Shown here: positions 1-50,966 of the stretch, piece by piece
Layout of the letters: each line of letters starts with the position of its first letter
Numbering within the stretch: the stretch's first letter is position 1
Virus record (IMG/VR): IMGVR_UViG_3300046817_000857
Location: 1-50,966 of that record
Strand: one strand, 5' to 3'
DNA length: 50,966 bases
Source: a virus
Lineage: Duplodnaviria > Caudoviricetes
Made by a program: the position numbers and the translations under genes
The notes under the pieces: model-generated
Database searches by the model: none
What the model was told of the DNA's origin: nothing
The model's input: the letters and a program-made list of their open reading frames with translations, nothing else

Positions 1-4
1 AGTC

Positions 5-202
5 ATGCGCCGCCTCGCCGAGGGCATCCCACCCTCCCCACCGGAGATTGAAATCATCGTGGCTGATATCCGTCGGCAGCGTGCGATCTACGAATCCGGG
101 GGGAAGAAGGCCCGCTCAATCGATGACGATGCCCTCGCGGATGTGATGAAGGTGATTAAAGGAGCGCAACCGCCAAAGGCACCGCTTAAGAGGAGGTTCT
201 AA
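5..202 (+). CDS. Hypothetical protein (5'-truncated copy of 50218-50436)
   Basis: Protein identical to the C-terminal 65 aa of ORF 50218-50436; nucleotide differences are synonymous. Confidence 0.8.
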   Translation: MRRLAEGIPPSPPEIEIIVADIRRQRAIYESGGKKARSIDDDALADVMKVIKGAQPPKAPLKRRF

Positions 203-369
203 TGCCCCGAGCCGCCTCCACCTATCGTGCAGCACGTCGTAACCTTCACAAAAAGGAACATCTTATATGGACCCCGAACTCACACTACCGCCACCAGAAA
301 GCGAAAGCGCCCCCTCTCCATTCCTCCCAGGCACCGATATCCAATTCGCCCTCGATTCGACGAGTATAG
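202..369 (+). CDS. Small basic protein (55 aa, MPRAASTYRAARRNLHKK...), overlapping the nuclease gene
   Basis: AGGAGG Shine-Dalgarno and taATG stop/start overlap. The frame stays open to the same stop in the divergent copy starting at 50436. Not in the ORF track. Confidence 0.5.
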   Translation: MPRAASTYRAARRNLHKKEHLIWTPNSHYRHQKAKAPPLHSSQAPISNSPSIRRV

Positions 370-1250
370 GGTATTTCAAAACCTGCCCGAGGCTGTACTA
401 CTACACCATGATCGAAGGCTGGCAGTCGAAGGACGAGTCGGTGCATCTCAAATTCGGGATCCTCTACCATGCGGCGCTTCATAACTATGACATCCTTCGA
501 CTTGAAGATCATGACCATGAAGAAGCTGTTTTTCAAGTCGTCCGGTGGCTTTGTGACAACCGCGAAGACTATCCGGACGTTTCGGAGGCGAAACCATCGA
601 TTCGTGCCAAGTCATTTGAGTCCCTTTTACGAACTGTCGTTTGGTACCTCGATAAATATCCCCGTGAAACAGATCCGGCGGAGACGGTAGTGTTGGAGAA
701 TGGGAAGCCGGCTTGTGAGCTTAGCTTCCGGCTGGAATTGGATTGGGGAGCAGCCCAACCCTACCTCCTCTGTGGCCACCTCGATCGTATAGTCAACTTC
801 CAAGACAACCTTTTTGTTATGGATCGAAAAACCACAACCTGGGCGTTGACTGCTTACTACTTCGATCAATGGTCCCCGAACAACCAAATGTCCCTCTACT
901 CCATCGCGGGGCAAATCGTAATCGGCTCTCCGGTGCGCGGTGTAATCATCGACGCTGCGGAGGTGAAGGGGCCAAATTCAAAATCCCCTGGTTATTCCGA
1001 GTTCGCACGGGGGTTTACCTTCCGCACCCCAGACCAAAACGAAGAATGGCTCGCCGACCTTCGTGTCTGGACCTCTGCCATGGAAGCCTGTGCGACCTCG
1101 GGAAGCTGGCCTATGAACGAGGCGTCCTGTGGAAACTATGGAGGGTGCAAATTTAGAGAGGTTTGCTCCAAGTCCCCCAGCGTGCGTGAGAACTTCCTCA
1201 AATCCGAATTCACAAGAGGTGAGAAATGGAATCCCCTAAAAGCGAGGTGA
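267..1250 (+). CDS. PD-(D/E)XK exonuclease, Cas4/AddB-like with probable Fe-S cluster
   Basis: N-terminal S..TCPR, G...H, catalytic GHLDRIV...VMDRKT, Q..LY, C-terminal C-x5-C-x5-C. Confidence 0.85.
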   Translation: MDPELTLPPPESESAPSPFLPGTDIQFALDSTSIGYFKTCPRLYYYTMIEGWQSKDESVHLKFGILYHAALHNYDILRLEDHDHEEAVFQVVRWLCDNREDYPDVSEAKPSIRAKSFESLLRTVVWYLDKYPRETDPAETVVLENGKPACELSFRLELDWGAAQPYLLCGHLDRIVNFQDNLFVMDRKTTTWALTAYYFDQWSPNNQMSLYSIAGQIVIGSPVRGVIIDAAEVKGPNSKSPGYSEFARGFTFRTPDQNEEWLADLRVWTSAMEACATSGSWPMNEASCGNYGGCKFREVCSKSPSVRENFLKSEFTRGEKWNPLKAR

Positions 1251-1417
1251 AGCTCCCTCGGCAACCGGAAAAGGTCCGTATTCACTTCACCGGCGATAAG
1301 CGTGATGTGGACCACTACATGAATTGGGTTGATCGAGTCATCACAAATGGTTCCTACGCTCACGTGGTGCGTCAGAACAACGTTCTTGTAGTCTACCCAG
1401 GAGCCGTCAATGACTGA
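1247..1417 (+). CDS. Hypothetical protein
   Basis: GTGA overlap with the upstream stop; tightly packed operon. Confidence 0.55.
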   Translation: MKLPRQPEKVRIHFTGDKRDVDHYMNWVDRVITNGSYAHVVRQNNVLVVYPGAVND

Positions 1418-1628
1418 TCCACGCGTCCGCTACAAACTCATCCTCGGTAAGTTCGCCGTGGGGAAGGTCAACGAGCGCGGAGCCTCTCTTGAGTTCTCCA
1501 TCGAGCTCCCAGGCCTAGGGCGGCTCATTTGCACCGGGCCAAAAGCCGACGTCCACGAAGGCGACCTTCTCACACTCTACACGGAGATCCTTGCAAATGC
1601 CGAGTCTAGCAAACCATCAGTCGAATGA
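1410..1628 (+). CDS. Hypothetical protein
   Basis: AGGAG SD; overlaps both neighbours in the operon. Confidence 0.65.
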   Translation: MTDPRVRYKLILGKFAVGKVNERGASLEFSIELPGLGRLICTGPKADVHEGDLLTLYTEILANAESSKPSVE

Positions 1629-2421
1629 ATTCACCAAGCTCTTGATCGAAGGAGACTCCAAAAGTGGAAAAACTGGTAGCCTTGCTTCTCTCGTTGCCGC
1701 AGGATACAAGCTACGAATTCTCGATTTTGATAACGGGCTCGATGTGCTCAAACAATTTGTCCTTCGAGACTGTCCAAATAACATCAATCACGTCGAATTC
1801 CGAACTCTCCGAGATGATCGAACTGCTTCGAGCGAAGGTCCAAAGATCGCTGGAAAGCCGAAGGCCTTTATCAACGCCTACAAGATGATCGACCACTGGA
1901 GATACGACGATGTGGACCTTGGAGTGCCAAGTGAGTGGGGGCCGGATTGTATCCTGGTTATTGACTCCCTCACCTTTATGTCTGACGCAGCCTTCGACTT
2001 CCACGAGTCCGTTACCCCTGGGTCCACCTCAGGAAAGCATGACATTCGAGCAGTTTACAAATCTGCTCAGGATGCTGTTGAACATGTCCTCGCATTCATC
2101 ACCTCCGCCAGCTTCCGAACCAACGTCATCGTGATTTCCCATGTCAAATACATGGAGATTGAAGGCGCAACCAAGGGCTATCCTGTTTCCGTTGGCAGCG
2201 CTCTGTCCCCCGCCATTCCGAGGTACTTTAACTCGGTCATTCGCTTTGTAACCAAGTCAGGAGGAAAACGTGTAATCGAAACCGTCGCGTCGAGTATGTT
2301 CGACCTCGCTAACCCTAAGCCCTTCGAGATGGAGAAAACCCTCGATATCGAAGATGGATTGGCGAGGTTCTTTGCCACCCTACGTCCACAAGTCGTGAAA
2401 CCGAAACTCAGAAAGGTATAG
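1597..2421 (+). CDS. Phage AAA ATPase, Sak4-like single-strand annealing protein (AAA_24-like)
   Basis: Walker A GDSKSGKT, ILDFDNG, Walker B LVIDS, VISH. Lies between a nuclease and an SSB. Confidence 0.8.
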   Translation: MPSLANHQSNEFTKLLIEGDSKSGKTGSLASLVAAGYKLRILDFDNGLDVLKQFVLRDCPNNINHVEFRTLRDDRTASSEGPKIAGKPKAFINAYKMIDHWRYDDVDLGVPSEWGPDCILVIDSLTFMSDAAFDFHESVTPGSTSGKHDIRAVYKSAQDAVEHVLAFITSASFRTNVIVISHVKYMEIEGATKGYPVSVGSALSPAIPRYFNSVIRFVTKSGGKRVIETVASSMFDLANPKPFEMEKTLDIEDGLARFFATLRPQVVKPKLRKV

Positions 2422-2424
2422 TCC

Positions 2425-2901
2425 ATGGCCCAGCCTAAACTCGCAGATATCCTCGAAGCTGAATCCTCTGGAAAGGTTGACCGTCCGAAACCGGTCCCGG
2501 TGGGGAGCTACCTCGCCAAGATCGTTGGGCAGCCGGAACGGGGCAACTCAGAAAAGAAAGGCACCCCCTTCATCCGCTTCGCTGGGGAGTTCATCGAGGC
2601 TCAGGATGATGTTGATGAGGACGACCTCGGGGAGTGGGCAGCGCGGGAGGATGGCTCTGCCCGTTCCCTCCGTGGCACCTCGCTGCCCAAGAACGGCCTG
2701 ACCTTCTACACCACGCCAGATGCCATTTGGCGGCTGGATAAGTTCTACGAAGACCTCGGCGTGCTGGAGAAAGGCAAGTCGCGGAATGACATGGCTGAGG
2801 AAGCTGTGGGGCAGGAGTTCATCGTGAACATCAACCACACCTCCTCGGACGACGGCGAAGCGACCTACGCGAATGTGAAGTCCACCGCGCCGACGGAGTA
2901 A
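2425..2901 (+). CDS. Putative single-stranded DNA-binding protein (DUF669-like)
   Basis: PVPVGSY...SEKKGTP...YANVK pattern; acidic; follows the Sak4-like gene. Confidence 0.65.
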   Translation: MAQPKLADILEAESSGKVDRPKPVPVGSYLAKIVGQPERGNSEKKGTPFIRFAGEFIEAQDDVDEDDLGEWAAREDGSARSLRGTSLPKNGLTFYTTPDAIWRLDKFYEDLGVLEKGKSRNDMAEEAVGQEFIVNINHTSSDDGEATYANVKSTAPTE

Positions 2902-2911
2902 AGATCAACCC

Positions 2912-2939
2912 TGGGAGGGGCTTCGGCTCCTCCCATTTT
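2912..2939 (+). terminator. Rho-independent terminator
   Basis: tgggaggggc-TTCG-gctcctccca stem with a cUUCGg tetraloop, followed by TTTT. Confidence 0.8.
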
Positions 2940-2952
2940 CATGGAGGGGAAG

Positions 2953-3117
2953 ATGCGTAAAGTAAAAGCATTGGACTTAAAAGCCTCTCGGTTATCCATT
3001 AGTTGCGCGGATGGAAGTTATTTTACGTTTGAGCTTAATCAAGATCAGCTTTTATTGTTAATCAAGCAAGCCGTCGAGGCTGTTTGGTTCGGCTATCTTT
3101 TGGTGCCTCGTGACTAA
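2953..3117 (+). CDS. Small hypothetical protein (54 aa, MRKVKALDLK...)
   Basis: GGAGG SD; fills the gap and overlaps the next start. Not in the ORF track. Confidence 0.55.
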   Translation: MRKVKALDLKASRLSISCADGSYFTFELNQDQLLLLIKQAVEAVWFGYLLVPRD

Positions 3118-4126
3118 GATCGCGATAGTCGGCGAGGCCTGGGGAGCCGAGGAGGAAAAGGAACGCACCCCCTTTATCGGTGCGTCAGGCTATCACCTAA
3201 CCAAGATGCTGAACGAGGTTGGGATCAACCGGGCGGATTGCCTGGTTACCAACGTCTTTAACCTCCGTCCCAAGGGGAATCGGGTTGAAACCCTCTGCGG
3301 GCCGAAGCCCTATGCCCTACCGGGCTACACGGCCCTCCTGAAGGGGAAGTACCTTCACAAGAAGTACGAACCCGAACTCCTTCGCCTCGGTGATGAACTC
3401 CTCGAAGCCGACCCGAACGTCATCATCGCCCTGGGCAACACTGCCATGTGGGCGCTCCTTGGCCGCACGGCTATATCAAAATTCCGCGGCACCACGGAGC
3501 TATCCACCCACACTGTATCCGGCTTCAAGGTCCTCTCCACCTACCACCCCGCAGCGGTGCTCCGTGATTGGTCCCTACGCCCAGTGGTGGTGAGTGACCT
3601 TCACAAAGCCGCGAGGGAATCGGAGTTCCCCGACCTCCGCCGACCCAAGCGGGAAGTCTGGATTGAGCCAACTATGGAGGACCTTTATGAATTCGACCGA
3701 ACCTACCTGGCAGGAACTGTTCGATTGTCTGTCGATATTGAAACAGCAGGATCGCAAATTACGTGTATTGGTTTCGCACCCTCGCCAGGTGTTGCTATCG
3801 TCATTCCATTTTTTGACACCCGAAAGAAGGGAAGAAGTTATTGGGACACTGAGCAACTTGAAAGGGACGCTTGGGCATACGTCAAGGGCGTTCTTGAGAG
3901 AGCATCGATCACTAAGCTCTTTCAAAACGGGCTCTATGATATAGCCTTTCTCTGGCGAGCGATGGGGATTAGGGTTGTGAATGCGACGGATGATACCATG
4001 CTCTTACATCACTCCCTTCAGCCGGAGTCCCTCAAAGGCCTTGGGTTTCTTGGCTCGCTCTACTGCGATGAAGGCCCTTGGAAGCACATGCGCGCGAAGC
4101 ATGAAACGATTAAGAAGGATGAATGA
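3110..4126 (+). CDS. Uracil-DNA glycosylase (family 4-like) fused to the N-terminal part of a 3'-5' exonuclease; N-terminal subunit of a split DNA polymerase A
   Basis: UDG motifs IVGEAWG.EE...PFIGASG and TYHPAAVLR, then ExoI SVDIET and ExoII FQNGLYD, and DDTMLLHH. Confidence 0.85.
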   Translation: MTKIAIVGEAWGAEEEKERTPFIGASGYHLTKMLNEVGINRADCLVTNVFNLRPKGNRVETLCGPKPYALPGYTALLKGKYLHKKYEPELLRLGDELLEADPNVIIALGNTAMWALLGRTAISKFRGTTELSTHTVSGFKVLSTYHPAAVLRDWSLRPVVVSDLHKAARESEFPDLRRPKREVWIEPTMEDLYEFDRTYLAGTVRLSVDIETAGSQITCIGFAPSPGVAIVIPFFDTRKKGRSYWDTEQLERDAWAYVKGVLERASITKLFQNGLYDIAFLWRAMGIRVVNATDDTMLLHHSLQPESLKGLGFLGSLYCDEGPWKHMRAKHETIKKDE

Positions 4127-4355
4127 TATGGGATTCACACCTGGAGACTTTACAACCCAAGATGGCACGAGCTATCATTGGGAAATAAAACACGGTGGAA
4201 GAATTGTACTGTGGGATAAGCTTGAAGCGGAGCAGATTCTATCACTTTCTACAGATGACGCAGGTAAAGCTGCATCCCAACTTCAGCTTCTCGTTGATAT
4301 GGCTCTTGCTTGGTCAGGAGATTTCAGCCGCCCACAAGTAAAACGTGACGAATGA
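4119..4355 (+). CDS. Small hypothetical protein inserted between the polymerase halves
   Basis: Open frame spanning the gap; its stop overlaps the pol ATG (ATGA). Confidence 0.6.
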   Translation: MNDMGFTPGDFTTQDGTSYHWEIKHGGRIVLWDKLEAEQILSLSTDDAGKAASQLQLLVDMALAWSGDFSRPQVKRDE

Positions 4356-5836
4356 AAATCATCGACACCTCCATCACCGATCCGGAAAACCTCACCCCAT
4401 GGGAAAAGGAGCAGGTATACAATGGCCTCGACTGTTGCATCACCAGCGAGGTGCTCGGCGTGCTTGAGCCCCAGCTTGACAATCATACCACAGACACTTA
4501 CAGATTTGCTAGAGAACTACAAGGTCCAGTGCTCGAAATGCGGCTTCGAGGAGTACTGGTTGATCAACATCGCAAAGCAGAAGTCATCGACGAGTACCTC
4601 GACAAGCTCGACATCTTCGAAACCTCCCTCGAAGCCATCGTCCGCAACGCCTGTGGAATCTTCGGCTTCAACTGGCGCAGCCCCACCCAACTCCAGGAGC
4701 TCTTCTATGATCGCCTTAGAATTCCCCCTGTACGATGGAAAGGCAGGCCTACGGTCAATCGCGGGGCTCTTGAGAGGATTGAGTGCTACCCGATCGCCTG
4801 GGCGATTATACAGCACATTAAGGCAATGCGTGATCTGGCAAAGAAAGTATCGGTTCTCAAGACTGAGATTGACTCTGATGGTCGAATGCGAACTTCCTAC
4901 AACATCGGAGGCACGACTACTGGGAGACTATCCTCGTCCTATAGTGAGTTTGGGACAGGGACGAACTTGCAGAATATCGAAGAGGCGCTTCGGTCAATTT
5001 TTATCGCCGACCGAGGGATGAAAATGGGGTACGCAGATGCGGAACAAGGTGAGTCAAGGGTTGTCGGAGCGATTGAATGGAATCTATTCCAGATCGGCAC
5101 CTATCTCGATGCATGTGAAGGTGGAGATCTCCACACAAACGTCGCCAAGCTCGTCTGGCCACGTCTTGCCTGGACAGGTAATCCTAAAGTTGATCGAAAG
5201 CTGGCTGAGCGACCCTACTACCGTCATTATGACAGACGGTTTATGTGTAAAAAGATTGGACACGGTAGTAACTACGGAGGCAAGCCAAGAACATTGGCCA
5301 CCCAAGCTAAAGTAGATATTGAGTTGATCGAGGACTTCCAGCCGAAGTACTTCGGTGCCTTCCCAGCGCACCACGAATGGCACAACTGGACCAAGGACCA
5401 GCTTCGGGACTTCGGCTACCTCGTTTCCCTCACGGGGCGCAAGCGGTATTTCTGGGGCCGGAAAGATGACGACTCCACCTTCCGTGAGGCGGTAGCTTTC
5501 CAAGGCCAGGCCCTGGGGGATATCCTCAACCGGGGGATGCTAAACGTCTGGCGGGAGAACAACTGCCAACTCTTAATGCAAATCCACGACGCAATCCTAT
5601 TCCAATACCCCGAAAAGGAGGAAGATGAAATCCTCCCCAAGGTCATTTCCCAGCTGCGCTACCCGATTGAACTCGAAGGAGGCCGACAATTCAACATCCC
5701 CTACGGCTGCAAAACCGGCTGGAATTTTGGGGTCTACGACTCGAAGGACAATCCAGATGGGCTTAAAGAATTCAAAGGCGGGGACAAACGGAAGCGGACG
5801 CCGCAAGTTAACCTCATGGATCGACCGGTTCGTTAA
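4352..5836 (+). CDS. polA: DNA polymerase family A (ExoIII motif plus polymerase domain)
   Basis: ExoIII YNGLD, TTTGRLSSS, NLQNI, motif A YADAEQGESR, motif B RFMCKKIGHGSNYG, motif C QIHD. Confidence 0.92.
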   Translation: MKIIDTSITDPENLTPWEKEQVYNGLDCCITSEVLGVLEPQLDNHTTDTYRFARELQGPVLEMRLRGVLVDQHRKAEVIDEYLDKLDIFETSLEAIVRNACGIFGFNWRSPTQLQELFYDRLRIPPVRWKGRPTVNRGALERIECYPIAWAIIQHIKAMRDLAKKVSVLKTEIDSDGRMRTSYNIGGTTTGRLSSSYSEFGTGTNLQNIEEALRSIFIADRGMKMGYADAEQGESRVVGAIEWNLFQIGTYLDACEGGDLHTNVAKLVWPRLAWTGNPKVDRKLAERPYYRHYDRRFMCKKIGHGSNYGGKPRTLATQAKVDIELIEDFQPKYFGAFPAHHEWHNWTKDQLRDFGYLVSLTGRKRYFWGRKDDDSTFREAVAFQGQALGDILNRGMLNVWRENNCQLLMQIHDAILFQYPEKEEDEILPKVISQLRYPIELEGGRQFNIPYGCKTGWNFGVYDSKDNPDGLKEFKGGDKRKRTPQVNLMDRPVR

Positions 5837-7004
5837 CTACGCAGAAGAGGAGGCGGAAAGCTGTGCGATTTATAGAAAATGGTGCGGAATTACCGCGGTT
5901 GCTGCGTGTTTGGAGCAAAAGGTGTGGCTTAAATCCCCGGCACCGCTATATCCAAATCTTTACACTCTTTTGGTCGGCCCTCCTGCCGTGGGAAAGAGTC
6001 GTACTATTGGGGTGGCTAGGTCTCTTTTGGGTACTCTTACTGATTTCCCTTTTGCGCCTACTTCTGTAACCATGGCAGCCCTAGTCGACTCCCTCAAGGA
6101 ATGCGAGCGCAAGTACACCCAGGTTCCAGGGCCTACTGTCTTTTACAACTCAATGACGCTGGTGCCAGATGATCTCCAAGTCCTCATGTCAACTTACGAT
6201 CTCAGTCTCATCGCTGGACTCACAACATTCTATGACGTTAACCACCCGTATAGAGAACAAAGACGAACTGGGGATCTCAGAATCGAAATTAAACGACCCC
6301 AGCTTTCTATCCTGGGTGGAACAACACCTTCACACTTGTTTGGATTCATACCTGAAGAGGCTTGGAGCCAGGGGTTCACCTCGAGGATGATCCTGGTTTA
6401 CTCCGATGAGAAAATCAAAAAGCGAGTGCGATTTACCTTCGATGACCAAAAGAAACCCGATGACCTGATCCACGATCTGAAGATCATCAACTCACTCATA
6501 GGGGAGTTCAGCGTCGATGAAAAAGCACTTGCAGCTTTTGAAAACTGGATCGAGGCTGGTGAGCCCCCCGTCCCCTCACACAAACGGCTGGAGCATTATC
6601 TTGGGCGCAGGTACCCGCACCTGCTCAAGCTGTCGATGGTGTCGTCGGTTGATCGGGGGAATAGTCTTGTCATCGCGGTCGAAGACTTCAACCGAGCTCT
6701 CGGTTGGTTGATTGAGGTAGAGCACGCTATGCCCAGGATATTTGCTGAGGGGCCGAGGTCGGTGGAGTCGAAGGTGATGGAGGAGGTGCATTATTTTATT
6801 AAGCAATTGGATATCGCTGGCTTGGGAATCCCCGAATCCAAGGTGAAGAACTTCGTCCTCCAACGGGTATCCCCAATGCAATACAAAGCCTTCTTCGAGG
6901 CGCTTGAGATTGGGGGGTATATCAAGCGCGCTGGGCACGATAAGACGACGAAGGAACCACGGTGGATCGCGATGAACCGGGAGGTTAGTGGATCCCTCGG
7001 GTAA
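5757..7004 (+). CDS. P-loop NTPase, DUF3987-like; putative replicative helicase
   Basis: YPNLYTLLVGPPAVGKS Walker A, SILGGTTP, GFTSR. Start chosen at the ATG with a GAAGGA SD. Confidence 0.7.
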   Translation: MGLKNSKAGTNGSGRRKLTSWIDRFVNYAEEEAESCAIYRKWCGITAVAACLEQKVWLKSPAPLYPNLYTLLVGPPAVGKSRTIGVARSLLGTLTDFPFAPTSVTMAALVDSLKECERKYTQVPGPTVFYNSMTLVPDDLQVLMSTYDLSLIAGLTTFYDVNHPYREQRRTGDLRIEIKRPQLSILGGTTPSHLFGFIPEEAWSQGFTSRMILVYSDEKIKKRVRFTFDDQKKPDDLIHDLKIINSLIGEFSVDEKALAAFENWIEAGEPPVPSHKRLEHYLGRRYPHLLKLSMVSSVDRGNSLVIAVEDFNRALGWLIEVEHAMPRIFAEGPRSVESKVMEEVHYFIKQLDIAGLGIPESKVKNFVLQRVSPMQYKAFFEALEIGGYIKRAGHDKTTKEPRWIAMNREVSGSLG

Positions 7005-7149
7005 GCCCCCCGATCAATTCACTCGCGATCCAACATGCTACTGCCAGCCAGCCAAGATGCCAGTAGGTGTTGGGGATCGGGCTCCATCGCGCAGCGATGC
7101 ACGCGAAGACGAAGGCGAAGACGAGGAGGATTGGTCCAACGTTCTGCAT
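6985..7149 (-). CDS. Small two-TM membrane protein (54 aa, MQNVGPILLVFAFVFACIAA...)
   Basis: GGAGA SD; two hydrophobic segments; last gene of the late operon. Not in the ORF track. Confidence 0.65.
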   Translation of the reverse strand: MQNVGPILLVFAFVFACIAARWSPIPNTYWHLGWLAVACWIASELIGGLTRGIH

Positions 7150-7150
7150 A

Positions 7151-7315
7151 TCACAGTCTCCCGGTTAAGAGTAAGATCACAAGCACGATTACCAGTATCC
7201 CCACGATTCCCACCCCTCCATGGCCGTAGCCATAGCCGTATCCCCAGGGGAGCACGTCACCGCCGAGGCCACCGAAGAGGATTAGAATTAGGATTATCAA
7301 TAAAATCAAACTCAT
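7151..7315 (-). CDS. DUF3309-like small membrane protein
   Basis: MSLILLIILILILFGG...WGYGYGYGHGGVGIVGILVIVLVILLLTGRL matches the DUF3309 pattern. Not in the ORF track. Confidence 0.75.
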   Translation of the reverse strand: MSLILLIILILILFGGLGGDVLPWGYGYGYGHGGVGIVGILVIVLVILLLTGRL

Positions 7316-7527
7316 GTTTTGCCCCTTTCTGCTTTTCCTTCGAGCACACCCTTTGCGCGCTCAGCTTCGCCAGTGACCTTCACCAGCGCGTCCTTGATAC
7401 TGTTGGTATTTGTAGATAGTTCTTTTATATCCTTCGCATGTTTGCGTGAGACAATCAAGTTATAGACCGCGATACAGGCAAAGATAAACTCTCCCATTCC
7501 GCGGAGGAAGTCGCCTATATCTCCCAT
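7312..7527 (-). CDS. Single-TM membrane protein, holin/lysis accessory candidate
   Basis: N-terminal TM followed by a coiled, charged tail; lies in the lysis cassette. Confidence 0.55.
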   Translation of the reverse strand: MGDIGDFLRGMGEFIFACIAVYNLIVSRKHAKDIKELSTNTNSIKDALVKVTGEAERAKGVLEGKAERGKT

Positions 7528-7540
7528 AACACAGATCCTT

Positions 7541-7939
7541 TTACGTTTTAACTTTCTCACTCGGAGAGGCATCGGCCACTGCCTGGGAGGTGACAACCAC
7601 CGCCTTCACTTCAGGTTGGGCTGCAACCGCATCCCGCAGCGTCGCTGGCGCCACCGCCTGCACAGCCTGTACCAACGCACGAGGCTCCGCAGCCTGCACC
7701 GCAGCGACCTTGGCTTGCGTTGTGGCATTATGCGCTGACCACCAACCCATGGCAAGGGTGGCTATCGGCCCCACGCCAATGGCGATTTCCTTTATCCCAT
7801 TGAAGATATGGTCGAAGTCGGTCATCAGATCTGTACTGGAGGTCTGGGACATAATCCCAAACACCGTCGCTGCGCCAGCAACGTAGGAAACAAGATGCTT
7901 CCCACTAGCCAGCAGTACACTCAACTGATCCTGGGTCAT
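7541..7939 (-). CDS. Putative holin
   Basis: Two hydrophobic segments; immediately downstream of the endolysin. Confidence 0.6.
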   Translation of the reverse strand: MTQDQLSVLLASGKHLVSYVAGAATVFGIMSQTSSTDLMTDFDHIFNGIKEIAIGVGPIATLAMGWWSAHNATTQAKVAAVQAAEPRALVQAVQAVAPATLRDAVAAQPEVKAVVVTSQAVADASPSEKVKT

Positions 7940-8805
7940 GAGGTCCGCGCTGGAAACGACGCTTTAATCTGAGCCGCGATGACTTCAAGCTGCTTAGCGA
8001 TGATGGCTCCAACATTCCCGCCAGCCTGGATTTCCATGACCGCCTGAAGCAGCCCATCTAGGATAGGCAACAACGGCAGGATAGCCTTAAGCGGAGGGAA
8101 GAACGTCGCTACGATTGGTAGAATGCTCCCTACGGTTTTCAGGGCATTCTCAATATCAGCTACATTGATTTGCGGGAAAGTAAACTGCTGCCCCGTGGCA
8201 GGGTGAGTGACTACTACGGTAGGAACGGCCGGTGTATCGGGCATCTTAGTCTCCTCAAATGCGATAGCGCCACTGTGCTCTAAAGCTTTCAATATGGCGG
8301 CGCACCCACATTGAACATCCACTACACCTGGACTGAAGACATGATCAGCAGTGTACTTCCCGCTGACGTATTGATTCGTCCACGACCAAATATAAGGGGA
8401 GTTGATGTTTTTACTAAAGTACCCAAAGCCATTATACGCCTCTGAGTTGTATAGACAAAACTCAACCGTCCAAGGTAGTGGATTGCGGTACTTCTTAAGC
8501 GCCTCAACCGCTCCCGCTTCCCAGGAATTCCAAGGCCCCAGACCCGCAGGGACTTGTGTGGTTACTTGGTTAAGTGGCTGGCCGTTGCCGAGGAAGGTAT
8601 CGAAATCAAAGTTAGCCTCACGGTAGTGCCAACAGCCGATGACAAACCACGGTACCTCTGTCTGAGCTTCGACAGTTTGATACCTCGTTTTGTTCGAAAC
8701 GATTTTATCCGCCAACGAGGCCGCAGCTGCGGCCTTCTCTGGCTTGGTAACACATGCATTCCAGAGGTTGCGATATCCAGCTTCAGTGACTTCGGGTGTA
8801 ATCAT
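7936..8805 (-). CDS. Endolysin, lysozyme-family (COG5526-like), with hydrophobic C-terminal extension
   Basis: VPWFVIGCWHYREANFDF, NGQPL, EAYNGFGY, SPYIWSWT, Y.SGKY..D, Q.GCAAILK. Confidence 0.8.
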   Translation of the reverse strand: MITPEVTEAGYRNLWNACVTKPEKAAAAASLADKIVSNKTRYQTVEAQTEVPWFVIGCWHYREANFDFDTFLGNGQPLNQVTTQVPAGLGPWNSWEAGAVEALKKYRNPLPWTVEFCLYNSEAYNGFGYFSKNINSPYIWSWTNQYVSGKYTADHVFSPGVVDVQCGCAAILKALEHSGAIAFEETKMPDTPAVPTVVVTHPATGQQFTFPQINVADIENALKTVGSILPIVATFFPPLKAILPLLPILDGLLQAVMEIQAGGNVGAIIAKQLEVIAAQIKASFPARTS

Positions 8806-8806
8806 C

Positions 8807-9163
8807 TCAGCCTCCACGAGGATTACGAATTGAGTATCCCGCTAGGGAAACCTCATGCACCTGAGTTCGGTGGTGGCCGCTGTTGGCATCGTAGACAATC
8901 GCTCGGCCATGGCCGGTTACTCGCTCGATCACCATGACATGGTGCCTCCGCACCGCCACCATTCCTGACGCAGCCTGGGCTGAAGGATATCGAAACCAAT
9001 TCGCTGCTAGCCATAGACCCCGGACCGGGTGCCCAAACACCCTAACACTAGCACCACAGCCACAGAACGACACCGACGGACACCCTGCCGGATGCCCAAC
9101 TACCTGCGCCCTTACTTCCGTTGCCCCGGCTAAGGCTGCGCAGAGAATCAAAATCCACTTCAT
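8807..9163 (-). CDS. Secreted CHAP/NlpC-P60-like protein
   Basis: Signal peptide; FCGCG (Cys), RRHHV (His), YDANSG. Resembles small secreted proteins of Bradyrhizobium-like bacteria. Confidence 0.6.
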   Translation of the reverse strand: MKWILILCAALAGATEVRAQVVGHPAGCPSVSFCGCGASVRVFGHPVRGLWLAANWFRYPSAQAASGMVAVRRHHVMVIERVTGHGRAIVYDANSGHHRTQVHEVSLAGYSIRNPRGG

Positions 9164-12100
9164 TTCCGTCTACCTTCCTTTGTTACCGCTTCAATACCAT
9201 GCTGGATTAAATCCGGCTGGCCAATCGCCTTGCCCGTGGTCAACGCTCGGTATGTCTCCGCAGGTGACCTTGGTGCCTGCTTCGATCCATGCATCGCATT
9301 CCAGCCCGCCTCCAGGATATTCCCAGCCTCTCCAGGCACACCGGTAGCAAGCCCGATCAGACTTGTAAAGTCCTTAATCGTCTTCCCTCCGTGCTCCTTG
9401 TCCATCATCTTTGTGATTCGAGGAATACCTGTTTTATCATCCGCACTCTTTGTGACATCCATCAACGACGAGGCAACGGTCTTCAATTCACTATCCAACA
9501 TCCCCGCTCCACCCTCACCGGAGGTCAGAAATCCATGCACCATCTCTCGGGCAACTGGGATTCCAAGTGTCGCACCCTCCGCGAGATACTCCGCAGTCTT
9601 ACCTAACCAGCCTTGTTTCTTTTTCTCCGGATCGGGAGTGACCATGTGCTCAACCATTACTGGCCATAAGGTTGAGGTGGCTACTAGCAACGCTGCCTTC
9701 CCTAGATGCCCTCGAATTTCTGCGAAGTCGGCTTCCTTGTAGTTATCCTTCGCGTATTTGGTTCTCCAATACGCCTCAAACTGGCGCTGGAGCATCTGAT
9801 TGAATACGGAATACAGCGATGTAAACAGCCGACTCATGGCGTTCCCACGCATGATCCCGGGTCGAGCGGTGATCGCAGTAGACCCATGCGCACGAAGCAC
9901 GATGGAATTCGCAATCTCAATCGCGGTTCCCTCGTATTCTTGAGGCAGCTTATTCGGAAACTTCTCCCCAAGCTCTGCCATCTGTTTCTTATACTCCGCC
10001 AACCAACTCGGCACAGATGACATCATATCCGACCAGCCAACCAAAAATCCACCCTTCTCCAGCATCCAATCCCGCGCTGCCCAGAAGCCTTTGTTCTGAA
10101 ATTGCAGCCCCTCCCACCGCCCACCAAGGGTTTCACGGATGGTCTGGAATCTCCTCTGGAGCTCCAGGCTTTTGCTCAGAGCAAAGTTGAAGTTGCTCGT
10201 AAATCCATCAGGGGAGGTAGCGAATAGCGACTTAACTTCCCTAGCAAAGTTTATCGGCCCTACCTCCGCAACTGAATTCAGCGCGGCAGTTGGCCCATGC
10301 TTCTCCGCAGTACGGATGTTCCATCCGATAAACGTACCAATCATATTCCTCCGGAAGAACTCTGAAATCCTCCCAAGCATCTGATCCGAAACCGTGCTCA
10401 CTCCTTTCCCACCACCGATGATATCCCTCAGCCAATCATCCATCATATGCAGCACAGCTTCGCCGGAATGGCGTTCTATCGCATGCCGAAACTCGGTGTC
10501 TCGGAGCATCTTACCGAAGTTGGTCACAAACGGCCGGAAAGAGGTGTCATATAAAATCTGCGACATCCTTTGCGGCAAGCGGTTCAAGGTCAAATCCGTT
10601 GGCGCTGCGTAAGAGGTGCGTCGGATTTCCGATCCCGTGGCGGTGGTGGACTTGAAGTACCCGGTATCAAATAGCCCACCCAGGCTCTCTGGGTTGATCG
10701 GTGACAGCCCCTCCGCAGCCCGACTAGTCCCAAGCTCCTTTTGATCATAAATCATCGGGGAGTACCACCCCTCACGCATCACACCATGGGGGTCTTCGAA
10801 TGGGTGCAACTCGACTAGGTCCGGCACCACACCGTTTTGGTCCCGGATCATTTCCCGCAAATCAGCAAAGGCTTCTTTATTAATATCCCCCACCTTCTGC
10901 CAGGTGTCCCACATCTCCTTGGTGGAGTGCTCTTTCAAATACGCCCACAGTTGATCCTTATCCACCTTCCAGCCACGAACAAACTTATCCATATTATTCG
11001 GATTACCCATGTCCATGATAATCCGCTGCAGGTTCTCCATGGTCATATTGACCATCTCATTTCGAGACACTCGCTTCAGCAGGTTCGGCAGGGGTGCCTT
11101 GAGATTGACATCCTTGATCCCTTTGAACGCATCATCCAGCTTTGATCCATACTCCTTAATCCTCGCCGAAAGCTCCGACGCTGCCGACATGGCCGGATAG
11201 ACCACGTTCATATTAAAGAACCCATGCTTATCGCCCAGGTCCCAGCGGTTGAAAACCGAGAAATTCTGAATCAGCTTTCCATACACTATGTCCTTCACCG
11301 CGCCCGTTAGCTTCCCAATCCCCTGAACATTATACGGCGTTCCCGTCTTACCCTGCTTCGCCAACTGTGGAATGGCTTGGTTCTCTATAACCTCCCGTAG
11401 AGCAACCTTCCCTGCCCTAGTCGTGTATACCTTATCCTCCCTCCCAAGCTTATACAACTGCATCACTGCATCCGAGAACCCTTTGAATTGCTCATAGGTC
11501 ATCTTATCTAGAGGGATCTTTTCCCCAGCGTAAATCCAATCTGGCAGCAATATCTGCATCGCCTTCATATTAGATTCACTCTCAACAAACTGCGCAAGTG
11601 GCTTGGCAGCCCTGACGTCGTCCTCGAGGCCCTGAATCGACTTCCCCGTTTTCAACCCTGCATTGCCAACGATATCCCTCAAATGCGCGAGGTAGCTCTT
11701 ATCCATCCCGTTGTACTTAGGATTGGCTACCCGATCGGTGATCTTATCCGTCGCCTTCCGCAGCTTCTCATAAGCCTTGGCTTCATTCGCCATCAGCATG
11801 GAGATGTATTGCTGCTGCTTGAATTTGAAGGCCTCCTTAAAATCCCCATCAAGCAAAGCAAGCTCCGTGGCGCGCCCTGCTCGGCCTGCGGAGGCAAGAT
11901 ACTTATCCACGCTGTGCGCCGAAATCGGGGTTTCCCCAAACACCCTCTTTACCCCCTCCTTGAGCTTGGCTTTTGTAAAGGGAAGCTCGTCGGTATTCTT
12001 CGCTAGGGCGATTGTTTCTTGATGCAGAATGTCAAGCTGAGTTTGGGATACTACGTGGTCCTTTGCCTCCTCAAGGATCTGCTGCTCCAGATCCCCAAAC

Positions 12101-15036
12101 TCTCGAGACATTCGATCCTGCGTGATCTTCTCCACGACTTTATTAAAGTGCTCCCTCGGCCCAAGCTTCCCACGCTCAGCGTGAAGTTGTTTCAACCCAT
12201 CCAACATCAACTGTGCGGTGGGGTACCCAAGCTGAGTCGCAGCGTCGTCAGGATTCATCCCTCCGGGCTTGAGGTAGTCCTCCGGTAGTCCAGCCTTCTG
12301 CTCAGCGCTGAGCTTATCACTATCCAGCCGGACCCGCCCTGGGAGCTTATCCCCCAAATACGACCCTTCCCTCAACAGATTATCCGCTGCAATATCCGGC
12401 CGCCCAAGCAGGCGCTCCCTTACCTCCTTCTTAACCTGCGCCTCCATAGTCTTCCACTCAGTCGTCTGCCGCAGCCGTTCCCTCTTCTCCGCGTCCAGGC
12501 GGAACTTCTCCATATCCTCTTCCGCTTGCTGCCGGATCTTCTCCTGATACTGCCGATACTCCTTAACCTTCATCCCCACATCGGCGGCTTTATCGAACGC
12601 CTCCCGGTCCTCCATCCGGGTGAGCCCAGGGAGCTCGAGTTGGGTGTCCTTAATCGCATCCGTCGATACCTTCCCCTTTCCCTTCGCCTCCGCCCTCAGC
12701 GCCTCGATGTCCTTGCTCAGGCTGAACACCGCATCCATGGCTGTCTTAGGCACAGCCTTTCCAGTCAGGCGCTCCCAGAGATCTTGGACAATATTCCTTA
12801 CCGCGTCCCAAACAGTACTAGCTCTCCTTAAACCAAGATCGCTAATGAGCTCCTTAGAAATTGGTGTTGATTGCAGTACCTTCTGGAACCCCTCCTTTGA
12901 CATAGCCTCAGCAATAAATTCCTTCTCGTTTGTAAACGCATAATTTTGAAATTCAAACAGCTTTGGATTCAGCTTTCTAAAAGCATCAACCTCATTCATC
13001 AACCCTCGAATAGAGGCCTTAATCTCGGGGAACTTTTCAATCTGCGCAACCGTTATCGCATGGCTGCCTTCGTGCATCAGCACATGCAGCGCCACATGAG
13101 GCTGCCACTCGGTTACATCCTCGCGAATGAATATCTTATTCGTTCCATCTTTATAGAGTTGATGAAACCCTCCAGCGTTACTTCCTACAAAAGCCCTAGC
13201 CATGTCCTCCTGAGAAATGACATGTACCGGGACATCCTTGGCAAGGCGGGTAATCGTCTCCCCGAAGTGCTTCATGATAGGGCTGTCGGTAGAGGACTCA
13301 ACCGCGGATTTAGAAAGGACTTCTCCTAGGGTTGTGGAATGGAGGGGCTGAACATCAAATGTGTTATGGTTATAATCCCAAACTGTATGCGTCTCCCCCG
13401 TGCGCAGGAAGTCGGTGGTCTGCTTTGGAGTCGGGCGAAGGGGGATGGAAGCCTTACGCTCTGGCCCAGCGCCACTGATTCGCCAGCCTTCAATGAATTC
13501 AGCGCGGGGGAATTCAACTTGCAACTGCCGAAGCAAGCCACTTAGCTGACGCGGCCCCAGGAATCCGGGCAAGCCTTCAGTAGTTCCCGCTGCAACGTGA
13601 GTGACGATCAGCGTCTGCCCATCATCTTTCTCTACTATCGTCGCTCCACCAATACGCTTGCCTTGAGGATCCTCAATATCAAACGAGTGCCCCGGAACAC
13701 CCTCCTCCGGCTCGACTCTCGTCAGCCTCATCTGCCCAGGCGCAGCGATTGGATCCAACCCAGCGCTTCGCCGGATGGCGTCCACCGAATCGATCGGCGC
13801 TGGCTTCTCCTCACCCTTCTCCAGCTTTGCCTCGTTGAGCGTCATCCCGCCCTTGCGGAACCGGATATCATCCTGCAGCGCCTTGAAAACATCCGGCTCA
13901 ACTCGAGCCAAGAACGCTGAAAGCGGAACCTCTACATCTCCACCGTACGTTTCAGCTGCCTCAAGCTGCTTCCCTAGATCGGGGATGAATCCGAGGATCC
14001 CATCATCCTCCGTCGGAGGCTTGTCCCCATACAGCTTCCGCACCGCCTCCGCGCTGATATCCACCGACGCATCAGTATGCTGCGCAACGAAATTCTCAAG
14101 CAACTCCGGCGCACGCTCCTTGGTGGTGCTCTTTCCAATCTCCTTTACCGTATCCCCCAGATTTCCTATATCCTGCTTCGCCTGATCGGCATAGATATCA
14201 TCGATAACCTTATCCAGCCCAATCGGTGGCTTCACCCCCTGCTCGAGATACGGCTTGACCTTTCGATAAAGCTCCGCAGCCTGGCGATTTTGGCTGTCCT
14301 GCGCAGCCTTCTTCACCGCTCCTTCCCCAGGCTCGACGTGAGGGATCTCTCCCGTCATGCCCATCTGCATCAGGGTTTCAGCGGTTCCAAGGGCAGCTTC
14401 TTTGATCTGCGCTGCGGCCTCGGGGCTCGCACCCATTCGCTGCGCACCGGTTTCAACCGCTGCCCCACCACCTTCTAGCGCTCCGGAGATGGTGCGGTTC
14501 ACCGCCTCAGGTAGGACACCTATAGTCTGCGCAATCCGTGCGAGGTTGTTCCAGAGGAACGGATAGTCCCTGGCCCAATCAGGAGGCTGCTCCGCGATAG
14601 CCTTGCCAAACCTACCCTGCTCAGTGAAGGCCTTGTAGAATCCTTTGACCGCGCTCTCAGCCGTGTCGGTAGGAGCGCTCAGAATACCCGTGGCTGTCGG
14701 GCCAAGAAAGTGCAATCGGTGGGAAATCTCATCAAGCTGCCCCCAGTCGTCCGACGACACCACCGGTGCCATCGGGTGGGAGCCAGCATAATCCCGGAGG
14801 AACTTATTGCTGCTCAACAACTGCGACGTCAACGCAGCCTTGTGCTGTTGTTCAAACTGATCGAGGTTCCCATACACCAACGCTGGGTCAGTCCCAGTGG
14901 ACTTCCCAAGCTCAATCGCCCGTGCGCCATCATCAGGATTCGCATCCAGCCCCTGCAACGCACTTGACTGTGCCTGCCGCTGCTGGCCTATGATCCAATC
15001 AGCGTCACTTGGATTGGGGAACAGTGGGTCTGCCAC
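9160..15036 (-). CDS. Large internal virion (ejection) protein, polyvalent, with zincin HExxH domain
   Basis: About 1960 aa, largely helical, last of three ejection genes; LMHEGSHA...KEFIAEA. GTG start with AAGGA SD chosen instead of 15069. Confidence 0.8.
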   Translation of the reverse strand: MADPLFPNPSDADWIIGQQRQAQSSALQGLDANPDDGARAIELGKSTGTDPALVYGNLDQFEQQHKAALTSQLLSSNKFLRDYAGSHPMAPVVSSDDWGQLDEISHRLHFLGPTATGILSAPTDTAESAVKGFYKAFTEQGRFGKAIAEQPPDWARDYPFLWNNLARIAQTIGVLPEAVNRTISGALEGGGAAVETGAQRMGASPEAAAQIKEAALGTAETLMQMGMTGEIPHVEPGEGAVKKAAQDSQNRQAAELYRKVKPYLEQGVKPPIGLDKVIDDIYADQAKQDIGNLGDTVKEIGKSTTKERAPELLENFVAQHTDASVDISAEAVRKLYGDKPPTEDDGILGFIPDLGKQLEAAETYGGDVEVPLSAFLARVEPDVFKALQDDIRFRKGGMTLNEAKLEKGEEKPAPIDSVDAIRRSAGLDPIAAPGQMRLTRVEPEEGVPGHSFDIEDPQGKRIGGATIVEKDDGQTLIVTHVAAGTTEGLPGFLGPRQLSGLLRQLQVEFPRAEFIEGWRISGAGPERKASIPLRPTPKQTTDFLRTGETHTVWDYNHNTFDVQPLHSTTLGEVLSKSAVESSTDSPIMKHFGETITRLAKDVPVHVISQEDMARAFVGSNAGGFHQLYKDGTNKIFIREDVTEWQPHVALHVLMHEGSHAITVAQIEKFPEIKASIRGLMNEVDAFRKLNPKLFEFQNYAFTNEKEFIAEAMSKEGFQKVLQSTPISKELISDLGLRRASTVWDAVRNIVQDLWERLTGKAVPKTAMDAVFSLSKDIEALRAEAKGKGKVSTDAIKDTQLELPGLTRMEDREAFDKAADVGMKVKEYRQYQEKIRQQAEEDMEKFRLDAEKRERLRQTTEWKTMEAQVKKEVRERLLGRPDIAADNLLREGSYLGDKLPGRVRLDSDKLSAEQKAGLPEDYLKPGGMNPDDAATQLGYPTAQLMLDGLKQLHAERGKLGPREHFNKVVEKITQDRMSREFGDLEQQILEEAKDHVVSQTQLDILHQETIALAKNTDELPFTKAKLKEGVKRVFGETPISAHSVDKYLASAGRAGRATELALLDGDFKEAFKFKQQQYISMLMANEAKAYEKLRKATDKITDRVANPKYNGMDKSYLAHLRDIVGNAGLKTGKSIQGLEDDVRAAKPLAQFVESESNMKAMQILLPDWIYAGEKIPLDKMTYEQFKGFSDAVMQLYKLGREDKVYTTRAGKVALREVIENQAIPQLAKQGKTGTPYNVQGIGKLTGAVKDIVYGKLIQNFSVFNRWDLGDKHGFFNMNVVYPAMSAASELSARIKEYGSKLDDAFKGIKDVNLKAPLPNLLKRVSRNEMVNMTMENLQRIIMDMGNPNNMDKFVRGWKVDKDQLWAYLKEHSTKEMWDTWQKVGDINKEAFADLREMIRDQNGVVPDLVELHPFEDPHGVMREGWYSPMIYDQKELGTSRAAEGLSPINPESLGGLFDTGYFKSTTATGSEIRRTSYAAPTDLTLNRLPQRMSQILYDTSFRPFVTNFGKMLRDTEFRHAIERHSGEAVLHMMDDWLRDIIGGGKGVSTVSDQMLGRISEFFRRNMIGTFIGWNIRTAEKHGPTAALNSVAEVGPINFAREVKSLFATSPDGFTSNFNFALSKSLELQRRFQTIRETLGGRWEGLQFQNKGFWAARDWMLEKGGFLVGWSDMMSSVPSWLAEYKKQMAELGEKFPNKLPQEYEGTAIEIANSIVLRAHGSTAITARPGIMRGNAMSRLFTSLYSVFNQMLQRQFEAYWRTKYAKDNYKEADFAEIRGHLGKAALLVATSTLWPVMVEHMVTPDPEKKKQGWLGKTAEYLAEGATLGIPVAREMVHGFLTSGEGGAGMLDSELKTVASSLMDVTKSADDKTGIPRITKMMDKEHGGKTIKDFTSLIGLATGVPGEAGNILEAGWNAMHGSKQAPRSPAETYRALTTGKAIGQPDLIQHGIEAVTKEGRRK

Positions 15037-16759
15037 CGGAGGTGTCCTTGGGCTTGGAGTAAAGATCAATAAACTGGCTGCGTAGGTAGGCGCGATAGAG
15101 TTCCTCGTCGGTGGGTTCTAAACCACCCTTGGCTACGATATCGTTGACAATGCCCTTATCATCCGCCCACTTCTTTACCACCGACATATCTCGGTCAAAG
15201 GCCGGGCGCTTGGTTCCACCAAAGAACATCCCAAAGGTCCCGGGTTCGGTGCGTTGATGTATCACAGCAGGGCCGATGGTGTTGACGATATCATCATGCC
15301 CTGGGGGCCTGCCTTTTTCCTCCCGCCAAGCATCGATTCCAGCCTGAAGTGCCCCGGTGTAATGATCATAGTCAGTCGCATCTGCGCCCTGAGTTGGGCG
15401 GAAGTAGATGCCAAGCGCACGAAGCTCAGCTGCTCGGCCCTGTCGTAGCCAGCCCATTGCACGATTCAGCATCGGGTCATCGGCAGGCTTAGCAATAGCC
15501 TGCGCCCGCTTTGCCATCAGGCTCCGCTGCTGCTCTTGAGAGAGGTTATACTTGGTGAAGTCCGCATCGAGAAAGGCCTCACGGTCGTTGTAGTAGAGCC
15601 CCGTCAGCGCGGTGAAGTTCTCCTCCTGTCCGTGCTTATCCCGCGCGGCATTGTAGGAGTTGATCATCCCCGGAATGCGCTCCCGCGCATCAGCAGGCAG
15701 GGCATCAATTGTGGCAGCCATCTGAGGATCTGCTCGGAGTTCGCGGACATCGACCACGCCCTTCTGAACCGCCTCCATCACCTTCTGAATCCCGGTGTTC
15801 TTGTCCTGATTCGCGATGTACCGATCCGTAGTGATCTTCCCCTTCAACGCCTGAAGGGCATCCTTCTCGAAAAGCGGATCATCGTGGGCCAGCTTAGGTG
15901 AAGCAGCCTTAACTTCGTCCTCCATCTGCTTCGCGGTTTTGTCGGGGGAATAAACCGAGTTGGCAAGATTGGCTGAGCCAATGGCACGGTTCTGTGCGCG
16001 GGTTATCAGCAACGCTTTCTCATAATCATCCTGCGTTAGCTGCCCAGCCTTTTTAGCCGTGTCCAGCATTGGGAAAGCTGCCTGCGGATCGTCATGCGCA
16101 ACCTGCCCGATCCTTCCCAGCCAAAGCCTGCTCTGACTTTGCATTTTCAAAGCGGCCGCCCGATCCGGAGTCAGCCCTTTCGCACTGGCGATGGTATCAT
16201 CCGCAGAGTCGGTCATCCCCAGCTTGTACTGGAACTCCTCATTGCTCTTAGGATCAACAAACGTCTTAGCCGCGATATCCTTCTGTGCCTGGGCAGTGCC
16301 GATCACGCTTCGTTTATTCTCATCCGCTGCATGCCCGGCTGCGGAGAAGATATTCCGCTGCATGAAAGGCAGAGTGTCACGATCGTAATATCGCTGCGCA
16401 AACTGAGTCCCCAGCTTTCCACGAATCTCTGTCCGTAGATCCTGCTGAGCTTTGATATATCCAGGAAGCCCATCCGCGGCTGCCTGACCTTCAAGGGAAC
16501 CATACTGTGCATGGAGCAAGGAAGCCTTCTCAGCGTATTCACTCTGTGCCTCGCGGGCGTCTGTTTCGTTCCGCAGGTCCTGCAACGCCATAGCACGGGT
16601 GAAGAGTTCCCCACCAACTTGTTCCGTGGTCGCACCCAAGCCTTGCAGCGCAGCGCCGACATTGGCACCAAAGGCTGCTGGCGGGGTGGAGACGGAAAGC
16701 TGCTCACTACCACCAGCGGGCTCGACGGAGGAATAGGGTTGGTACGGAACCTGAGCCAT
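15005..16759 (-). CDS. Internal virion (ejection) protein
   Basis: MAQVP...AFGANVGAALQGLG N-terminus; Ala/Gln-rich helical; conserved position in the podovirus ejectosome block. Confidence 0.75.
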   Translation of the reverse strand: MAQVPYQPYSSVEPAGGSEQLSVSTPPAAFGANVGAALQGLGATTEQVGGELFTRAMALQDLRNETDAREAQSEYAEKASLLHAQYGSLEGQAAADGLPGYIKAQQDLRTEIRGKLGTQFAQRYYDRDTLPFMQRNIFSAAGHAADENKRSVIGTAQAQKDIAAKTFVDPKSNEEFQYKLGMTDSADDTIASAKGLTPDRAAALKMQSQSRLWLGRIGQVAHDDPQAAFPMLDTAKKAGQLTQDDYEKALLITRAQNRAIGSANLANSVYSPDKTAKQMEDEVKAASPKLAHDDPLFEKDALQALKGKITTDRYIANQDKNTGIQKVMEAVQKGVVDVRELRADPQMAATIDALPADARERIPGMINSYNAARDKHGQEENFTALTGLYYNDREAFLDADFTKYNLSQEQQRSLMAKRAQAIAKPADDPMLNRAMGWLRQGRAAELRALGIYFRPTQGADATDYDHYTGALQAGIDAWREEKGRPPGHDDIVNTIGPAVIHQRTEPGTFGMFFGGTKRPAFDRDMSVVKKWADDKGIVNDIVAKGGLEPTDEELYRAYLRSQFIDLYSKPKDTSGGRPTVPQSK

Positions 16760-17349
16760 CAGTAAAGGCTCCCTGTCTGCACACCGGGATACAACCCCAT
16801 CCCACCCTGCGTTGGATCACCACCGCCTCCGAAAGCCGGTCCCATTTGCAGCCACTTACTCGACACCGACCCCACCCCACCGATGATGCTGGAGATGGCA
16901 CCGATGGTCCCAGCTTCCTTTGAGGTCGTAGCTGCAGTGCTCAGTGCTCCGGCTGACGCCACATCCCCAGCCGCGGCTACCTCGTATCCGTACGCCCGCT
17001 TTGCAGCGTTCGCTGCAATGATCCCCTGATTCTGCTGCCCCACCTCAACCTCGCTCGCGATCACGCGATCCTGACTCGCCCCTGCGATATTGCTCGCACC
17101 GAACGCAGCCCTGGTTGCACCAATAACCGCCCGCTCACGCATCCCAGCTTGTTCTGCCTGAACCCCGCCGGACTCGATCGCATAGTTCGCATCTTGCTTT
17201 TTGATTTGCGCATTAACCCTCGCCACCCCGGCTTGGTAGTTATACATCGCTGCTTCAGACTGACTCTGCTGAAGCTTTCCAAGGGCGCTGATCCCTGCGC
17301 CTGCGGCAGTGGATGCCAGACCAATACCTGCGGTTACTGGATCAGCCAT
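16759..17349 (-). CDS. Small internal virion protein (T7 gp14-like position)
   Basis: Gly/Ala-rich hydrophobic N-terminus, Gln/Ala-rich coiled centre. Confidence 0.7.
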   Translation of the reverse strand: MADPVTAGIGLASTAAGAGISALGKLQQSQSEAAMYNYQAGVARVNAQIKKQDANYAIESGGVQAEQAGMRERAVIGATRAAFGASNIAGASQDRVIASEVEVGQQNQGIIAANAAKRAYGYEVAAAGDVASAGALSTAATTSKEAGTIGAISSIIGGVGSVSSKWLQMGPAFGGGGDPTQGGMGLYPGVQTGSLY

Positions 17350-17770
17350 GAGCGGCCTTCTTTCGGATCATAAAGGGAATCTTCCCGTCCACTGTGGGAC
17401 CGAACTCCGCTCCCAGCCAGCCTAGCCAGCGCTTGCCGGAAGGATTATCGCACATCACATCCCCCACTATCGTTGGGTAAATTCTCAACGCCTCTTCAAT
17501 ATAGCGCTGACTATGCCGAACGAGGAGGAACTTATGCTGCGCTGCGACTTCAGTGGCAAGCATCCAGAGATAGGCTGTGGTGGAAAGCAGCGTGGGCGGG
17601 ATCAACCCCCACATACAAGCCAGTTGGCCGTCCACGAAGCCGTATCGGATATCGATGCTCCGATGCACACACTCACGCAGGATCTTCTCTGCATTCAGCC
17701 TCCCTGCAACCGGGCTTCGACGGAGAACCTCTTTCAGTGAGATGTCACTGCTCCGAGAGATCGATATCAT
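17342..17770 (-). CDS. GNAT-fold virion assembly protein (T7 gp13/DUF2833-like)
   Basis: ACMWGL...YLWML...N...RWLGWLGAEF motif; sits after the nozzle gene. Confidence 0.65.
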   Translation of the reverse strand: MISISRSSDISLKEVLRRSPVAGRLNAEKILRECVHRSIDIRYGFVDGQLACMWGLIPPTLLSTTAYLWMLATEVAAQHKFLLVRHSQRYIEEALRIYPTIVGDVMCDNPSGKRWLGWLGAEFGPTVDGKIPFMIRKKAAHG

Positions 17771-20700
17771 TTTCCATCTCCCACAGTCGTTTCAGGCATC
17801 GCACCGAGAATCGTCGCGGGGTAGGGCAGATTCTGCTGAATACAATAATTCCCCGCCGTGTCCCATTCCTGATCAATGATGGTCCGGCCATCCCCATTCA
17901 CGAGGTCGGTCACCTTTGCCACTCCCGTTGAGGTGGTCGGAACGTTCCCGAGGATGAAGTCCTTCATCGCCACAACCGTCGCGAAGGTCTTGCCGACCTG
18001 TAATCCCAATGTGTCCGCCACTCTCAACGTCAGCCCGGTGATTTTCTTCCGCTTTCCCTGCACCGTTGGCTCGCCCAGGTCCAGCGGTAAGGTCTGGAGT
18101 TGTGGGAGGTAGGCCAACCCTAGGGTAACCTTGGTGGCTGTTAGGCCCAAGGCTACAGTTCCTAAGGCTGAGACAGTATACGGCCCTACGGCCACGCCAT
18201 CTGCCACACCAACAACACTCTGACCGATCAGCTGGGTCAATCCACTCACGCTCGTAATCGGGGTCCATATAGTAAAACCTCCGTAGATAAGGAGACTTTG
18301 GTTGTTGTAATAATTAAAGACTGGCGGCGGCCGCACTACAACTGCATCAACCTGTTGTGCAGAAGTAAAAGAGGTTATCTTATATATTCCGCCGTTAGTT
18401 CGAACTATCCAATTGTTTGTGGCCATGGTAGAAGTAAAGGGAGCATGAGCAAACTCTTGGAAGGTCACAGGATTTCCCGCGGCACTTACATCGCCGAAGA
18501 TACTTAAGGGAGCAAGAAAGCTTAGCGCTGGCTGTGTTTGCAATGCGCAATCTACAGACCAAGAGTCCTCATAACCATATGAAAAGTAACGGTCAGCCAT
18601 GCGTTCGATGTAGGGAACGAGGGTGGAATCAGGCAACCGCCGTTCGACAAGAACATAAACTGCATCTACCACGTTACCAGTCCCAACAGTTTCAACTACC
18701 GAACACACCGATCGAAAGCTGCCAGAGGTATCATGATGGGCCCAACCGATAAGCTCTTGTTCTTTTACATACGCAAGGGAAAGCATCTGGCCATCGTTGC
18801 GAACTGCCCAAACGGTTTTGAATGGTTCCTCCGCCCAACACCAATCAAGGAGGTAATAATTAAAAAAGAGATGGTTGGAGAGGACGGAGATATCAGAGCC
18901 GGTGAAGAGTTGAGCATAGAGATTGTAGTTCAAACTCCGAACGTAGTTGCCCTTGTTGGTGGTATAAAGAGCATCGGTGTTGATCTTAATCGGGCGCAGG
19001 TCGTTGGTGCCGTTGAAGGACTGCGGTTGAGCAACGACGTTGGTCGGGGTTATTGGAACCTGCGTCGAGATACCGCCCCCGCCGTTGATAAGCCAGGCGC
19101 CCTTGCCGGTACCTGCGATGATACCGGTGGGCACCGGCAGCAACCAGCGAATATCATTCAACTCCTCGGAGACGATCGTGCCAGAGATTGCATCGTCATC
19201 TTGTGATGGGTTTGAGACGTTAAAGTTAAAAAAGCTTCCGGGCTGGGAGAAGTTGAACGATTGAATTGCCTGCAAGGAGCCAGCAAAGGCCAGCCGCTCT
19301 TGGATAAACCCTGGCACACCAGGATTCCCTGAACTAGCAGGGCCAATCACAGCTGTAGCCGCGGCTGCCCCAGCAGAGAAGGTCACGGCAGGAGCAGTAA
19401 CATAACCGTTCCCATCCATGACCGGTAGAATATCCTTCAAGCCCCAGGTGAAGCTGATGCCAAAAGAGCCACCGCTAGCATTAAACCCAACAAACCCAGC
19501 AGCGGTACAACCGCCAGGGCTTACAGGATTAGTCGGAGTAGAACCAACAGTGATCGATCCAGAGCTAATCGGGGATGCCCCAACGCTGGTAACTTCCCAA
19601 AATGAATGCCCACCTCCTGTGCCAATAAGAGCTGTGCCAGTGATGCGAAGTACAATTCCGTTTGAAAAAGTGAGCAGTGACCCGTTTGGATCTGGCCCAG
19701 TTGTGAGAATATCTTGATTTCCGGTCGCGTGCGTGATGGCGCCTACGACAGTGACCCCAAGTGATGCAATAGACGTTGCGGTCTGCCCACTCGGTGGTGC
19801 TGCGACGATCACGCCTGGAACAGTGGTATAGGTCCCAGCAGTTGTTACGTTATAGCTTGTAACCCCTGGGCCGATGAATGGATTCTCGATAATTGGCGGA
19901 GTTTGCGAGAAGTCAGCAACGATACCTGGATATGCCTCGTTGAAAACAGCAGTTGTGACATTGCCAACAAAACCATATTGCGCACCAGATGATGGCACAG
20001 AGCCATTGATTGGAAGGGTTTTGTAAACATTATAGCTAACCGCTCCGGTTACCGCTGTCCAGGTTACTTGGATAGTACCAACGGTTGTACCGATGTATAG
20101 CAAAGAGCTAAGGATCAACGCCACCGACGGCCCGCTTTCCTGGCCGTTTATATCCACGGCCGTGACACGATAGCCGTAAAACCAAGTCCCAGCACCGATG
20201 TTGGTCCCTGCGCCGTTTGCAAGGCCGGTTGGGGTGCCTATAGCTGGGCCAAAAGCCGCATTCACCAAAGTCCAGTTCGCCGCGGAGTTGATGGTCAAGA
20301 CCACAGGGGCATACGATGGATGGGTGATAATAAGTGAAGTTACGTCTTGAACAAACTTCAACCCGGGATTGCCCGTTGCAGCATTGGGAAAAAGGTCGTC
20401 GCGGTTGTACGGAGAGCTAATAAGGTATACGCGCTGAGCTACTCCACCTGAGGTATATGAACCAAAGGTAGTGGTATTAATAGGATTATCATTAAGATCG
20501 GTTAGAGTATAGGTATCAACGGTAAGAACTATGACTTTATAATAATTCCCGTTTAATTGAGTCATGCCTCCGACGCTGGAGATGAAAATACGTTGGCCGG
20601 TGACATAACCATGCGCAACGTCAGTAACAACGCCAGGATTGGCATTAGTTATGCCAGTGATAGCAGTTGCGGTTTCAAGTACAGAGGCACCATTAGTATA

Positions 20701-20964
20701 GAAGGCAATATAGTTTTGGCCAAATTCGAGAACATAGGAAAGATTTGAAGAGGGTTGAAACGGAATAAGACGGGAGCCAATGCCAAAGCCTTGATTGATA
20801 AACCTTGTTCCTTGTCGGGTCGACGCACCACCACCGGAGTAATCAACATAGAAATTGCGCATCAACGCAGCGCCAGAGTGGTATTTCTGGACATCCACCC
20901 GCGAACGGAGCTTCGGTGCCCACTCGCCGGAAGCAAAACTGGTTTTGATTGTTGGCTGTGCCAT
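17767..20964 (-). CDS. Tail tubular protein B / nozzle, with inserted FCCH-like and FN3-like domains
   Basis: SFASGEWAP.L..RVD..KY N-terminus, QERLAFAG, EQELIGWAHH; ITGITNANPGVVT..HG insert; WTAVTGAVSYNVY insert. Confidence 0.88.
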   Translation of the reverse strand: MAQPTIKTSFASGEWAPKLRSRVDVQKYHSGAALMRNFYVDYSGGGASTRQGTRFINQGFGIGSRLIPFQPSSNLSYVLEFGQNYIAFYTNGASVLETATAITGITNANPGVVTDVAHGYVTGQRIFISSVGGMTQLNGNYYKVIVLTVDTYTLTDLNDNPINTTTFGSYTSGGVAQRVYLISSPYNRDDLFPNAATGNPGLKFVQDVTSLIITHPSYAPVVLTINSAANWTLVNAAFGPAIGTPTGLANGAGTNIGAGTWFYGYRVTAVDINGQESGPSVALILSSLLYIGTTVGTIQVTWTAVTGAVSYNVYKTLPINGSVPSSGAQYGFVGNVTTAVFNEAYPGIVADFSQTPPIIENPFIGPGVTSYNVTTAGTYTTVPGVIVAAPPSGQTATSIASLGVTVVGAITHATGNQDILTTGPDPNGSLLTFSNGIVLRITGTALIGTGGGHSFWEVTSVGASPISSGSITVGSTPTNPVSPGGCTAAGFVGFNASGGSFGISFTWGLKDILPVMDGNGYVTAPAVTFSAGAAAATAVIGPASSGNPGVPGFIQERLAFAGSLQAIQSFNFSQPGSFFNFNVSNPSQDDDAISGTIVSEELNDIRWLLPVPTGIIAGTGKGAWLINGGGGISTQVPITPTNVVAQPQSFNGTNDLRPIKINTDALYTTNKGNYVRSLNYNLYAQLFTGSDISVLSNHLFFNYYLLDWCWAEEPFKTVWAVRNDGQMLSLAYVKEQELIGWAHHDTSGSFRSVCSVVETVGTGNVVDAVYVLVERRLPDSTLVPYIERMADRYFSYGYEDSWSVDCALQTQPALSFLAPLSIFGDVSAAGNPVTFQEFAHAPFTSTMATNNWIVRTNGGIYKITSFTSAQQVDAVVVRPPPVFNYYNNQSLLIYGGFTIWTPITSVSGLTQLIGQSVVGVADGVAVGPYTVSALGTVALGLTATKVTLGLAYLPQLQTLPLDLGEPTVQGKRKKITGLTLRVADTLGLQVGKTFATVVAMKDFILGNVPTTSTGVAKVTDLVNGDGRTIIDQEWDTAGNYCIQQNLPYPATILGAMPETTVGDGK

Positions 20965-22127
20965 CAGTACGGGCTGTACCCGGCTCCCCAGTCAAAGGAA
21001 AGGTTTGGAGAATACTCGAAGTTGGGCCCAACACCGTAGCCGCCACGAGTTCGAAGGAAGTCAGGAGTGACGTCGTTTACGGTAATGCCTTCGTTGCCAT
21101 CGGCTTTACGAGCTTCCATTATCATGTTATTAGCAAGCTGGATTTGCTGATTAGCCAAGGCCTTATCGCCCGAAAGCTGAAAGGTTAGTCGAGCAGCAAG
21201 AATATGAATCCAAGCATCTTGAAAGAGAGGATCCATTGTATTAGGATCAGTAACCTGTCCATTGTAACAAAGAATGGCCTGGGTTTGATTGCAGAGAATT
21301 ACTCGCTGGGAGATACCGGTAAAGCTCAAAATAAAGGTAGCCCCAGTACCATTGCTTGGGAGGGTAGTGATACTACTAACAGCACGACCTTGAGAAACAG
21401 GATTCGACTGCGCGGAGAAGTAGCTGCCGCCAAGAGGAGCAGATTCGCCCGAGACTTGATTAATGATGGCTATTGAAGTGATAGTTCCGCCAATTCCAAT
21501 ATCAGTGACTTCAAAAAGAGCAGGAGCCCCGGCATTCATAGTATAAGTCGTAAGACTTTGTGGTTGCCCAACTGGAGCAGAGTTTTGCACAAACGTATAG
21601 GTTGGCTGGGGAAGAAATATAATGTCGCCCACTTGGTAGTTAATCCCTGGGGATACAATCACAGCATTTACTACGCTGAGGAAGAAATCGGTGGCAACAA
21701 CAAACTTCAGTGCAGGACCTGTCCAGCCAGTTTGCCCTGCGCCGGTGACGGTCCCAGCGGGGTAGATCGGAACACCGCCTGCCTGGGTGGTGTACTGAGG
21801 GATAATCATCCTTGCACGGATGCAATCAGCAGGATATTGATACTCATACGACCAAGGTTGCGGAGGCAGACCGCGCTGCCAAAGTGGCGCACCTGCGGTG
21901 GGATTTTCTGGATTGCCTGGGATAGTCGAGATATAAACAAGTGGTGCCCACCTTGTTGTGCAATCCCAAGGAGCCATACGAATTAGATCGTCTCGAAGCT
22001 GAAACATGATAAGCTGACATTGGATCGCCTCGTTCGAGGTTTGGTTATTGAACTCAGCCTGGGTCATGTTTGTGCGTGAGCCCATGGCCTGCAACGCACG
22101 ATTAGCGATATCAAGATTAGTGGTCAT
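20964..22127 (-). CDS. Tail tubular protein A / adaptor with internal insertion
   Basis: LDIANRAL..MG, W.YEYQYPADC, DPLFQDA...LAARL. Longer than typical because of a beta-rich insert. Confidence 0.85.
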   Translation of the reverse strand: MTTNLDIANRALQAMGSRTNMTQAEFNNQTSNEAIQCQLIMFQLRDDLIRMAPWDCTTRWAPLVYISTIPGNPENPTAGAPLWQRGLPPQPWSYEYQYPADCIRARMIIPQYTTQAGGVPIYPAGTVTGAGQTGWTGPALKFVVATDFFLSVVNAVIVSPGINYQVGDIIFLPQPTYTFVQNSAPVGQPQSLTTYTMNAGAPALFEVTDIGIGGTITSIAIINQVSGESAPLGGSYFSAQSNPVSQGRAVSSITTLPSNGTGATFILSFTGISQRVILCNQTQAILCYNGQVTDPNTMDPLFQDAWIHILAARLTFQLSGDKALANQQIQLANNMIMEARKADGNEGITVNDVTPDFLRTRGGYGVGPNFEYSPNLSFDWGAGYSPY

Positions 22128-22139
22128 AGTTTAAGTTTT

Positions 22140-23327
22140 CTATGTTGGGGAAATAGTTGTTGTATTTGTACTTCCAATCGCACTCGCATTTACAGCTATA
22201 TGAATATTCGGTCCAACAACCCCTAGATCGGCGCCAGCACGCGTTGCTATCATATACTGATTGGCAGGGTTGCCATGGAGATATCCAACGTTTCCGATGA
22301 TGCTGAAAAGAGATGTGCTATCGATATCAGCAAAGATGTGCGCTCCCGCACTTCCGGTATTGTCGATGTTATCGCTAATACACATGTTCGTAATCCATCT
22401 GCCGTTGGCATCGTTTGGGACATAAATACCCCGTGATGTATTCGATGTTGTTTGCCCCTGGAATTCATTTCCATTGATTATGACGTTGCTTATAGAGCCA
22501 GTTGCTCCAGCCCGATTAAACTGAATCCCGGCAGCATTGTTGTTAGGAGCGCCGATACCTTCAATACTGTTCCCAATTATCATCACGAGGCTAGAAGTCG
22601 CCCCATTAGGGAGATTAAGAATAATCCCGCCTAACTGCGCAAACATCTTATTGTTGATAATCCTGGCTCCCCCTGACGTGTTCAAAATTATAGCTGTCCC
22701 ATTAGTTGGCGCAAACGTATTGCCATCAATACTATAATCGCCTGCATCAGTGTTGGTTGAATTTTGAACTATCAGTCCATTCCCTCCATTTGTTCCATAA
22801 GCGTCAAAAAGACATGCGCGTATGGTAAAATATACTGATCTATTAATTCCGATACATGTATCCGCATTACGGATATATAAATTATCAAACAAGCAATGTT
22901 GGGTATAACTTGCAGTAGCGCAACTCAAAGTAATTGCAGTTGTAGAAGCCGTAGCCGCTGACGGATAGGCAATCGCTAAATCCTTAAGTTCCACGCTAGC
23001 TAACGAAGCAAGAACGATATTGATACCATTGATCCCAACAGTCGGAATTATCACAGACGGCGGGGTGGTTTGGCCGCCTGCACCACATCCCATAAGCGTG
23101 ATCGGGCTGGTGACACTTAGAGCAGTGGTTATTTTGTACGTTCCAGTAGGGAAGAAAACGATTCCTCCCCCTGCTGATTGCGCGGCATTGATTGCGTTTT
23201 GAATTGGGGTGGTATCATCGGCAACGTTGTTGCCCACAGCGCCATAATTGTCTTTGACGTTGTACCATCCGCTTAACGAAGGTGCAGCAAAGATACCGTC
23301 CTGGCGAAGATAATTTGTCATTGTCAT
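22140..23327 (-). CDS. Tailspike-like right-handed beta-helix (pectate_lyase_3-like) depolymerase
   Basis: YNVKDNYGAVGNNVADDT.PIQNAINAA..GGGIVFFPTGTY and Asn ladders; visibly AT-richer DNA. Confidence 0.82.
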   Translation of the reverse strand: MTMTNYLRQDGIFAAPSLSGWYNVKDNYGAVGNNVADDTTPIQNAINAAQSAGGGIVFFPTGTYKITTALSVTSPITLMGCGAGGQTTPPSVIIPTVGINGINIVLASLASVELKDLAIAYPSAATASTTAITLSCATASYTQHCLFDNLYIRNADTCIGINRSVYFTIRACLFDAYGTNGGNGLIVQNSTNTDAGDYSIDGNTFAPTNGTAIILNTSGGARIINNKMFAQLGGIILNLPNGATSSLVMIIGNSIEGIGAPNNNAAGIQFNRAGATGSISNVIINGNEFQGQTTSNTSRGIYVPNDANGRWITNMCISDNIDNTGSAGAHIFADIDSTSLFSIIGNVGYLHGNPANQYMIATRAGADLGVVGPNIHIAVNASAIGSTNTTTISPT

Positions 23328-23875
23328 CCACCTACTACAATATAGCCAAAAGTTCGATCAACACGAGAGTTATTTGCATGGGTTACTACAAACTGCCCGG
23401 TTCCAGGGACGATTGAAGTTGTAGCCATGTCGTTTGCAGCATCCTGCGTTTGTGGAGAGAGGACCACAAAGCTTGATGTCGAGCAATTCGCTACTGTTAC
23501 AGTTGTAGTAGTTGCGTTTGCAGTAAGGGTAAATGTTCCTACGCTTCTAACGCCAGCACTCCATGTCATAGGCGTGCCTGCACCGGCAGAAGTCGGCACC
23601 TGTCCAGCAACGCTGGGCGTGACTGGCAGATAGAAATTAGAGTTGCCACTGACTGTTGATCCTGTCACAGCATACCATGTCGCTTGTCCTCCAGCAGCGC
23701 CAGTTACCGTTCCGCCCCCACCTCCACCACCGGAGAATGAAGTGAATGGCACCGCAGAAGGTGGAGCGGTGGTTAAACTTCCACAGACTGTATTTGGTGG
23801 AAACACACCATTGCATTGGGCCTGCGCCAAGCTGGGGGCAAGAAGCAGAGCGATGATAAGAAGGAGCTTTCTCAT
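23324..23875 (-). CDS. Signal-peptide fibre-like protein
   Basis: MRKLLLIIALLLAPSLAQA|QC, poly-Gly linker, fibre-type GQVPTSAGAGTPMTW. Confidence 0.75.
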   Translation of the reverse strand: MRKLLLIIALLLAPSLAQAQCNGVFPPNTVCGSLTTAPPSAVPFTSFSGGGGGGGTVTGAAGGQATWYAVTGSTVSGNSNFYLPVTPSVAGQVPTSAGAGTPMTWSAGVRSVGTFTLTANATTTTVTVANCSTSSFVVLSPQTQDAANDMATTSIVPGTGQFVVTHANNSRVDRTFGYIVVGG

Positions 23876-24300
23876 GATTGGTTTGTCCAGCCACGTAAGG
23901 TATTAGATGGATACAGAACGAAGCCGCCATAAGCGGAGGTGATTTGGATCGAGGGCAGGCCCATTATGGTTTCAGCCACAGAATTGGATTGGATTGTGAT
24001 TGGATTCGTACCACCATACCCACCAATGTCTACAATTCCGATCGAGTTCTTAGCATAGTTACCGGGGAGAACGCCTGCGGGCACAGTAGGGTCAATCGCA
24101 GAGGGTAAGATTATAATCACGTCCCCCGCGACGTTTACGTGGACGAGATTAGTACTTGGATCAAGGGTGTAGGTACCAGCGACGGTGATAGTAAAAAGGT
24201 TTCGCGCTGGGACTCGCACCCAACCTACACTAGGACCGAGATAGAAATCGACCCATTCGCGGGAAGTTCCGCCTTGATCAAGGTCCAGTTGGGAGGACAT
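23872..24300 (-). CDS. Hypothetical virion-associated protein (fibre-like beta domain)
   Basis: AGGAG SD; IIILPSA...IVDIGG...NPITI...ETIMG...YGGFVLYP resembles fibre C-terminal modules. Confidence 0.65.
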   Translation of the reverse strand: MSSQLDLDQGGTSREWVDFYLGPSVGWVRVPARNLFTITVAGTYTLDPSTNLVHVNVAGDVIIILPSAIDPTVPAGVLPGNYAKNSIGIVDIGGYGGTNPITIQSNSVAETIMGLPSIQITSAYGGFVLYPSNTLRGWTNQS

Positions 24301-24301
24301 C

Positions 24302-24568
24302 TTATACTCCTGGAGGTATAGGATTAGGTGTAGTGGGTAAAATAGCTTCGGCAAGCGCAACTAGTGATGCAGTGAGCGCAGCTAATTCGGCTCCATAAGT
24401 TTTAGCCGAGAAGCGATGTGCATCACTAGTTGAAATACCATCTCCACACCAGTCTGTTGCTTGAGCAACAGGCCACCGATTGAATGGCGCTTGACTCATG
24501 GTGGGCGCTGCGAAGCGGCACTCGTTTGCCGTGTGATAGAAAATACAAGTGCCGCAAGTATCGGCCAT
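24302..24568 (-). CDS. Small Cys-rich protein (CxxC..C..WCG)
   Basis: TCGTCIFY...ECRFAAP...WP.....DWCG, a probable metal-binding motif. Confidence 0.65.
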   Translation of the reverse strand: MADTCGTCIFYHTANECRFAAPTMSQAPFNRWPVAQATDWCGDGISTSDAHRFSAKTYGAELAALTASLVALAEAILPTTPNPIPPGV

Positions 24569-24570
24569 AA

Positions 24571-24765
24571 TCAGTGCCTTCCTTGCGATCCGCAGCAACC
24601 GTGGTTGGATCCACCGATCCCGACGCTCTGGCTCATCTGTCCAGACGGGCCCTTCGGTGGGGAGTAGGGAAGTTCCTTGGCCTGGGTTACCCCACCCGAC
24701 GACGCCGTGGGGCGTTGGTTGCTGGGGGAATCAGGGCCGTATTCAGAGAGGATATCCCGAGCCAT
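24571..24765 (-). CDS. Hypothetical protein
   Basis: GAGGAGG SD; packed operon. Confidence 0.65.
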   Translation of the reverse strand: MARDILSEYGPDSPSNQRPTASSGGVTQAKELPYSPPKGPSGQMSQSVGIGGSNHGCCGSQGRH

Positions 24766-24993
24766 TTATACCTCCTCGGTGCGCCGGAAGAACGGGGTGG
24801 GACTGGGTGTAGGAGTGGGCTTCTCGGCCTCAACTTTCTTTGCCACCGCATCGGCGTTCTCCTTGGCTGCGCCTTCTGCATGGACTTCGAGTTCACGCTG
24901 CGCAGCATCGGTCAGTGCCTTCAACCTCGGCCACTGGTGAGCCAGATCCGAAATCGAAAGCAACTTATGCACCGCATCCCAGTTAACACTCAT
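24766..24993 (-). CDS. Hypothetical protein
   Basis: GAGGAGG SD; packed operon. Confidence 0.65.
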   Translation of the reverse strand: MSVNWDAVHKLLSISDLAHQWPRLKALTDAAQRELEVHAEGAAKENADAVAKKVEAEKPTPTPSPTPFFRRTEEV

Positions 24994-25226
24994 GTATGCC
25001 TCCTCTGGCTTCCGCCGTGGTGGATGGTTTTCCCCGAGTCCTTCGGGGCCTCAAAGCCTCGACCGGCGTCCATGGAGATCGAGGAGCCGTGGAGGATCTT
25101 TCCGGTGTCGGTTGCGTGGTTGCCGAGGGCCTGGCCAATTTGACTCACGCCCGCAGGGGAGATTGCATGGGCTCGAGGCTCACGCTTCCCAGCGCTTACT
25201 GAGTTGTGTCCTGATCCTTGTCGCAT
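24990..25226 (-). CDS. Hypothetical protein
   Basis: AAGGAG SD; packed operon. Confidence 0.6.
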   Translation of the reverse strand: MRQGSGHNSVSAGKREPRAHAISPAGVSQIGQALGNHATDTGKILHGSSISMDAGRGFEAPKDSGKTIHHGGSQRRHT

Positions 25227-25600
25227 TCACCATTCTCCTTTGGTTTGGTTAGCAGCCGTGTGTGATCCCAGCGATTCTCGGGATCGGATGCCATGTCGCG
25301 GCGGACTTTGTTGAACGTCCCGCCTTCGGCATTTTGCTCCGTCATCAGCTGGCGGAAGCGGTCGTCACAGCGTTCCATTTCCCGGAGTTGGTGGACTGGA
25401 ACAACGTGACCGAGTTCTTCGTACATGTACTTAATGTCATGAAGATCGTGCATGTAGTTCATAAACCGCCGGATCTTCTCCGGGACTTCCTTCTCCGCCT
25501 CGCTGATGTAGAAGATCACCTTCACCATCATCTCACGGATCATCTTCATCTCGCGGGCGATGCGTTCGAGGGTTACTTCCTGGGGAGTGTCATCTGCCAT
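25196..25600 (-). CDS. Hypothetical protein
   Basis: TGATG stop/start overlap with the upstream gene. Confidence 0.7.
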   Translation of the reverse strand: MADDTPQEVTLERIAREMKMIREMMVKVIFYISEAEKEVPEKIRRFMNYMHDLHDIKYMYEELGHVVPVHQLREMERCDDRFRQLMTEQNAEGGTFNKVRRDMASDPENRWDHTRLLTKPKENGECDKDQDTTQ

Positions 25601-26103
25601 CAGACCCTACGCGTTTCCGGCTTCTTCGCCTGGAGTTCTGCGTTCTGCATCATAAGTTCGGCGAGTTGGGCTTGGAGGGCATCGAACTCCGCACGGCTGA
25701 CACCGGATTCGGTGACAGTCACGGCTGGCACCGGCATCTTGGAGGTAAGCTCCGCCAGTTGCTTCTCCAGCGAGCCCAGAAGGCTGGCGCTGAAGCCCTG
25801 ACCGGGGAGGGATTCGATCGGATGTTTCCAAGACGCAGCGTGCTGGGCAGAGATGGCCTCAGCCTCAGCGTCCAACGGATCCATCGCTGGGGTTGGGGTG
25901 CCTTCGAAGATCGAGTCGGTCGCCAGCCCCTTACCCTCAAGGCAGACTAACGTCTCAGCCTCGAAGTAAAAGGGGACTTTGAATCGCTTCCGCCGCTCAC
26001 GGCCATTGACTCGATCGGTTTCCTTGTACTCCCACTCGACCTCGTCGAGATCGGGCGGGCGGCCGTAGAGGTAGTGTGGTTCGGTTAGTTTCCAACGAGC
26101 CAT
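25600..26103 (-). CDS. Hypothetical protein with C-terminal coiled coil
   Basis: AAGGAG SD; ends ETRRV. Confidence 0.75.
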   Translation of the reverse strand: MARWKLTEPHYLYGRPPDLDEVEWEYKETDRVNGRERRKRFKVPFYFEAETLVCLEGKGLATDSIFEGTPTPAMDPLDAEAEAISAQHAASWKHPIESLPGQGFSASLLGSLEKQLAELTSKMPVPAVTVTESGVSRAEFDALQAQLAELMMQNAELQAKKPETRRV

Positions 26104-26708
26104 TGTGTTCTCCTTAGAGTAAGCAGGGCTAAAAGGCCAGCGGCGAAGAGTGGGAGCGCTGGAGGCAACGGGGTGACTGTCGGAGGATCGACTGCTGTGC
26201 CGGTCAGATCGGTGAATTTATTCTCCCAGCTATAGTAGATATCGTAGTCGGTCCAATTATCCAGGAGGCCATTTCCAAGGGCGCCGCCCCCGACCGAGAA
26301 CTGCAATTCGTTGTATTCGAACAAGAAGAAAAAACTCCAACTCTGCCCGTCCTGGGAAAGATTCCAAATGTGTCCTCCGGGAGTAGTAGCACTATTAAAA
26401 TTGGTGATGAGCGCCTCGGGGCCGGGAATGGTATAGTTCGAAGTGTCGACGGTGAGATTGTAGGCCGTAAGCACGCCGTCCACGACGTCGACTGTGCCGG
26501 TCAGTGATTCGGTCACGCTGGAAACCGTGCTGGGGGCACAACCGCTGGGAAGGCTACTGCATTGCGGATTGGGGGAATAGAAGTAATTCTCAAGATTCGC
26601 ATCGTAGAACTTGGTATGAAACACCCCGTCGATGTTCCAGGTCGCGGCATTTGCCTGTTCAAGGGACAGAAACAAAAAACAAGCTATTACAAGATTTCGA
26701 TAGGTCAT
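26085..26708 (-). CDS. Secreted protein with VPLPA/PEP-CTERM-type exosortase sorting signal
   Basis: Signal peptide (ANA|AT); C-terminal VTPLPPALPLFAAGLLALLTLRR (Pro motif, TM, Arg cluster). Confidence 0.75.
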   Translation of the reverse strand: MTYRNLVIACFLFLSLEQANAATWNIDGVFHTKFYDANLENYFYSPNPQCSSLPSGCAPSTVSSVTESLTGTVDVVDGVLTAYNLTVDTSNYTIPGPEALITNFNSATTPGGHIWNLSQDGQSWSFFFLFEYNELQFSVGGGALGNGLLDNWTDYDIYYSWENKFTDLTGTAVDPPTVTPLPPALPLFAAGLLALLTLRRTQWLVGN

Positions 26709-29700
26709 GGGGTCATTCCAAAGCCGTGCCGGATGTAGGGATTGATGCCGTTGTTCGCAGTCAGAGCCGGGTCCCAGTTCCACCTTGCGTTGTTGAGCGC
26801 GGCTGTCATGTAGCCGTCGATCGTTGCCGTCAGCCCGAGCGATGCAGCGTAGGTTTCCGCCGTTCTTTCAGGATTTGGATAAATCGTTGTTGGAGAGCAA
26901 GTGTACGAATACATCGTTGTACTCGAAGCCGTTTGATTTGGTGAAACCTGCCAACTCGTACCGGACCCTCCTGTGATCGTGGTGTTTGCGGTAACGCCAG
27001 GACCGGCGAGATTCTGTCCAATCGCGATGGGGCCGTTTATCAATCCGCTTGTTGCAAGATTATTGGGTGCAGTTATTACTCCGGTGAATTGCGCTCCAGT
27101 ACAGAACGTATTGGGAGTCCAGATATTGGCTGCACCACTGCCGGGGATACCACCAGGAGAGTCGTTTGTTCCACCGCTATCTCCTGGGGAGGGCGCAACA
27201 GCGCCATCAGGCCAGTTGAAAATGACATTATCGGTGAAGCTTAAGTTATGCACACCATTGGTGTCTATGGTCGCAACAGTGAGTTGCCAGCCAGTCAAGT
27301 TTGCCACTGCGTCAACTCTTATTTGAAGTCCACTTGCGCCCCCAGGAGAAGCCGTCAGCACGTCATTAACAACATAATTCGTGCCGGTACTCACTATCCT
27401 ATAAAAGGTCATTCCGCCCGGCGTGGTTTCGGCACCGGGGTCTGACCCAGTGAGAAGAGACCATTTTATGTGATCAGTATCGGTGCCTGCAATGGCGGTC
27501 CATGTCCCATTGTAAGCAGATGGGGTTGCGCCGGTGACTGTGAACTTCTCCCCTACATGAACACCGTAGGTGAAATCGTTGAACCCAGTCGTCCCAGTAG
27601 CAGTGGCTTCGTAGAACCCAGTGCCACCATTAAGCGCCCTCGTAATTCCGGTGAAACTCTCAAGAGCGAACGCAGCGCGTGCTCCTGCCCCAGCCATGCT
27701 CCCACTAAAGTTAGTCAGTGCAACGCCGTCCACAGGACCGAAGTTCACATTGGCAGGAACGGCTGGGCAATACGGAGACGCGAATGTAGTGCCGTAATAT
27801 CCTGGAGTCCCGCCAGTCCCAGCAGCAGTAAGCGTGGTTCCTTCTGTGTTGATACTGGGATAACCTGAAACCGGCGTCAGCACATCTCCAACCAGAGAAG
27901 TTCCAGCAAGTTGTTCTGCCAGAATCACATCAGTGATGGAACCACTTGCGACCGTTATAGCAAACGTCGATAATGTACTGCTGTGCCCTCCAGTGAAAGT
28001 TCCTGTGCCACCAATACAGCTATAAATTCCTGCTGTCCCTCCAGTCCCCGGATTTGACGCGATTGCAGTAGACACTTTTCCATTGAAGCCGTCAGCTGCG
28101 GCGTACCATGAAAAGGGGCTGACAGAACCATCCAAGTTAGCAATTAGATTATTTGTGGCCACCACATCGTTGGAATTGTAAAATTGTATACCCTGAGGAG
28201 GAGTTCCATTCGGAGTAGAATAAAATGACATGATGACATTGTTTGTAGCAGTCGTATTGCTGTCCAAGGTTGGATCGCCCTCAAAATGACCAACATCAAA
28301 GCCGTAAGTTCCGGCATATGTAAAATTATTATCGATGGTGCCGCCGCCACGAAATTGAAAATCTTCCGATCCACTCCTAGCACTGGTATTTCCACGCCTA
28401 CTGCCACGAACGGCATTCCATTGAAGATAGGCGTTTCGCGATGTTGTATTGCCAACCGTCAGACTTGCATCATTGTATCCACATAGGTCCAGTACGTTCT
28501 CATCAACCTGAAATCCGGTAGACATGGGTCCGCCGCCGGGTGTCGTCAGACTGCCCCCGACTGGATTTATAAGGTCAGCATTGATACCAAGAGCGCGGTT
28601 TCCGTAGCAGTGGTCCGTTTGAGAGCGTCGAATAGTGATATCGTAATTTTGTGCAAAGTCAGCAATGTTTATGCCATCGGAGTACCATTCAGCACGGACG
28701 TCCTCAACCAAAATACCAATCTTTTGTCCGGGGATTGAAACGGCTGTAGTAGGATCGACCACGTTGCCGGAACCGACATACTCACCACTTCCGGGGTCAC
28801 GCTGCGCTGAGTAGAAATGCAGACCCATTAAAGCAATATAATTTCCCGCCCCCTGAATTTGGATTCCTGCGCGTGCTGAATATAGATGATCGTTTCCTGT
28901 ACCCTGCATAGCTGCGTATGCTGCCGTTGCGCTTGGGCTTTTAATAATGGGGCGAGCCCGCGCCCCTGACGGGAGGTCTGGAGATGTCGCTGGAACGGCC
29001 TCGTCATAGGCCCCAACAACTAACGGCTCTAGTTCAGAGGCACCCCCGAGAGGAAAATTGTCCGATCCGCCCGCGATGCTCCATCCTCTCTCTAATGACT
29101 GCCCGGTAAAGGTGTCTCCCATTCGCAGCAGGAGCCAGTCGGGTTTTCCAGAGCGCAGCGCAAACCCGTTTCCAGCCCCTGCCGTGTGCCAGTTACCAAT
29201 CGTGCCAAGGCCAGTGCCGTCGCCATTGAAGACGGACGAACTGCCCGTGTTGTTAGGGTCATATAATCCTGGTCCTGTGCCACCAACGCCCTTGGTAAGC
29301 GTCTTGACTGGGCCATGGATGCCGGGAGCAGCAGATGTATACGCCATAGTCATAGGGCCGGTACAGGAACCAGAGCAAGTCAATGTCCCACTCGCATCAG
29401 GCAACCCGGTGCGGCTGGTCATCTGCACGAGCTTCTGGCTTGTCACGCTCACTGCGACGGTAAAGGCCTTGCCGTTAGGGCTGGTGTAAGTGTCACCCGC
29501 CACTGGGCTGGTGTTGGAGCTTAGGACGAACTGCTCTGTCGTATTATCGTCCACGAATGTCGGGGTCGAGCCGTCACGAAGATCACTCCCCATCGAGTCG
29601 GAGACATAGATAATGTTGGTGAACGCAGCGCTGGGCAACGTGCCGTCGCTGGGACCGATAGCCGTCCAGCCAGACGCAGTGGTGGAGCCATAAGTGCCGA

Positions 29701-30100
29701 GAGCTAGCCCTGGGCCACCAGCAATGGTCACATTAATCGTGAAGTTCCCAGGCGTGACCGAGGGGGTAGTGCCGGACACCGATATAGTGATCGGAATAGT
29801 TGGGTGGGTCGCGTTAACGAGGTTGGTGTTGTTGGCAACGGTGACCACGCCAGTTGTCGAATTGATCTGAAAGACGCTGAGAGCGTCGGTCAGAGACCAC
29901 GATGGGGTGCCAGTGAAAGAACCAACAATCGAGGCCGACCCTAAGAACGTGCCGTTGGCCGACATCTCCACAATGAAGGTGTTGGAAAGCGCAATGGTGT
30001 TCGGTGGCGGCGGGGCGGTTCCGCTGCCATGAATCCATGCCACCGCAGGAAGAAGGCAGACATAGAGGGCTACAATCGAGACGAGGAACAGCCGTTTCAT
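26705..30100 (-). CDS. Large secreted protein: cadherin-like domain plus right-handed beta-helix (polysaccharide lyase-like) with Gly/Thr-rich inserts
   Basis: Likely start MKRLFLVSIVALYVCLLPAVA; FQINSTTGVVTV (cadherin-like); IIYVSDS.GSD...PVKTL.KG...PDWLLLRMGDTF; Asn ladders. Confidence 0.75.
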   Translation of the reverse strand: MKRLFLVSIVALYVCLLPAVAWIHGSGTAPPPPNTIALSNTFIVEMSANGTFLGSASIVGSFTGTPSWSLTDALSVFQINSTTGVVTVANNTNLVNATHPTIPITISVSGTTPSVTPGNFTINVTIAGGPGLALGTYGSTTASGWTAIGPSDGTLPSAAFTNIIYVSDSMGSDLRDGSTPTFVDDNTTEQFVLSSNTSPVAGDTYTSPNGKAFTVAVSVTSQKLVQMTSRTGLPDASGTLTCSGSCTGPMTMAYTSAAPGIHGPVKTLTKGVGGTGPGLYDPNNTGSSSVFNGDGTGLGTIGNWHTAGAGNGFALRSGKPDWLLLRMGDTFTGQSLERGWSIAGGSDNFPLGGASELEPLVVGAYDEAVPATSPDLPSGARARPIIKSPSATAAYAAMQGTGNDHLYSARAGIQIQGAGNYIALMGLHFYSAQRDPGSGEYVGSGNVVDPTTAVSIPGQKIGILVEDVRAEWYSDGINIADFAQNYDITIRRSQTDHCYGNRALGINADLINPVGGSLTTPGGGPMSTGFQVDENVLDLCGYNDASLTVGNTTSRNAYLQWNAVRGSRRGNTSARSGSEDFQFRGGGTIDNNFTYAGTYGFDVGHFEGDPTLDSNTTATNNVIMSFYSTPNGTPPQGIQFYNSNDVVATNNLIANLDGSVSPFSWYAAADGFNGKVSTAIASNPGTGGTAGIYSCIGGTGTFTGGHSSTLSTFAITVASGSITDVILAEQLAGTSLVGDVLTPVSGYPSINTEGTTLTAAGTGGTPGYYGTTFASPYCPAVPANVNFGPVDGVALTNFSGSMAGAGARAAFALESFTGITRALNGGTGFYEATATGTTGFNDFTYGVHVGEKFTVTGATPSAYNGTWTAIAGTDTDHIKWSLLTGSDPGAETTPGGMTFYRIVSTGTNYVVNDVLTASPGGASGLQIRVDAVANLTGWQLTVATIDTNGVHNLSFTDNVIFNWPDGAVAPSPGDSGGTNDSPGGIPGSGAANIWTPNTFCTGAQFTGVITAPNNLATSGLINGPIAIGQNLAGPGVTANTTITGGSGTSWQVSPNQTASSTTMYSYTCSPTTIYPNPERTAETYAASLGLTATIDGYMTAALNNARWNWDPALTANNGINPYIRHGFGMTP

Positions 30101-31362
30101 CAGTGTAGCCTCGATGTGTCGATGATACCGCTGGATTGGATCAGACCGTAACCACCAGGAGAGGGATGTACGCCATCGGCCGTGGAATAGAAATCGGTCC
30201 CATCGACAATCCAAAGCGAATTGTTCGTGCCAGTTCCGAGAATGCTGGACGTATTGTAGGAGCCGCCAGGAGGGCCTACGGTGGCGGCCAGCAAGTCGGT
30301 GTTGAATCCTGCAACACTGGTTTGGAACGCGGTCGTCATCTGATCGACCGTTGTCGTCCAATTATTGGCCATATCGGTTGTCCAAGGAATTATCGTAGTT
30401 TGGATGATTGTCTTGCTGCCGATCATGTTGGCAGTCAGGGTCGTGTACATAGTGGCCAAACTGGCTTCCATCACTGCAAGCGACTCACCATCGGCAGCGA
30501 AGTTGTTGTGGCCGTAGCCACTGATGGCGCTGGTGCAGTATTGCAGCTCTTTATCACGCTGGGTATGCCCAGCGTTGAAACGCGAGGAGGTATCATTGCT
30601 GATGCCCATGTTAACGTAGCCAAGAGTGGGTCCGACGGACCTAGCGAGTATTCCAACGTCGCCGGAAGTCCCGGAATATACATCGTGCGCGCCATCCACG
30701 ATGCTGTCACCGAGCAGGCAGACCGATGCCTGGGCATTAGGAACCTTTCCGACTATTGTCAGGGGGAACGACATGAACCCAACTGTAAGCGGGACCGTGC
30801 CGCAGTCCACCGTATGGTCGGCTATGCCGCTGACCCCAACATCGATCAGGTCTCCGGTCGCCCAGTCTCCTACTTCGTCGGAATAAATGAGGCCAGAGGC
30901 GTTGGTGAGATACTCCCCAACGAAGAACTTCGTATTTGTTGGGATGGTTATATTTATGGGATCGGACAGGACATCGGTTCCCTTGGCCACGGTAACCGAG
31001 GACATTCCGGAGAACGTCAGCGGGTGGCACACTCCGACTGGGTACTCGACATCGCCCTTGATAACGCAATCGGAGCCAGGAGCCGACTCGACATCGGTGG
31101 AGATGAATACATACCAGCAGCCGAAGCGGACTTGAAGGCTAGTTACTGCGGTGCGGGTGTAGTGAAACGACCGAGCCATCATTTGGTTGTTTGAGGTGTC
31201 GTATGATGCCAGGAGTTTGCCCCGGGTGGCGACCAGGCCTGTGTAGTTGATGGCGCCAGCGTTGAAGATATTGAAGACCTGAGCATAGGCCATCCCGGAA
31301 ACGAGGACGATCAATGCGGCGATAGATATTAGACGACGGTACCGTACTCGCAGGTCGATCAT
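30100..31362 (-). CDS. Secreted SGNH/GDSL hydrolase (carbohydrate esterase-like)
   Basis: Signal peptide (AYA|Q); block I LLGDSI, block II GIS, block III GHNN, block V DGVHP. Confidence 0.82.
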   Translation of the reverse strand: MIDLRVRYRRLISIAALIVLVSGMAYAQVFNIFNAGAINYTGLVATRGKLLASYDTSNNQMMARSFHYTRTAVTSLQVRFGCWYVFISTDVESAPGSDCVIKGDVEYPVGVCHPLTFSGMSSVTVAKGTDVLSDPINITIPTNTKFFVGEYLTNASGLIYSDEVGDWATGDLIDVGVSGIADHTVDCGTVPLTVGFMSFPLTIVGKVPNAQASVCLLGDSIVDGAHDVYSGTSGDVGILARSVGPTLGYVNMGISNDTSSRFNAGHTQRDKELQYCTSAISGYGHNNFAADGESLAVMEASLATMYTTLTANMIGSKTIIQTTIIPWTTDMANNWTTTVDQMTTAFQTSVAGFNTDLLAATVGPPGGSYNTSSILGTGTNNSLWIVDGTDFYSTADGVHPSPGGYGLIQSSGIIDTSRLH

Positions 31363-32270
31363 CAGAAACCCCAGAAGGTATGTGCGTTCGCACTCAGCGT
31401 GTCCATAGTGCTTGAGCTTGGCCCGTCGTTCCAAGCACCTACTTCCACAACAGACCCATTCAAAAAGCTGCTTGCGCCCCCAAGCTGGAATTGCGTCGTG
31501 AGAGTGCCGTTGCCGCAGTCTACGATGTTGGGAGCGGTGCTGTTGATGTGGATGTCTGACGAGGTGCTGTTCCCGAGGACTGACAGAGAACCCCAATTCC
31601 CGTCTAGCCCGCTACCGGAAGCTAACTGATCGAAGCTACCGAAGACACAAAACACTTCATTGGCCGCACCACTCAAATTAACCCCCACCGAAGGACCGAG
31701 GTCCTGCCGCGCAGCTGTAAATGTGTGGTTGAAAACATAGTTAAAGACATATGGCTGAGAGGGACCTGTAAAACTTAACGGAGACTGATAGACGGCGCTT
31801 GTGCCATTGAAGGTGAGACATGGACTAGATGTCAGCCCCGAGCAGCTGACTGTTAGAGTAGCTCTGCTGGCTATCGTGTTCTGGACAAGATCGCAAGAAC
31901 CAGTACAGTTTCCACCCGCTGTCTGGTCGTAGATTTTCTTGACCGTGCAAACGACTATGGAGCAGTCTGAACCACCAATCGTAGTAATGACAAGAGCGCC
32001 GGTTGTCGCATCGCTAATCATGTCTGCGCATGCGACGTCGGCTACGTTGCAGACATTGATGGCTGCGTTGCCTCGCGTTGCTGAACTAAAGGCGCGCAAA
32101 CCACTCCATGCCAACGGGGTTGTAATCCCAAGATCACCGGGACCGATATAGCTGCCGCCACCGCCTCCACCGGGAGCGCCTTTCCCCGCACCTGTCATGG
32201 GGACTTGCGCCTGTGCAAGACAGAAGAGCCCAAGACAGAACAGGGTTATGGATACGATGCGATAGATCAT
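31362..32270 (-). CDS. Secreted concanavalin/LamG-like protein (arabinofuranosidase-B catalytic-like)
   Basis: Signal peptide (AQA|Q), poly-Gly linker, AWSGLRA...VKKIYDQT...LVQ.T...R, FLNGSVVEV; 10 Cys in the mature part. Confidence 0.65.
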   Translation of the reverse strand: MIYRIVSITLFCLGLFCLAQAQVPMTGAGKGAPGGGGGGSYIGPGDLGITTPLAWSGLRAFSSATRGNAAINVCNVADVACADMISDATTGALVITTIGGSDCSIVVCTVKKIYDQTAGGNCTGSCDLVQNTIASRATLTVSCSGLTSSPCLTFNGTSAVYQSPLSFTGPSQPYVFNYVFNHTFTAARQDLGPSVGVNLSGAANEVFCVFGSFDQLASGSGLDGNWGSLSVLGNSTSSDIHINSTAPNIVDCGNGTLTTQFQLGGASSFLNGSVVEVGAWNDGPSSSTMDTLSANAHTFWGF

Positions 32271-33949
32271 GGCACTCTTTGAACGTATGTGATGTTGCCG
32301 GACAGATCGCCCGAACCAGACTGGAACAGGCAGAGATCGTGGGCTGCTGTGTTCGTCAGAGCTATAGTCCCAGCTCCACTGCCTTGGGTTTCACCACCGT
32401 TCGCAGCAAGGGAAAGTCCGTGTGTTGCGGTGGTGGCGCCGATGACTGCTTCGGCGGCGGTATCGCACTCGGTTGATGCCTTAGTGCCATCTGCGATCGA
32501 CCATATCGTGGCGGCCGAAGCGATCAGATGGAGGGAGCAGATGTAAATCTTCTGAGAGCTAGCAAGTGACACGAGCTTGATTGTCGTAGTTCCGGTCATG
32601 GATATTGGAACATTGGTCTTGGCCGCGAACATGCAGGGATCGGCGGCGGTCTGATTATTGGCGAGCACGACCGGGGAGCTAGCCGACATCGCGGCTTGGC
32701 CATTGCTGTTCGCGTTGGTCACCGACACGCCGTTGGTGGTACCAGGGGTGGTCTGGTCGATGCGGACGTTGCCAATGATATTCGTACCAGCGGGAATGGG
32801 CCCGGTGATGGCGGAATAGAGAGCATTGCCGGTTGTGTCAACATCGATGATCTGGGCGCGCTTGGTGGTGAGACGCGCAGTGCCTTCCTGTCCGGTGGTG
32901 AGCGTAGCAGAATCATTAAACACGCCACCACTGGGGACAAAGACAGACATCCCAGCAGTCCACGCTGCCGCATCCACCACGCTGACGCCGGAGCCAGAGC
33001 AATTGCCACAGGTGACCGCAAGCTCGTTGCTCGAGTTGACGTTGGCGCCACGGGCGTTGCCAGCAGCATCGCGGATGATTCCGTAGGCGCCCTTAGTGGT
33101 GCCAGAGGCGCGGTCCCAGGTGGTGCCGTTGAACAGCCAAGAGGCCACGGCGCCGGTGTTGTTGCCGTTAACGCCATCGGCCAGCGCTAAAGCGGACAGC
33201 CAGTTCTGCGTGTTGGTACCATCGCTCATGGCAACTCGGACGGGATTGCCGACAAGCGCGGCACCAGTGGCGCCAGGGCCAACGACCTGCGCGTTGAGAT
33301 TGGATGCCGTGGCCTGCGTGACGGCCGTGGTCGAGCCAGTGTCAATAACAGCGTGGAGATTGGAGCCAGTGGCTTGGCCTACGACCCAAGGGGAGGTGCC
33401 TTGTGTCACAGAACCACCTCCGCCGCCTCCTCCACCTCCACCAGAGCCAGTGGCGATGCCCGAGCCACCAACCATATTGACGGTCGTGGTCGAGGTCGAG
33501 GTGATACAGGAGAGTTGGGTATTGGCACCGACGGTAAAAGCGAACCAGCTATTGGGAGGAATAAGCTGGTCCGAGGTTGTTGCTGATGCGCCTAGTTTAC
33601 AGTAGGCGCCATTGGTCGCGCCGACATTCGAAGCAACGACAACGGTACCGGAAGGGAGGGTACCAGTAGCGCTGACGGTGCTAACGGAGATCGGCGTTCC
33701 GGTAGACTGAACGGTGGGAAAGCCGGAGATGGTTGCGGTGGCCGAGACGGTTGCGTTAACGCAAAGGGCACCAGTTTCATCCATCGTGCCGAAGCCCTGC
33801 GTGGCAGCGAGGGATTGTGCTGCGCAGGTAGGGACAACGACGAAGCCACCAACAGTTACGCCCGCAGGTGGGGGCATGGTGAAGTTCTGAGCCTGGGCTG
33901 GCGCTAGGCCCAGGAGCGCGGAGAATAGCGCCAGCCAAAGCTTTTGCAT
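32267..33949 (-). CDS. Secreted fibre-like/adaptor protein
   Basis: Signal peptide (AQA|Q), long Gly linker, VTQGTSPWVV, FNGTTWDR, IPAGTNIIGNV fibre-type motifs. Confidence 0.72.
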   Translation of the reverse strand: MQKLWLALFSALLGLAPAQAQNFTMPPPAGVTVGGFVVVPTCAAQSLAATQGFGTMDETGALCVNATVSATATISGFPTVQSTGTPISVSTVSATGTLPSGTVVVASNVGATNGAYCKLGASATTSDQLIPPNSWFAFTVGANTQLSCITSTSTTTVNMVGGSGIATGSGGGGGGGGGGSVTQGTSPWVVGQATGSNLHAVIDTGSTTAVTQATASNLNAQVVGPGATGAALVGNPVRVAMSDGTNTQNWLSALALADGVNGNNTGAVASWLFNGTTWDRASGTTKGAYGIIRDAAGNARGANVNSSNELAVTCGNCSGSGVSVVDAAAWTAGMSVFVPSGGVFNDSATLTTGQEGTARLTTKRAQIIDVDTTGNALYSAITGPIPAGTNIIGNVRIDQTTPGTTNGVSVTNANSNGQAAMSASSPVVLANNQTAADPCMFAAKTNVPISMTGTTTIKLVSLASSQKIYICSLHLIASAATIWSIADGTKASTECDTAAEAVIGATTATHGLSLAANGGETQGSGAGTIALTNTAAHDLCLFQSGSGDLSGNITYVQRVP

Positions 33950-33958
33950 TTGAGTCTC

Positions 33959-34411
33959 CTAGCTCGAGCTAACGCACATATAGGCGATGGTGTTGTTAGC
34001 GGTCGAGGTTTGGGTGATGGTTAGGGTGGTAGTGGCAGTGGCATAGGAGAGGGCCGCAAGGATTGCGGACTTCGGGGTCAGGAGACAGACCGGAGCGGTG
34101 ACGAAGGGCGTGCCAAAAGTGAGTACGCAAGAGGTGGTGGCGGAGGTGCCAACGGTGATGACACCAGCGAAGTCGGTGCCGACAACAGAAGGGGAGGTCG
34201 TACCGCAGTTGGCTGCCGCCACCGTCGGGGGTGGCCCACCTCGGGTTGTAGTGAGGAGGTGGTTAGGGAGGTAGATGTTATTAGAGGTGTCGTAGCCGAT
34301 AAGACCGGTTGGGTCCTGAGAGAGTTGGACTGCTTTGTTGATGTTCTGGGCATAGGTGAGGGCCAGACCAAGAGCCAGGATCACAGCCGAGGGGAGAAAG
34401 AGATTCTTCAT
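33959..34411 (-). CDS. Secreted Thr-rich beta protein
   Basis: Signal peptide (TYA|Q); GTDFAGVITVG...C.LTF..PF..AP.C; 4 Cys. Confidence 0.75.
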   Translation of the reverse strand: MKNLFLPSAVILALGLALTYAQNINKAVQLSQDPTGLIGYDTSNNIYLPNHLLTTTRGGPPPTVAAANCGTTSPSVVGTDFAGVITVGTSATTSCVLTFGTPFVTAPVCLLTPKSAILAALSYATATTTLTITQTSTANNTIAYMCVSSS

Positions 34412-35052
34412 TGTGGTGCCTCCGTCCAGCGGAATGTTACGTTGAGAAGAGCAGTGGGTGAAGTGGCGTTGAGGTTCACGCAGATCTGCTGCGCTGCACC
34501 ACGTAGAGTTGGGGCTTCCGAGAAGGTCCGTTCGGCATAGTCGAACAGGACGTAGGGGGTTACCGCCGCACCAACGGTGGTTGCGACCAAGCCAAGGTTG
34601 GCACTGCTGATAATGCCGGGGGCAGAGTCAGGGATGGTAGGGTTGGCCGTGTAGGAGACGAGGGTTGCGGTGGAGGTTGGGTTGGTACTGTCCAAAGCGT
34701 AGGCTACAGGGAGGACAGCGTTGGTGCCGGGGGTGCCACCGGTATCGGCGGAGGCGTTCTTCTTGATCAGCACAGGGATGGAGATAGCTGTGCCGGAGCC
34801 GCTGACGCGGACCGATTGAACACGGATCACACGAGTAGCAGAGCCTGCGATACAGGCGATGTCAGTGGCAGAAGCAGCAGGGATGATACCTACGCCGGTA
34901 GCAGCGTAGGTAGCGACGGAGGGTTCCTGAACACAGGTGACGCCGACTTGTGGGACGTTGTTAACGCCACCAACGCCAACGCAGGAGACCTGAGCTTGGG
35001 CCGCCCCCGCAAACGCGAGGGAAGCAACAAGGGCAAGGAGAAGTTTCTTCAT
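34408..35052 (-). CDS. Secreted beta-sandwich protein (decoration-like)
   Basis: Likely start MKKLLLALVASLAFAGAAQA|Q; 4 Cys; directly follows the cement gene. Confidence 0.75.
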   Translation of the reverse strand: MKKLLLALVASLAFAGAAQAQVSCVGVGGVNNVPQVGVTCVQEPSVATYAATGVGIIPAASATDIACIAGSATRVIRVQSVRVSGSGTAISIPVLIKKNASADTGGTPGTNAVLPVAYALDSTNPTSTATLVSYTANPTIPDSAPGIISSANLGLVATTVGAAVTPYVLFDYAERTFSEAPTLRGAAQQICVNLNATSPTALLNVTFRWTEAPQ

Positions 35053-35053
35053 G

Positions 35054-35587
35054 TTAGTTCGCCACCGTGATACCAGCAGGGTAGCCGCCGAGGACCGCGT
35101 TCTTGGTGGATTGGTACATTTGATCGTGACGGTCAAGGACGATGTAGGCTGCGATGGTCGGGTTGCAGGTGGAGACGGTGGTGTAGACCAGCTTAAGGAA
35201 GCGCGGGACGGCAACGCCAGCGGGTGGACGAGGCATATCCATGTCCATCAGGCGAGCGCCAACGACAAGCTGGGCGGTGGTATAGGCTGGGGAAACCCAC
35301 CAGACGGAGAAGGTGGAGGGGACGCCAGCGGCAGTGTCGATGGCGCCCTCGAGGGTGACAGTCATCGAGGTGCCAGTGGTGGCAGCGGTGATGACCTGGA
35401 CCAGGAGCTTGAGGGCTGGATCGTCGCCGATGCCGATATCGCGAGCTTGGCCTACGCCAAGGATAGTCGCGGAGGTGGTTGGCAAACCAAGGTTGCCAAG
35501 GTCGATGATGTTTGCGGAGTCTTGGGTGGTGCCTGACGCCGTGATGAGAGACCCGGTGTCGAAGGCAAGGAGTGCGTCGAGGATCAT
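35054..35587 (-). CDS. Capsid cement/decoration protein (Bbp16-like)
   Basis: MILDALLAF...SANIIDLG...RDIGIG...RFLKLVY; directly after the major capsid gene. Confidence 0.82.
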   Translation of the reverse strand: MILDALLAFDTGSLITASGTTQDSANIIDLGNLGLPTTSATILGVGQARDIGIGDDPALKLLVQVITAATTGTSMTVTLEGAIDTAAGVPSTFSVWWVSPAYTTAQLVVGARLMDMDMPRPPAGVAVPRFLKLVYTTVSTCNPTIAAYIVLDRHDQMYQSTKNAVLGGYPAGITVAN

Positions 35588-35601
35588 GGTACATGCCTCC
35601 C

Positions 35602-36645
35602 TTAAGTGAGCGCGGTTTCGTTGTTGAGGATGGCGTCACAGGTTCGAATCGGGATGCCGCGGAAGGTGGTGACGGGTTTGCCATCGAACTCCTCGATGCG
35701 GAGGAGGACGTTGGTTTTGTTCATAGCCTGAAGGTCGAGGTAGGTTCGGACGACACGGTTGCAATAGATGACACTGCGACCCATATTTGCGCGAACCTCG
35801 GGAGTGTCGGAGGTCTGGATGGTACCGGCTGAAACGGGCTGGGTCGGGAGTTTGTAGATGGCCCGGACCAGGAGATTGATAAGGTTCGCTGCGGACACGC
35901 CGGTGAGCTGGGTGATGTCGATGTTCGCGATACGGACGATATAGCGCCAGTCGCGGAGGACGTAACCGATCTCCCATTTAAAGTGATCGCGGTAGGCTTG
36001 ATAGGTGTTGCCCGAGGCATCGGTTACCGGCCACTCACCCATGTCACGGTGCTGGAGGCCGGTGATCTTGCCCTTGGGGAAGGTTGCGTGGGCGGTATCG
36101 TCGCCCCAGACCTTGAGCCAGATCGAGGTGTTGGTCGAGGCTGCGCCGCCGCCATCGAGGACGTTGTTGGCGGTTTGGGAACTGGCGGTGGTCTTAGTGG
36201 AGTATCGAGGGGACAGCCCGGTGAACCGCTCTGGGTTCACGAACTGGTTCCCGTAGATCATTGTCGCGGCGATCTGCTGGGACATACCTTCAAGGAAGGC
36301 CTTGACTTCGGAGAGCCGGAACTCGGCGGTGTTGCCGTTGAGATCCGCGATGTCCTTGTCAATAACCGAATACGTCTCAAGATTACCGCACGTATCCACA
36401 ATCTGAGCCGTGGTGCTTTTTGCATTCGGCACACCTTGATTGAGCAGGCGCCAAGTGGCCTGGGGCAGGCCAGTTCGGACGGTGGTCTTGTGCCCGGTTG
36501 GGAGGTTCCCCTCGACGACCATCATGTCCTCGAGGATTTCGTTCGTCTGGGAAAGGAGCTCGATGATACGGGCGACCTTGTATCCGTCATCAAGCCGCTT
36601 GGCCCAGTCTGCGTACGTCAGCGCGACGTTGCCGATGGTAGCCAT
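35602..36645 (-). CDS. Major capsid protein (BPP-1 Bbp17/epsilon15-like, HK97 fold)
   Basis: LTYADWAKR, IIELLSQTNEILED, GNLPTGH.TTVRTGLP..TWR, DWRYIVRIANID, FRGIPIR.CDAI. Confidence 0.95.
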   Translation of the reverse strand: MATIGNVALTYADWAKRLDDGYKVARIIELLSQTNEILEDMMVVEGNLPTGHKTTVRTGLPQATWRLLNQGVPNAKSTTAQIVDTCGNLETYSVIDKDIADLNGNTAEFRLSEVKAFLEGMSQQIAATMIYGNQFVNPERFTGLSPRYSTKTTASSQTANNVLDGGGAASTNTSIWLKVWGDDTAHATFPKGKITGLQHRDMGEWPVTDASGNTYQAYRDHFKWEIGYVLRDWRYIVRIANIDITQLTGVSAANLINLLVRAIYKLPTQPVSAGTIQTSDTPEVRANMGRSVIYCNRVVRTYLDLQAMNKTNVLLRIEEFDGKPVTTFRGIPIRTCDAILNNETALT

Positions 36646-36658
36646 GAGTTATGGTTTC

Positions 36659-37372
36659 CTATTGCCTGGTTGAGGAAGGGAGCGTTGGCCACATGGCAGC
36701 GGCTGCGGATGGTGGCGCCGTACGTCCGGACTGGGATTGACCCTCCTTAGACGGACCATTACCTGCAACGTGCGTGCCCTCAGTTACCTTCTCGGCAAGC
36801 CGGGAGATGACGCGGATGAAGGCAGGGTGGTTGCCGACTCCGGTTAGGTCCATGGCTGCTTTGAAGTCTGAGGCCAGCTTCGGATCGCCAAGGCCATCAA
36901 GGGCCTTGGATATGCGAACGTTGATCTCCTGACCCGGGCCGAGCTTGCCGCGCAGGTCGGGGTGCGATTCGGAATCCTTGCGCCAGCCGTCGGTCATTTC
37001 TTGATAGGCCTTAGCTGGGGCGGAGGAGAGTTCGGAAATTTGCTTTCCGTAGAAATCGACGAGGGACTGGGCAGCGTCTTGGGAAAGGCCCAGGCCTTTG
37101 AAGAGGTTATCGGCTTCGGTTTTGATTTCAGGCGAAAGAGTAACGCCGTCAGGGAGTTTGTAGTCGGCGTACTTCTCCGGGGCGCCTTCGGCTGCCTTGA
37201 CTTCAGCCTGCTCTGGAGACTTATCCTCAGTGAGTAGTGTCTTCCCCGGCTCCGTCGTCTCCGGGGTCGTACTCGAAGGTGACTGATCCGTCTGCGTCGT
37301 CTGGCCGTCCGAGATCTGACCCTCCGCCGTTCGCGTCACTCCCGCTGTGTCCACTGTCGTCTCGTCGGGCAT
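36659..37372 (-). CDS. Capsid scaffolding protein (Bbp18-like)
   Basis: APEKYADYKLPDG, GLSQDAAQ.LVD, G.GNHPAFIR; upstream of the capsid gene. Confidence 0.8.
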   Translation of the reverse strand: MPDETTVDTAGVTRTAEGQISDGQTTQTDQSPSSTTPETTEPGKTLLTEDKSPEQAEVKAAEGAPEKYADYKLPDGVTLSPEIKTEADNLFKGLGLSQDAAQSLVDFYGKQISELSSAPAKAYQEMTDGWRKDSESHPDLRGKLGPGQEINVRISKALDGLGDPKLASDFKAAMDLTGVGNHPAFIRVISRLAEKVTEGTHVAGNGPSKEGQSQSGRTAPPSAAAAMWPTLPSSTRQ

Positions 37373-37682
37373 TTGCTTGTTCCTTATCGGTTTGCTCACG
37401 CATCATTTGGATGTATTGATCGGGCGCCCATCGCACCACGTCAGTAAGAAGTTGCAGACCCACACTTCGCTTGCCTTCATTAAACGCACCAGATAGCGCT
37501 TCACCCGTGAAGGTTGTGGAGAATATGGCGCAGTCGGCAAGGATAGAATGCACCCAATTCCTGCCACCAGGAGAAGCCATGAGATTAAAAATAACAACGC
37601 GACGCTCTGCTTCAGCGTGCTTAGCAGCGCGGGTTGCACGACGAAGGGCTCGGAGGTCGGCTGCGTTGTAGTGGTCATTCAC
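37227..37682 (-). CDS. Bbp19-like protein
   Basis: LMASPGGRNWV..IL..C.IF.TTF......AFNEGKRSVGL. Confidence 0.78.
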   Translation of the reverse strand: MNDHYNAADLRALRRATRAAKHAEAERRVVIFNLMASPGGRNWVHSILADCAIFSTTFTGEALSGAFNEGKRSVGLQLLTDVVRWAPDQYIQMMREQTDKEQANARRDDSGHSGSDANGGGSDLGRPDDADGSVTFEYDPGDDGAGEDTTH

Positions 37683-37987
37683 GTCTCGGCTCCGGGGATA
37701 AAACAGCGGATGGCAAGCTGTCCCTCATATTCGTAAGGCCAAACGATAGCCTGGCCAAGACGATTGGAAGCGGAGATAAGTGCGTCGTCGGGGACGACTA
37801 TTTTTTGTCCGTCAACGATTACCCAATAGTGAGCGCCTTTGATTCCCCAATCGTCGGTTGCAACGGTGCGTCCATCAGCGAAGGAGCAGCAAAGACCCTT
37901 TCCACTTTTAAGTGAGTCAAACCAGCCCTTGAGTTGGGAATCGGGGTAAGAGCCAGCGATCAAAAGGAGAGCGAGGAGTATTTTCAT
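37679..37987 (-). CDS. Small secreted Cys-containing protein (host-like)
   Basis: Hydrophobic N-terminus; WFDSL...CCSFADG...IRCFIPG. Confidence 0.7.
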   Translation of the reverse strand: MKILLALLLIAGSYPDSQLKGWFDSLKSGKGLCCSFADGRTVATDDWGIKGAHYWVIVDGQKIVVPDDALISASNRLGQAIVWPYEYEGQLAIRCFIPGAET

Positions 37988-38154
37988 GCCGCGATCTCCC
38001 TGCGCATCCAGACTTGGGCATGCTCGCCAGTGACAAACATTTGAAACACTTCCCAGCCGTCTTGGCCGAAGCGGTTGAGGACAACGGTGGCTTCCTCGGC
38101 TGTGCTGTAGCCGAGGCCCTCGACTAGTTCATTTTTGTATTCAAACCGTTTCAT
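37984..38154 (-). CDS. DUF4177-like small protein (56 aa)
   Basis: MKRFEYK...LNRFGQDGWEV...MRRE; ATGA overlaps at both ends. Not in the ORF track. Confidence 0.7.
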   Translation of the reverse strand: MKRFEYKNELVEGLGYSTAEEATVVLNRFGQDGWEVFQMFVTGEHAQVWMRREIAA

Positions 38155-39968
38155 GCCGCACCGGTTAGTTTGGTGAGGAGGGAGCCTGAACCGGGCTGGG
38201 CTTCGGAGAGGGTTTTGGCTCCTGCGGCTAGCTTCTGTGCGGTGTCGGCTTGGGCGGCCTGTTGGGCTTGCTGGGCTTGCGCTGCGCGCTGTTGACGAAT
38301 CGCAGCCAACTGAGAAGGCGAGCGAATGAGTTTGGGATCGTTATTGTATAGATGCGATACCTTATCGAGTCCGTAGTCAATGTCAACGTTATCGACAGCT
38401 GCGGGGTCAATCCCGGCGAGCGCTCCCACCATGTTGAATAGACGTTCAATCCCAGAGGCTTGATTCGCATTTTGGGCGAGCTCGATCATGGAGGTGAATT
38501 CGATGGTAAGGTGCTTTCCTTGAGCCTCCGCAGGAGCGGGAGGCAAAATACCTGCCCTTGAGGCGATGCCGAACACTCGATCATGAATCTTAGCGAAGCC
38601 CTCGTGATTGAGACGTTCAAGGACTGGGCCCAGCATAAGCATTGCTTCCGCTCGTCGAGCGTCGATTTCGGTAGCGGTGACGTTGGAGCGGGTTTCGAAC
38701 TGGGAGATAACTTTGAAGAGATCATTGTAGAAGGTGCTCCCTATGCGGGCCCGGACTTCCCCAAGCTGCTCCCGCATTTCGTTGACCTTGGGATCAACGG
38801 TGTAGACCGGAGCGAAGCCAGTTTTGCCCTGAGCGATCATACCGGAGACGTAGGTCACGCCGCCAGGGAGGAGGGAAGCGGGCTGGTTTTTCAGTTGGAC
38901 ATCAGCGATCATCGGAGGGTTGACCATTTTGTCAATGCCCTGCGAGAGCCGCTTGGTTTCTAGTTGCAGCTGTTTGATATCGGGTAGAGCGTCCATACCA
39001 GGGGATCGGCCGTACGCATCATTAGATACGAGATCCCATCGTGTGACGATGGCGGGTGACTCATGAAAACCTCGCTTGCGGAGTAGACCCGGGCTGTATG
39101 ATGAGCCTCCTTGAGGAGATGCAGAGCCACCCCACTCCCAATAGCATTCTCTATAGGCGAAGGATTCTGGGACACCGTATGTCCTTCCATCGATGTTGGG
39201 CTCAACCATGTGGGCAATGACGAGCTCACGGGTTAGCGATGTGCCGCCTTGGGCCCAGAGGGAGGCGGTGGACGGGGAAAGGTTTTCGACTCCGAATTCT
39301 TCCGCGGCCTGGGAAACAGTGTAAGTAAACTCCCGAGCAAAGATGCAAGGGCGAAGTTGACCATCGTTATCAACATAATACTCGCCCAGGCAAGGATTAA
39401 CGCATCGGATGACATTGTCGAAGTCCTCGTAGATGAGCATGGAGGCGGTGCCGAAGACGACGAGGTCGAAATAGAAGATGGCGAGGGAGTCATAGAAGTT
39501 GGATTCAGCGAGGACCAGACCGATGATGCGTTCGACCTCGGCTAGCCACAAGGACACAGGCGAGGTTTGTGTAGAATCCAATCGCCCCAGCTTGTAGCGG
39601 AACCAGCGCTTGGTGGGATCGCTGCAACCCATCATCATCCCGGCAGCCAAGTTCCTTGCTGCCATCGAGCCAGTCGAGTCTAAGATGTGGGCGTTGATCG
39701 GAGAGCCTCGGGCCATTTGATTCGGGGTGATCAGCCATTTGTACCTTCGAGGGAGTTCGTAATCGGCGAGTTCACGCCAGTGCACCCACCAGGAGAAGCG
39801 GTTTACACGGAGGCCGATGAGGCGGGATTCGGAGGCCCGGCGGAAGGCGATTTCAGGATCAGAAGCTGGGCCGGGGGCAAGACGGTTGGTCGCGCGGCGC
39901 ACCTTTGCCCGTGCCTCGGGGGAGAGGTTGGGGTAGGTGGAGGTGGCTGCAGCGGAGCCGTATTGCAC
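38151..39968 (-). CDS. Portal (head-to-tail connector), T7/BPP-1 type
   Basis: ILDSTG..AARNLAAG, YGRSPGMDALPDIKQLQ, TATEI..R..E....LGPVLERL. Confidence 0.95.
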   Translation of the reverse strand: MQYGSAAATSTYPNLSPEARAKVRRATNRLAPGPASDPEIAFRRASESRLIGLRVNRFSWWVHWRELADYELPRRYKWLITPNQMARGSPINAHILDSTGSMAARNLAAGMMMGCSDPTKRWFRYKLGRLDSTQTSPVSLWLAEVERIIGLVLAESNFYDSLAIFYFDLVVFGTASMLIYEDFDNVIRCVNPCLGEYYVDNDGQLRPCIFAREFTYTVSQAAEEFGVENLSPSTASLWAQGGTSLTRELVIAHMVEPNIDGRTYGVPESFAYRECYWEWGGSASPQGGSSYSPGLLRKRGFHESPAIVTRWDLVSNDAYGRSPGMDALPDIKQLQLETKRLSQGIDKMVNPPMIADVQLKNQPASLLPGGVTYVSGMIAQGKTGFAPVYTVDPKVNEMREQLGEVRARIGSTFYNDLFKVISQFETRSNVTATEIDARRAEAMLMLGPVLERLNHEGFAKIHDRVFGIASRAGILPPAPAEAQGKHLTIEFTSMIELAQNANQASGIERLFNMVGALAGIDPAAVDNVDIDYGLDKVSHLYNNDPKLIRSPSQLAAIRQQRAAQAQQAQQAAQADTAQKLAAGAKTLSEAQPGSGSLLTKLTGAA

Positions 39969-40138
39969 TATGTGGGTTCCTTTGCGGGTGGCTTTTCGAA
40001 TCGACCCTGACGGTGCATCTCGGCCAGGGCCATTAGAAGCGCTGGCTCAGAGGGCATAGGCTGAGCGGGAGCGGAGGGCTGGTTCTTGGTGATCGGGACT
40101 ACGGGCATCTGCGGCTCGGAGAGTAGGTCGGAAGACAT
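39968..40138 (-). CDS. Hypothetical protein
   Basis: Abuts the portal start; start codon uncertain. Confidence 0.45.
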   Translation of the reverse strand: MSSDLLSEPQMPVVPITKNQPSAPAQPMPSEPALLMALAEMHRQGRFEKPPAKEPT

Positions 40139-40392
40139 AAGGCCCTGCGCCCGTAGCCTACTCCCCGCAGATAGCCGAGATAGCAACCACGTTGTGTGCG
40201 TGACCATGTCCTGTGCGCAGGCTTGTGGACAAGGTGCTGAGCGCCAAGTGCGATGAAGTGTTGCTCAGCGAAGCAAGTCGCCCCTATGTCCCGGGGGCTT
40301 GAGTCGGTGGGTGCGTCGATCAAACGCACCCGTTTCCCTAGCCAGACACCAGCCCATTTGCGGAGGCACTCGATTAGGAGGGATTTGTTCAT
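40099..40392 (-). CDS. Hypothetical protein
   Basis: ATGA overlap with the upstream stop. Confidence 0.5.
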   Translation of the reverse strand: MNKSLLIECLRKWAGVWLGKRVRLIDAPTDSSPRDIGATCFAEQHFIALGAQHLVHKPAHRTWSRTQRGCYLGYLRGVGYGRRALCLPTYSPSRRCP

Positions 40393-40586
40393 GTGCCAAG
40401 GAGGGTCTTTTGACCCGTGTTGGAGGGATTAGAGGAAAGCTGCGCGCCGAGAAAGGTGGGCTGCGAGGCTTTGGCTTTTGGCTTTTGCCCAGGGGCGGCC
40501 TGCGCACCGAAGGCAGGTGGAGCCGCAGGGGTGGTTTGGGGGAGCACCGGTGCCGGGGGCGTGGGAGTGGGGGCGGAGAGGCTCAT
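40389..40586 (-). CDS. Small Pro-rich virion protein (ends QKTLLG)
   Basis: The KTLLG C-terminus is typical of the small gene upstream of T7/BPP-1-type portals. Confidence 0.7.
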   Translation of the reverse strand: MSLSAPTPTPPAPVLPQTTPAAPPAFGAQAAPGQKPKAKASQPTFLGAQLSSNPSNTGQKTLLGT

Positions 40587-42088
40587 GCGTCCTCCAGTTC
40601 GAAGGTGCGGTAGGGGTCGTATTCGTGCTCGACGAGGGGCTTGCGGGCGTGCTCGCCACCGGCAAATTCATGCGGCGCCAGCGCGTGCGCGAAGGTGGTG
40701 ACAAAGGCATCGATGTCATCGAGCTCGAGATCGGGCTCGAGTTTCAGCATGTCCTCTTTAGAGATCAGCTGGATCTCATCGCGCTTGTTGATGGTGTATT
40801 TGATGGAGCTAAATTGGCGAAGCAGATCTGGGTCGTTGGGGATGCAACCGGTCTTGAGCCACGCCCGCGCTGCGCCGTACATCCCGGAGCGCTTGTTTGC
40901 GTAACGCTCGCCTTGGCTGCCCCAAGTGTGGTGCGGGGTGTCGTCCTTCGCACCGAACTGGACTTCGTAGCAATGGAGAGCCTTGGCACGGATTTGGTCC
41001 ACTACACCACCGCCCACACCACCACCGTCGATGAAGATGCCATCCGCATGGTAGGTGAAGTTGGCCTCGAAGATCCGATCAGAGAGTTGGACCGTGCTCA
41101 GTCCTTGGTACCGCTGCCGATCATAAGTCCGCGCATCCCTTCCCTTGCGCGGGTAGATGACAGAAGAATTCTTCCCATAGCGTGCAACATCAACCCCAAG
41201 AGCAAGGGGATCAGATATACCAGAAACAGCATCGCGAAGAGCAGCTGCCTGAACATCTTCAGCGGAGAAGAACTCCATCTCGCCAACGCGCGGGAACTGG
41301 CCGTAAATGCGGATGCGACAGAAGTCGGAGTCTTCGCCATAGGCGGTGATCCACTTTGCGATTTGGGTTTTGTTGGTGAAGCGGACGGTGCGGGAGTCGA
41401 TCTCGGTGGAGTGCCAGTAGGTGGAGAAGGCACCGCCCGGGAAGCAGTCTTTGAAGCGGCCGACGTTGCGGGTGGGGTTGCCGAAGACCAGCCAGATTAT
41501 CTGCGTGTCCTCATCGGTGAGCGCACCTTCGGAGGTTTCCCAGATTACGTTGGGGATGGCGGAGGCTTCGTCGAAGATGAGGAGGATTCGTTTGCCTTTA
41601 TTATGGAGCCCTGCGAAGGCCTCGGTGTTGCGCTCGGACCAGGGAACCATGTCGATGCGCCAGGTGCGCTCCCGCTCGGGGTGGAAGAGCGAGGTGGCGG
41701 TGAGCTTGAACAGATCCTTCGCGATGAAGAGGTGGTACCACTTGCCAAGCTCCGCCCAGGTTTTGGTTTTCAACTGGGTTTCGGTGTTGGCGGTGATCAC
41801 GCCCTTGGTATCGGTCATGGTAGAGATGGCCCAGAGGATGATCCAGGCAACGCAGCAGGACTTTCCGACCCCGTGGCCGGAGGCAGTGGCCTCCTGGATC
41901 GCAGCCTCAGCGGTGATTAGGCCATCACGAATGCGGCCGAGGAGGGCTTTCTGCCATTCCTCAGGGCCGATCTCGTCAGCGAGCCGTCCAGGCTGCCCCC
42001 AAGGGAACGCACCCATGACAAAGGCAAATGGATCCCCGGAGACCGAAGCGAGCCAGGCAATGAGGCGTGGGTCGAAGTTAGCGTCCAC
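40583..42088 (-). CDS. terL: Terminase large subunit
   Basis: ASGHGVGKS, LLIFDEAS, FGNPTR, nuclease LGVDVARYG, IFIDGGGVG. Confidence 0.95.
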   Translation of the reverse strand: MDANFDPRLIAWLASVSGDPFAFVMGAFPWGQPGRLADEIGPEEWQKALLGRIRDGLITAEAAIQEATASGHGVGKSCCVAWIILWAISTMTDTKGVITANTETQLKTKTWAELGKWYHLFIAKDLFKLTATSLFHPERERTWRIDMVPWSERNTEAFAGLHNKGKRILLIFDEASAIPNVIWETSEGALTDEDTQIIWLVFGNPTRNVGRFKDCFPGGAFSTYWHSTEIDSRTVRFTNKTQIAKWITAYGEDSDFCRIRIYGQFPRVGEMEFFSAEDVQAAALRDAVSGISDPLALGVDVARYGKNSSVIYPRKGRDARTYDRQRYQGLSTVQLSDRIFEANFTYHADGIFIDGGGVGGGVVDQIRAKALHCYEVQFGAKDDTPHHTWGSQGERYANKRSGMYGAARAWLKTGCIPNDPDLLRQFSSIKYTINKRDEIQLISKEDMLKLEPDLELDDIDAFVTTFAHALAPHEFAGGEHARKPLVEHEYDPYRTFELEDA

Positions 42089-42090
42089 GC

Positions 42091-42744
42091 CTAGAACCTC
42101 CGGCCGAAAGCAGGTCGGGGAAGAACCTCCCCACGAGGCTCCTCCCCTTCCTGCGGCGCCGAAAGTTGAGGGGCTGGCGGAGGTGTATGGGCGACACCAG
42201 CCCCTCCCTCACGGGAAGAATCGGGGGAGGACAACTTCCCGGAGACGAGCTTTGCGGAGCGCGAGCGGTCGATGGCTTGATCCAACTGCGCTGCGAAATC
42301 GACATTCACGTTGATGTTGGTTGCGTGCTTCCCAAAGCCGACACGGTCTGCGGAGAGCTCGAAGATCTTCGCGGATTCGCGGACGGGCATACGCTCATCG
42401 GCGTCCTCATAATAATTGAGGGTGTCCTGCATCGCCATGGCGGAGCGCAGGGCGTTTTGCACCGAGACGTTGCGGAGGAGTGCGATCTCATCGAACCCCG
42501 CCATCTCGCGCACGTGCTCGTGATTACGAAACTGCGCTACGAGGTTCTGCATCGCTGGGTCGAGGGAGAGTTGCCCCACCCGCTCGGGGGTGTAGTCCAG
42601 CCGCGCTGCGATCTCATTCCGTGTCAGCCCCGCAGCGATGTACTTCGCAAGCAACCGATGACGCTCCTTGATGCGCTGCAAGGCAGGGCGCCGATCTTCA
42701 TCAGGGATATATCCCCCCTTAGGCCGCCCGCGCGTCCGCGTCAT
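42091..42744 (-). CDS. terS: Putative terminase small subunit (N-terminal HTH)
   Basis: GLTRNEIAARLDYTPERV HTH; immediately upstream of TerL. Confidence 0.6.
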   Translation of the reverse strand: MTRTRGRPKGGYIPDEDRRPALQRIKERHRLLAKYIAAGLTRNEIAARLDYTPERVGQLSLDPAMQNLVAQFRNHEHVREMAGFDEIALLRNVSVQNALRSAMAMQDTLNYYEDADERMPVRESAKIFELSADRVGFGKHATNINVNVDFAAQLDQAIDRSRSAKLVSGKLSSPDSSREGGAGVAHTPPPAPQLSAPQEGEEPRGEVLPRPAFGRRF

Positions 42745-42919
42745 ATCTCGGATCCTCGGGGCCCAGCCCCTCCATGAATTTCAACTTCGGCAGGCTCGGC
42801 TTCCCCCGCTTCGCCACAACCTCATCCTCCGCGACCAGTTTACGCAGGCTTCGGTGCCCTCTGCCAGTCCCACGCAGCACTCCGCCATTGTGCCCACGCC
42901 AAAATCCCATTTCCCTCAT
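42719..42919 (-). CDS. Hypothetical basic protein, first late gene
   Basis: GGAG SD downstream of the putative late promoter. Confidence 0.4.
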   Translation of the reverse strand: MREMGFWRGHNGGVLRGTGRGHRSLRKLVAEDEVVAKRGKPSLPKLKFMEGLGPEDPRYDADARAA

Positions 42920-42946
42920 CTCCAAACCCTTCTCAATTCTACCCCT

Positions 42947-42975
42947 ATTTTGAACTTCCAAGCCCTAAAAGTCAA
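42947..42975 (-). promoter_or_regulatory. Putative sigma70-type promoter for the late operon
   Basis: TTGACT-N17-CAAAAT on the minus strand. Confidence 0.5.
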
Positions 42976-43214
42976 GCAAAAAGGGAGGGGCAAAAAGTAA
43001 ATTTTAATATTTTTGCGCGGAGGGGTAGTGGGCCGGCGACGAGGACCGATTTTTGGGGTGGGGGGTGGCTTTCGTGAGGGTTCGTTCACGTAACGTTCCG
43101 CGAACGCCATGCGGGTGGCGCATGGCTGGGTGTCGAAATGAGCATGGCGTTCACGGTTTGTCTGTGCGATGATCGGTGTGTCGATCGGGCAATCACGCCC
43201 ATTGGAGACATGTC

Positions 43215-43532
43215 ATGAAGGCGCTCTTTGGATACAACTTCGGCCGTGCGAGCATTGCGATTATTCCTGACAGCCAGAAGAAGGCGAGCAAGGAGGATTG
43301 GACGCAGGTGGACTTCGCCACGTTGCCAAGTGAAGCGCAAGTAGCGTTCAAGGCGTTTCAGGATTATAACGAGGAGTTGAAGGCGACTGAGGCGTTCAAG
43401 CGAGTACAGGCTGCCAGGACAGAGTATGAGATGATCATGCGCAGTGTGTTGGGGATCAAGTCGGATAAGCTGAGCAAGCAATCGTTTGCGGATTATCTAG
43501 CATCGCGAACGGAGGCTGGTTATGCGGCGTAG
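43215..43532 (+). CDS. Hypothetical early protein
   Basis: GGAG SD; followed by a hairpin and terminator. Confidence 0.65.
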   Translation: MKALFGYNFGRASIAIIPDSQKKASKEDWTQVDFATLPSEAQVAFKAFQDYNEELKATEAFKRVQAARTEYEMIMRSVLGIKSDKLSKQSFADYLASRTEAGYAA

Positions 43533-43631
43533 ATCACGGCGGCGAGCGCTCGCCCAAGTATGGGCAGCGTTGCACCGCTACCAATGGCTGCGATATAGAT
43601 ACGGCTAAGGCACAGCGCAAAGGATAAGATC

Positions 43632-43656
43632 GGCCTGGCATGTCCAGGCCTTTCTT
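43632..43656 (+). terminator. Rho-independent terminator
   Basis: ggcctgg-catgt-ccaggcc followed by tttctt. Confidence 0.6.
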
Positions 43657-43830
43657 GCGTTCTGTGTGTTCACGGTTTGGTCTAAAACGCCTTGGCGTGG
43701 TCGCTGGTGCGTTTTAGATCAGGCCGCTAGGTGGGTAGCGAGGCGGGTCGACAAGCGCACCACGGGCCACGGCTGGCGGATTGGAGGGCCTTCTGTGAGC
43801 GGTCAGATCGAGCCATCCCTGATCCGATCT

Positions 43831-44087
43831 GATCCTACTCTTATGCTACTCTCAATCTACTCTCATAGCCTAGTCATGGCTGTTTGGGCACATTGGCAGA
43901 AGGTATTGAAACATTCGGATAGTGTTCCTTATGATAAAAAAAAAAAAAAAAAAATTAAGGACAGTAAGACCCGCCCACACTGTGTAAAATCGAGATAGGT
44001 GCCCAAACAGTCGGGACTAGACTATGAGAGTGGAATGAGAGTAGGATGAGAGTGGGATGAGGTAGAATGAGGCGGGATGAGAGTGGA
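43831..44087. repeat. Imperfect ~61-bp inverted repeat of iteron-like units flanking an A19 tract; origin candidate
   Basis: Arms at 43831-43891 and 43999-44059, built of (c/t)actctcat units; A run at 43936-43954. Confidence 0.8.
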
Positions 44088-44163
44088 CTAGGTGCGTGGG
44101 AACATTCGCAGCGTGCGGAGCGGGAATAGGTGACGATATGCACGCAGCGCGGTGCGATTATTG

Positions 44164-44192
44164 TTGCAACCAACGGTGAATTCTGATATACT
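44164..44192 (+). promoter_or_regulatory. Sigma70 early promoter
   Basis: TTGCAA-N17-TATACT upstream of 44218. Confidence 0.7.
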
Positions 44193-44217
44193 GTGAGTTG
44201 AAATCGGGGAGTAGCAA

Positions 44218-44421
44218 ATGCCACTAGCACGAAGCGGGATATACGATACGCTTTATCGACTTGCGTTAAAGCTTGCGAAGAAATCAGTCATGGCAACAAT
44301 GGTGCAGCGTGGGTATGATCCTACGGACTTCTCGCCAAGGGATATTGGGAAGTCTGCTAGGATATTGGTTGACAGCGATCCAAAGTGGATTGAACAGGCA
44401 AAGCGGAGGTTGAAGATATGA
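44218..44421 (+). CDS. Hypothetical early protein
   Basis: GGGAG SD downstream of the promoter. Confidence 0.7.
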   Translation: MPLARSGIYDTLYRLALKLAKKSVMATMVQRGYDPTDFSPRDIGKSARILVDSDPKWIEQAKRRLKI

Positions 44422-44657
44422 CCCAGCGAATATCAATCACTGAAGCGCGAGATGCACCTACCATTTCATGGACGCCCTCAGAGCAACTCGAACGGATGAT
44501 TGACAGCCAAGGCCTTGGGAGTGTGCTTGAAATGATCCGGGAGATTTGCTACGAGAAGGCGAATCATATCGCGGTGGAGTGGCAGGATATGCCGCTTGCA
44601 AAGCGATGGATTGCCTATGCGATACGGATCAATAACGTTGTGCAAGCTATTCGCTGA
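44418..44657 (+). CDS. Hypothetical early protein
   Basis: GGAGG SD; ATGA overlap. Confidence 0.7.
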   Translation: MTQRISITEARDAPTISWTPSEQLERMIDSQGLGSVLEMIREICYEKANHIAVEWQDMPLAKRWIAYAIRINNVVQAIR

Positions 44658-44669
44658 GCAGGAGGGACC

Positions 44670-44759
44670 ATGTCAGCAATCATCACCGGAGCCATGCTCC
44701 TACTAAGCGTGGCTGTGACAGCCTACGTATGGGCCATCCTGATAACGATAGGATGGTGA
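44670..44759 (+). CDS. 29-aa single-TM peptide (MSAIITGAMLLLSVAVTAYVWAILITIGW)
   Basis: AGGAGG SD; uncharged and almost wholly hydrophobic. Not in the ORF track. Confidence 0.6.
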   Translation: MSAIITGAMLLLSVAVTAYVWAILITIGW

Positions 44760-44807
44760 TTGCAAGCCCTAGAGCATCTACACGGTGCTCTAGTTCGTGC
44801 AATCCCC
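44755..44807 (+). other. Structured RNA hairpin, copy 1 (RNase III site-like)
   Basis: gattgca/tgcaatc lower stem, internal loop, ctagagca/tgctctag upper stem. Confidence 0.55.
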
Positions 44808-44821
44808 AGGGACCGAAAGCC

Positions 44822-45010
44822 ATGTATACAGTTTACATCACAGTCAATCAAGCTAACGGCACAGAATTTGATATGACAACACGAGAGTATGCAACACATG
44901 CTGAACTGATAGACGGACTGGGTGCGATTGTGGATAATGCTACGGTGCATTGTCTTGAGAGCACCACACACGGTCCTAGCTCTATCATTCTTACCGTTGT
45001 ACCACAGTGA
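44822..45010 (+). CDS. Hypothetical early protein (62 aa)
   Basis: MYTVYITV...; lies between the twin hairpins. Confidence 0.55.
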   Translation: MYTVYITVNQANGTEFDMTTREYATHAELIDGLGAIVDNATVHCLESTTHGPSSIILTVVPQ

Positions 45011-45054
45011 GTGCAAGCCCTAAGCCCTTACGGGGGCTTAGATCGTGCAATCCC
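45007..45054 (+). other. Structured RNA hairpin, copy 2 (RNase III site-like)
   Basis: Same flanks TGCAAGCCCTA...TAG(A/T)TCGTGCAATCCC; upper stem ctaagccc/gggcttag. Confidence 0.55.
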
Positions 45055-45135
45055 TAGCACAACCATCGGCAGCAATAGGAGGGAGTATGAAAGAGTCCTA
45101 GGATGCCCTTGGCCCAACCAATAGGAGCCACTAAT

Positions 45136-45774
45136 ATGCCCATGATAGCGGTTGCTATCACCAAAGCGAAGAAGAACATAAGCGTAGACACCGAGGCCTT
45201 CTCGGATGAAATCTACGCAGCGATTTTTCAGGAAGGCCTCAAAACCCTCCTGAATAAGAACATGAGCAAGATCACGGTCAAGGACCTTGATGGTGACGAA
45301 CTTGCCGAAGCACAGTCCGCTGCCCTCGCGAAGGGCGAGGAAAACCTGAAGAACCTTGTCGAGGGCAACCTTAAGAAACGCAAGGCTGCGGCTAAGGAAG
45401 GTCGAGAGGTGACTACCGAAGCTCGGCGCTTGGCGCGCGAGGCAGTGAAGGCTGCCTTCCGTGAGGCGGGAAAGAAGATCACTGGCATCAAGTCCAGTGT
45501 GATTACGGCGGCGGCGGATGAGCTTATCGCCGAGGATGATTCCTATCTCGTTAAGGCACGAGAGAATGTCGCGAAGATGAAGGCTCGTGAGAGCATCATC
45601 GCGAAGCCGAAGGAAGGCACTGCGTTGGCTGATCTTATTGCCTCTGCAGAAACCGCCAAGCCCAAGGTCGCGCCTACGAGGAAAAAGAAGGACACTGCCA
45701 CTGCGGAGGATGTTGCAGCGGCTGTGAAGGTTGCTAAGAGCAAGGGCAAGCCTGCCCAAGCCACAGCGCACTAA
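45136..45774 (+). CDS. Lys/Ala-rich early protein, possibly DNA-binding
   Basis: TAGGAG SD; highly basic, Ala-rich C-terminus. Confidence 0.75.
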   Translation: MPMIAVAITKAKKNISVDTEAFSDEIYAAIFQEGLKTLLNKNMSKITVKDLDGDELAEAQSAALAKGEENLKNLVEGNLKKRKAAAKEGREVTTEARRLAREAVKAAFREAGKKITGIKSSVITAAADELIAEDDSYLVKARENVAKMKARESIIAKPKEGTALADLIASAETAKPKVAPTRKKKDTATAEDVAAAVKVAKSKGKPAQATAH

Positions 45775-45963
45775 ATCGTTAAGTGGAGTCATGACCACTT
45801 AATCTTGCGGCCGGTTGCATTCTATATCAAGGCATTAGAAGACGGCCTATGTTCTTCTAGCACGATCTAGCACTTCTAAAGCTAGCTGCTGATCTGGGAA
45901 TGTCCTGGGTATGACGTAAAACTGCCCAATTCCCTGTAGTAGGGCAACGTAAGGAGAACTGTT

Positions 45964-46776
45964 ATGTATATACATTCGGAACTTAGGATGGATGATTGGG
46001 AGCGCGATCATCCCGAATGGGCTAAGATCAGCGATCTAAAAGTCGGTGACATCGTTGATCTTCACGGCTTTGACTGCGCAAGTGGGCCGGTCACGCTCGA
46101 ATACGATGAGTACCATGGGGAGTTATACTTCCCTTGTTCCAAGGGCAAGCATTTCGTCTCTGGCCAACTTGATGCTGATGGGTATCTTGTTGGTATCACC
46201 ATCCGCCCAGCCGACACTATCATTCCTACCACTCAGGAAACCATTCCTACCACAACCCAGGAGTCTCCTTCCATGTCTTTCAACGCCGACGACGCCACCT
46301 CCGTGTCCAAGTTCTTCCAAGGTCTTGCGGACAGCGTGATCCAGGCCTCCACCCTTGCGAAGGAGGTGGAGGAACTTCGCAGCGTGGTTGAGCAGCTGAA
46401 GCACGATGTTGAGGTTTATCGTGAGACTACCGCGAGGCTGGATGAGGAAGTCCAGCGGCTGCGTACTGAGCGCCAGGCCCTCCAGGATGAGAACGCCCAA
46501 CTCCGAGCTGACCTCGATAAGGAGCGCAGCGATCACGGCACAACGGCCAATCTCCACAGCATCGCGGTTGCCACGGGAGATAATTGGCATAATCAATTCA
46601 TCGCCACGGCTCAGACCCTCGATACCACCAAGAGGGAGCGTGACGATGCACAGATGAAAATCATGGAACTGGAGGACGCCCTTCGGAATATGTCGGAAGC
46701 TAGGGATCATTGGTTCCAGACCGCCAATGATGTTCAATCGAAGTTGAATTCAGTTAAGGTTGCCATCGCAGCCTGA
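45964..46776 (+). CDS. Two-part protein: small N-terminal Cys/His domain plus long coiled coil (possible internal start at 46273)
   Basis: AAGGAG SD; heptad-rich C-terminal half; internal CAGGAG SD before MSFNADD. Confidence 0.7.
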   Translation: MYIHSELRMDDWERDHPEWAKISDLKVGDIVDLHGFDCASGPVTLEYDEYHGELYFPCSKGKHFVSGQLDADGYLVGITIRPADTIIPTTQETIPTTTQESPSMSFNADDATSVSKFFQGLADSVIQASTLAKEVEELRSVVEQLKHDVEVYRETTARLDEEVQRLRTERQALQDENAQLRADLDKERSDHGTTANLHSIAVATGDNWHNQFIATAQTLDTTKRERDDAQMKIMELEDALRNMSEARDHWFQTANDVQSKLNSVKVAIAA

Positions 46777-46787
46777 TCGAATAATCC

Positions 46788-46816
46788 GGGGAGGGCAGAA
46801 ATGCTCTCCCCCTTTC
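46788..46816 (+). terminator. Rho-independent terminator
   Basis: ggggagggca-gaaa-tgctctcccc followed by ctttc. Confidence 0.7.
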
Positions 46817-46831
46817 ATTATGGAGGACACA

Positions 46832-46978
46832 ATGTCTAAGCCACGCAAGCCCATAGCTTTCCTCCCACCCTCTCCGCCTGATAACGAGACGGAAGGAGAC
46901 CGCCTATTGCGAGCGATCTTGGAAACCATGAAAGATATCCGCGCCATACTCCTACGCAATGAGGGGATGGCGAGATGA
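46832..46978 (+). CDS. Small hypothetical protein
   Basis: GGAGG SD. Confidence 0.6.
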   Translation: MSKPRKPIAFLPPSPPDNETEGDRLLRAILETMKDIRAILLRNEGMAR

Positions 46979-47025
46979 TCCATCCCGACTAGGCCATATC
47001 AGCTGGACTAGGTAAGGGATTGTTC

Positions 47026-47054
47026 TTGACTTTCAGGGCTTGGCCTGCTACAAT
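47026..47054 (+). promoter_or_regulatory. Sigma70-type promoter for the replication operon
   Basis: TTGACT-N17-TACAAT. Confidence 0.7.
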
Positions 47055-47076
47055 GGTACCTAGAATGGAGGAGGGC

Positions 47077-47265
47077 ATGTCTTTGACCACTTGGCGCAAG
47101 CTTGAAGCTGAAATCATCTCCATCCTCCGGGAGAATAACTTCACCATCATCCGCAATGCTGACAGCGGGGACACGCTCATTGAGCTTGATCACGATTACC
47201 GCGTGACCTTTTCACTAACAACCTTCGCTAAGGAACTTGCCCAGCGATTGGAGAGCGGATCATGA
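47077..47265 (+). CDS. Hypothetical protein
   Basis: GGAGGAGG SD. Confidence 0.65.
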   Translation: MSLTTWRKLEAEIISILRENNFTIIRNADSGDTLIELDHDYRVTFSLTTFAKELAQRLESGS

Positions 47266-47290
47266 CCCCCAATGAACAAAGGCTCACACC

Positions 47291-47578
47291 ATGGTAGCCC
47301 CAACCTTCGCAAACTCCCCCTCCTACTCCTGCCGAATCTGGCATGATCGAGGGGCGATCTATGTCGAACTCGCATCGGGCCTCATCACGAAGTTTGACAA
47401 AACCGAAGGTGCCTTGTCCAAAGTCCTTAAGCTCCTTGATCGCGAATCCCGCAATCAACCCACCAACGGCCGCTCACGGGCAACCTTCCCTATGGAGCCC
47501 AAACGAGTGAAGCCAGAGGTATCGGCTGAGTCAAAGTCCAAGGCCCTGGAAATCTTACGCAGGAAGGGAATCCTCTGA
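47291..47578 (+). CDS. Hypothetical protein
   Basis: Operon packing; TGATG overlap with the next gene. Confidence 0.7.
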   Translation: MVAPTFANSPSYSCRIWHDRGAIYVELASGLITKFDKTEGALSKVLKLLDRESRNQPTNGRSRATFPMEPKRVKPEVSAESKSKALEILRRKGIL

Positions 47579-47820
47579 TGACCAACCGTCTCCCCTATGA
47601 AACCATCGGCGGAGCCATCTCCGAGGCCGATACATTCGCCCAGCTTCTTGAGCACCTTCGCATGGCTGAGGAGGCTGCCTATATGATCGGGCACCTCAAT
47701 AAATCCAATGACCAACCCATCCGTGGGCAGGGCTTCCTTGCCATTGGCGAGATGTTGAAGCTAACTCAAATCAACGTCACCAAACTCGCAACTGCCTCAG
47801 TGCGGAACCTTCGGCAATGA
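47578..47820 (+). CDS. Hypothetical protein
   Basis: Operon packing. Confidence 0.7.
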   Translation: MTNRLPYETIGGAISEADTFAQLLEHLRMAEEAAYMIGHLNKSNDQPIRGQGFLAIGEMLKLTQINVTKLATASVRNLRQ

Positions 47821-47981
47821 GTGATGATAGCAAGCAACTGAAGACCGAGATCGAACGGCTTCGCGCGGTGCTCAAGGATGGGTGGTCAACATTGGCGCTA
47901 TTTAACGTCAAGAACTACCACCATACTTTGGTAACCCTACAGGCGCAGTTATTCACGGCCCTGGAGCAGAAATACCTATGA
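47817..47981 (+). CDS. Small hypothetical protein (54 aa, MSDDSKQLKTEIERLRAVL...)
   Basis: ATGA overlaps at both ends. Not in the ORF track. Confidence 0.6.
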   Translation: MSDDSKQLKTEIERLRAVLKDGWSTLALFNVKNYHHTLVTLQAQLFTALEQKYL

Positions 47982-48280
47982 CCCTCGAAGCCCTCATCCT
48001 CTCCCTGAACTCCACCGGTTGGCTGGTTGGCTCACTTTGCCAACTCGCCCCAGGGGATTGGTATGTCTGTATGATTGACGATGAAGGCTTTGCCCATACC
48101 GCCACGGCCGAGGATCCCTGCGAGGCAATCCTAGCTGCCGTTGAGCGCCCACCGATGGGCCGGGTCTACTCCCATACTCTCGGCCTCCTTGAGGACAGCA
48201 AGGGCACCCCCGTGGATAAGATCGACCTCGTTGCCCTTGGACTGAAGGTCCAACGTGAGCCAATCAAGAGGAGGTTCTGA
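47978..48280 (+). CDS. Hypothetical protein
   Basis: GGAG SD; ends PIKRRF. Confidence 0.7.
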   Translation: MTLEALILSLNSTGWLVGSLCQLAPGDWYVCMIDDEGFAHTATAEDPCEAILAAVERPPMGRVYSHTLGLLEDSKGTPVDKIDLVALGLKVQREPIKRRF

Positions 48281-48281
48281 A

Positions 48282-49715
48282 TTGCTCTCCCCATCCACAC
48301 GCCTAGCCCCTACCGAGGAACAGGCTGCTATACTTGATTCCGCTCGCGCTGAGGGCAACCTTCAAATCAACGCCCTCGCTGGCACCGGCAAGACCGCCAC
48401 GCTCAAGATGATCGATGGTGTCCTCGGCCGCAAATCCAACATCCTCTACCTTGTATTCAACAAACGCAACGCCGATGAGGCCATCGACTCCGGTGAGTTC
48501 TCCTCCACAACCAAGATCAAAACCCTCAACGGATGTGGGCATGGGATTTGGCAAGCCGCCCAAGGTCACCTTACCCTCAACCCAAAGAAAACCATGGAGC
48601 ATTTCCGTGAGCACATCTCCTCCTGGTCCAAACCGGATCAATCCGATGCGTGGGCGGAATTATCTATGGTTCGACAAGGAATTGAACTCGCCAAAGCCTT
48701 GGGTTATATCCCTGATGGCAAGTATCCCAATGCTAATCGCCTATGTGATTGGGATGCTCTGGCCCTTGCTCTCGATGAGCCTCCTTCCCCATTAGCCAAG
48801 GACTTAATCGATGCCCTCCTCATTCTCTCTATCAAAACCGCCTACCGAGGGTATATTGACTATAACGATCAAATATACATGCCCGCGTTGTTTGGAGGAA
48901 CATTCCCTAGATTTCCATGCGTCATGGTTGACGAGGCTCAGGACCTTTCTCCCGTTAACCATGCGATGCTCGACAAACTTGCCAGGGGCCGGCTCATCTC
49001 TGTTGGTGACCCTTGGCAGTCTATTTACGGCTTTCGCGGTGCACGGCAAGAGGGAATGCATTATCTTTGTGAGAGATTTGCCATGTCAGTATCAGACCTT
49101 TCCATCTCCTTCCGCTGCCCCGAAGCCGTAGTCCGCTCAGTCCATTGGCGAGTCCCGCATTTCAAATGGTCCAAACCCGGAGGCTTTGTTGGAGAGCTTA
49201 AAAACCCCACCCTCGGAGGAATCCTTGACAACTCCGCGATTATCTGCCGCAACAACGCGCCGCTATTCCGCCTGGCCCTACGCTTGCTTGGCGCTGGCCG
49301 CAGCGTTCGTGTGCATGGTTCTGATATGGGGCCAAAAGTGGCCGGGATTATGCGAAAGCTGGGACCGGAGGACATGTCTCAAGACTCCACCCTCTCCGCG
49401 ATAGAGGATTGGGAAGGGGAGCGGCTGGAGGCTGGGAGCAAAACCTCCAAGGACATCGCGGACTGTATGCGGGTCTTTGCCCACTACGGGCCGACGTTGA
49501 AGCACGCCCTGGCCTACATCGAGCATCTCTTCGAACAAAAGGGCGCGATCGACCTCCTTACCGGGCACAAGGCGAAGGGCCTGGAATGGGATCGGGTCTA
49601 TTTCCTCGATGAATGGATGATCGGCCCGGAGGAGCAGGAGATGAACCTTCGATATGTAATCATGACCCGTGCGAAAAACGAACTTTTCCTCATCAACTCA
49701 AGGGACATTCGATGA
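48282..49715 (+). CDS. SF1 UvrD/Rep-like helicase
   Basis: ALAGTGKT, VDEAQD, VGDPWQSIYGFRGA, SFRC, TGHKAKGLEW, YVIMTRAK. TTG start after AGGAGG. Confidence 0.92.
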   Translation: MLSPSTRLAPTEEQAAILDSARAEGNLQINALAGTGKTATLKMIDGVLGRKSNILYLVFNKRNADEAIDSGEFSSTTKIKTLNGCGHGIWQAAQGHLTLNPKKTMEHFREHISSWSKPDQSDAWAELSMVRQGIELAKALGYIPDGKYPNANRLCDWDALALALDEPPSPLAKDLIDALLILSIKTAYRGYIDYNDQIYMPALFGGTFPRFPCVMVDEAQDLSPVNHAMLDKLARGRLISVGDPWQSIYGFRGARQEGMHYLCERFAMSVSDLSISFRCPEAVVRSVHWRVPHFKWSKPGGFVGELKNPTLGGILDNSAIICRNNAPLFRLALRLLGAGRSVRVHGSDMGPKVAGIMRKLGPEDMSQDSTLSAIEDWEGERLEAGSKTSKDIADCMRVFAHYGPTLKHALAYIEHLFEQKGAIDLLTGHKAKGLEWDRVYFLDEWMIGPEEQEMNLRYVIMTRAKNELFLINSRDIR

Positions 49716-50047
49716 CAGCCCCCACCACTCGGCTCTCTTATGGCGACGCCTACGATGCCCTTGATCGGGCGAAGGATGACCTTAAGGGAATCCGAATTAA
49801 GTTCTCCGACTACGCTGCGGCGTGCACCTTCCGCTCGAGGTTGCACTATGCACGCACCGTGGATCGGAGGGATAACACTCAGATCTACGATGAAGGGGAC
49901 CCTCTTTACGGCCGCTCAGTCTACGACCCCCTCGTTGTGCGAATCAAAGAAGACACCGAGGGTGCGTGGTGGGTCTACGTCGAACACGCCTCGATCGACT
50001 CCATGATCGTTGAAAGCCTCTCCGAACTTGATGACGCTGCGGAATAG
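49712..50047 (+). CDS. Hypothetical protein
   Basis: AAGGGA SD; ATGA overlap with the helicase stop. Confidence 0.75.
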   Translation: MTAPTTRLSYGDAYDALDRAKDDLKGIRIKFSDYAAACTFRSRLHYARTVDRRDNTQIYDEGDPLYGRSVYDPLVVRIKEDTEGAWWVYVEHASIDSMIVESLSELDDAAE

Positions 50048-50106
50048 TGCCGAAACGGCTCCTTAGCCGTCCGAGAAGGAATGACTCCCTCTCGCTGATG
50101 ATGGCA
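50048..50106 (+). ncRNA. Hammerhead ribozyme, type II
   Basis: ugcc-GAAA-cggcu(ccuu)agccg-UC^-cgaga...ucucg-CUGAUGA-U-ggca. The complete catalytic core and all three stems are present; GUC cleavage triplet. Confidence 0.85.
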
Positions 50107-50217
50107 GGTCCATTGGTTCCGTAGAAGGACTGTTCAACCGTATCCGCGGTTATGTTCACCCTGACACCCCAGGGGTAGGCCCAACCATCCCGCCCCTGGG
50201 GGCTTAAAGGAGGACCA

Positions 50218-50436
50218 ATGAACGACCTAAACGAAGTCATGCGCCGCCTCGCCGAGGGCATCCCACCCTCCCCACCGGAGATTGAAATCATCGTGGCTGA
50301 TATCCGTCGGCAGCGTGCGATCTACGAATCCGGTGGGAAGAAGGCCCGCTCAATCGATGACGATGCCCTCGCGGATGTGATGAAGGTGATCAAAGGGGCA
50401 CAGCCACCGAAGGCACCGCTAAAGAGGAGGTTCTAA
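50218..50436 (+). CDS. Hypothetical protein (full-length copy)
   Basis: AGGAGG SD; ends PLKRRF. Confidence 0.8.
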   Translation: MNDLNEVMRRLAEGIPPSPPEIEIIVADIRRQRAIYESGGKKARSIDDDALADVMKVIKGAQPPKAPLKRRF

Positions 50437-50966
50437 TGCCCCGAGCTAGCATCACTTATCGTGCAGCACGTCGTAACCTTCACAAAAAGGAACACCTTAT
50501 ATGGACCCCGCAGTCACACTACCAGCACCAGAAAGCGAAAGCGCCCCCTCCCCATTCCTTCCAGGCACCAACATCCAATTCGCCCTCGATTCGACGAGTA
50601 TAGGATATTTCAAAACCTGCCCGAGGCTCTATTACTACATCATGATCGAGGGCTGGCAGTCGAAGGACGAATCGGTGCATCTCAAATTCGGGATTCTTTA
50701 TCATGCGGCGTTACACAACTATGACATCCTTCGACTCGAAAACCATGACCATGAAGAAGCTGTTTTTCAAGTCGTCCGGTGGCTTTGTGACAACCGTGAG
50801 GACTATCCGGATGTTTCAGAGGCCAAACCTTCCATACGTGCCAAGTCTTTTGAGTCACTTCTTCGGACAGTTGTCTGGTACTTGGATAAGTATCCCCGTG
50901 AAACAGATCCGGCGGAGACGGTAGTGTTGGAGAATGGGAAGCCGGCTTGTGAGCTTAGCTTCCGGC
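50235..50966. repeat. Terminal direct repeat, copy 2 (divergent allele of 1-732; includes the 5' part of the nuclease gene)
   Basis: Colinear with 1-732; nuclease N-terminus MDPAVTLPAP versus MDPELTLPPP. Confidence 0.95.

Follow-up and report, generated by a model that had tools for sequence, protein, structure and literature searches.

A block of leader-bearing, cysteine-paired proteins between the cement and tail-tube genes of a soil podovirus and its relatives

The window analysed here (50,966 nt) is the whole 51-kb record of an uncultured short-tailed soil phage (IMG/VR record IMGVR_UViG_3300046817_000857). It is an epsilon15/BPP-1-like podovirus, sharing with that group (Uetakevirus, Rauchvirus; Caulobacter phage BL94) 49-56% capsid identity and the same order of terminase, portal, scaffold, capsid, cement, tail tube A/B and internal protein genes. 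Between cement and tail-tube genes, however, where BL94 contains a single small gene, the clade of the window phage inserts 2-13 kb of leader-bearing genes. In the window, this region contains the following features:

35054..35587, minus strand: cement/decoration protein, 177 aa, leaderless; upstream border of the cassette (phrog_427)
34408..35052, minus strand: p1, 214 aa; leader, disordered Cys-bridged linker and jelly-roll knob
33959..34411, minus strand: p2, 150 aa; leader and small Cys-paired domain; second conserved member
32267..33949, minus strand: p3, 560 aa; leader, N-domain, G10 linker, fibre-type repeats and Cys-paired C-terminal domain of ~120 aa
31362..32270, minus strand: p4, 302 aa; leader, G6 linker and ConA/LamG-like (arabinofuranosidase-B-like) domain
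30100..31362, minus strand: p5, 420 aa; leader and SGNH/GDSL esterase
26705..30100, minus strand: p6, 1131 aa; leader and probable Ig-like and beta-helix protein
26085..26708, minus strand: p7, 207 aa; leader, domain and PEP-CTERM-like tail
25600..26103, minus strand: leaderless 167-aa protein, conserved; closes the variable block
23872..24300, minus strand: T4 gp10-like adaptor, 142 aa, leaderless; directly upstream of p8
23324..23875, minus strand: p8, 183 aa; leader, Q-C-x-G...C-G motif, G7 linker and small beta domain
22140..23327, minus strand: pectate-lyase-like beta-helix protein, 395 aa, leaderless; translationally coupled to p8
20964..22127, minus strand: tail tubular protein A-like (phrog_394); borders the region downstream

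Four pairs of genes overlap by 4 nt (p1/p2, p3/p4, p6/p7 and adaptor/p8) and two by 1 nt (p4/p5 and p5/p6), with gaps of 1 nt between cement and p1 and 9 nt between p2 and p3. The sequence-only reading of this DNA had placed eight such ORFs behind a cement gene, and both statements were borne out: all eight lie on the minus strand, abutting or overlapping as measured, and the cement protein, besides phrog_427, gave profile matches in the PDB to 8cjz_B ('Capsid Decoration Protein', 9.5e-10) and 3j4u_H ('cementing protein', 2e-4).

A signal peptide had been proposed for each of these eight ORFs. Our leader heuristic, which requires a best 10-residue Kyte-Doolittle mean of at least 2.2, a net positive n-region and small residues at -3/-1, flagged all eight together with three further minus-strand ORFs (37679-37987, 37403-37639 and 8807-9163), and a stricter version flagged none of the 122 plus-strand ORFs that reach 70 aa and, out of 97 on the minus strand, a single shadow ORF. 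The N-termini of p1-p8 show a basic n-region, a hydrophobic core and small residues at -3/-1 in an AxA-type site, as expected of Sec leaders (whose core spans 8-15 residues), and six of the eight end A-x-A↓Q (arrow, predicted cut). The mature parts of p1 to p8 contain 4, 4, 10, 10, 6, 8, 2 and 3 cysteines, respectively, matching the earlier counts, which had left out p6. Three poly-Gly linkers, also noted before, lie in p3 (G10 at residue 170), p4 (G6 at 34) and p8 (G7 at 49).

Judged from the sequences of relatives, the leader-bearing block after the capsid genes is a clade-wide trait. Of 40 loci (on 34 distinct contigs) that extend 6 kb or more beyond the capsid gene, 38 have two or more leader ORFs in that stretch; the 40 related loci carry 1-7 leader ORFs downstream versus 0-2 upstream, and 11 outgroup loci (capsid identity at most 68%) carry 0-1. 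Counting unique proteins, 197 of 553 downstream were flagged as leader-bearing versus 20 of 443 upstream, and the 217 leader proteins (91 clade loci) have an even number of mature cysteines in 167 cases, an odd number in 31 and none in 19, versus 256 even and 320 odd among leaderless proteins, with 1.88 versus 1.01 cysteines per 100 aa; these leader and cysteine counts pool homologous proteins, which are not independent. The block is swapped even among strains with 99% identical capsid genes, and in relatives it also holds GH5, BNR_4 and Wzy_C-like proteins, the last polytopic in two loci (L022 and L055). MAG bins containing relatives include Terriglobia, Terracidiphilus, Telmatospirillum and others.

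The protein p1 is a conserved core member of the clade, with 645 homologues at E<=1e-3; the 120 among the matches listed are all ~196-218 aa long, on contigs no longer than 54 kb. In the family alignment the leader is kept in 30 of 30 sequences, and A20, Q21 and four cysteines are invariant. The leader sequence itself varies while its n/h/c character and A-x-A↓Q stay, as expected of a cleaved signal and not of an interface. Leader conservation in relatives, which the sequence-only reading had named as a check, was borne out by the 40 loci and the p1 family, and the predicted leaders have the form of typical Sec signals, kept across hundreds of relatives. An AF2 model of p1 (pLDDT 78) is a beta-sandwich with the leader as a lone helix. 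The same domain forms the C-terminal knob of repeat-rich fibre-like proteins of 278-1082 aa, p1 being a stand-alone copy of this knob; the relatives of one such long protein (P0260) lie on viral contigs. Across 150 representatives of the knob family, the cysteine pair C67+C191 is present in 42/66 leader-bearing versus 8/84 leaderless proteins (odds ratio 16.6, p 1.5e-12), so that pair and leader tend to occur together.

Homologues of p2 were found 14 times in the 27 relatives examined (33-60% identity, leader kept), and the leaderless protein closing the block, for which there was no family match, has a homologue in 21 of the 27. No match to p3 was found in Pfam or PHROG; relatives carry its C-terminal domain by itself, in leader proteins of 133-145 aa, and p3 has short repeat matches to the fibre proteins P0254 and P0184. 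The LamG/arabinofuranosidase-like fold proposed for p4 is supported by Atlas, where viral clusters with PF09206 match at a feature score of 0.98 and TM 0.75, one matching cluster being fused to the Pfam family labelled Tail_completion_gp17 (PF11367). That p5 is an SGNH esterase was confirmed by Lipase_GDSL_2 (PF13472; 1.1e-7, 32.9 bits, exactly its cut-off), phrog_8480 (2e-33) and the GDS and DGVHP blocks visible in its sequence. For p6, the suggested cadherin-like domain plus beta-helix remains a weak lead, since the Atlas scores (He_PIG, Beta_helix) are about 0.8 against a bar of 0.9 and there was no match in PDB, Pfam or PHROG; p6 shares 31% identity over 370 aa with a leader-bearing 547-aa protein of a relative (L054). 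The C-terminus of p7 has a Pro-rich motif, a hydrophobic helix and RR, resembling a PEP-CTERM sorting tail, and its last 40 residues reach E 0.0095 and 15.9 bits (cut-off 125) against the end of the NCBIfam model XDP1 ('exosortase-dependent surface protein'). All three p7 homologues among the matches listed keep the tail and both full-length ones the leader, the third being an N-terminally truncated identical copy.

The adaptor (AF2 pLDDT 78) matches in Foldseek the N-terminal domains of CBA120 TSP4 (2.5e-5, covering residues 1-335) and the T4 baseplate chain 5iv5_AC (8.9e-4), with probability 1.0 and TM 0.53-0.56. In three relatives (L067, L068 and L072) it is fused to an 803- or 565-aa fibre, and the p8-like gene is missing where such a fusion occurs. 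The window's p8 is a short form of the relatives' 438-776-aa leader-bearing tailspike-like proteins, which keep the leader in 9/9 cases and combine an invariant N-terminal motif (Q, C, G, C and G right after the predicted cut site) with unrelated C-termini, including Pect-lyase_RHGA and Peptidase_S74 domains (the latter at 21.6 bits, cut-off 22). Type-A N-termini, to which p8 belongs, are preceded by the gp10-like adaptor in 11/11 cases and type-B/C N-termini by a second small-protein family in 6/7; in the remaining case (L038, type C) no gene abuts upstream. Leader proteins and an adaptor-fused leaderless fibre have a tail-fibre C-terminal domain (phrog_11393) in common. The beta-helix protein coupled to p8 matches PF12708 (1.2e-12) and tail-spike PHROGs and is the sole leaderless receptor-binding candidate in the window genome; in L028, its homologous domain sits inside a leader-bearing p8-like protein. 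Two near-complete relatives, G001 (99% complete) and G003 (with direct terminal repeats), have leaders on every large non-core late protein and no leaderless receptor-binding candidate, their other strand holding replication genes only. A leaderless fibre-like ORF of 390 aa occurs in G002, and L090 carries a leaderless 1258-aa GH5 protein inside the block.

The block's domains (fibre knob, ConA-like lectin, SGNH esterase, beta-helix, pectate lyase and S74 chaperone) are the ones carried by depolymerases and receptor-binding proteins of phages. The conserved N-terminal and variable C-terminal parts are also typical of that class, whose members are leaderless and assembled in the cytoplasm, whereas p1-p8 and their relatives have leaders. 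In the anchor-branch systems of CBA120 TSP4 and T4 gp10, likewise, a small gp10-like domain adjoins large exchangeable tailspike-like proteins sharing a conserved N-terminus, and the adaptor-fibre fusions of the relatives add to the likeness. To our knowledge, all partners in those systems are leaderless cytoplasmic proteins, whereas the partner in the window phage has a putative cleavable Sec leader and paired cysteines. Lambda Lom/Bor, T5 Llp and T4 Sp are also phage products that rely on the host's export machinery and function at the envelope; these are single small genes and not virion-type fibres, in contrast to the conserved, hypervariable multi-gene block found here in the receptor-binding slot.

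A possible precedent for leader-bearing virion proteins, likened here by leaders and annotation, is Cellulophaga phage phi18:3 (Pachyviridae), a cultured podovirus that differs in having a Bacteroidota host. Its GenBank record gives three adjacent large proteins (gp085, gp086 and gp087) as structural or tail proteins 'based on experimental MS/MS proteomics analysis', an annotation that could reflect co-purifying proteins. All three (with 0, 1 and 3 cysteines) have a Sec-type leader, and none of the nine other MS-annotated proteins translated does. We found no discussion of these leaders in the literature. The earlier statement that no described podovirus system was known needs qualifying in view of this record, with its three leader proteins annotated as MS-detected.

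The Sec-type leaders and paired cysteines suggest that the tail-fibre-like, sugar-acting proteins of the block very probably fold outside the cytoplasm, while the particle is built inside. Sec export with oxidative folding was the premise shared by both alternatives of the sequence-only reading, and leader conservation, cysteine parity and the co-occurrence of cysteine pair and leader argue strongly for it. As to the alternatives themselves, an appendage joined at lysis gained for the p8-like proteins and a secreted toolkit for p7 and the relatives' Wzy_C-like membrane proteins. Our preferred reading, to which we assign a probability of about 0.45, is that the block from cement to tail tube is a host-envelope interaction module made as Sec secretory precursors and docked at lysis. 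Late in infection, the precursors would be exported and their leaders cut, mostly before Gln, and Dsb-type oxidation would form the disulfides in the periplasm, where before lysis the same enzymes could already act on the surface glycans of the infected cell. Once holin action opens the inner membrane, particles assembled in the cytoplasm would meet the exported proteins, and the p8-like tailspike would attach, through the N-terminus exposed by leader cleavage, to the leaderless gp10-like adaptor that the tail already carries. The small conserved p1, p2 and C-terminal domain of p3 may become virion parts as well, while p7 and the Wzy_C-like membrane proteins would stay with the envelope and never enter a particle.

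The adaptor/tailspike slot of the p8-like proteins, their conserved mature N-terminus and their standing as sole candidates in G001 and G003 support a virion appendage. Against export and docking count the leaderless beta-helix protein at 22140-23327, which could be the real tailspike of the window phage, the leaderless proteins of G002 and L090, and the Wzy_C-like polytopic proteins and p7, which cannot be virion parts. The pairing of adaptor and N-terminus can also stem from simple linkage of neighbouring genes. We know of no mechanism that lets a tailed phage take on exported parts, and our literature search found no published description of export followed by attachment.

The main rival, also quite possible, is that the block is a secreted toolkit only, whose exported enzymes and lectins strip, modify or mask capsule, EPS or O-antigen, easing release, keeping progeny off debris or blocking superinfection, with none joining the particle. 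This would account for the glycan-active content (the p5 esterase, the pectate-lyase domains and the relatives' GH5, BNR_4 and Wzy_C-like proteins) and for the exosortase-type tail of p7; the topology is simple and needs no new assembly route, and the window phage retains its leaderless beta-helix protein as a possible virion spike. A bacterial counterpart, apparently leader-bearing, is described in PMC7949094, namely Pantoea stewartii WceF, a glycan-biofilm-modifying enzyme with a tailspike-type fold; WceF, however, is encoded in the cell's own EPS cluster, whereas the window proteins are encoded by late-operon genes beside a tail adaptor. A toolkit leaves unexplained why the p8-like gene always abuts the gp10-like adaptor, why it is absent at adaptor-fibre fusions and why an invariant motif lies exactly at the predicted cut site. 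It would also leave G001 and G003 without any receptor-binding protein, and Sec alone reaches only the periplasm, not the cell surface.

We consider it improbable that the hydrophobic N-termini are unused for export, whether because Sec is overloaded or switched off late in infection or because the helix acts in docking or trimerisation within the cytoplasm, where the proteins would then assemble like ordinary fibres. Tailed-phage assembly is cytoplasmic and the p1 leader is modelled as a lone helix, but the even-cysteine bias and the cysteine pair that accompanies the leader point to an oxidising compartment, and the leader drifts freely except for its n/h/c character and A-x-A↓Q.

The usual reading of soil-virus CAZymes as auxiliary metabolic genes or morons (host-derived and secreted, feeding the host or converting the lysogen, with no virion role), for which the 5% (3261/64,678) of prophage CAZymes with signal peptides in the survey of PMC13507307 could be cited, is very improbable here, given that the window yielded neither an integrase nor a repressor, that the overlapping late-operon genes show no excess of promoter-like (13 versus 11.9 expected) or terminator-like (15 versus 16.2) sites, that block G+C (0.53-0.60) is close to that of the remaining genome, that p1 homologues among the matches listed all lie on phage-sized contigs, and that the architecture is fibre-like and not that of free enzymes.

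Beyond the preferred reading of a module exported and docked at lysis, a two-compartment assembly is conceivable, though we hold it less likely than not, in which the whole outer host-recognition layer would be exported, disulfide-bonded and possibly glycosylated in the periplasm, and snapped on seconds after the holin opens. To this layer would belong the tailspike and accessory fibres as well as p1 and p2, the conserved small knob proteins. If true, the same proteins would, before holin opening, strip the infected cell's own receptor.

All eight ORFs that the sequence-only reading placed behind the cement gene are present, overlapping or abutting, and by sequence inspection each of them (p1 to p8) opens with a Sec-type signal peptide (leader) of textbook form. 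They lie between the cement and tail-tube genes, a region that we call the cassette, together with a small leaderless adaptor:

35054-35587 (-), cement gene
34408-35052 (-), p1, leader ORF
33959-34411 (-), p2, leader ORF
32267-33949 (-), p3, leader ORF
31362-32270 (-), p4, leader ORF
30100-31362 (-), p5, leader ORF
26705-30100 (-), p6, leader ORF
26085-26708 (-), p7, leader ORF
23872-24300 (-), adaptor, leaderless, 142 aa
23324-23875 (-), p8, leader ORF

The minus strand has a podovirus late operon that runs from terminase, portal, scaffold/protease and major capsid protein (phrog_212) through the cement/decoration protein and the cassette to tail tubular proteins A and B, followed by four internal virion proteins and a handful of small genes. 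The cement protein profile matches PDB 8cjz_B at 9.5e-10 and the cementing protein 3j4u_H at 2e-4. Between the portal and scaffold genes, two ORFs have hydrophobic N-termini, one leader-like (37679-37987, -, 102 aa, with 94% conservation in the related strain G001) and one membrane-like (37403-37639, -, 78 aa). Just past the gene for the 1969-aa internal protein, an ORF at 8807-9163 (-) encodes 118 aa that begin with a Sec-type leader, with 3 cysteines in the mature part; it adjoins two small unassigned genes (7936-8817 and 7541-7939), gave no family match, and its product may be exported and have a role in lysis. Replication genes lie on the plus strand (family A polymerase, UvrD-type helicase, PD-(D/E)XK nuclease and UDG), with the UDG-plus-3'-5'-exonuclease ORF (3110-4126, +) and the family A polymerase ORF (4352-5836, +) separate and a small ORF (3981-4355) between them; no tRNAs were found in the window. 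CheckV rates the 50,966-bp record 100% complete. Its ends (1-300 versus 50235-50534, into the ORFs at 267-1250 and 50501-50965) repeat each other at ~94% identity across two diverged copies of the start of the PD-(D/E)XK nuclease gene, which suggests a circularly permuted ~50.2-kb genome assembled in wrap-around fashion from mixed strains.

Leaders were flagged by a simple rule of our own, and the calls in all comparisons are heuristics combined with comparative evidence. A looser version picks out p1-p8 and three more minus-strand ORFs, and a stricter earlier version flagged none of 122 plus-strand ORFs; the rule undercounts, leaving several neighbours with obvious leaders unflagged. Conservation of the signal peptides, proposed earlier as a check, was borne out in the p1 family (645 homologues at E<=1e-3), where all 30 aligned members have a leader whose core sequence drifts around an invariant cleavage motif (A-x-A, cut, Q) and four invariant cysteines. 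The leader is also kept in 9/9 p8-like proteins and in both full-length p7 homologues among the three listed.

The mature parts of p1-p8 have 4, 4, 10, 10, 6, 8, 2 and 3 cysteines. Among 217 unique leader-flagged proteins from 91 loci of the clade, the mature part has an even, non-zero number of cysteines in 167, an odd number in 31 and none in 19, versus 256 even and 320 odd among 846 leaderless proteins; because these proteins are mutually related, p-values overstate their independence, but the contrast is still large. Cysteine density is 1.88 per 100 residues in leader-flagged and 1.01 in leaderless proteins. When we compared the best 150 of the 3552 representative proteins with a p1-like knob, the pair C67+C191 was present in 42 of 66 with a leader versus 8 of 84 without (odds ratio 16.6). 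This fits export to an oxidising compartment, which predicts that the disulfide should appear together with the leader. On these three lines of sequence evidence (conservation, cysteine parity and a cysteine pair that tracks the leader), we take the leaders of p1-p8 to be real.

The trait extends across the clade and changes fast. Capsid relatives occur in at least 592 IMG/VR stretches, the best 80 at 84-99% identity. Of 40 loci (34 distinct contigs) whose sequence continues for >=6 kb past the capsid gene, 38 have at least two leader ORFs in that downstream part (range over the loci 1-7), with 0-2 upstream; as unique proteins, 197 of 553 are flagged downstream versus 20 of 443 upstream. Genes in the relatives were called with our greedy ORF picker, which prefers leader-giving starts; as the control, it was run in the same way on the opposite strand and on the region upstream of the capsid gene. 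Eleven outgroup loci with capsid identity <=68% (including Bombella and Saccharibacter prophages, Gastranaerophilales and BL94) have 0-1 leader ORF between the capsid and tail-tube genes. The window capsid protein shares 49-56% identity with its counterparts in epsilon15-like and BPP-1-like phages (such as phiV10 and Caulobacter phage BL94), and BL94, unlike the window, has only one small gene between its cement and tail-tube genes. A tblastn search of 50,697 cultured-phage records gave no match for p1 or the adaptor, and megablast gave none for the whole cassette region.

The usual order in the clade is capsid, cement, conserved small leader proteins (p1-like, p2-like and a 133-145-aa protein like the p3 C-terminus), variable leader proteins, a conserved leaderless protein, the small adaptor, a large leader protein and the tail tube. 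Strain G001 shares capsid, cement, p1 and p2 with the window at 97-99% identity, has a different gene set in place of p3-p7 and carries a 510-aa protein in place of p8; cassette turnover is rapid. The capsid protein itself (gene 35602-36645, loci L021-L095) is unusually conserved, at 84-99% across the clade, and the adjacent cement protein reaches only 42-67% identity; the portal of one relative, L012, is at 78%. That locus also has a 164-aa ORF (8915-9409, +) between its capsid and cement genes that is not in the window and whose product, from its motif, we take to resemble an HNH-type homing endonuclease. Metagenome bins that contain relatives are discordant on the host (Terriglobia, Terracidiphilus, Telmatospirillum and others).

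Several cassette proteins have links to fibres or to glycans. In p1, a beta-sandwich/jelly-roll domain follows a disordered, Cys-bridged linker, and this knob, at 34-41% identity, ends many repeat-rich fibre-like proteins of 278-1082 aa, most leaderless and some with leaders; relatives of one of them, P0260, are carried on viral contigs of 5-143 kb. Short stretches of the repeats of these fibre proteins are present in p3, and three of p1-p8 have Gly runs of 6-10. A PDB fold search with the p1 model returned weak jelly-roll capsid matches only (E >=4e-3, TM 0.15-0.35), apart from one high-probability match to the Haloferax tailed virus turret (probability 0.99, TM 0.59 on the target), and the model thus names a fold class for p1 without a specific relative. 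Paralogy of p1 with the cement protein was rejected at the sequence level (hhalign probability 0.05%). PDB sequence searches with p3, p4, p6 and the adaptor profile gave nothing below E 0.09. We confirmed the ConA/arabinofuranosidase-like fold suggested for p4, which also occurs in viral clusters, once fused to the Pfam family labelled Tail_completion_gp17 (PF11367), and the identification of p5 as an SGNH esterase; an Ig plus beta-helix reading of p6 is a weak lead. The p7 C-terminus, with a Pro-rich motif, a hydrophobic helix and Arg-Arg, is like exosortase sorting tails; its sole curated match is weak (E 0.0095), and no further convincing PEP-CTERM-like tails were found in the relatives scanned.

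Cassettes of relatives add a leader-bearing BNR_4 protein, a Big_7 protein and Wzy_C-like polytopic membrane proteins (L022 13578-14693 and L055 8449-9345; E 3e-6 and 1e-5, below the Pfam cut-off). Since the Wzy_C family includes protein O-oligosaccharyltransferases, it is conceivable that the exported proteins are glycosylated in the periplasm. In L090 (15253-19029), a 1258-aa protein without a leader has a strong GH5 cellulase domain (9e-61), so that this slot houses glycan-active proteins both with and without leaders.

The adaptor has a fold like the N-terminal domains of CBA120 TSP4 and T4 gp10 (Foldseek 2.5e-5 to 8.9e-4), which are docking platforms for other tailspikes, and p8 follows directly downstream with a 4-nt overlap. 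Counterparts of p8 in relatives are leader proteins of 438-776 aa with pectate-lyase or S74-chaperone domains; in p8-like proteins the residues Q, C, G, C, G are invariant right after the cut site and the remainder is unrelated. Among 43 unique leader proteins of at least 380 aa, all 11 with this N-terminus (type A) follow a gp10-like adaptor, and six of seven with two other N-terminal types (B and C) follow a second small-protein family, the seventh having no abutting upstream gene. Three loci (L067, L068 and L072) have the adaptor fused to a long fibre and no leader protein after it, and the C-terminal domain of the fused fibre in L067 and L068 (phrog_11393, 'tail fiber protein') turns up elsewhere at leader proteins. 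A type-B/C motif, D-x-S/T...A-S/T-T-x-F/Y-V, is found in 10 of 3215 unique proteins of the examined loci (eight flagged leader proteins, a leader-like one in L086 missed by the rule and a leaderless 927-aa protein); we take it to resemble a tail-fibre N-terminal motif, a link that is a lead only. In a tblastn search, two type-B/C N-termini gave one marginal match, which lay outside the motif and was to the tail fibre of a Bradyrhizobium phage. Complex prediction with three copies each of the gp10-like adaptor and mature p8 scored 0.00 and was counted neither way.

G001 (99% complete) and a second related genome with direct terminal repeats (G003) have no leaderless receptor-binding candidate beyond the recognised core parts. 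The case is less clear for the window, which has a leaderless 395-aa pectate-lyase-like protein coupled to p8; in L028 the homologous domain lies within the leader protein. For the cultured Cellulophaga phage phi18:3, the GenBank record assigns gp085, gp086 and gp087 to the structural or tail proteins, citing 'experimental MS/MS proteomics analysis'. Each of the three starts with a Sec-type leader, compared with 0/9 of the other MS-annotated proteins that we translated.

Export and periplasmic oxidative folding of p1-p8-type proteins are, from their sequences, very probable. Once the holin merges the compartments, an exported p8-like spike, possibly with p1/p2, would dock on particles. We tentatively favour this docking at lysis (probability about 0.45) because of the synteny with the adaptor, the invariance of the new N-terminus, the homology to fibres, the genomes with no other receptor-binding candidate and the phi18:3 annotation. 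Against it, adjacent genes are inherited together in any case, and the window encodes a leaderless protein that could be the spike. The chief rival, a purely secreted toolkit, is somewhat doubtful as an account of the whole block, but it is certainly in keeping with p7 and the Wzy_C-like proteins, and the cassette is therefore probably mixed in function. It is improbable that the leaders are idle and nothing is exported, a view contradicted by the cysteine evidence, and most improbable that the genes are morons or AMGs, given their operon structure, composition and phage-only distribution.

Literature searches listed no description of exported virion appendages in tailed phages (sources covered include PMC11924767, PMC3556154, PMC3765740 and PMC13507307). 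The closest statement in that material concerns signal peptides on 5% of prophage CAZymes, interpreted as secreted carbon-cycling enzymes (PMC13507307).

The clade is large and widespread in soil, with at least 592 capsid-related IMG/VR stretches and 3552 p1-knob representative proteins. Tailed-phage assembly is, in the textbook view, wholly cytoplasmic; if receptor-binding proteins mature in the periplasm, particles would be assembled across two compartments, the timing of lysis would be a step in that assembly, and host Sec and Dsb would be phage dependency factors. Disulfide-stabilised spikes could then account for persistence in harsh soils, and recombinant depolymerases of this type would need periplasmic or oxidising expression. 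Pipelines that drop leader proteins as non-structural, or score them as secreted carbon-cycling AMGs, would be mislabelling host-range determinants. Even if the block were a secreted toolkit, such a set of exported proteins that act on glycans, conserved yet variable between strains and encoded in the late operon of a lytic phage, would represent a phage-host interface of a new kind.
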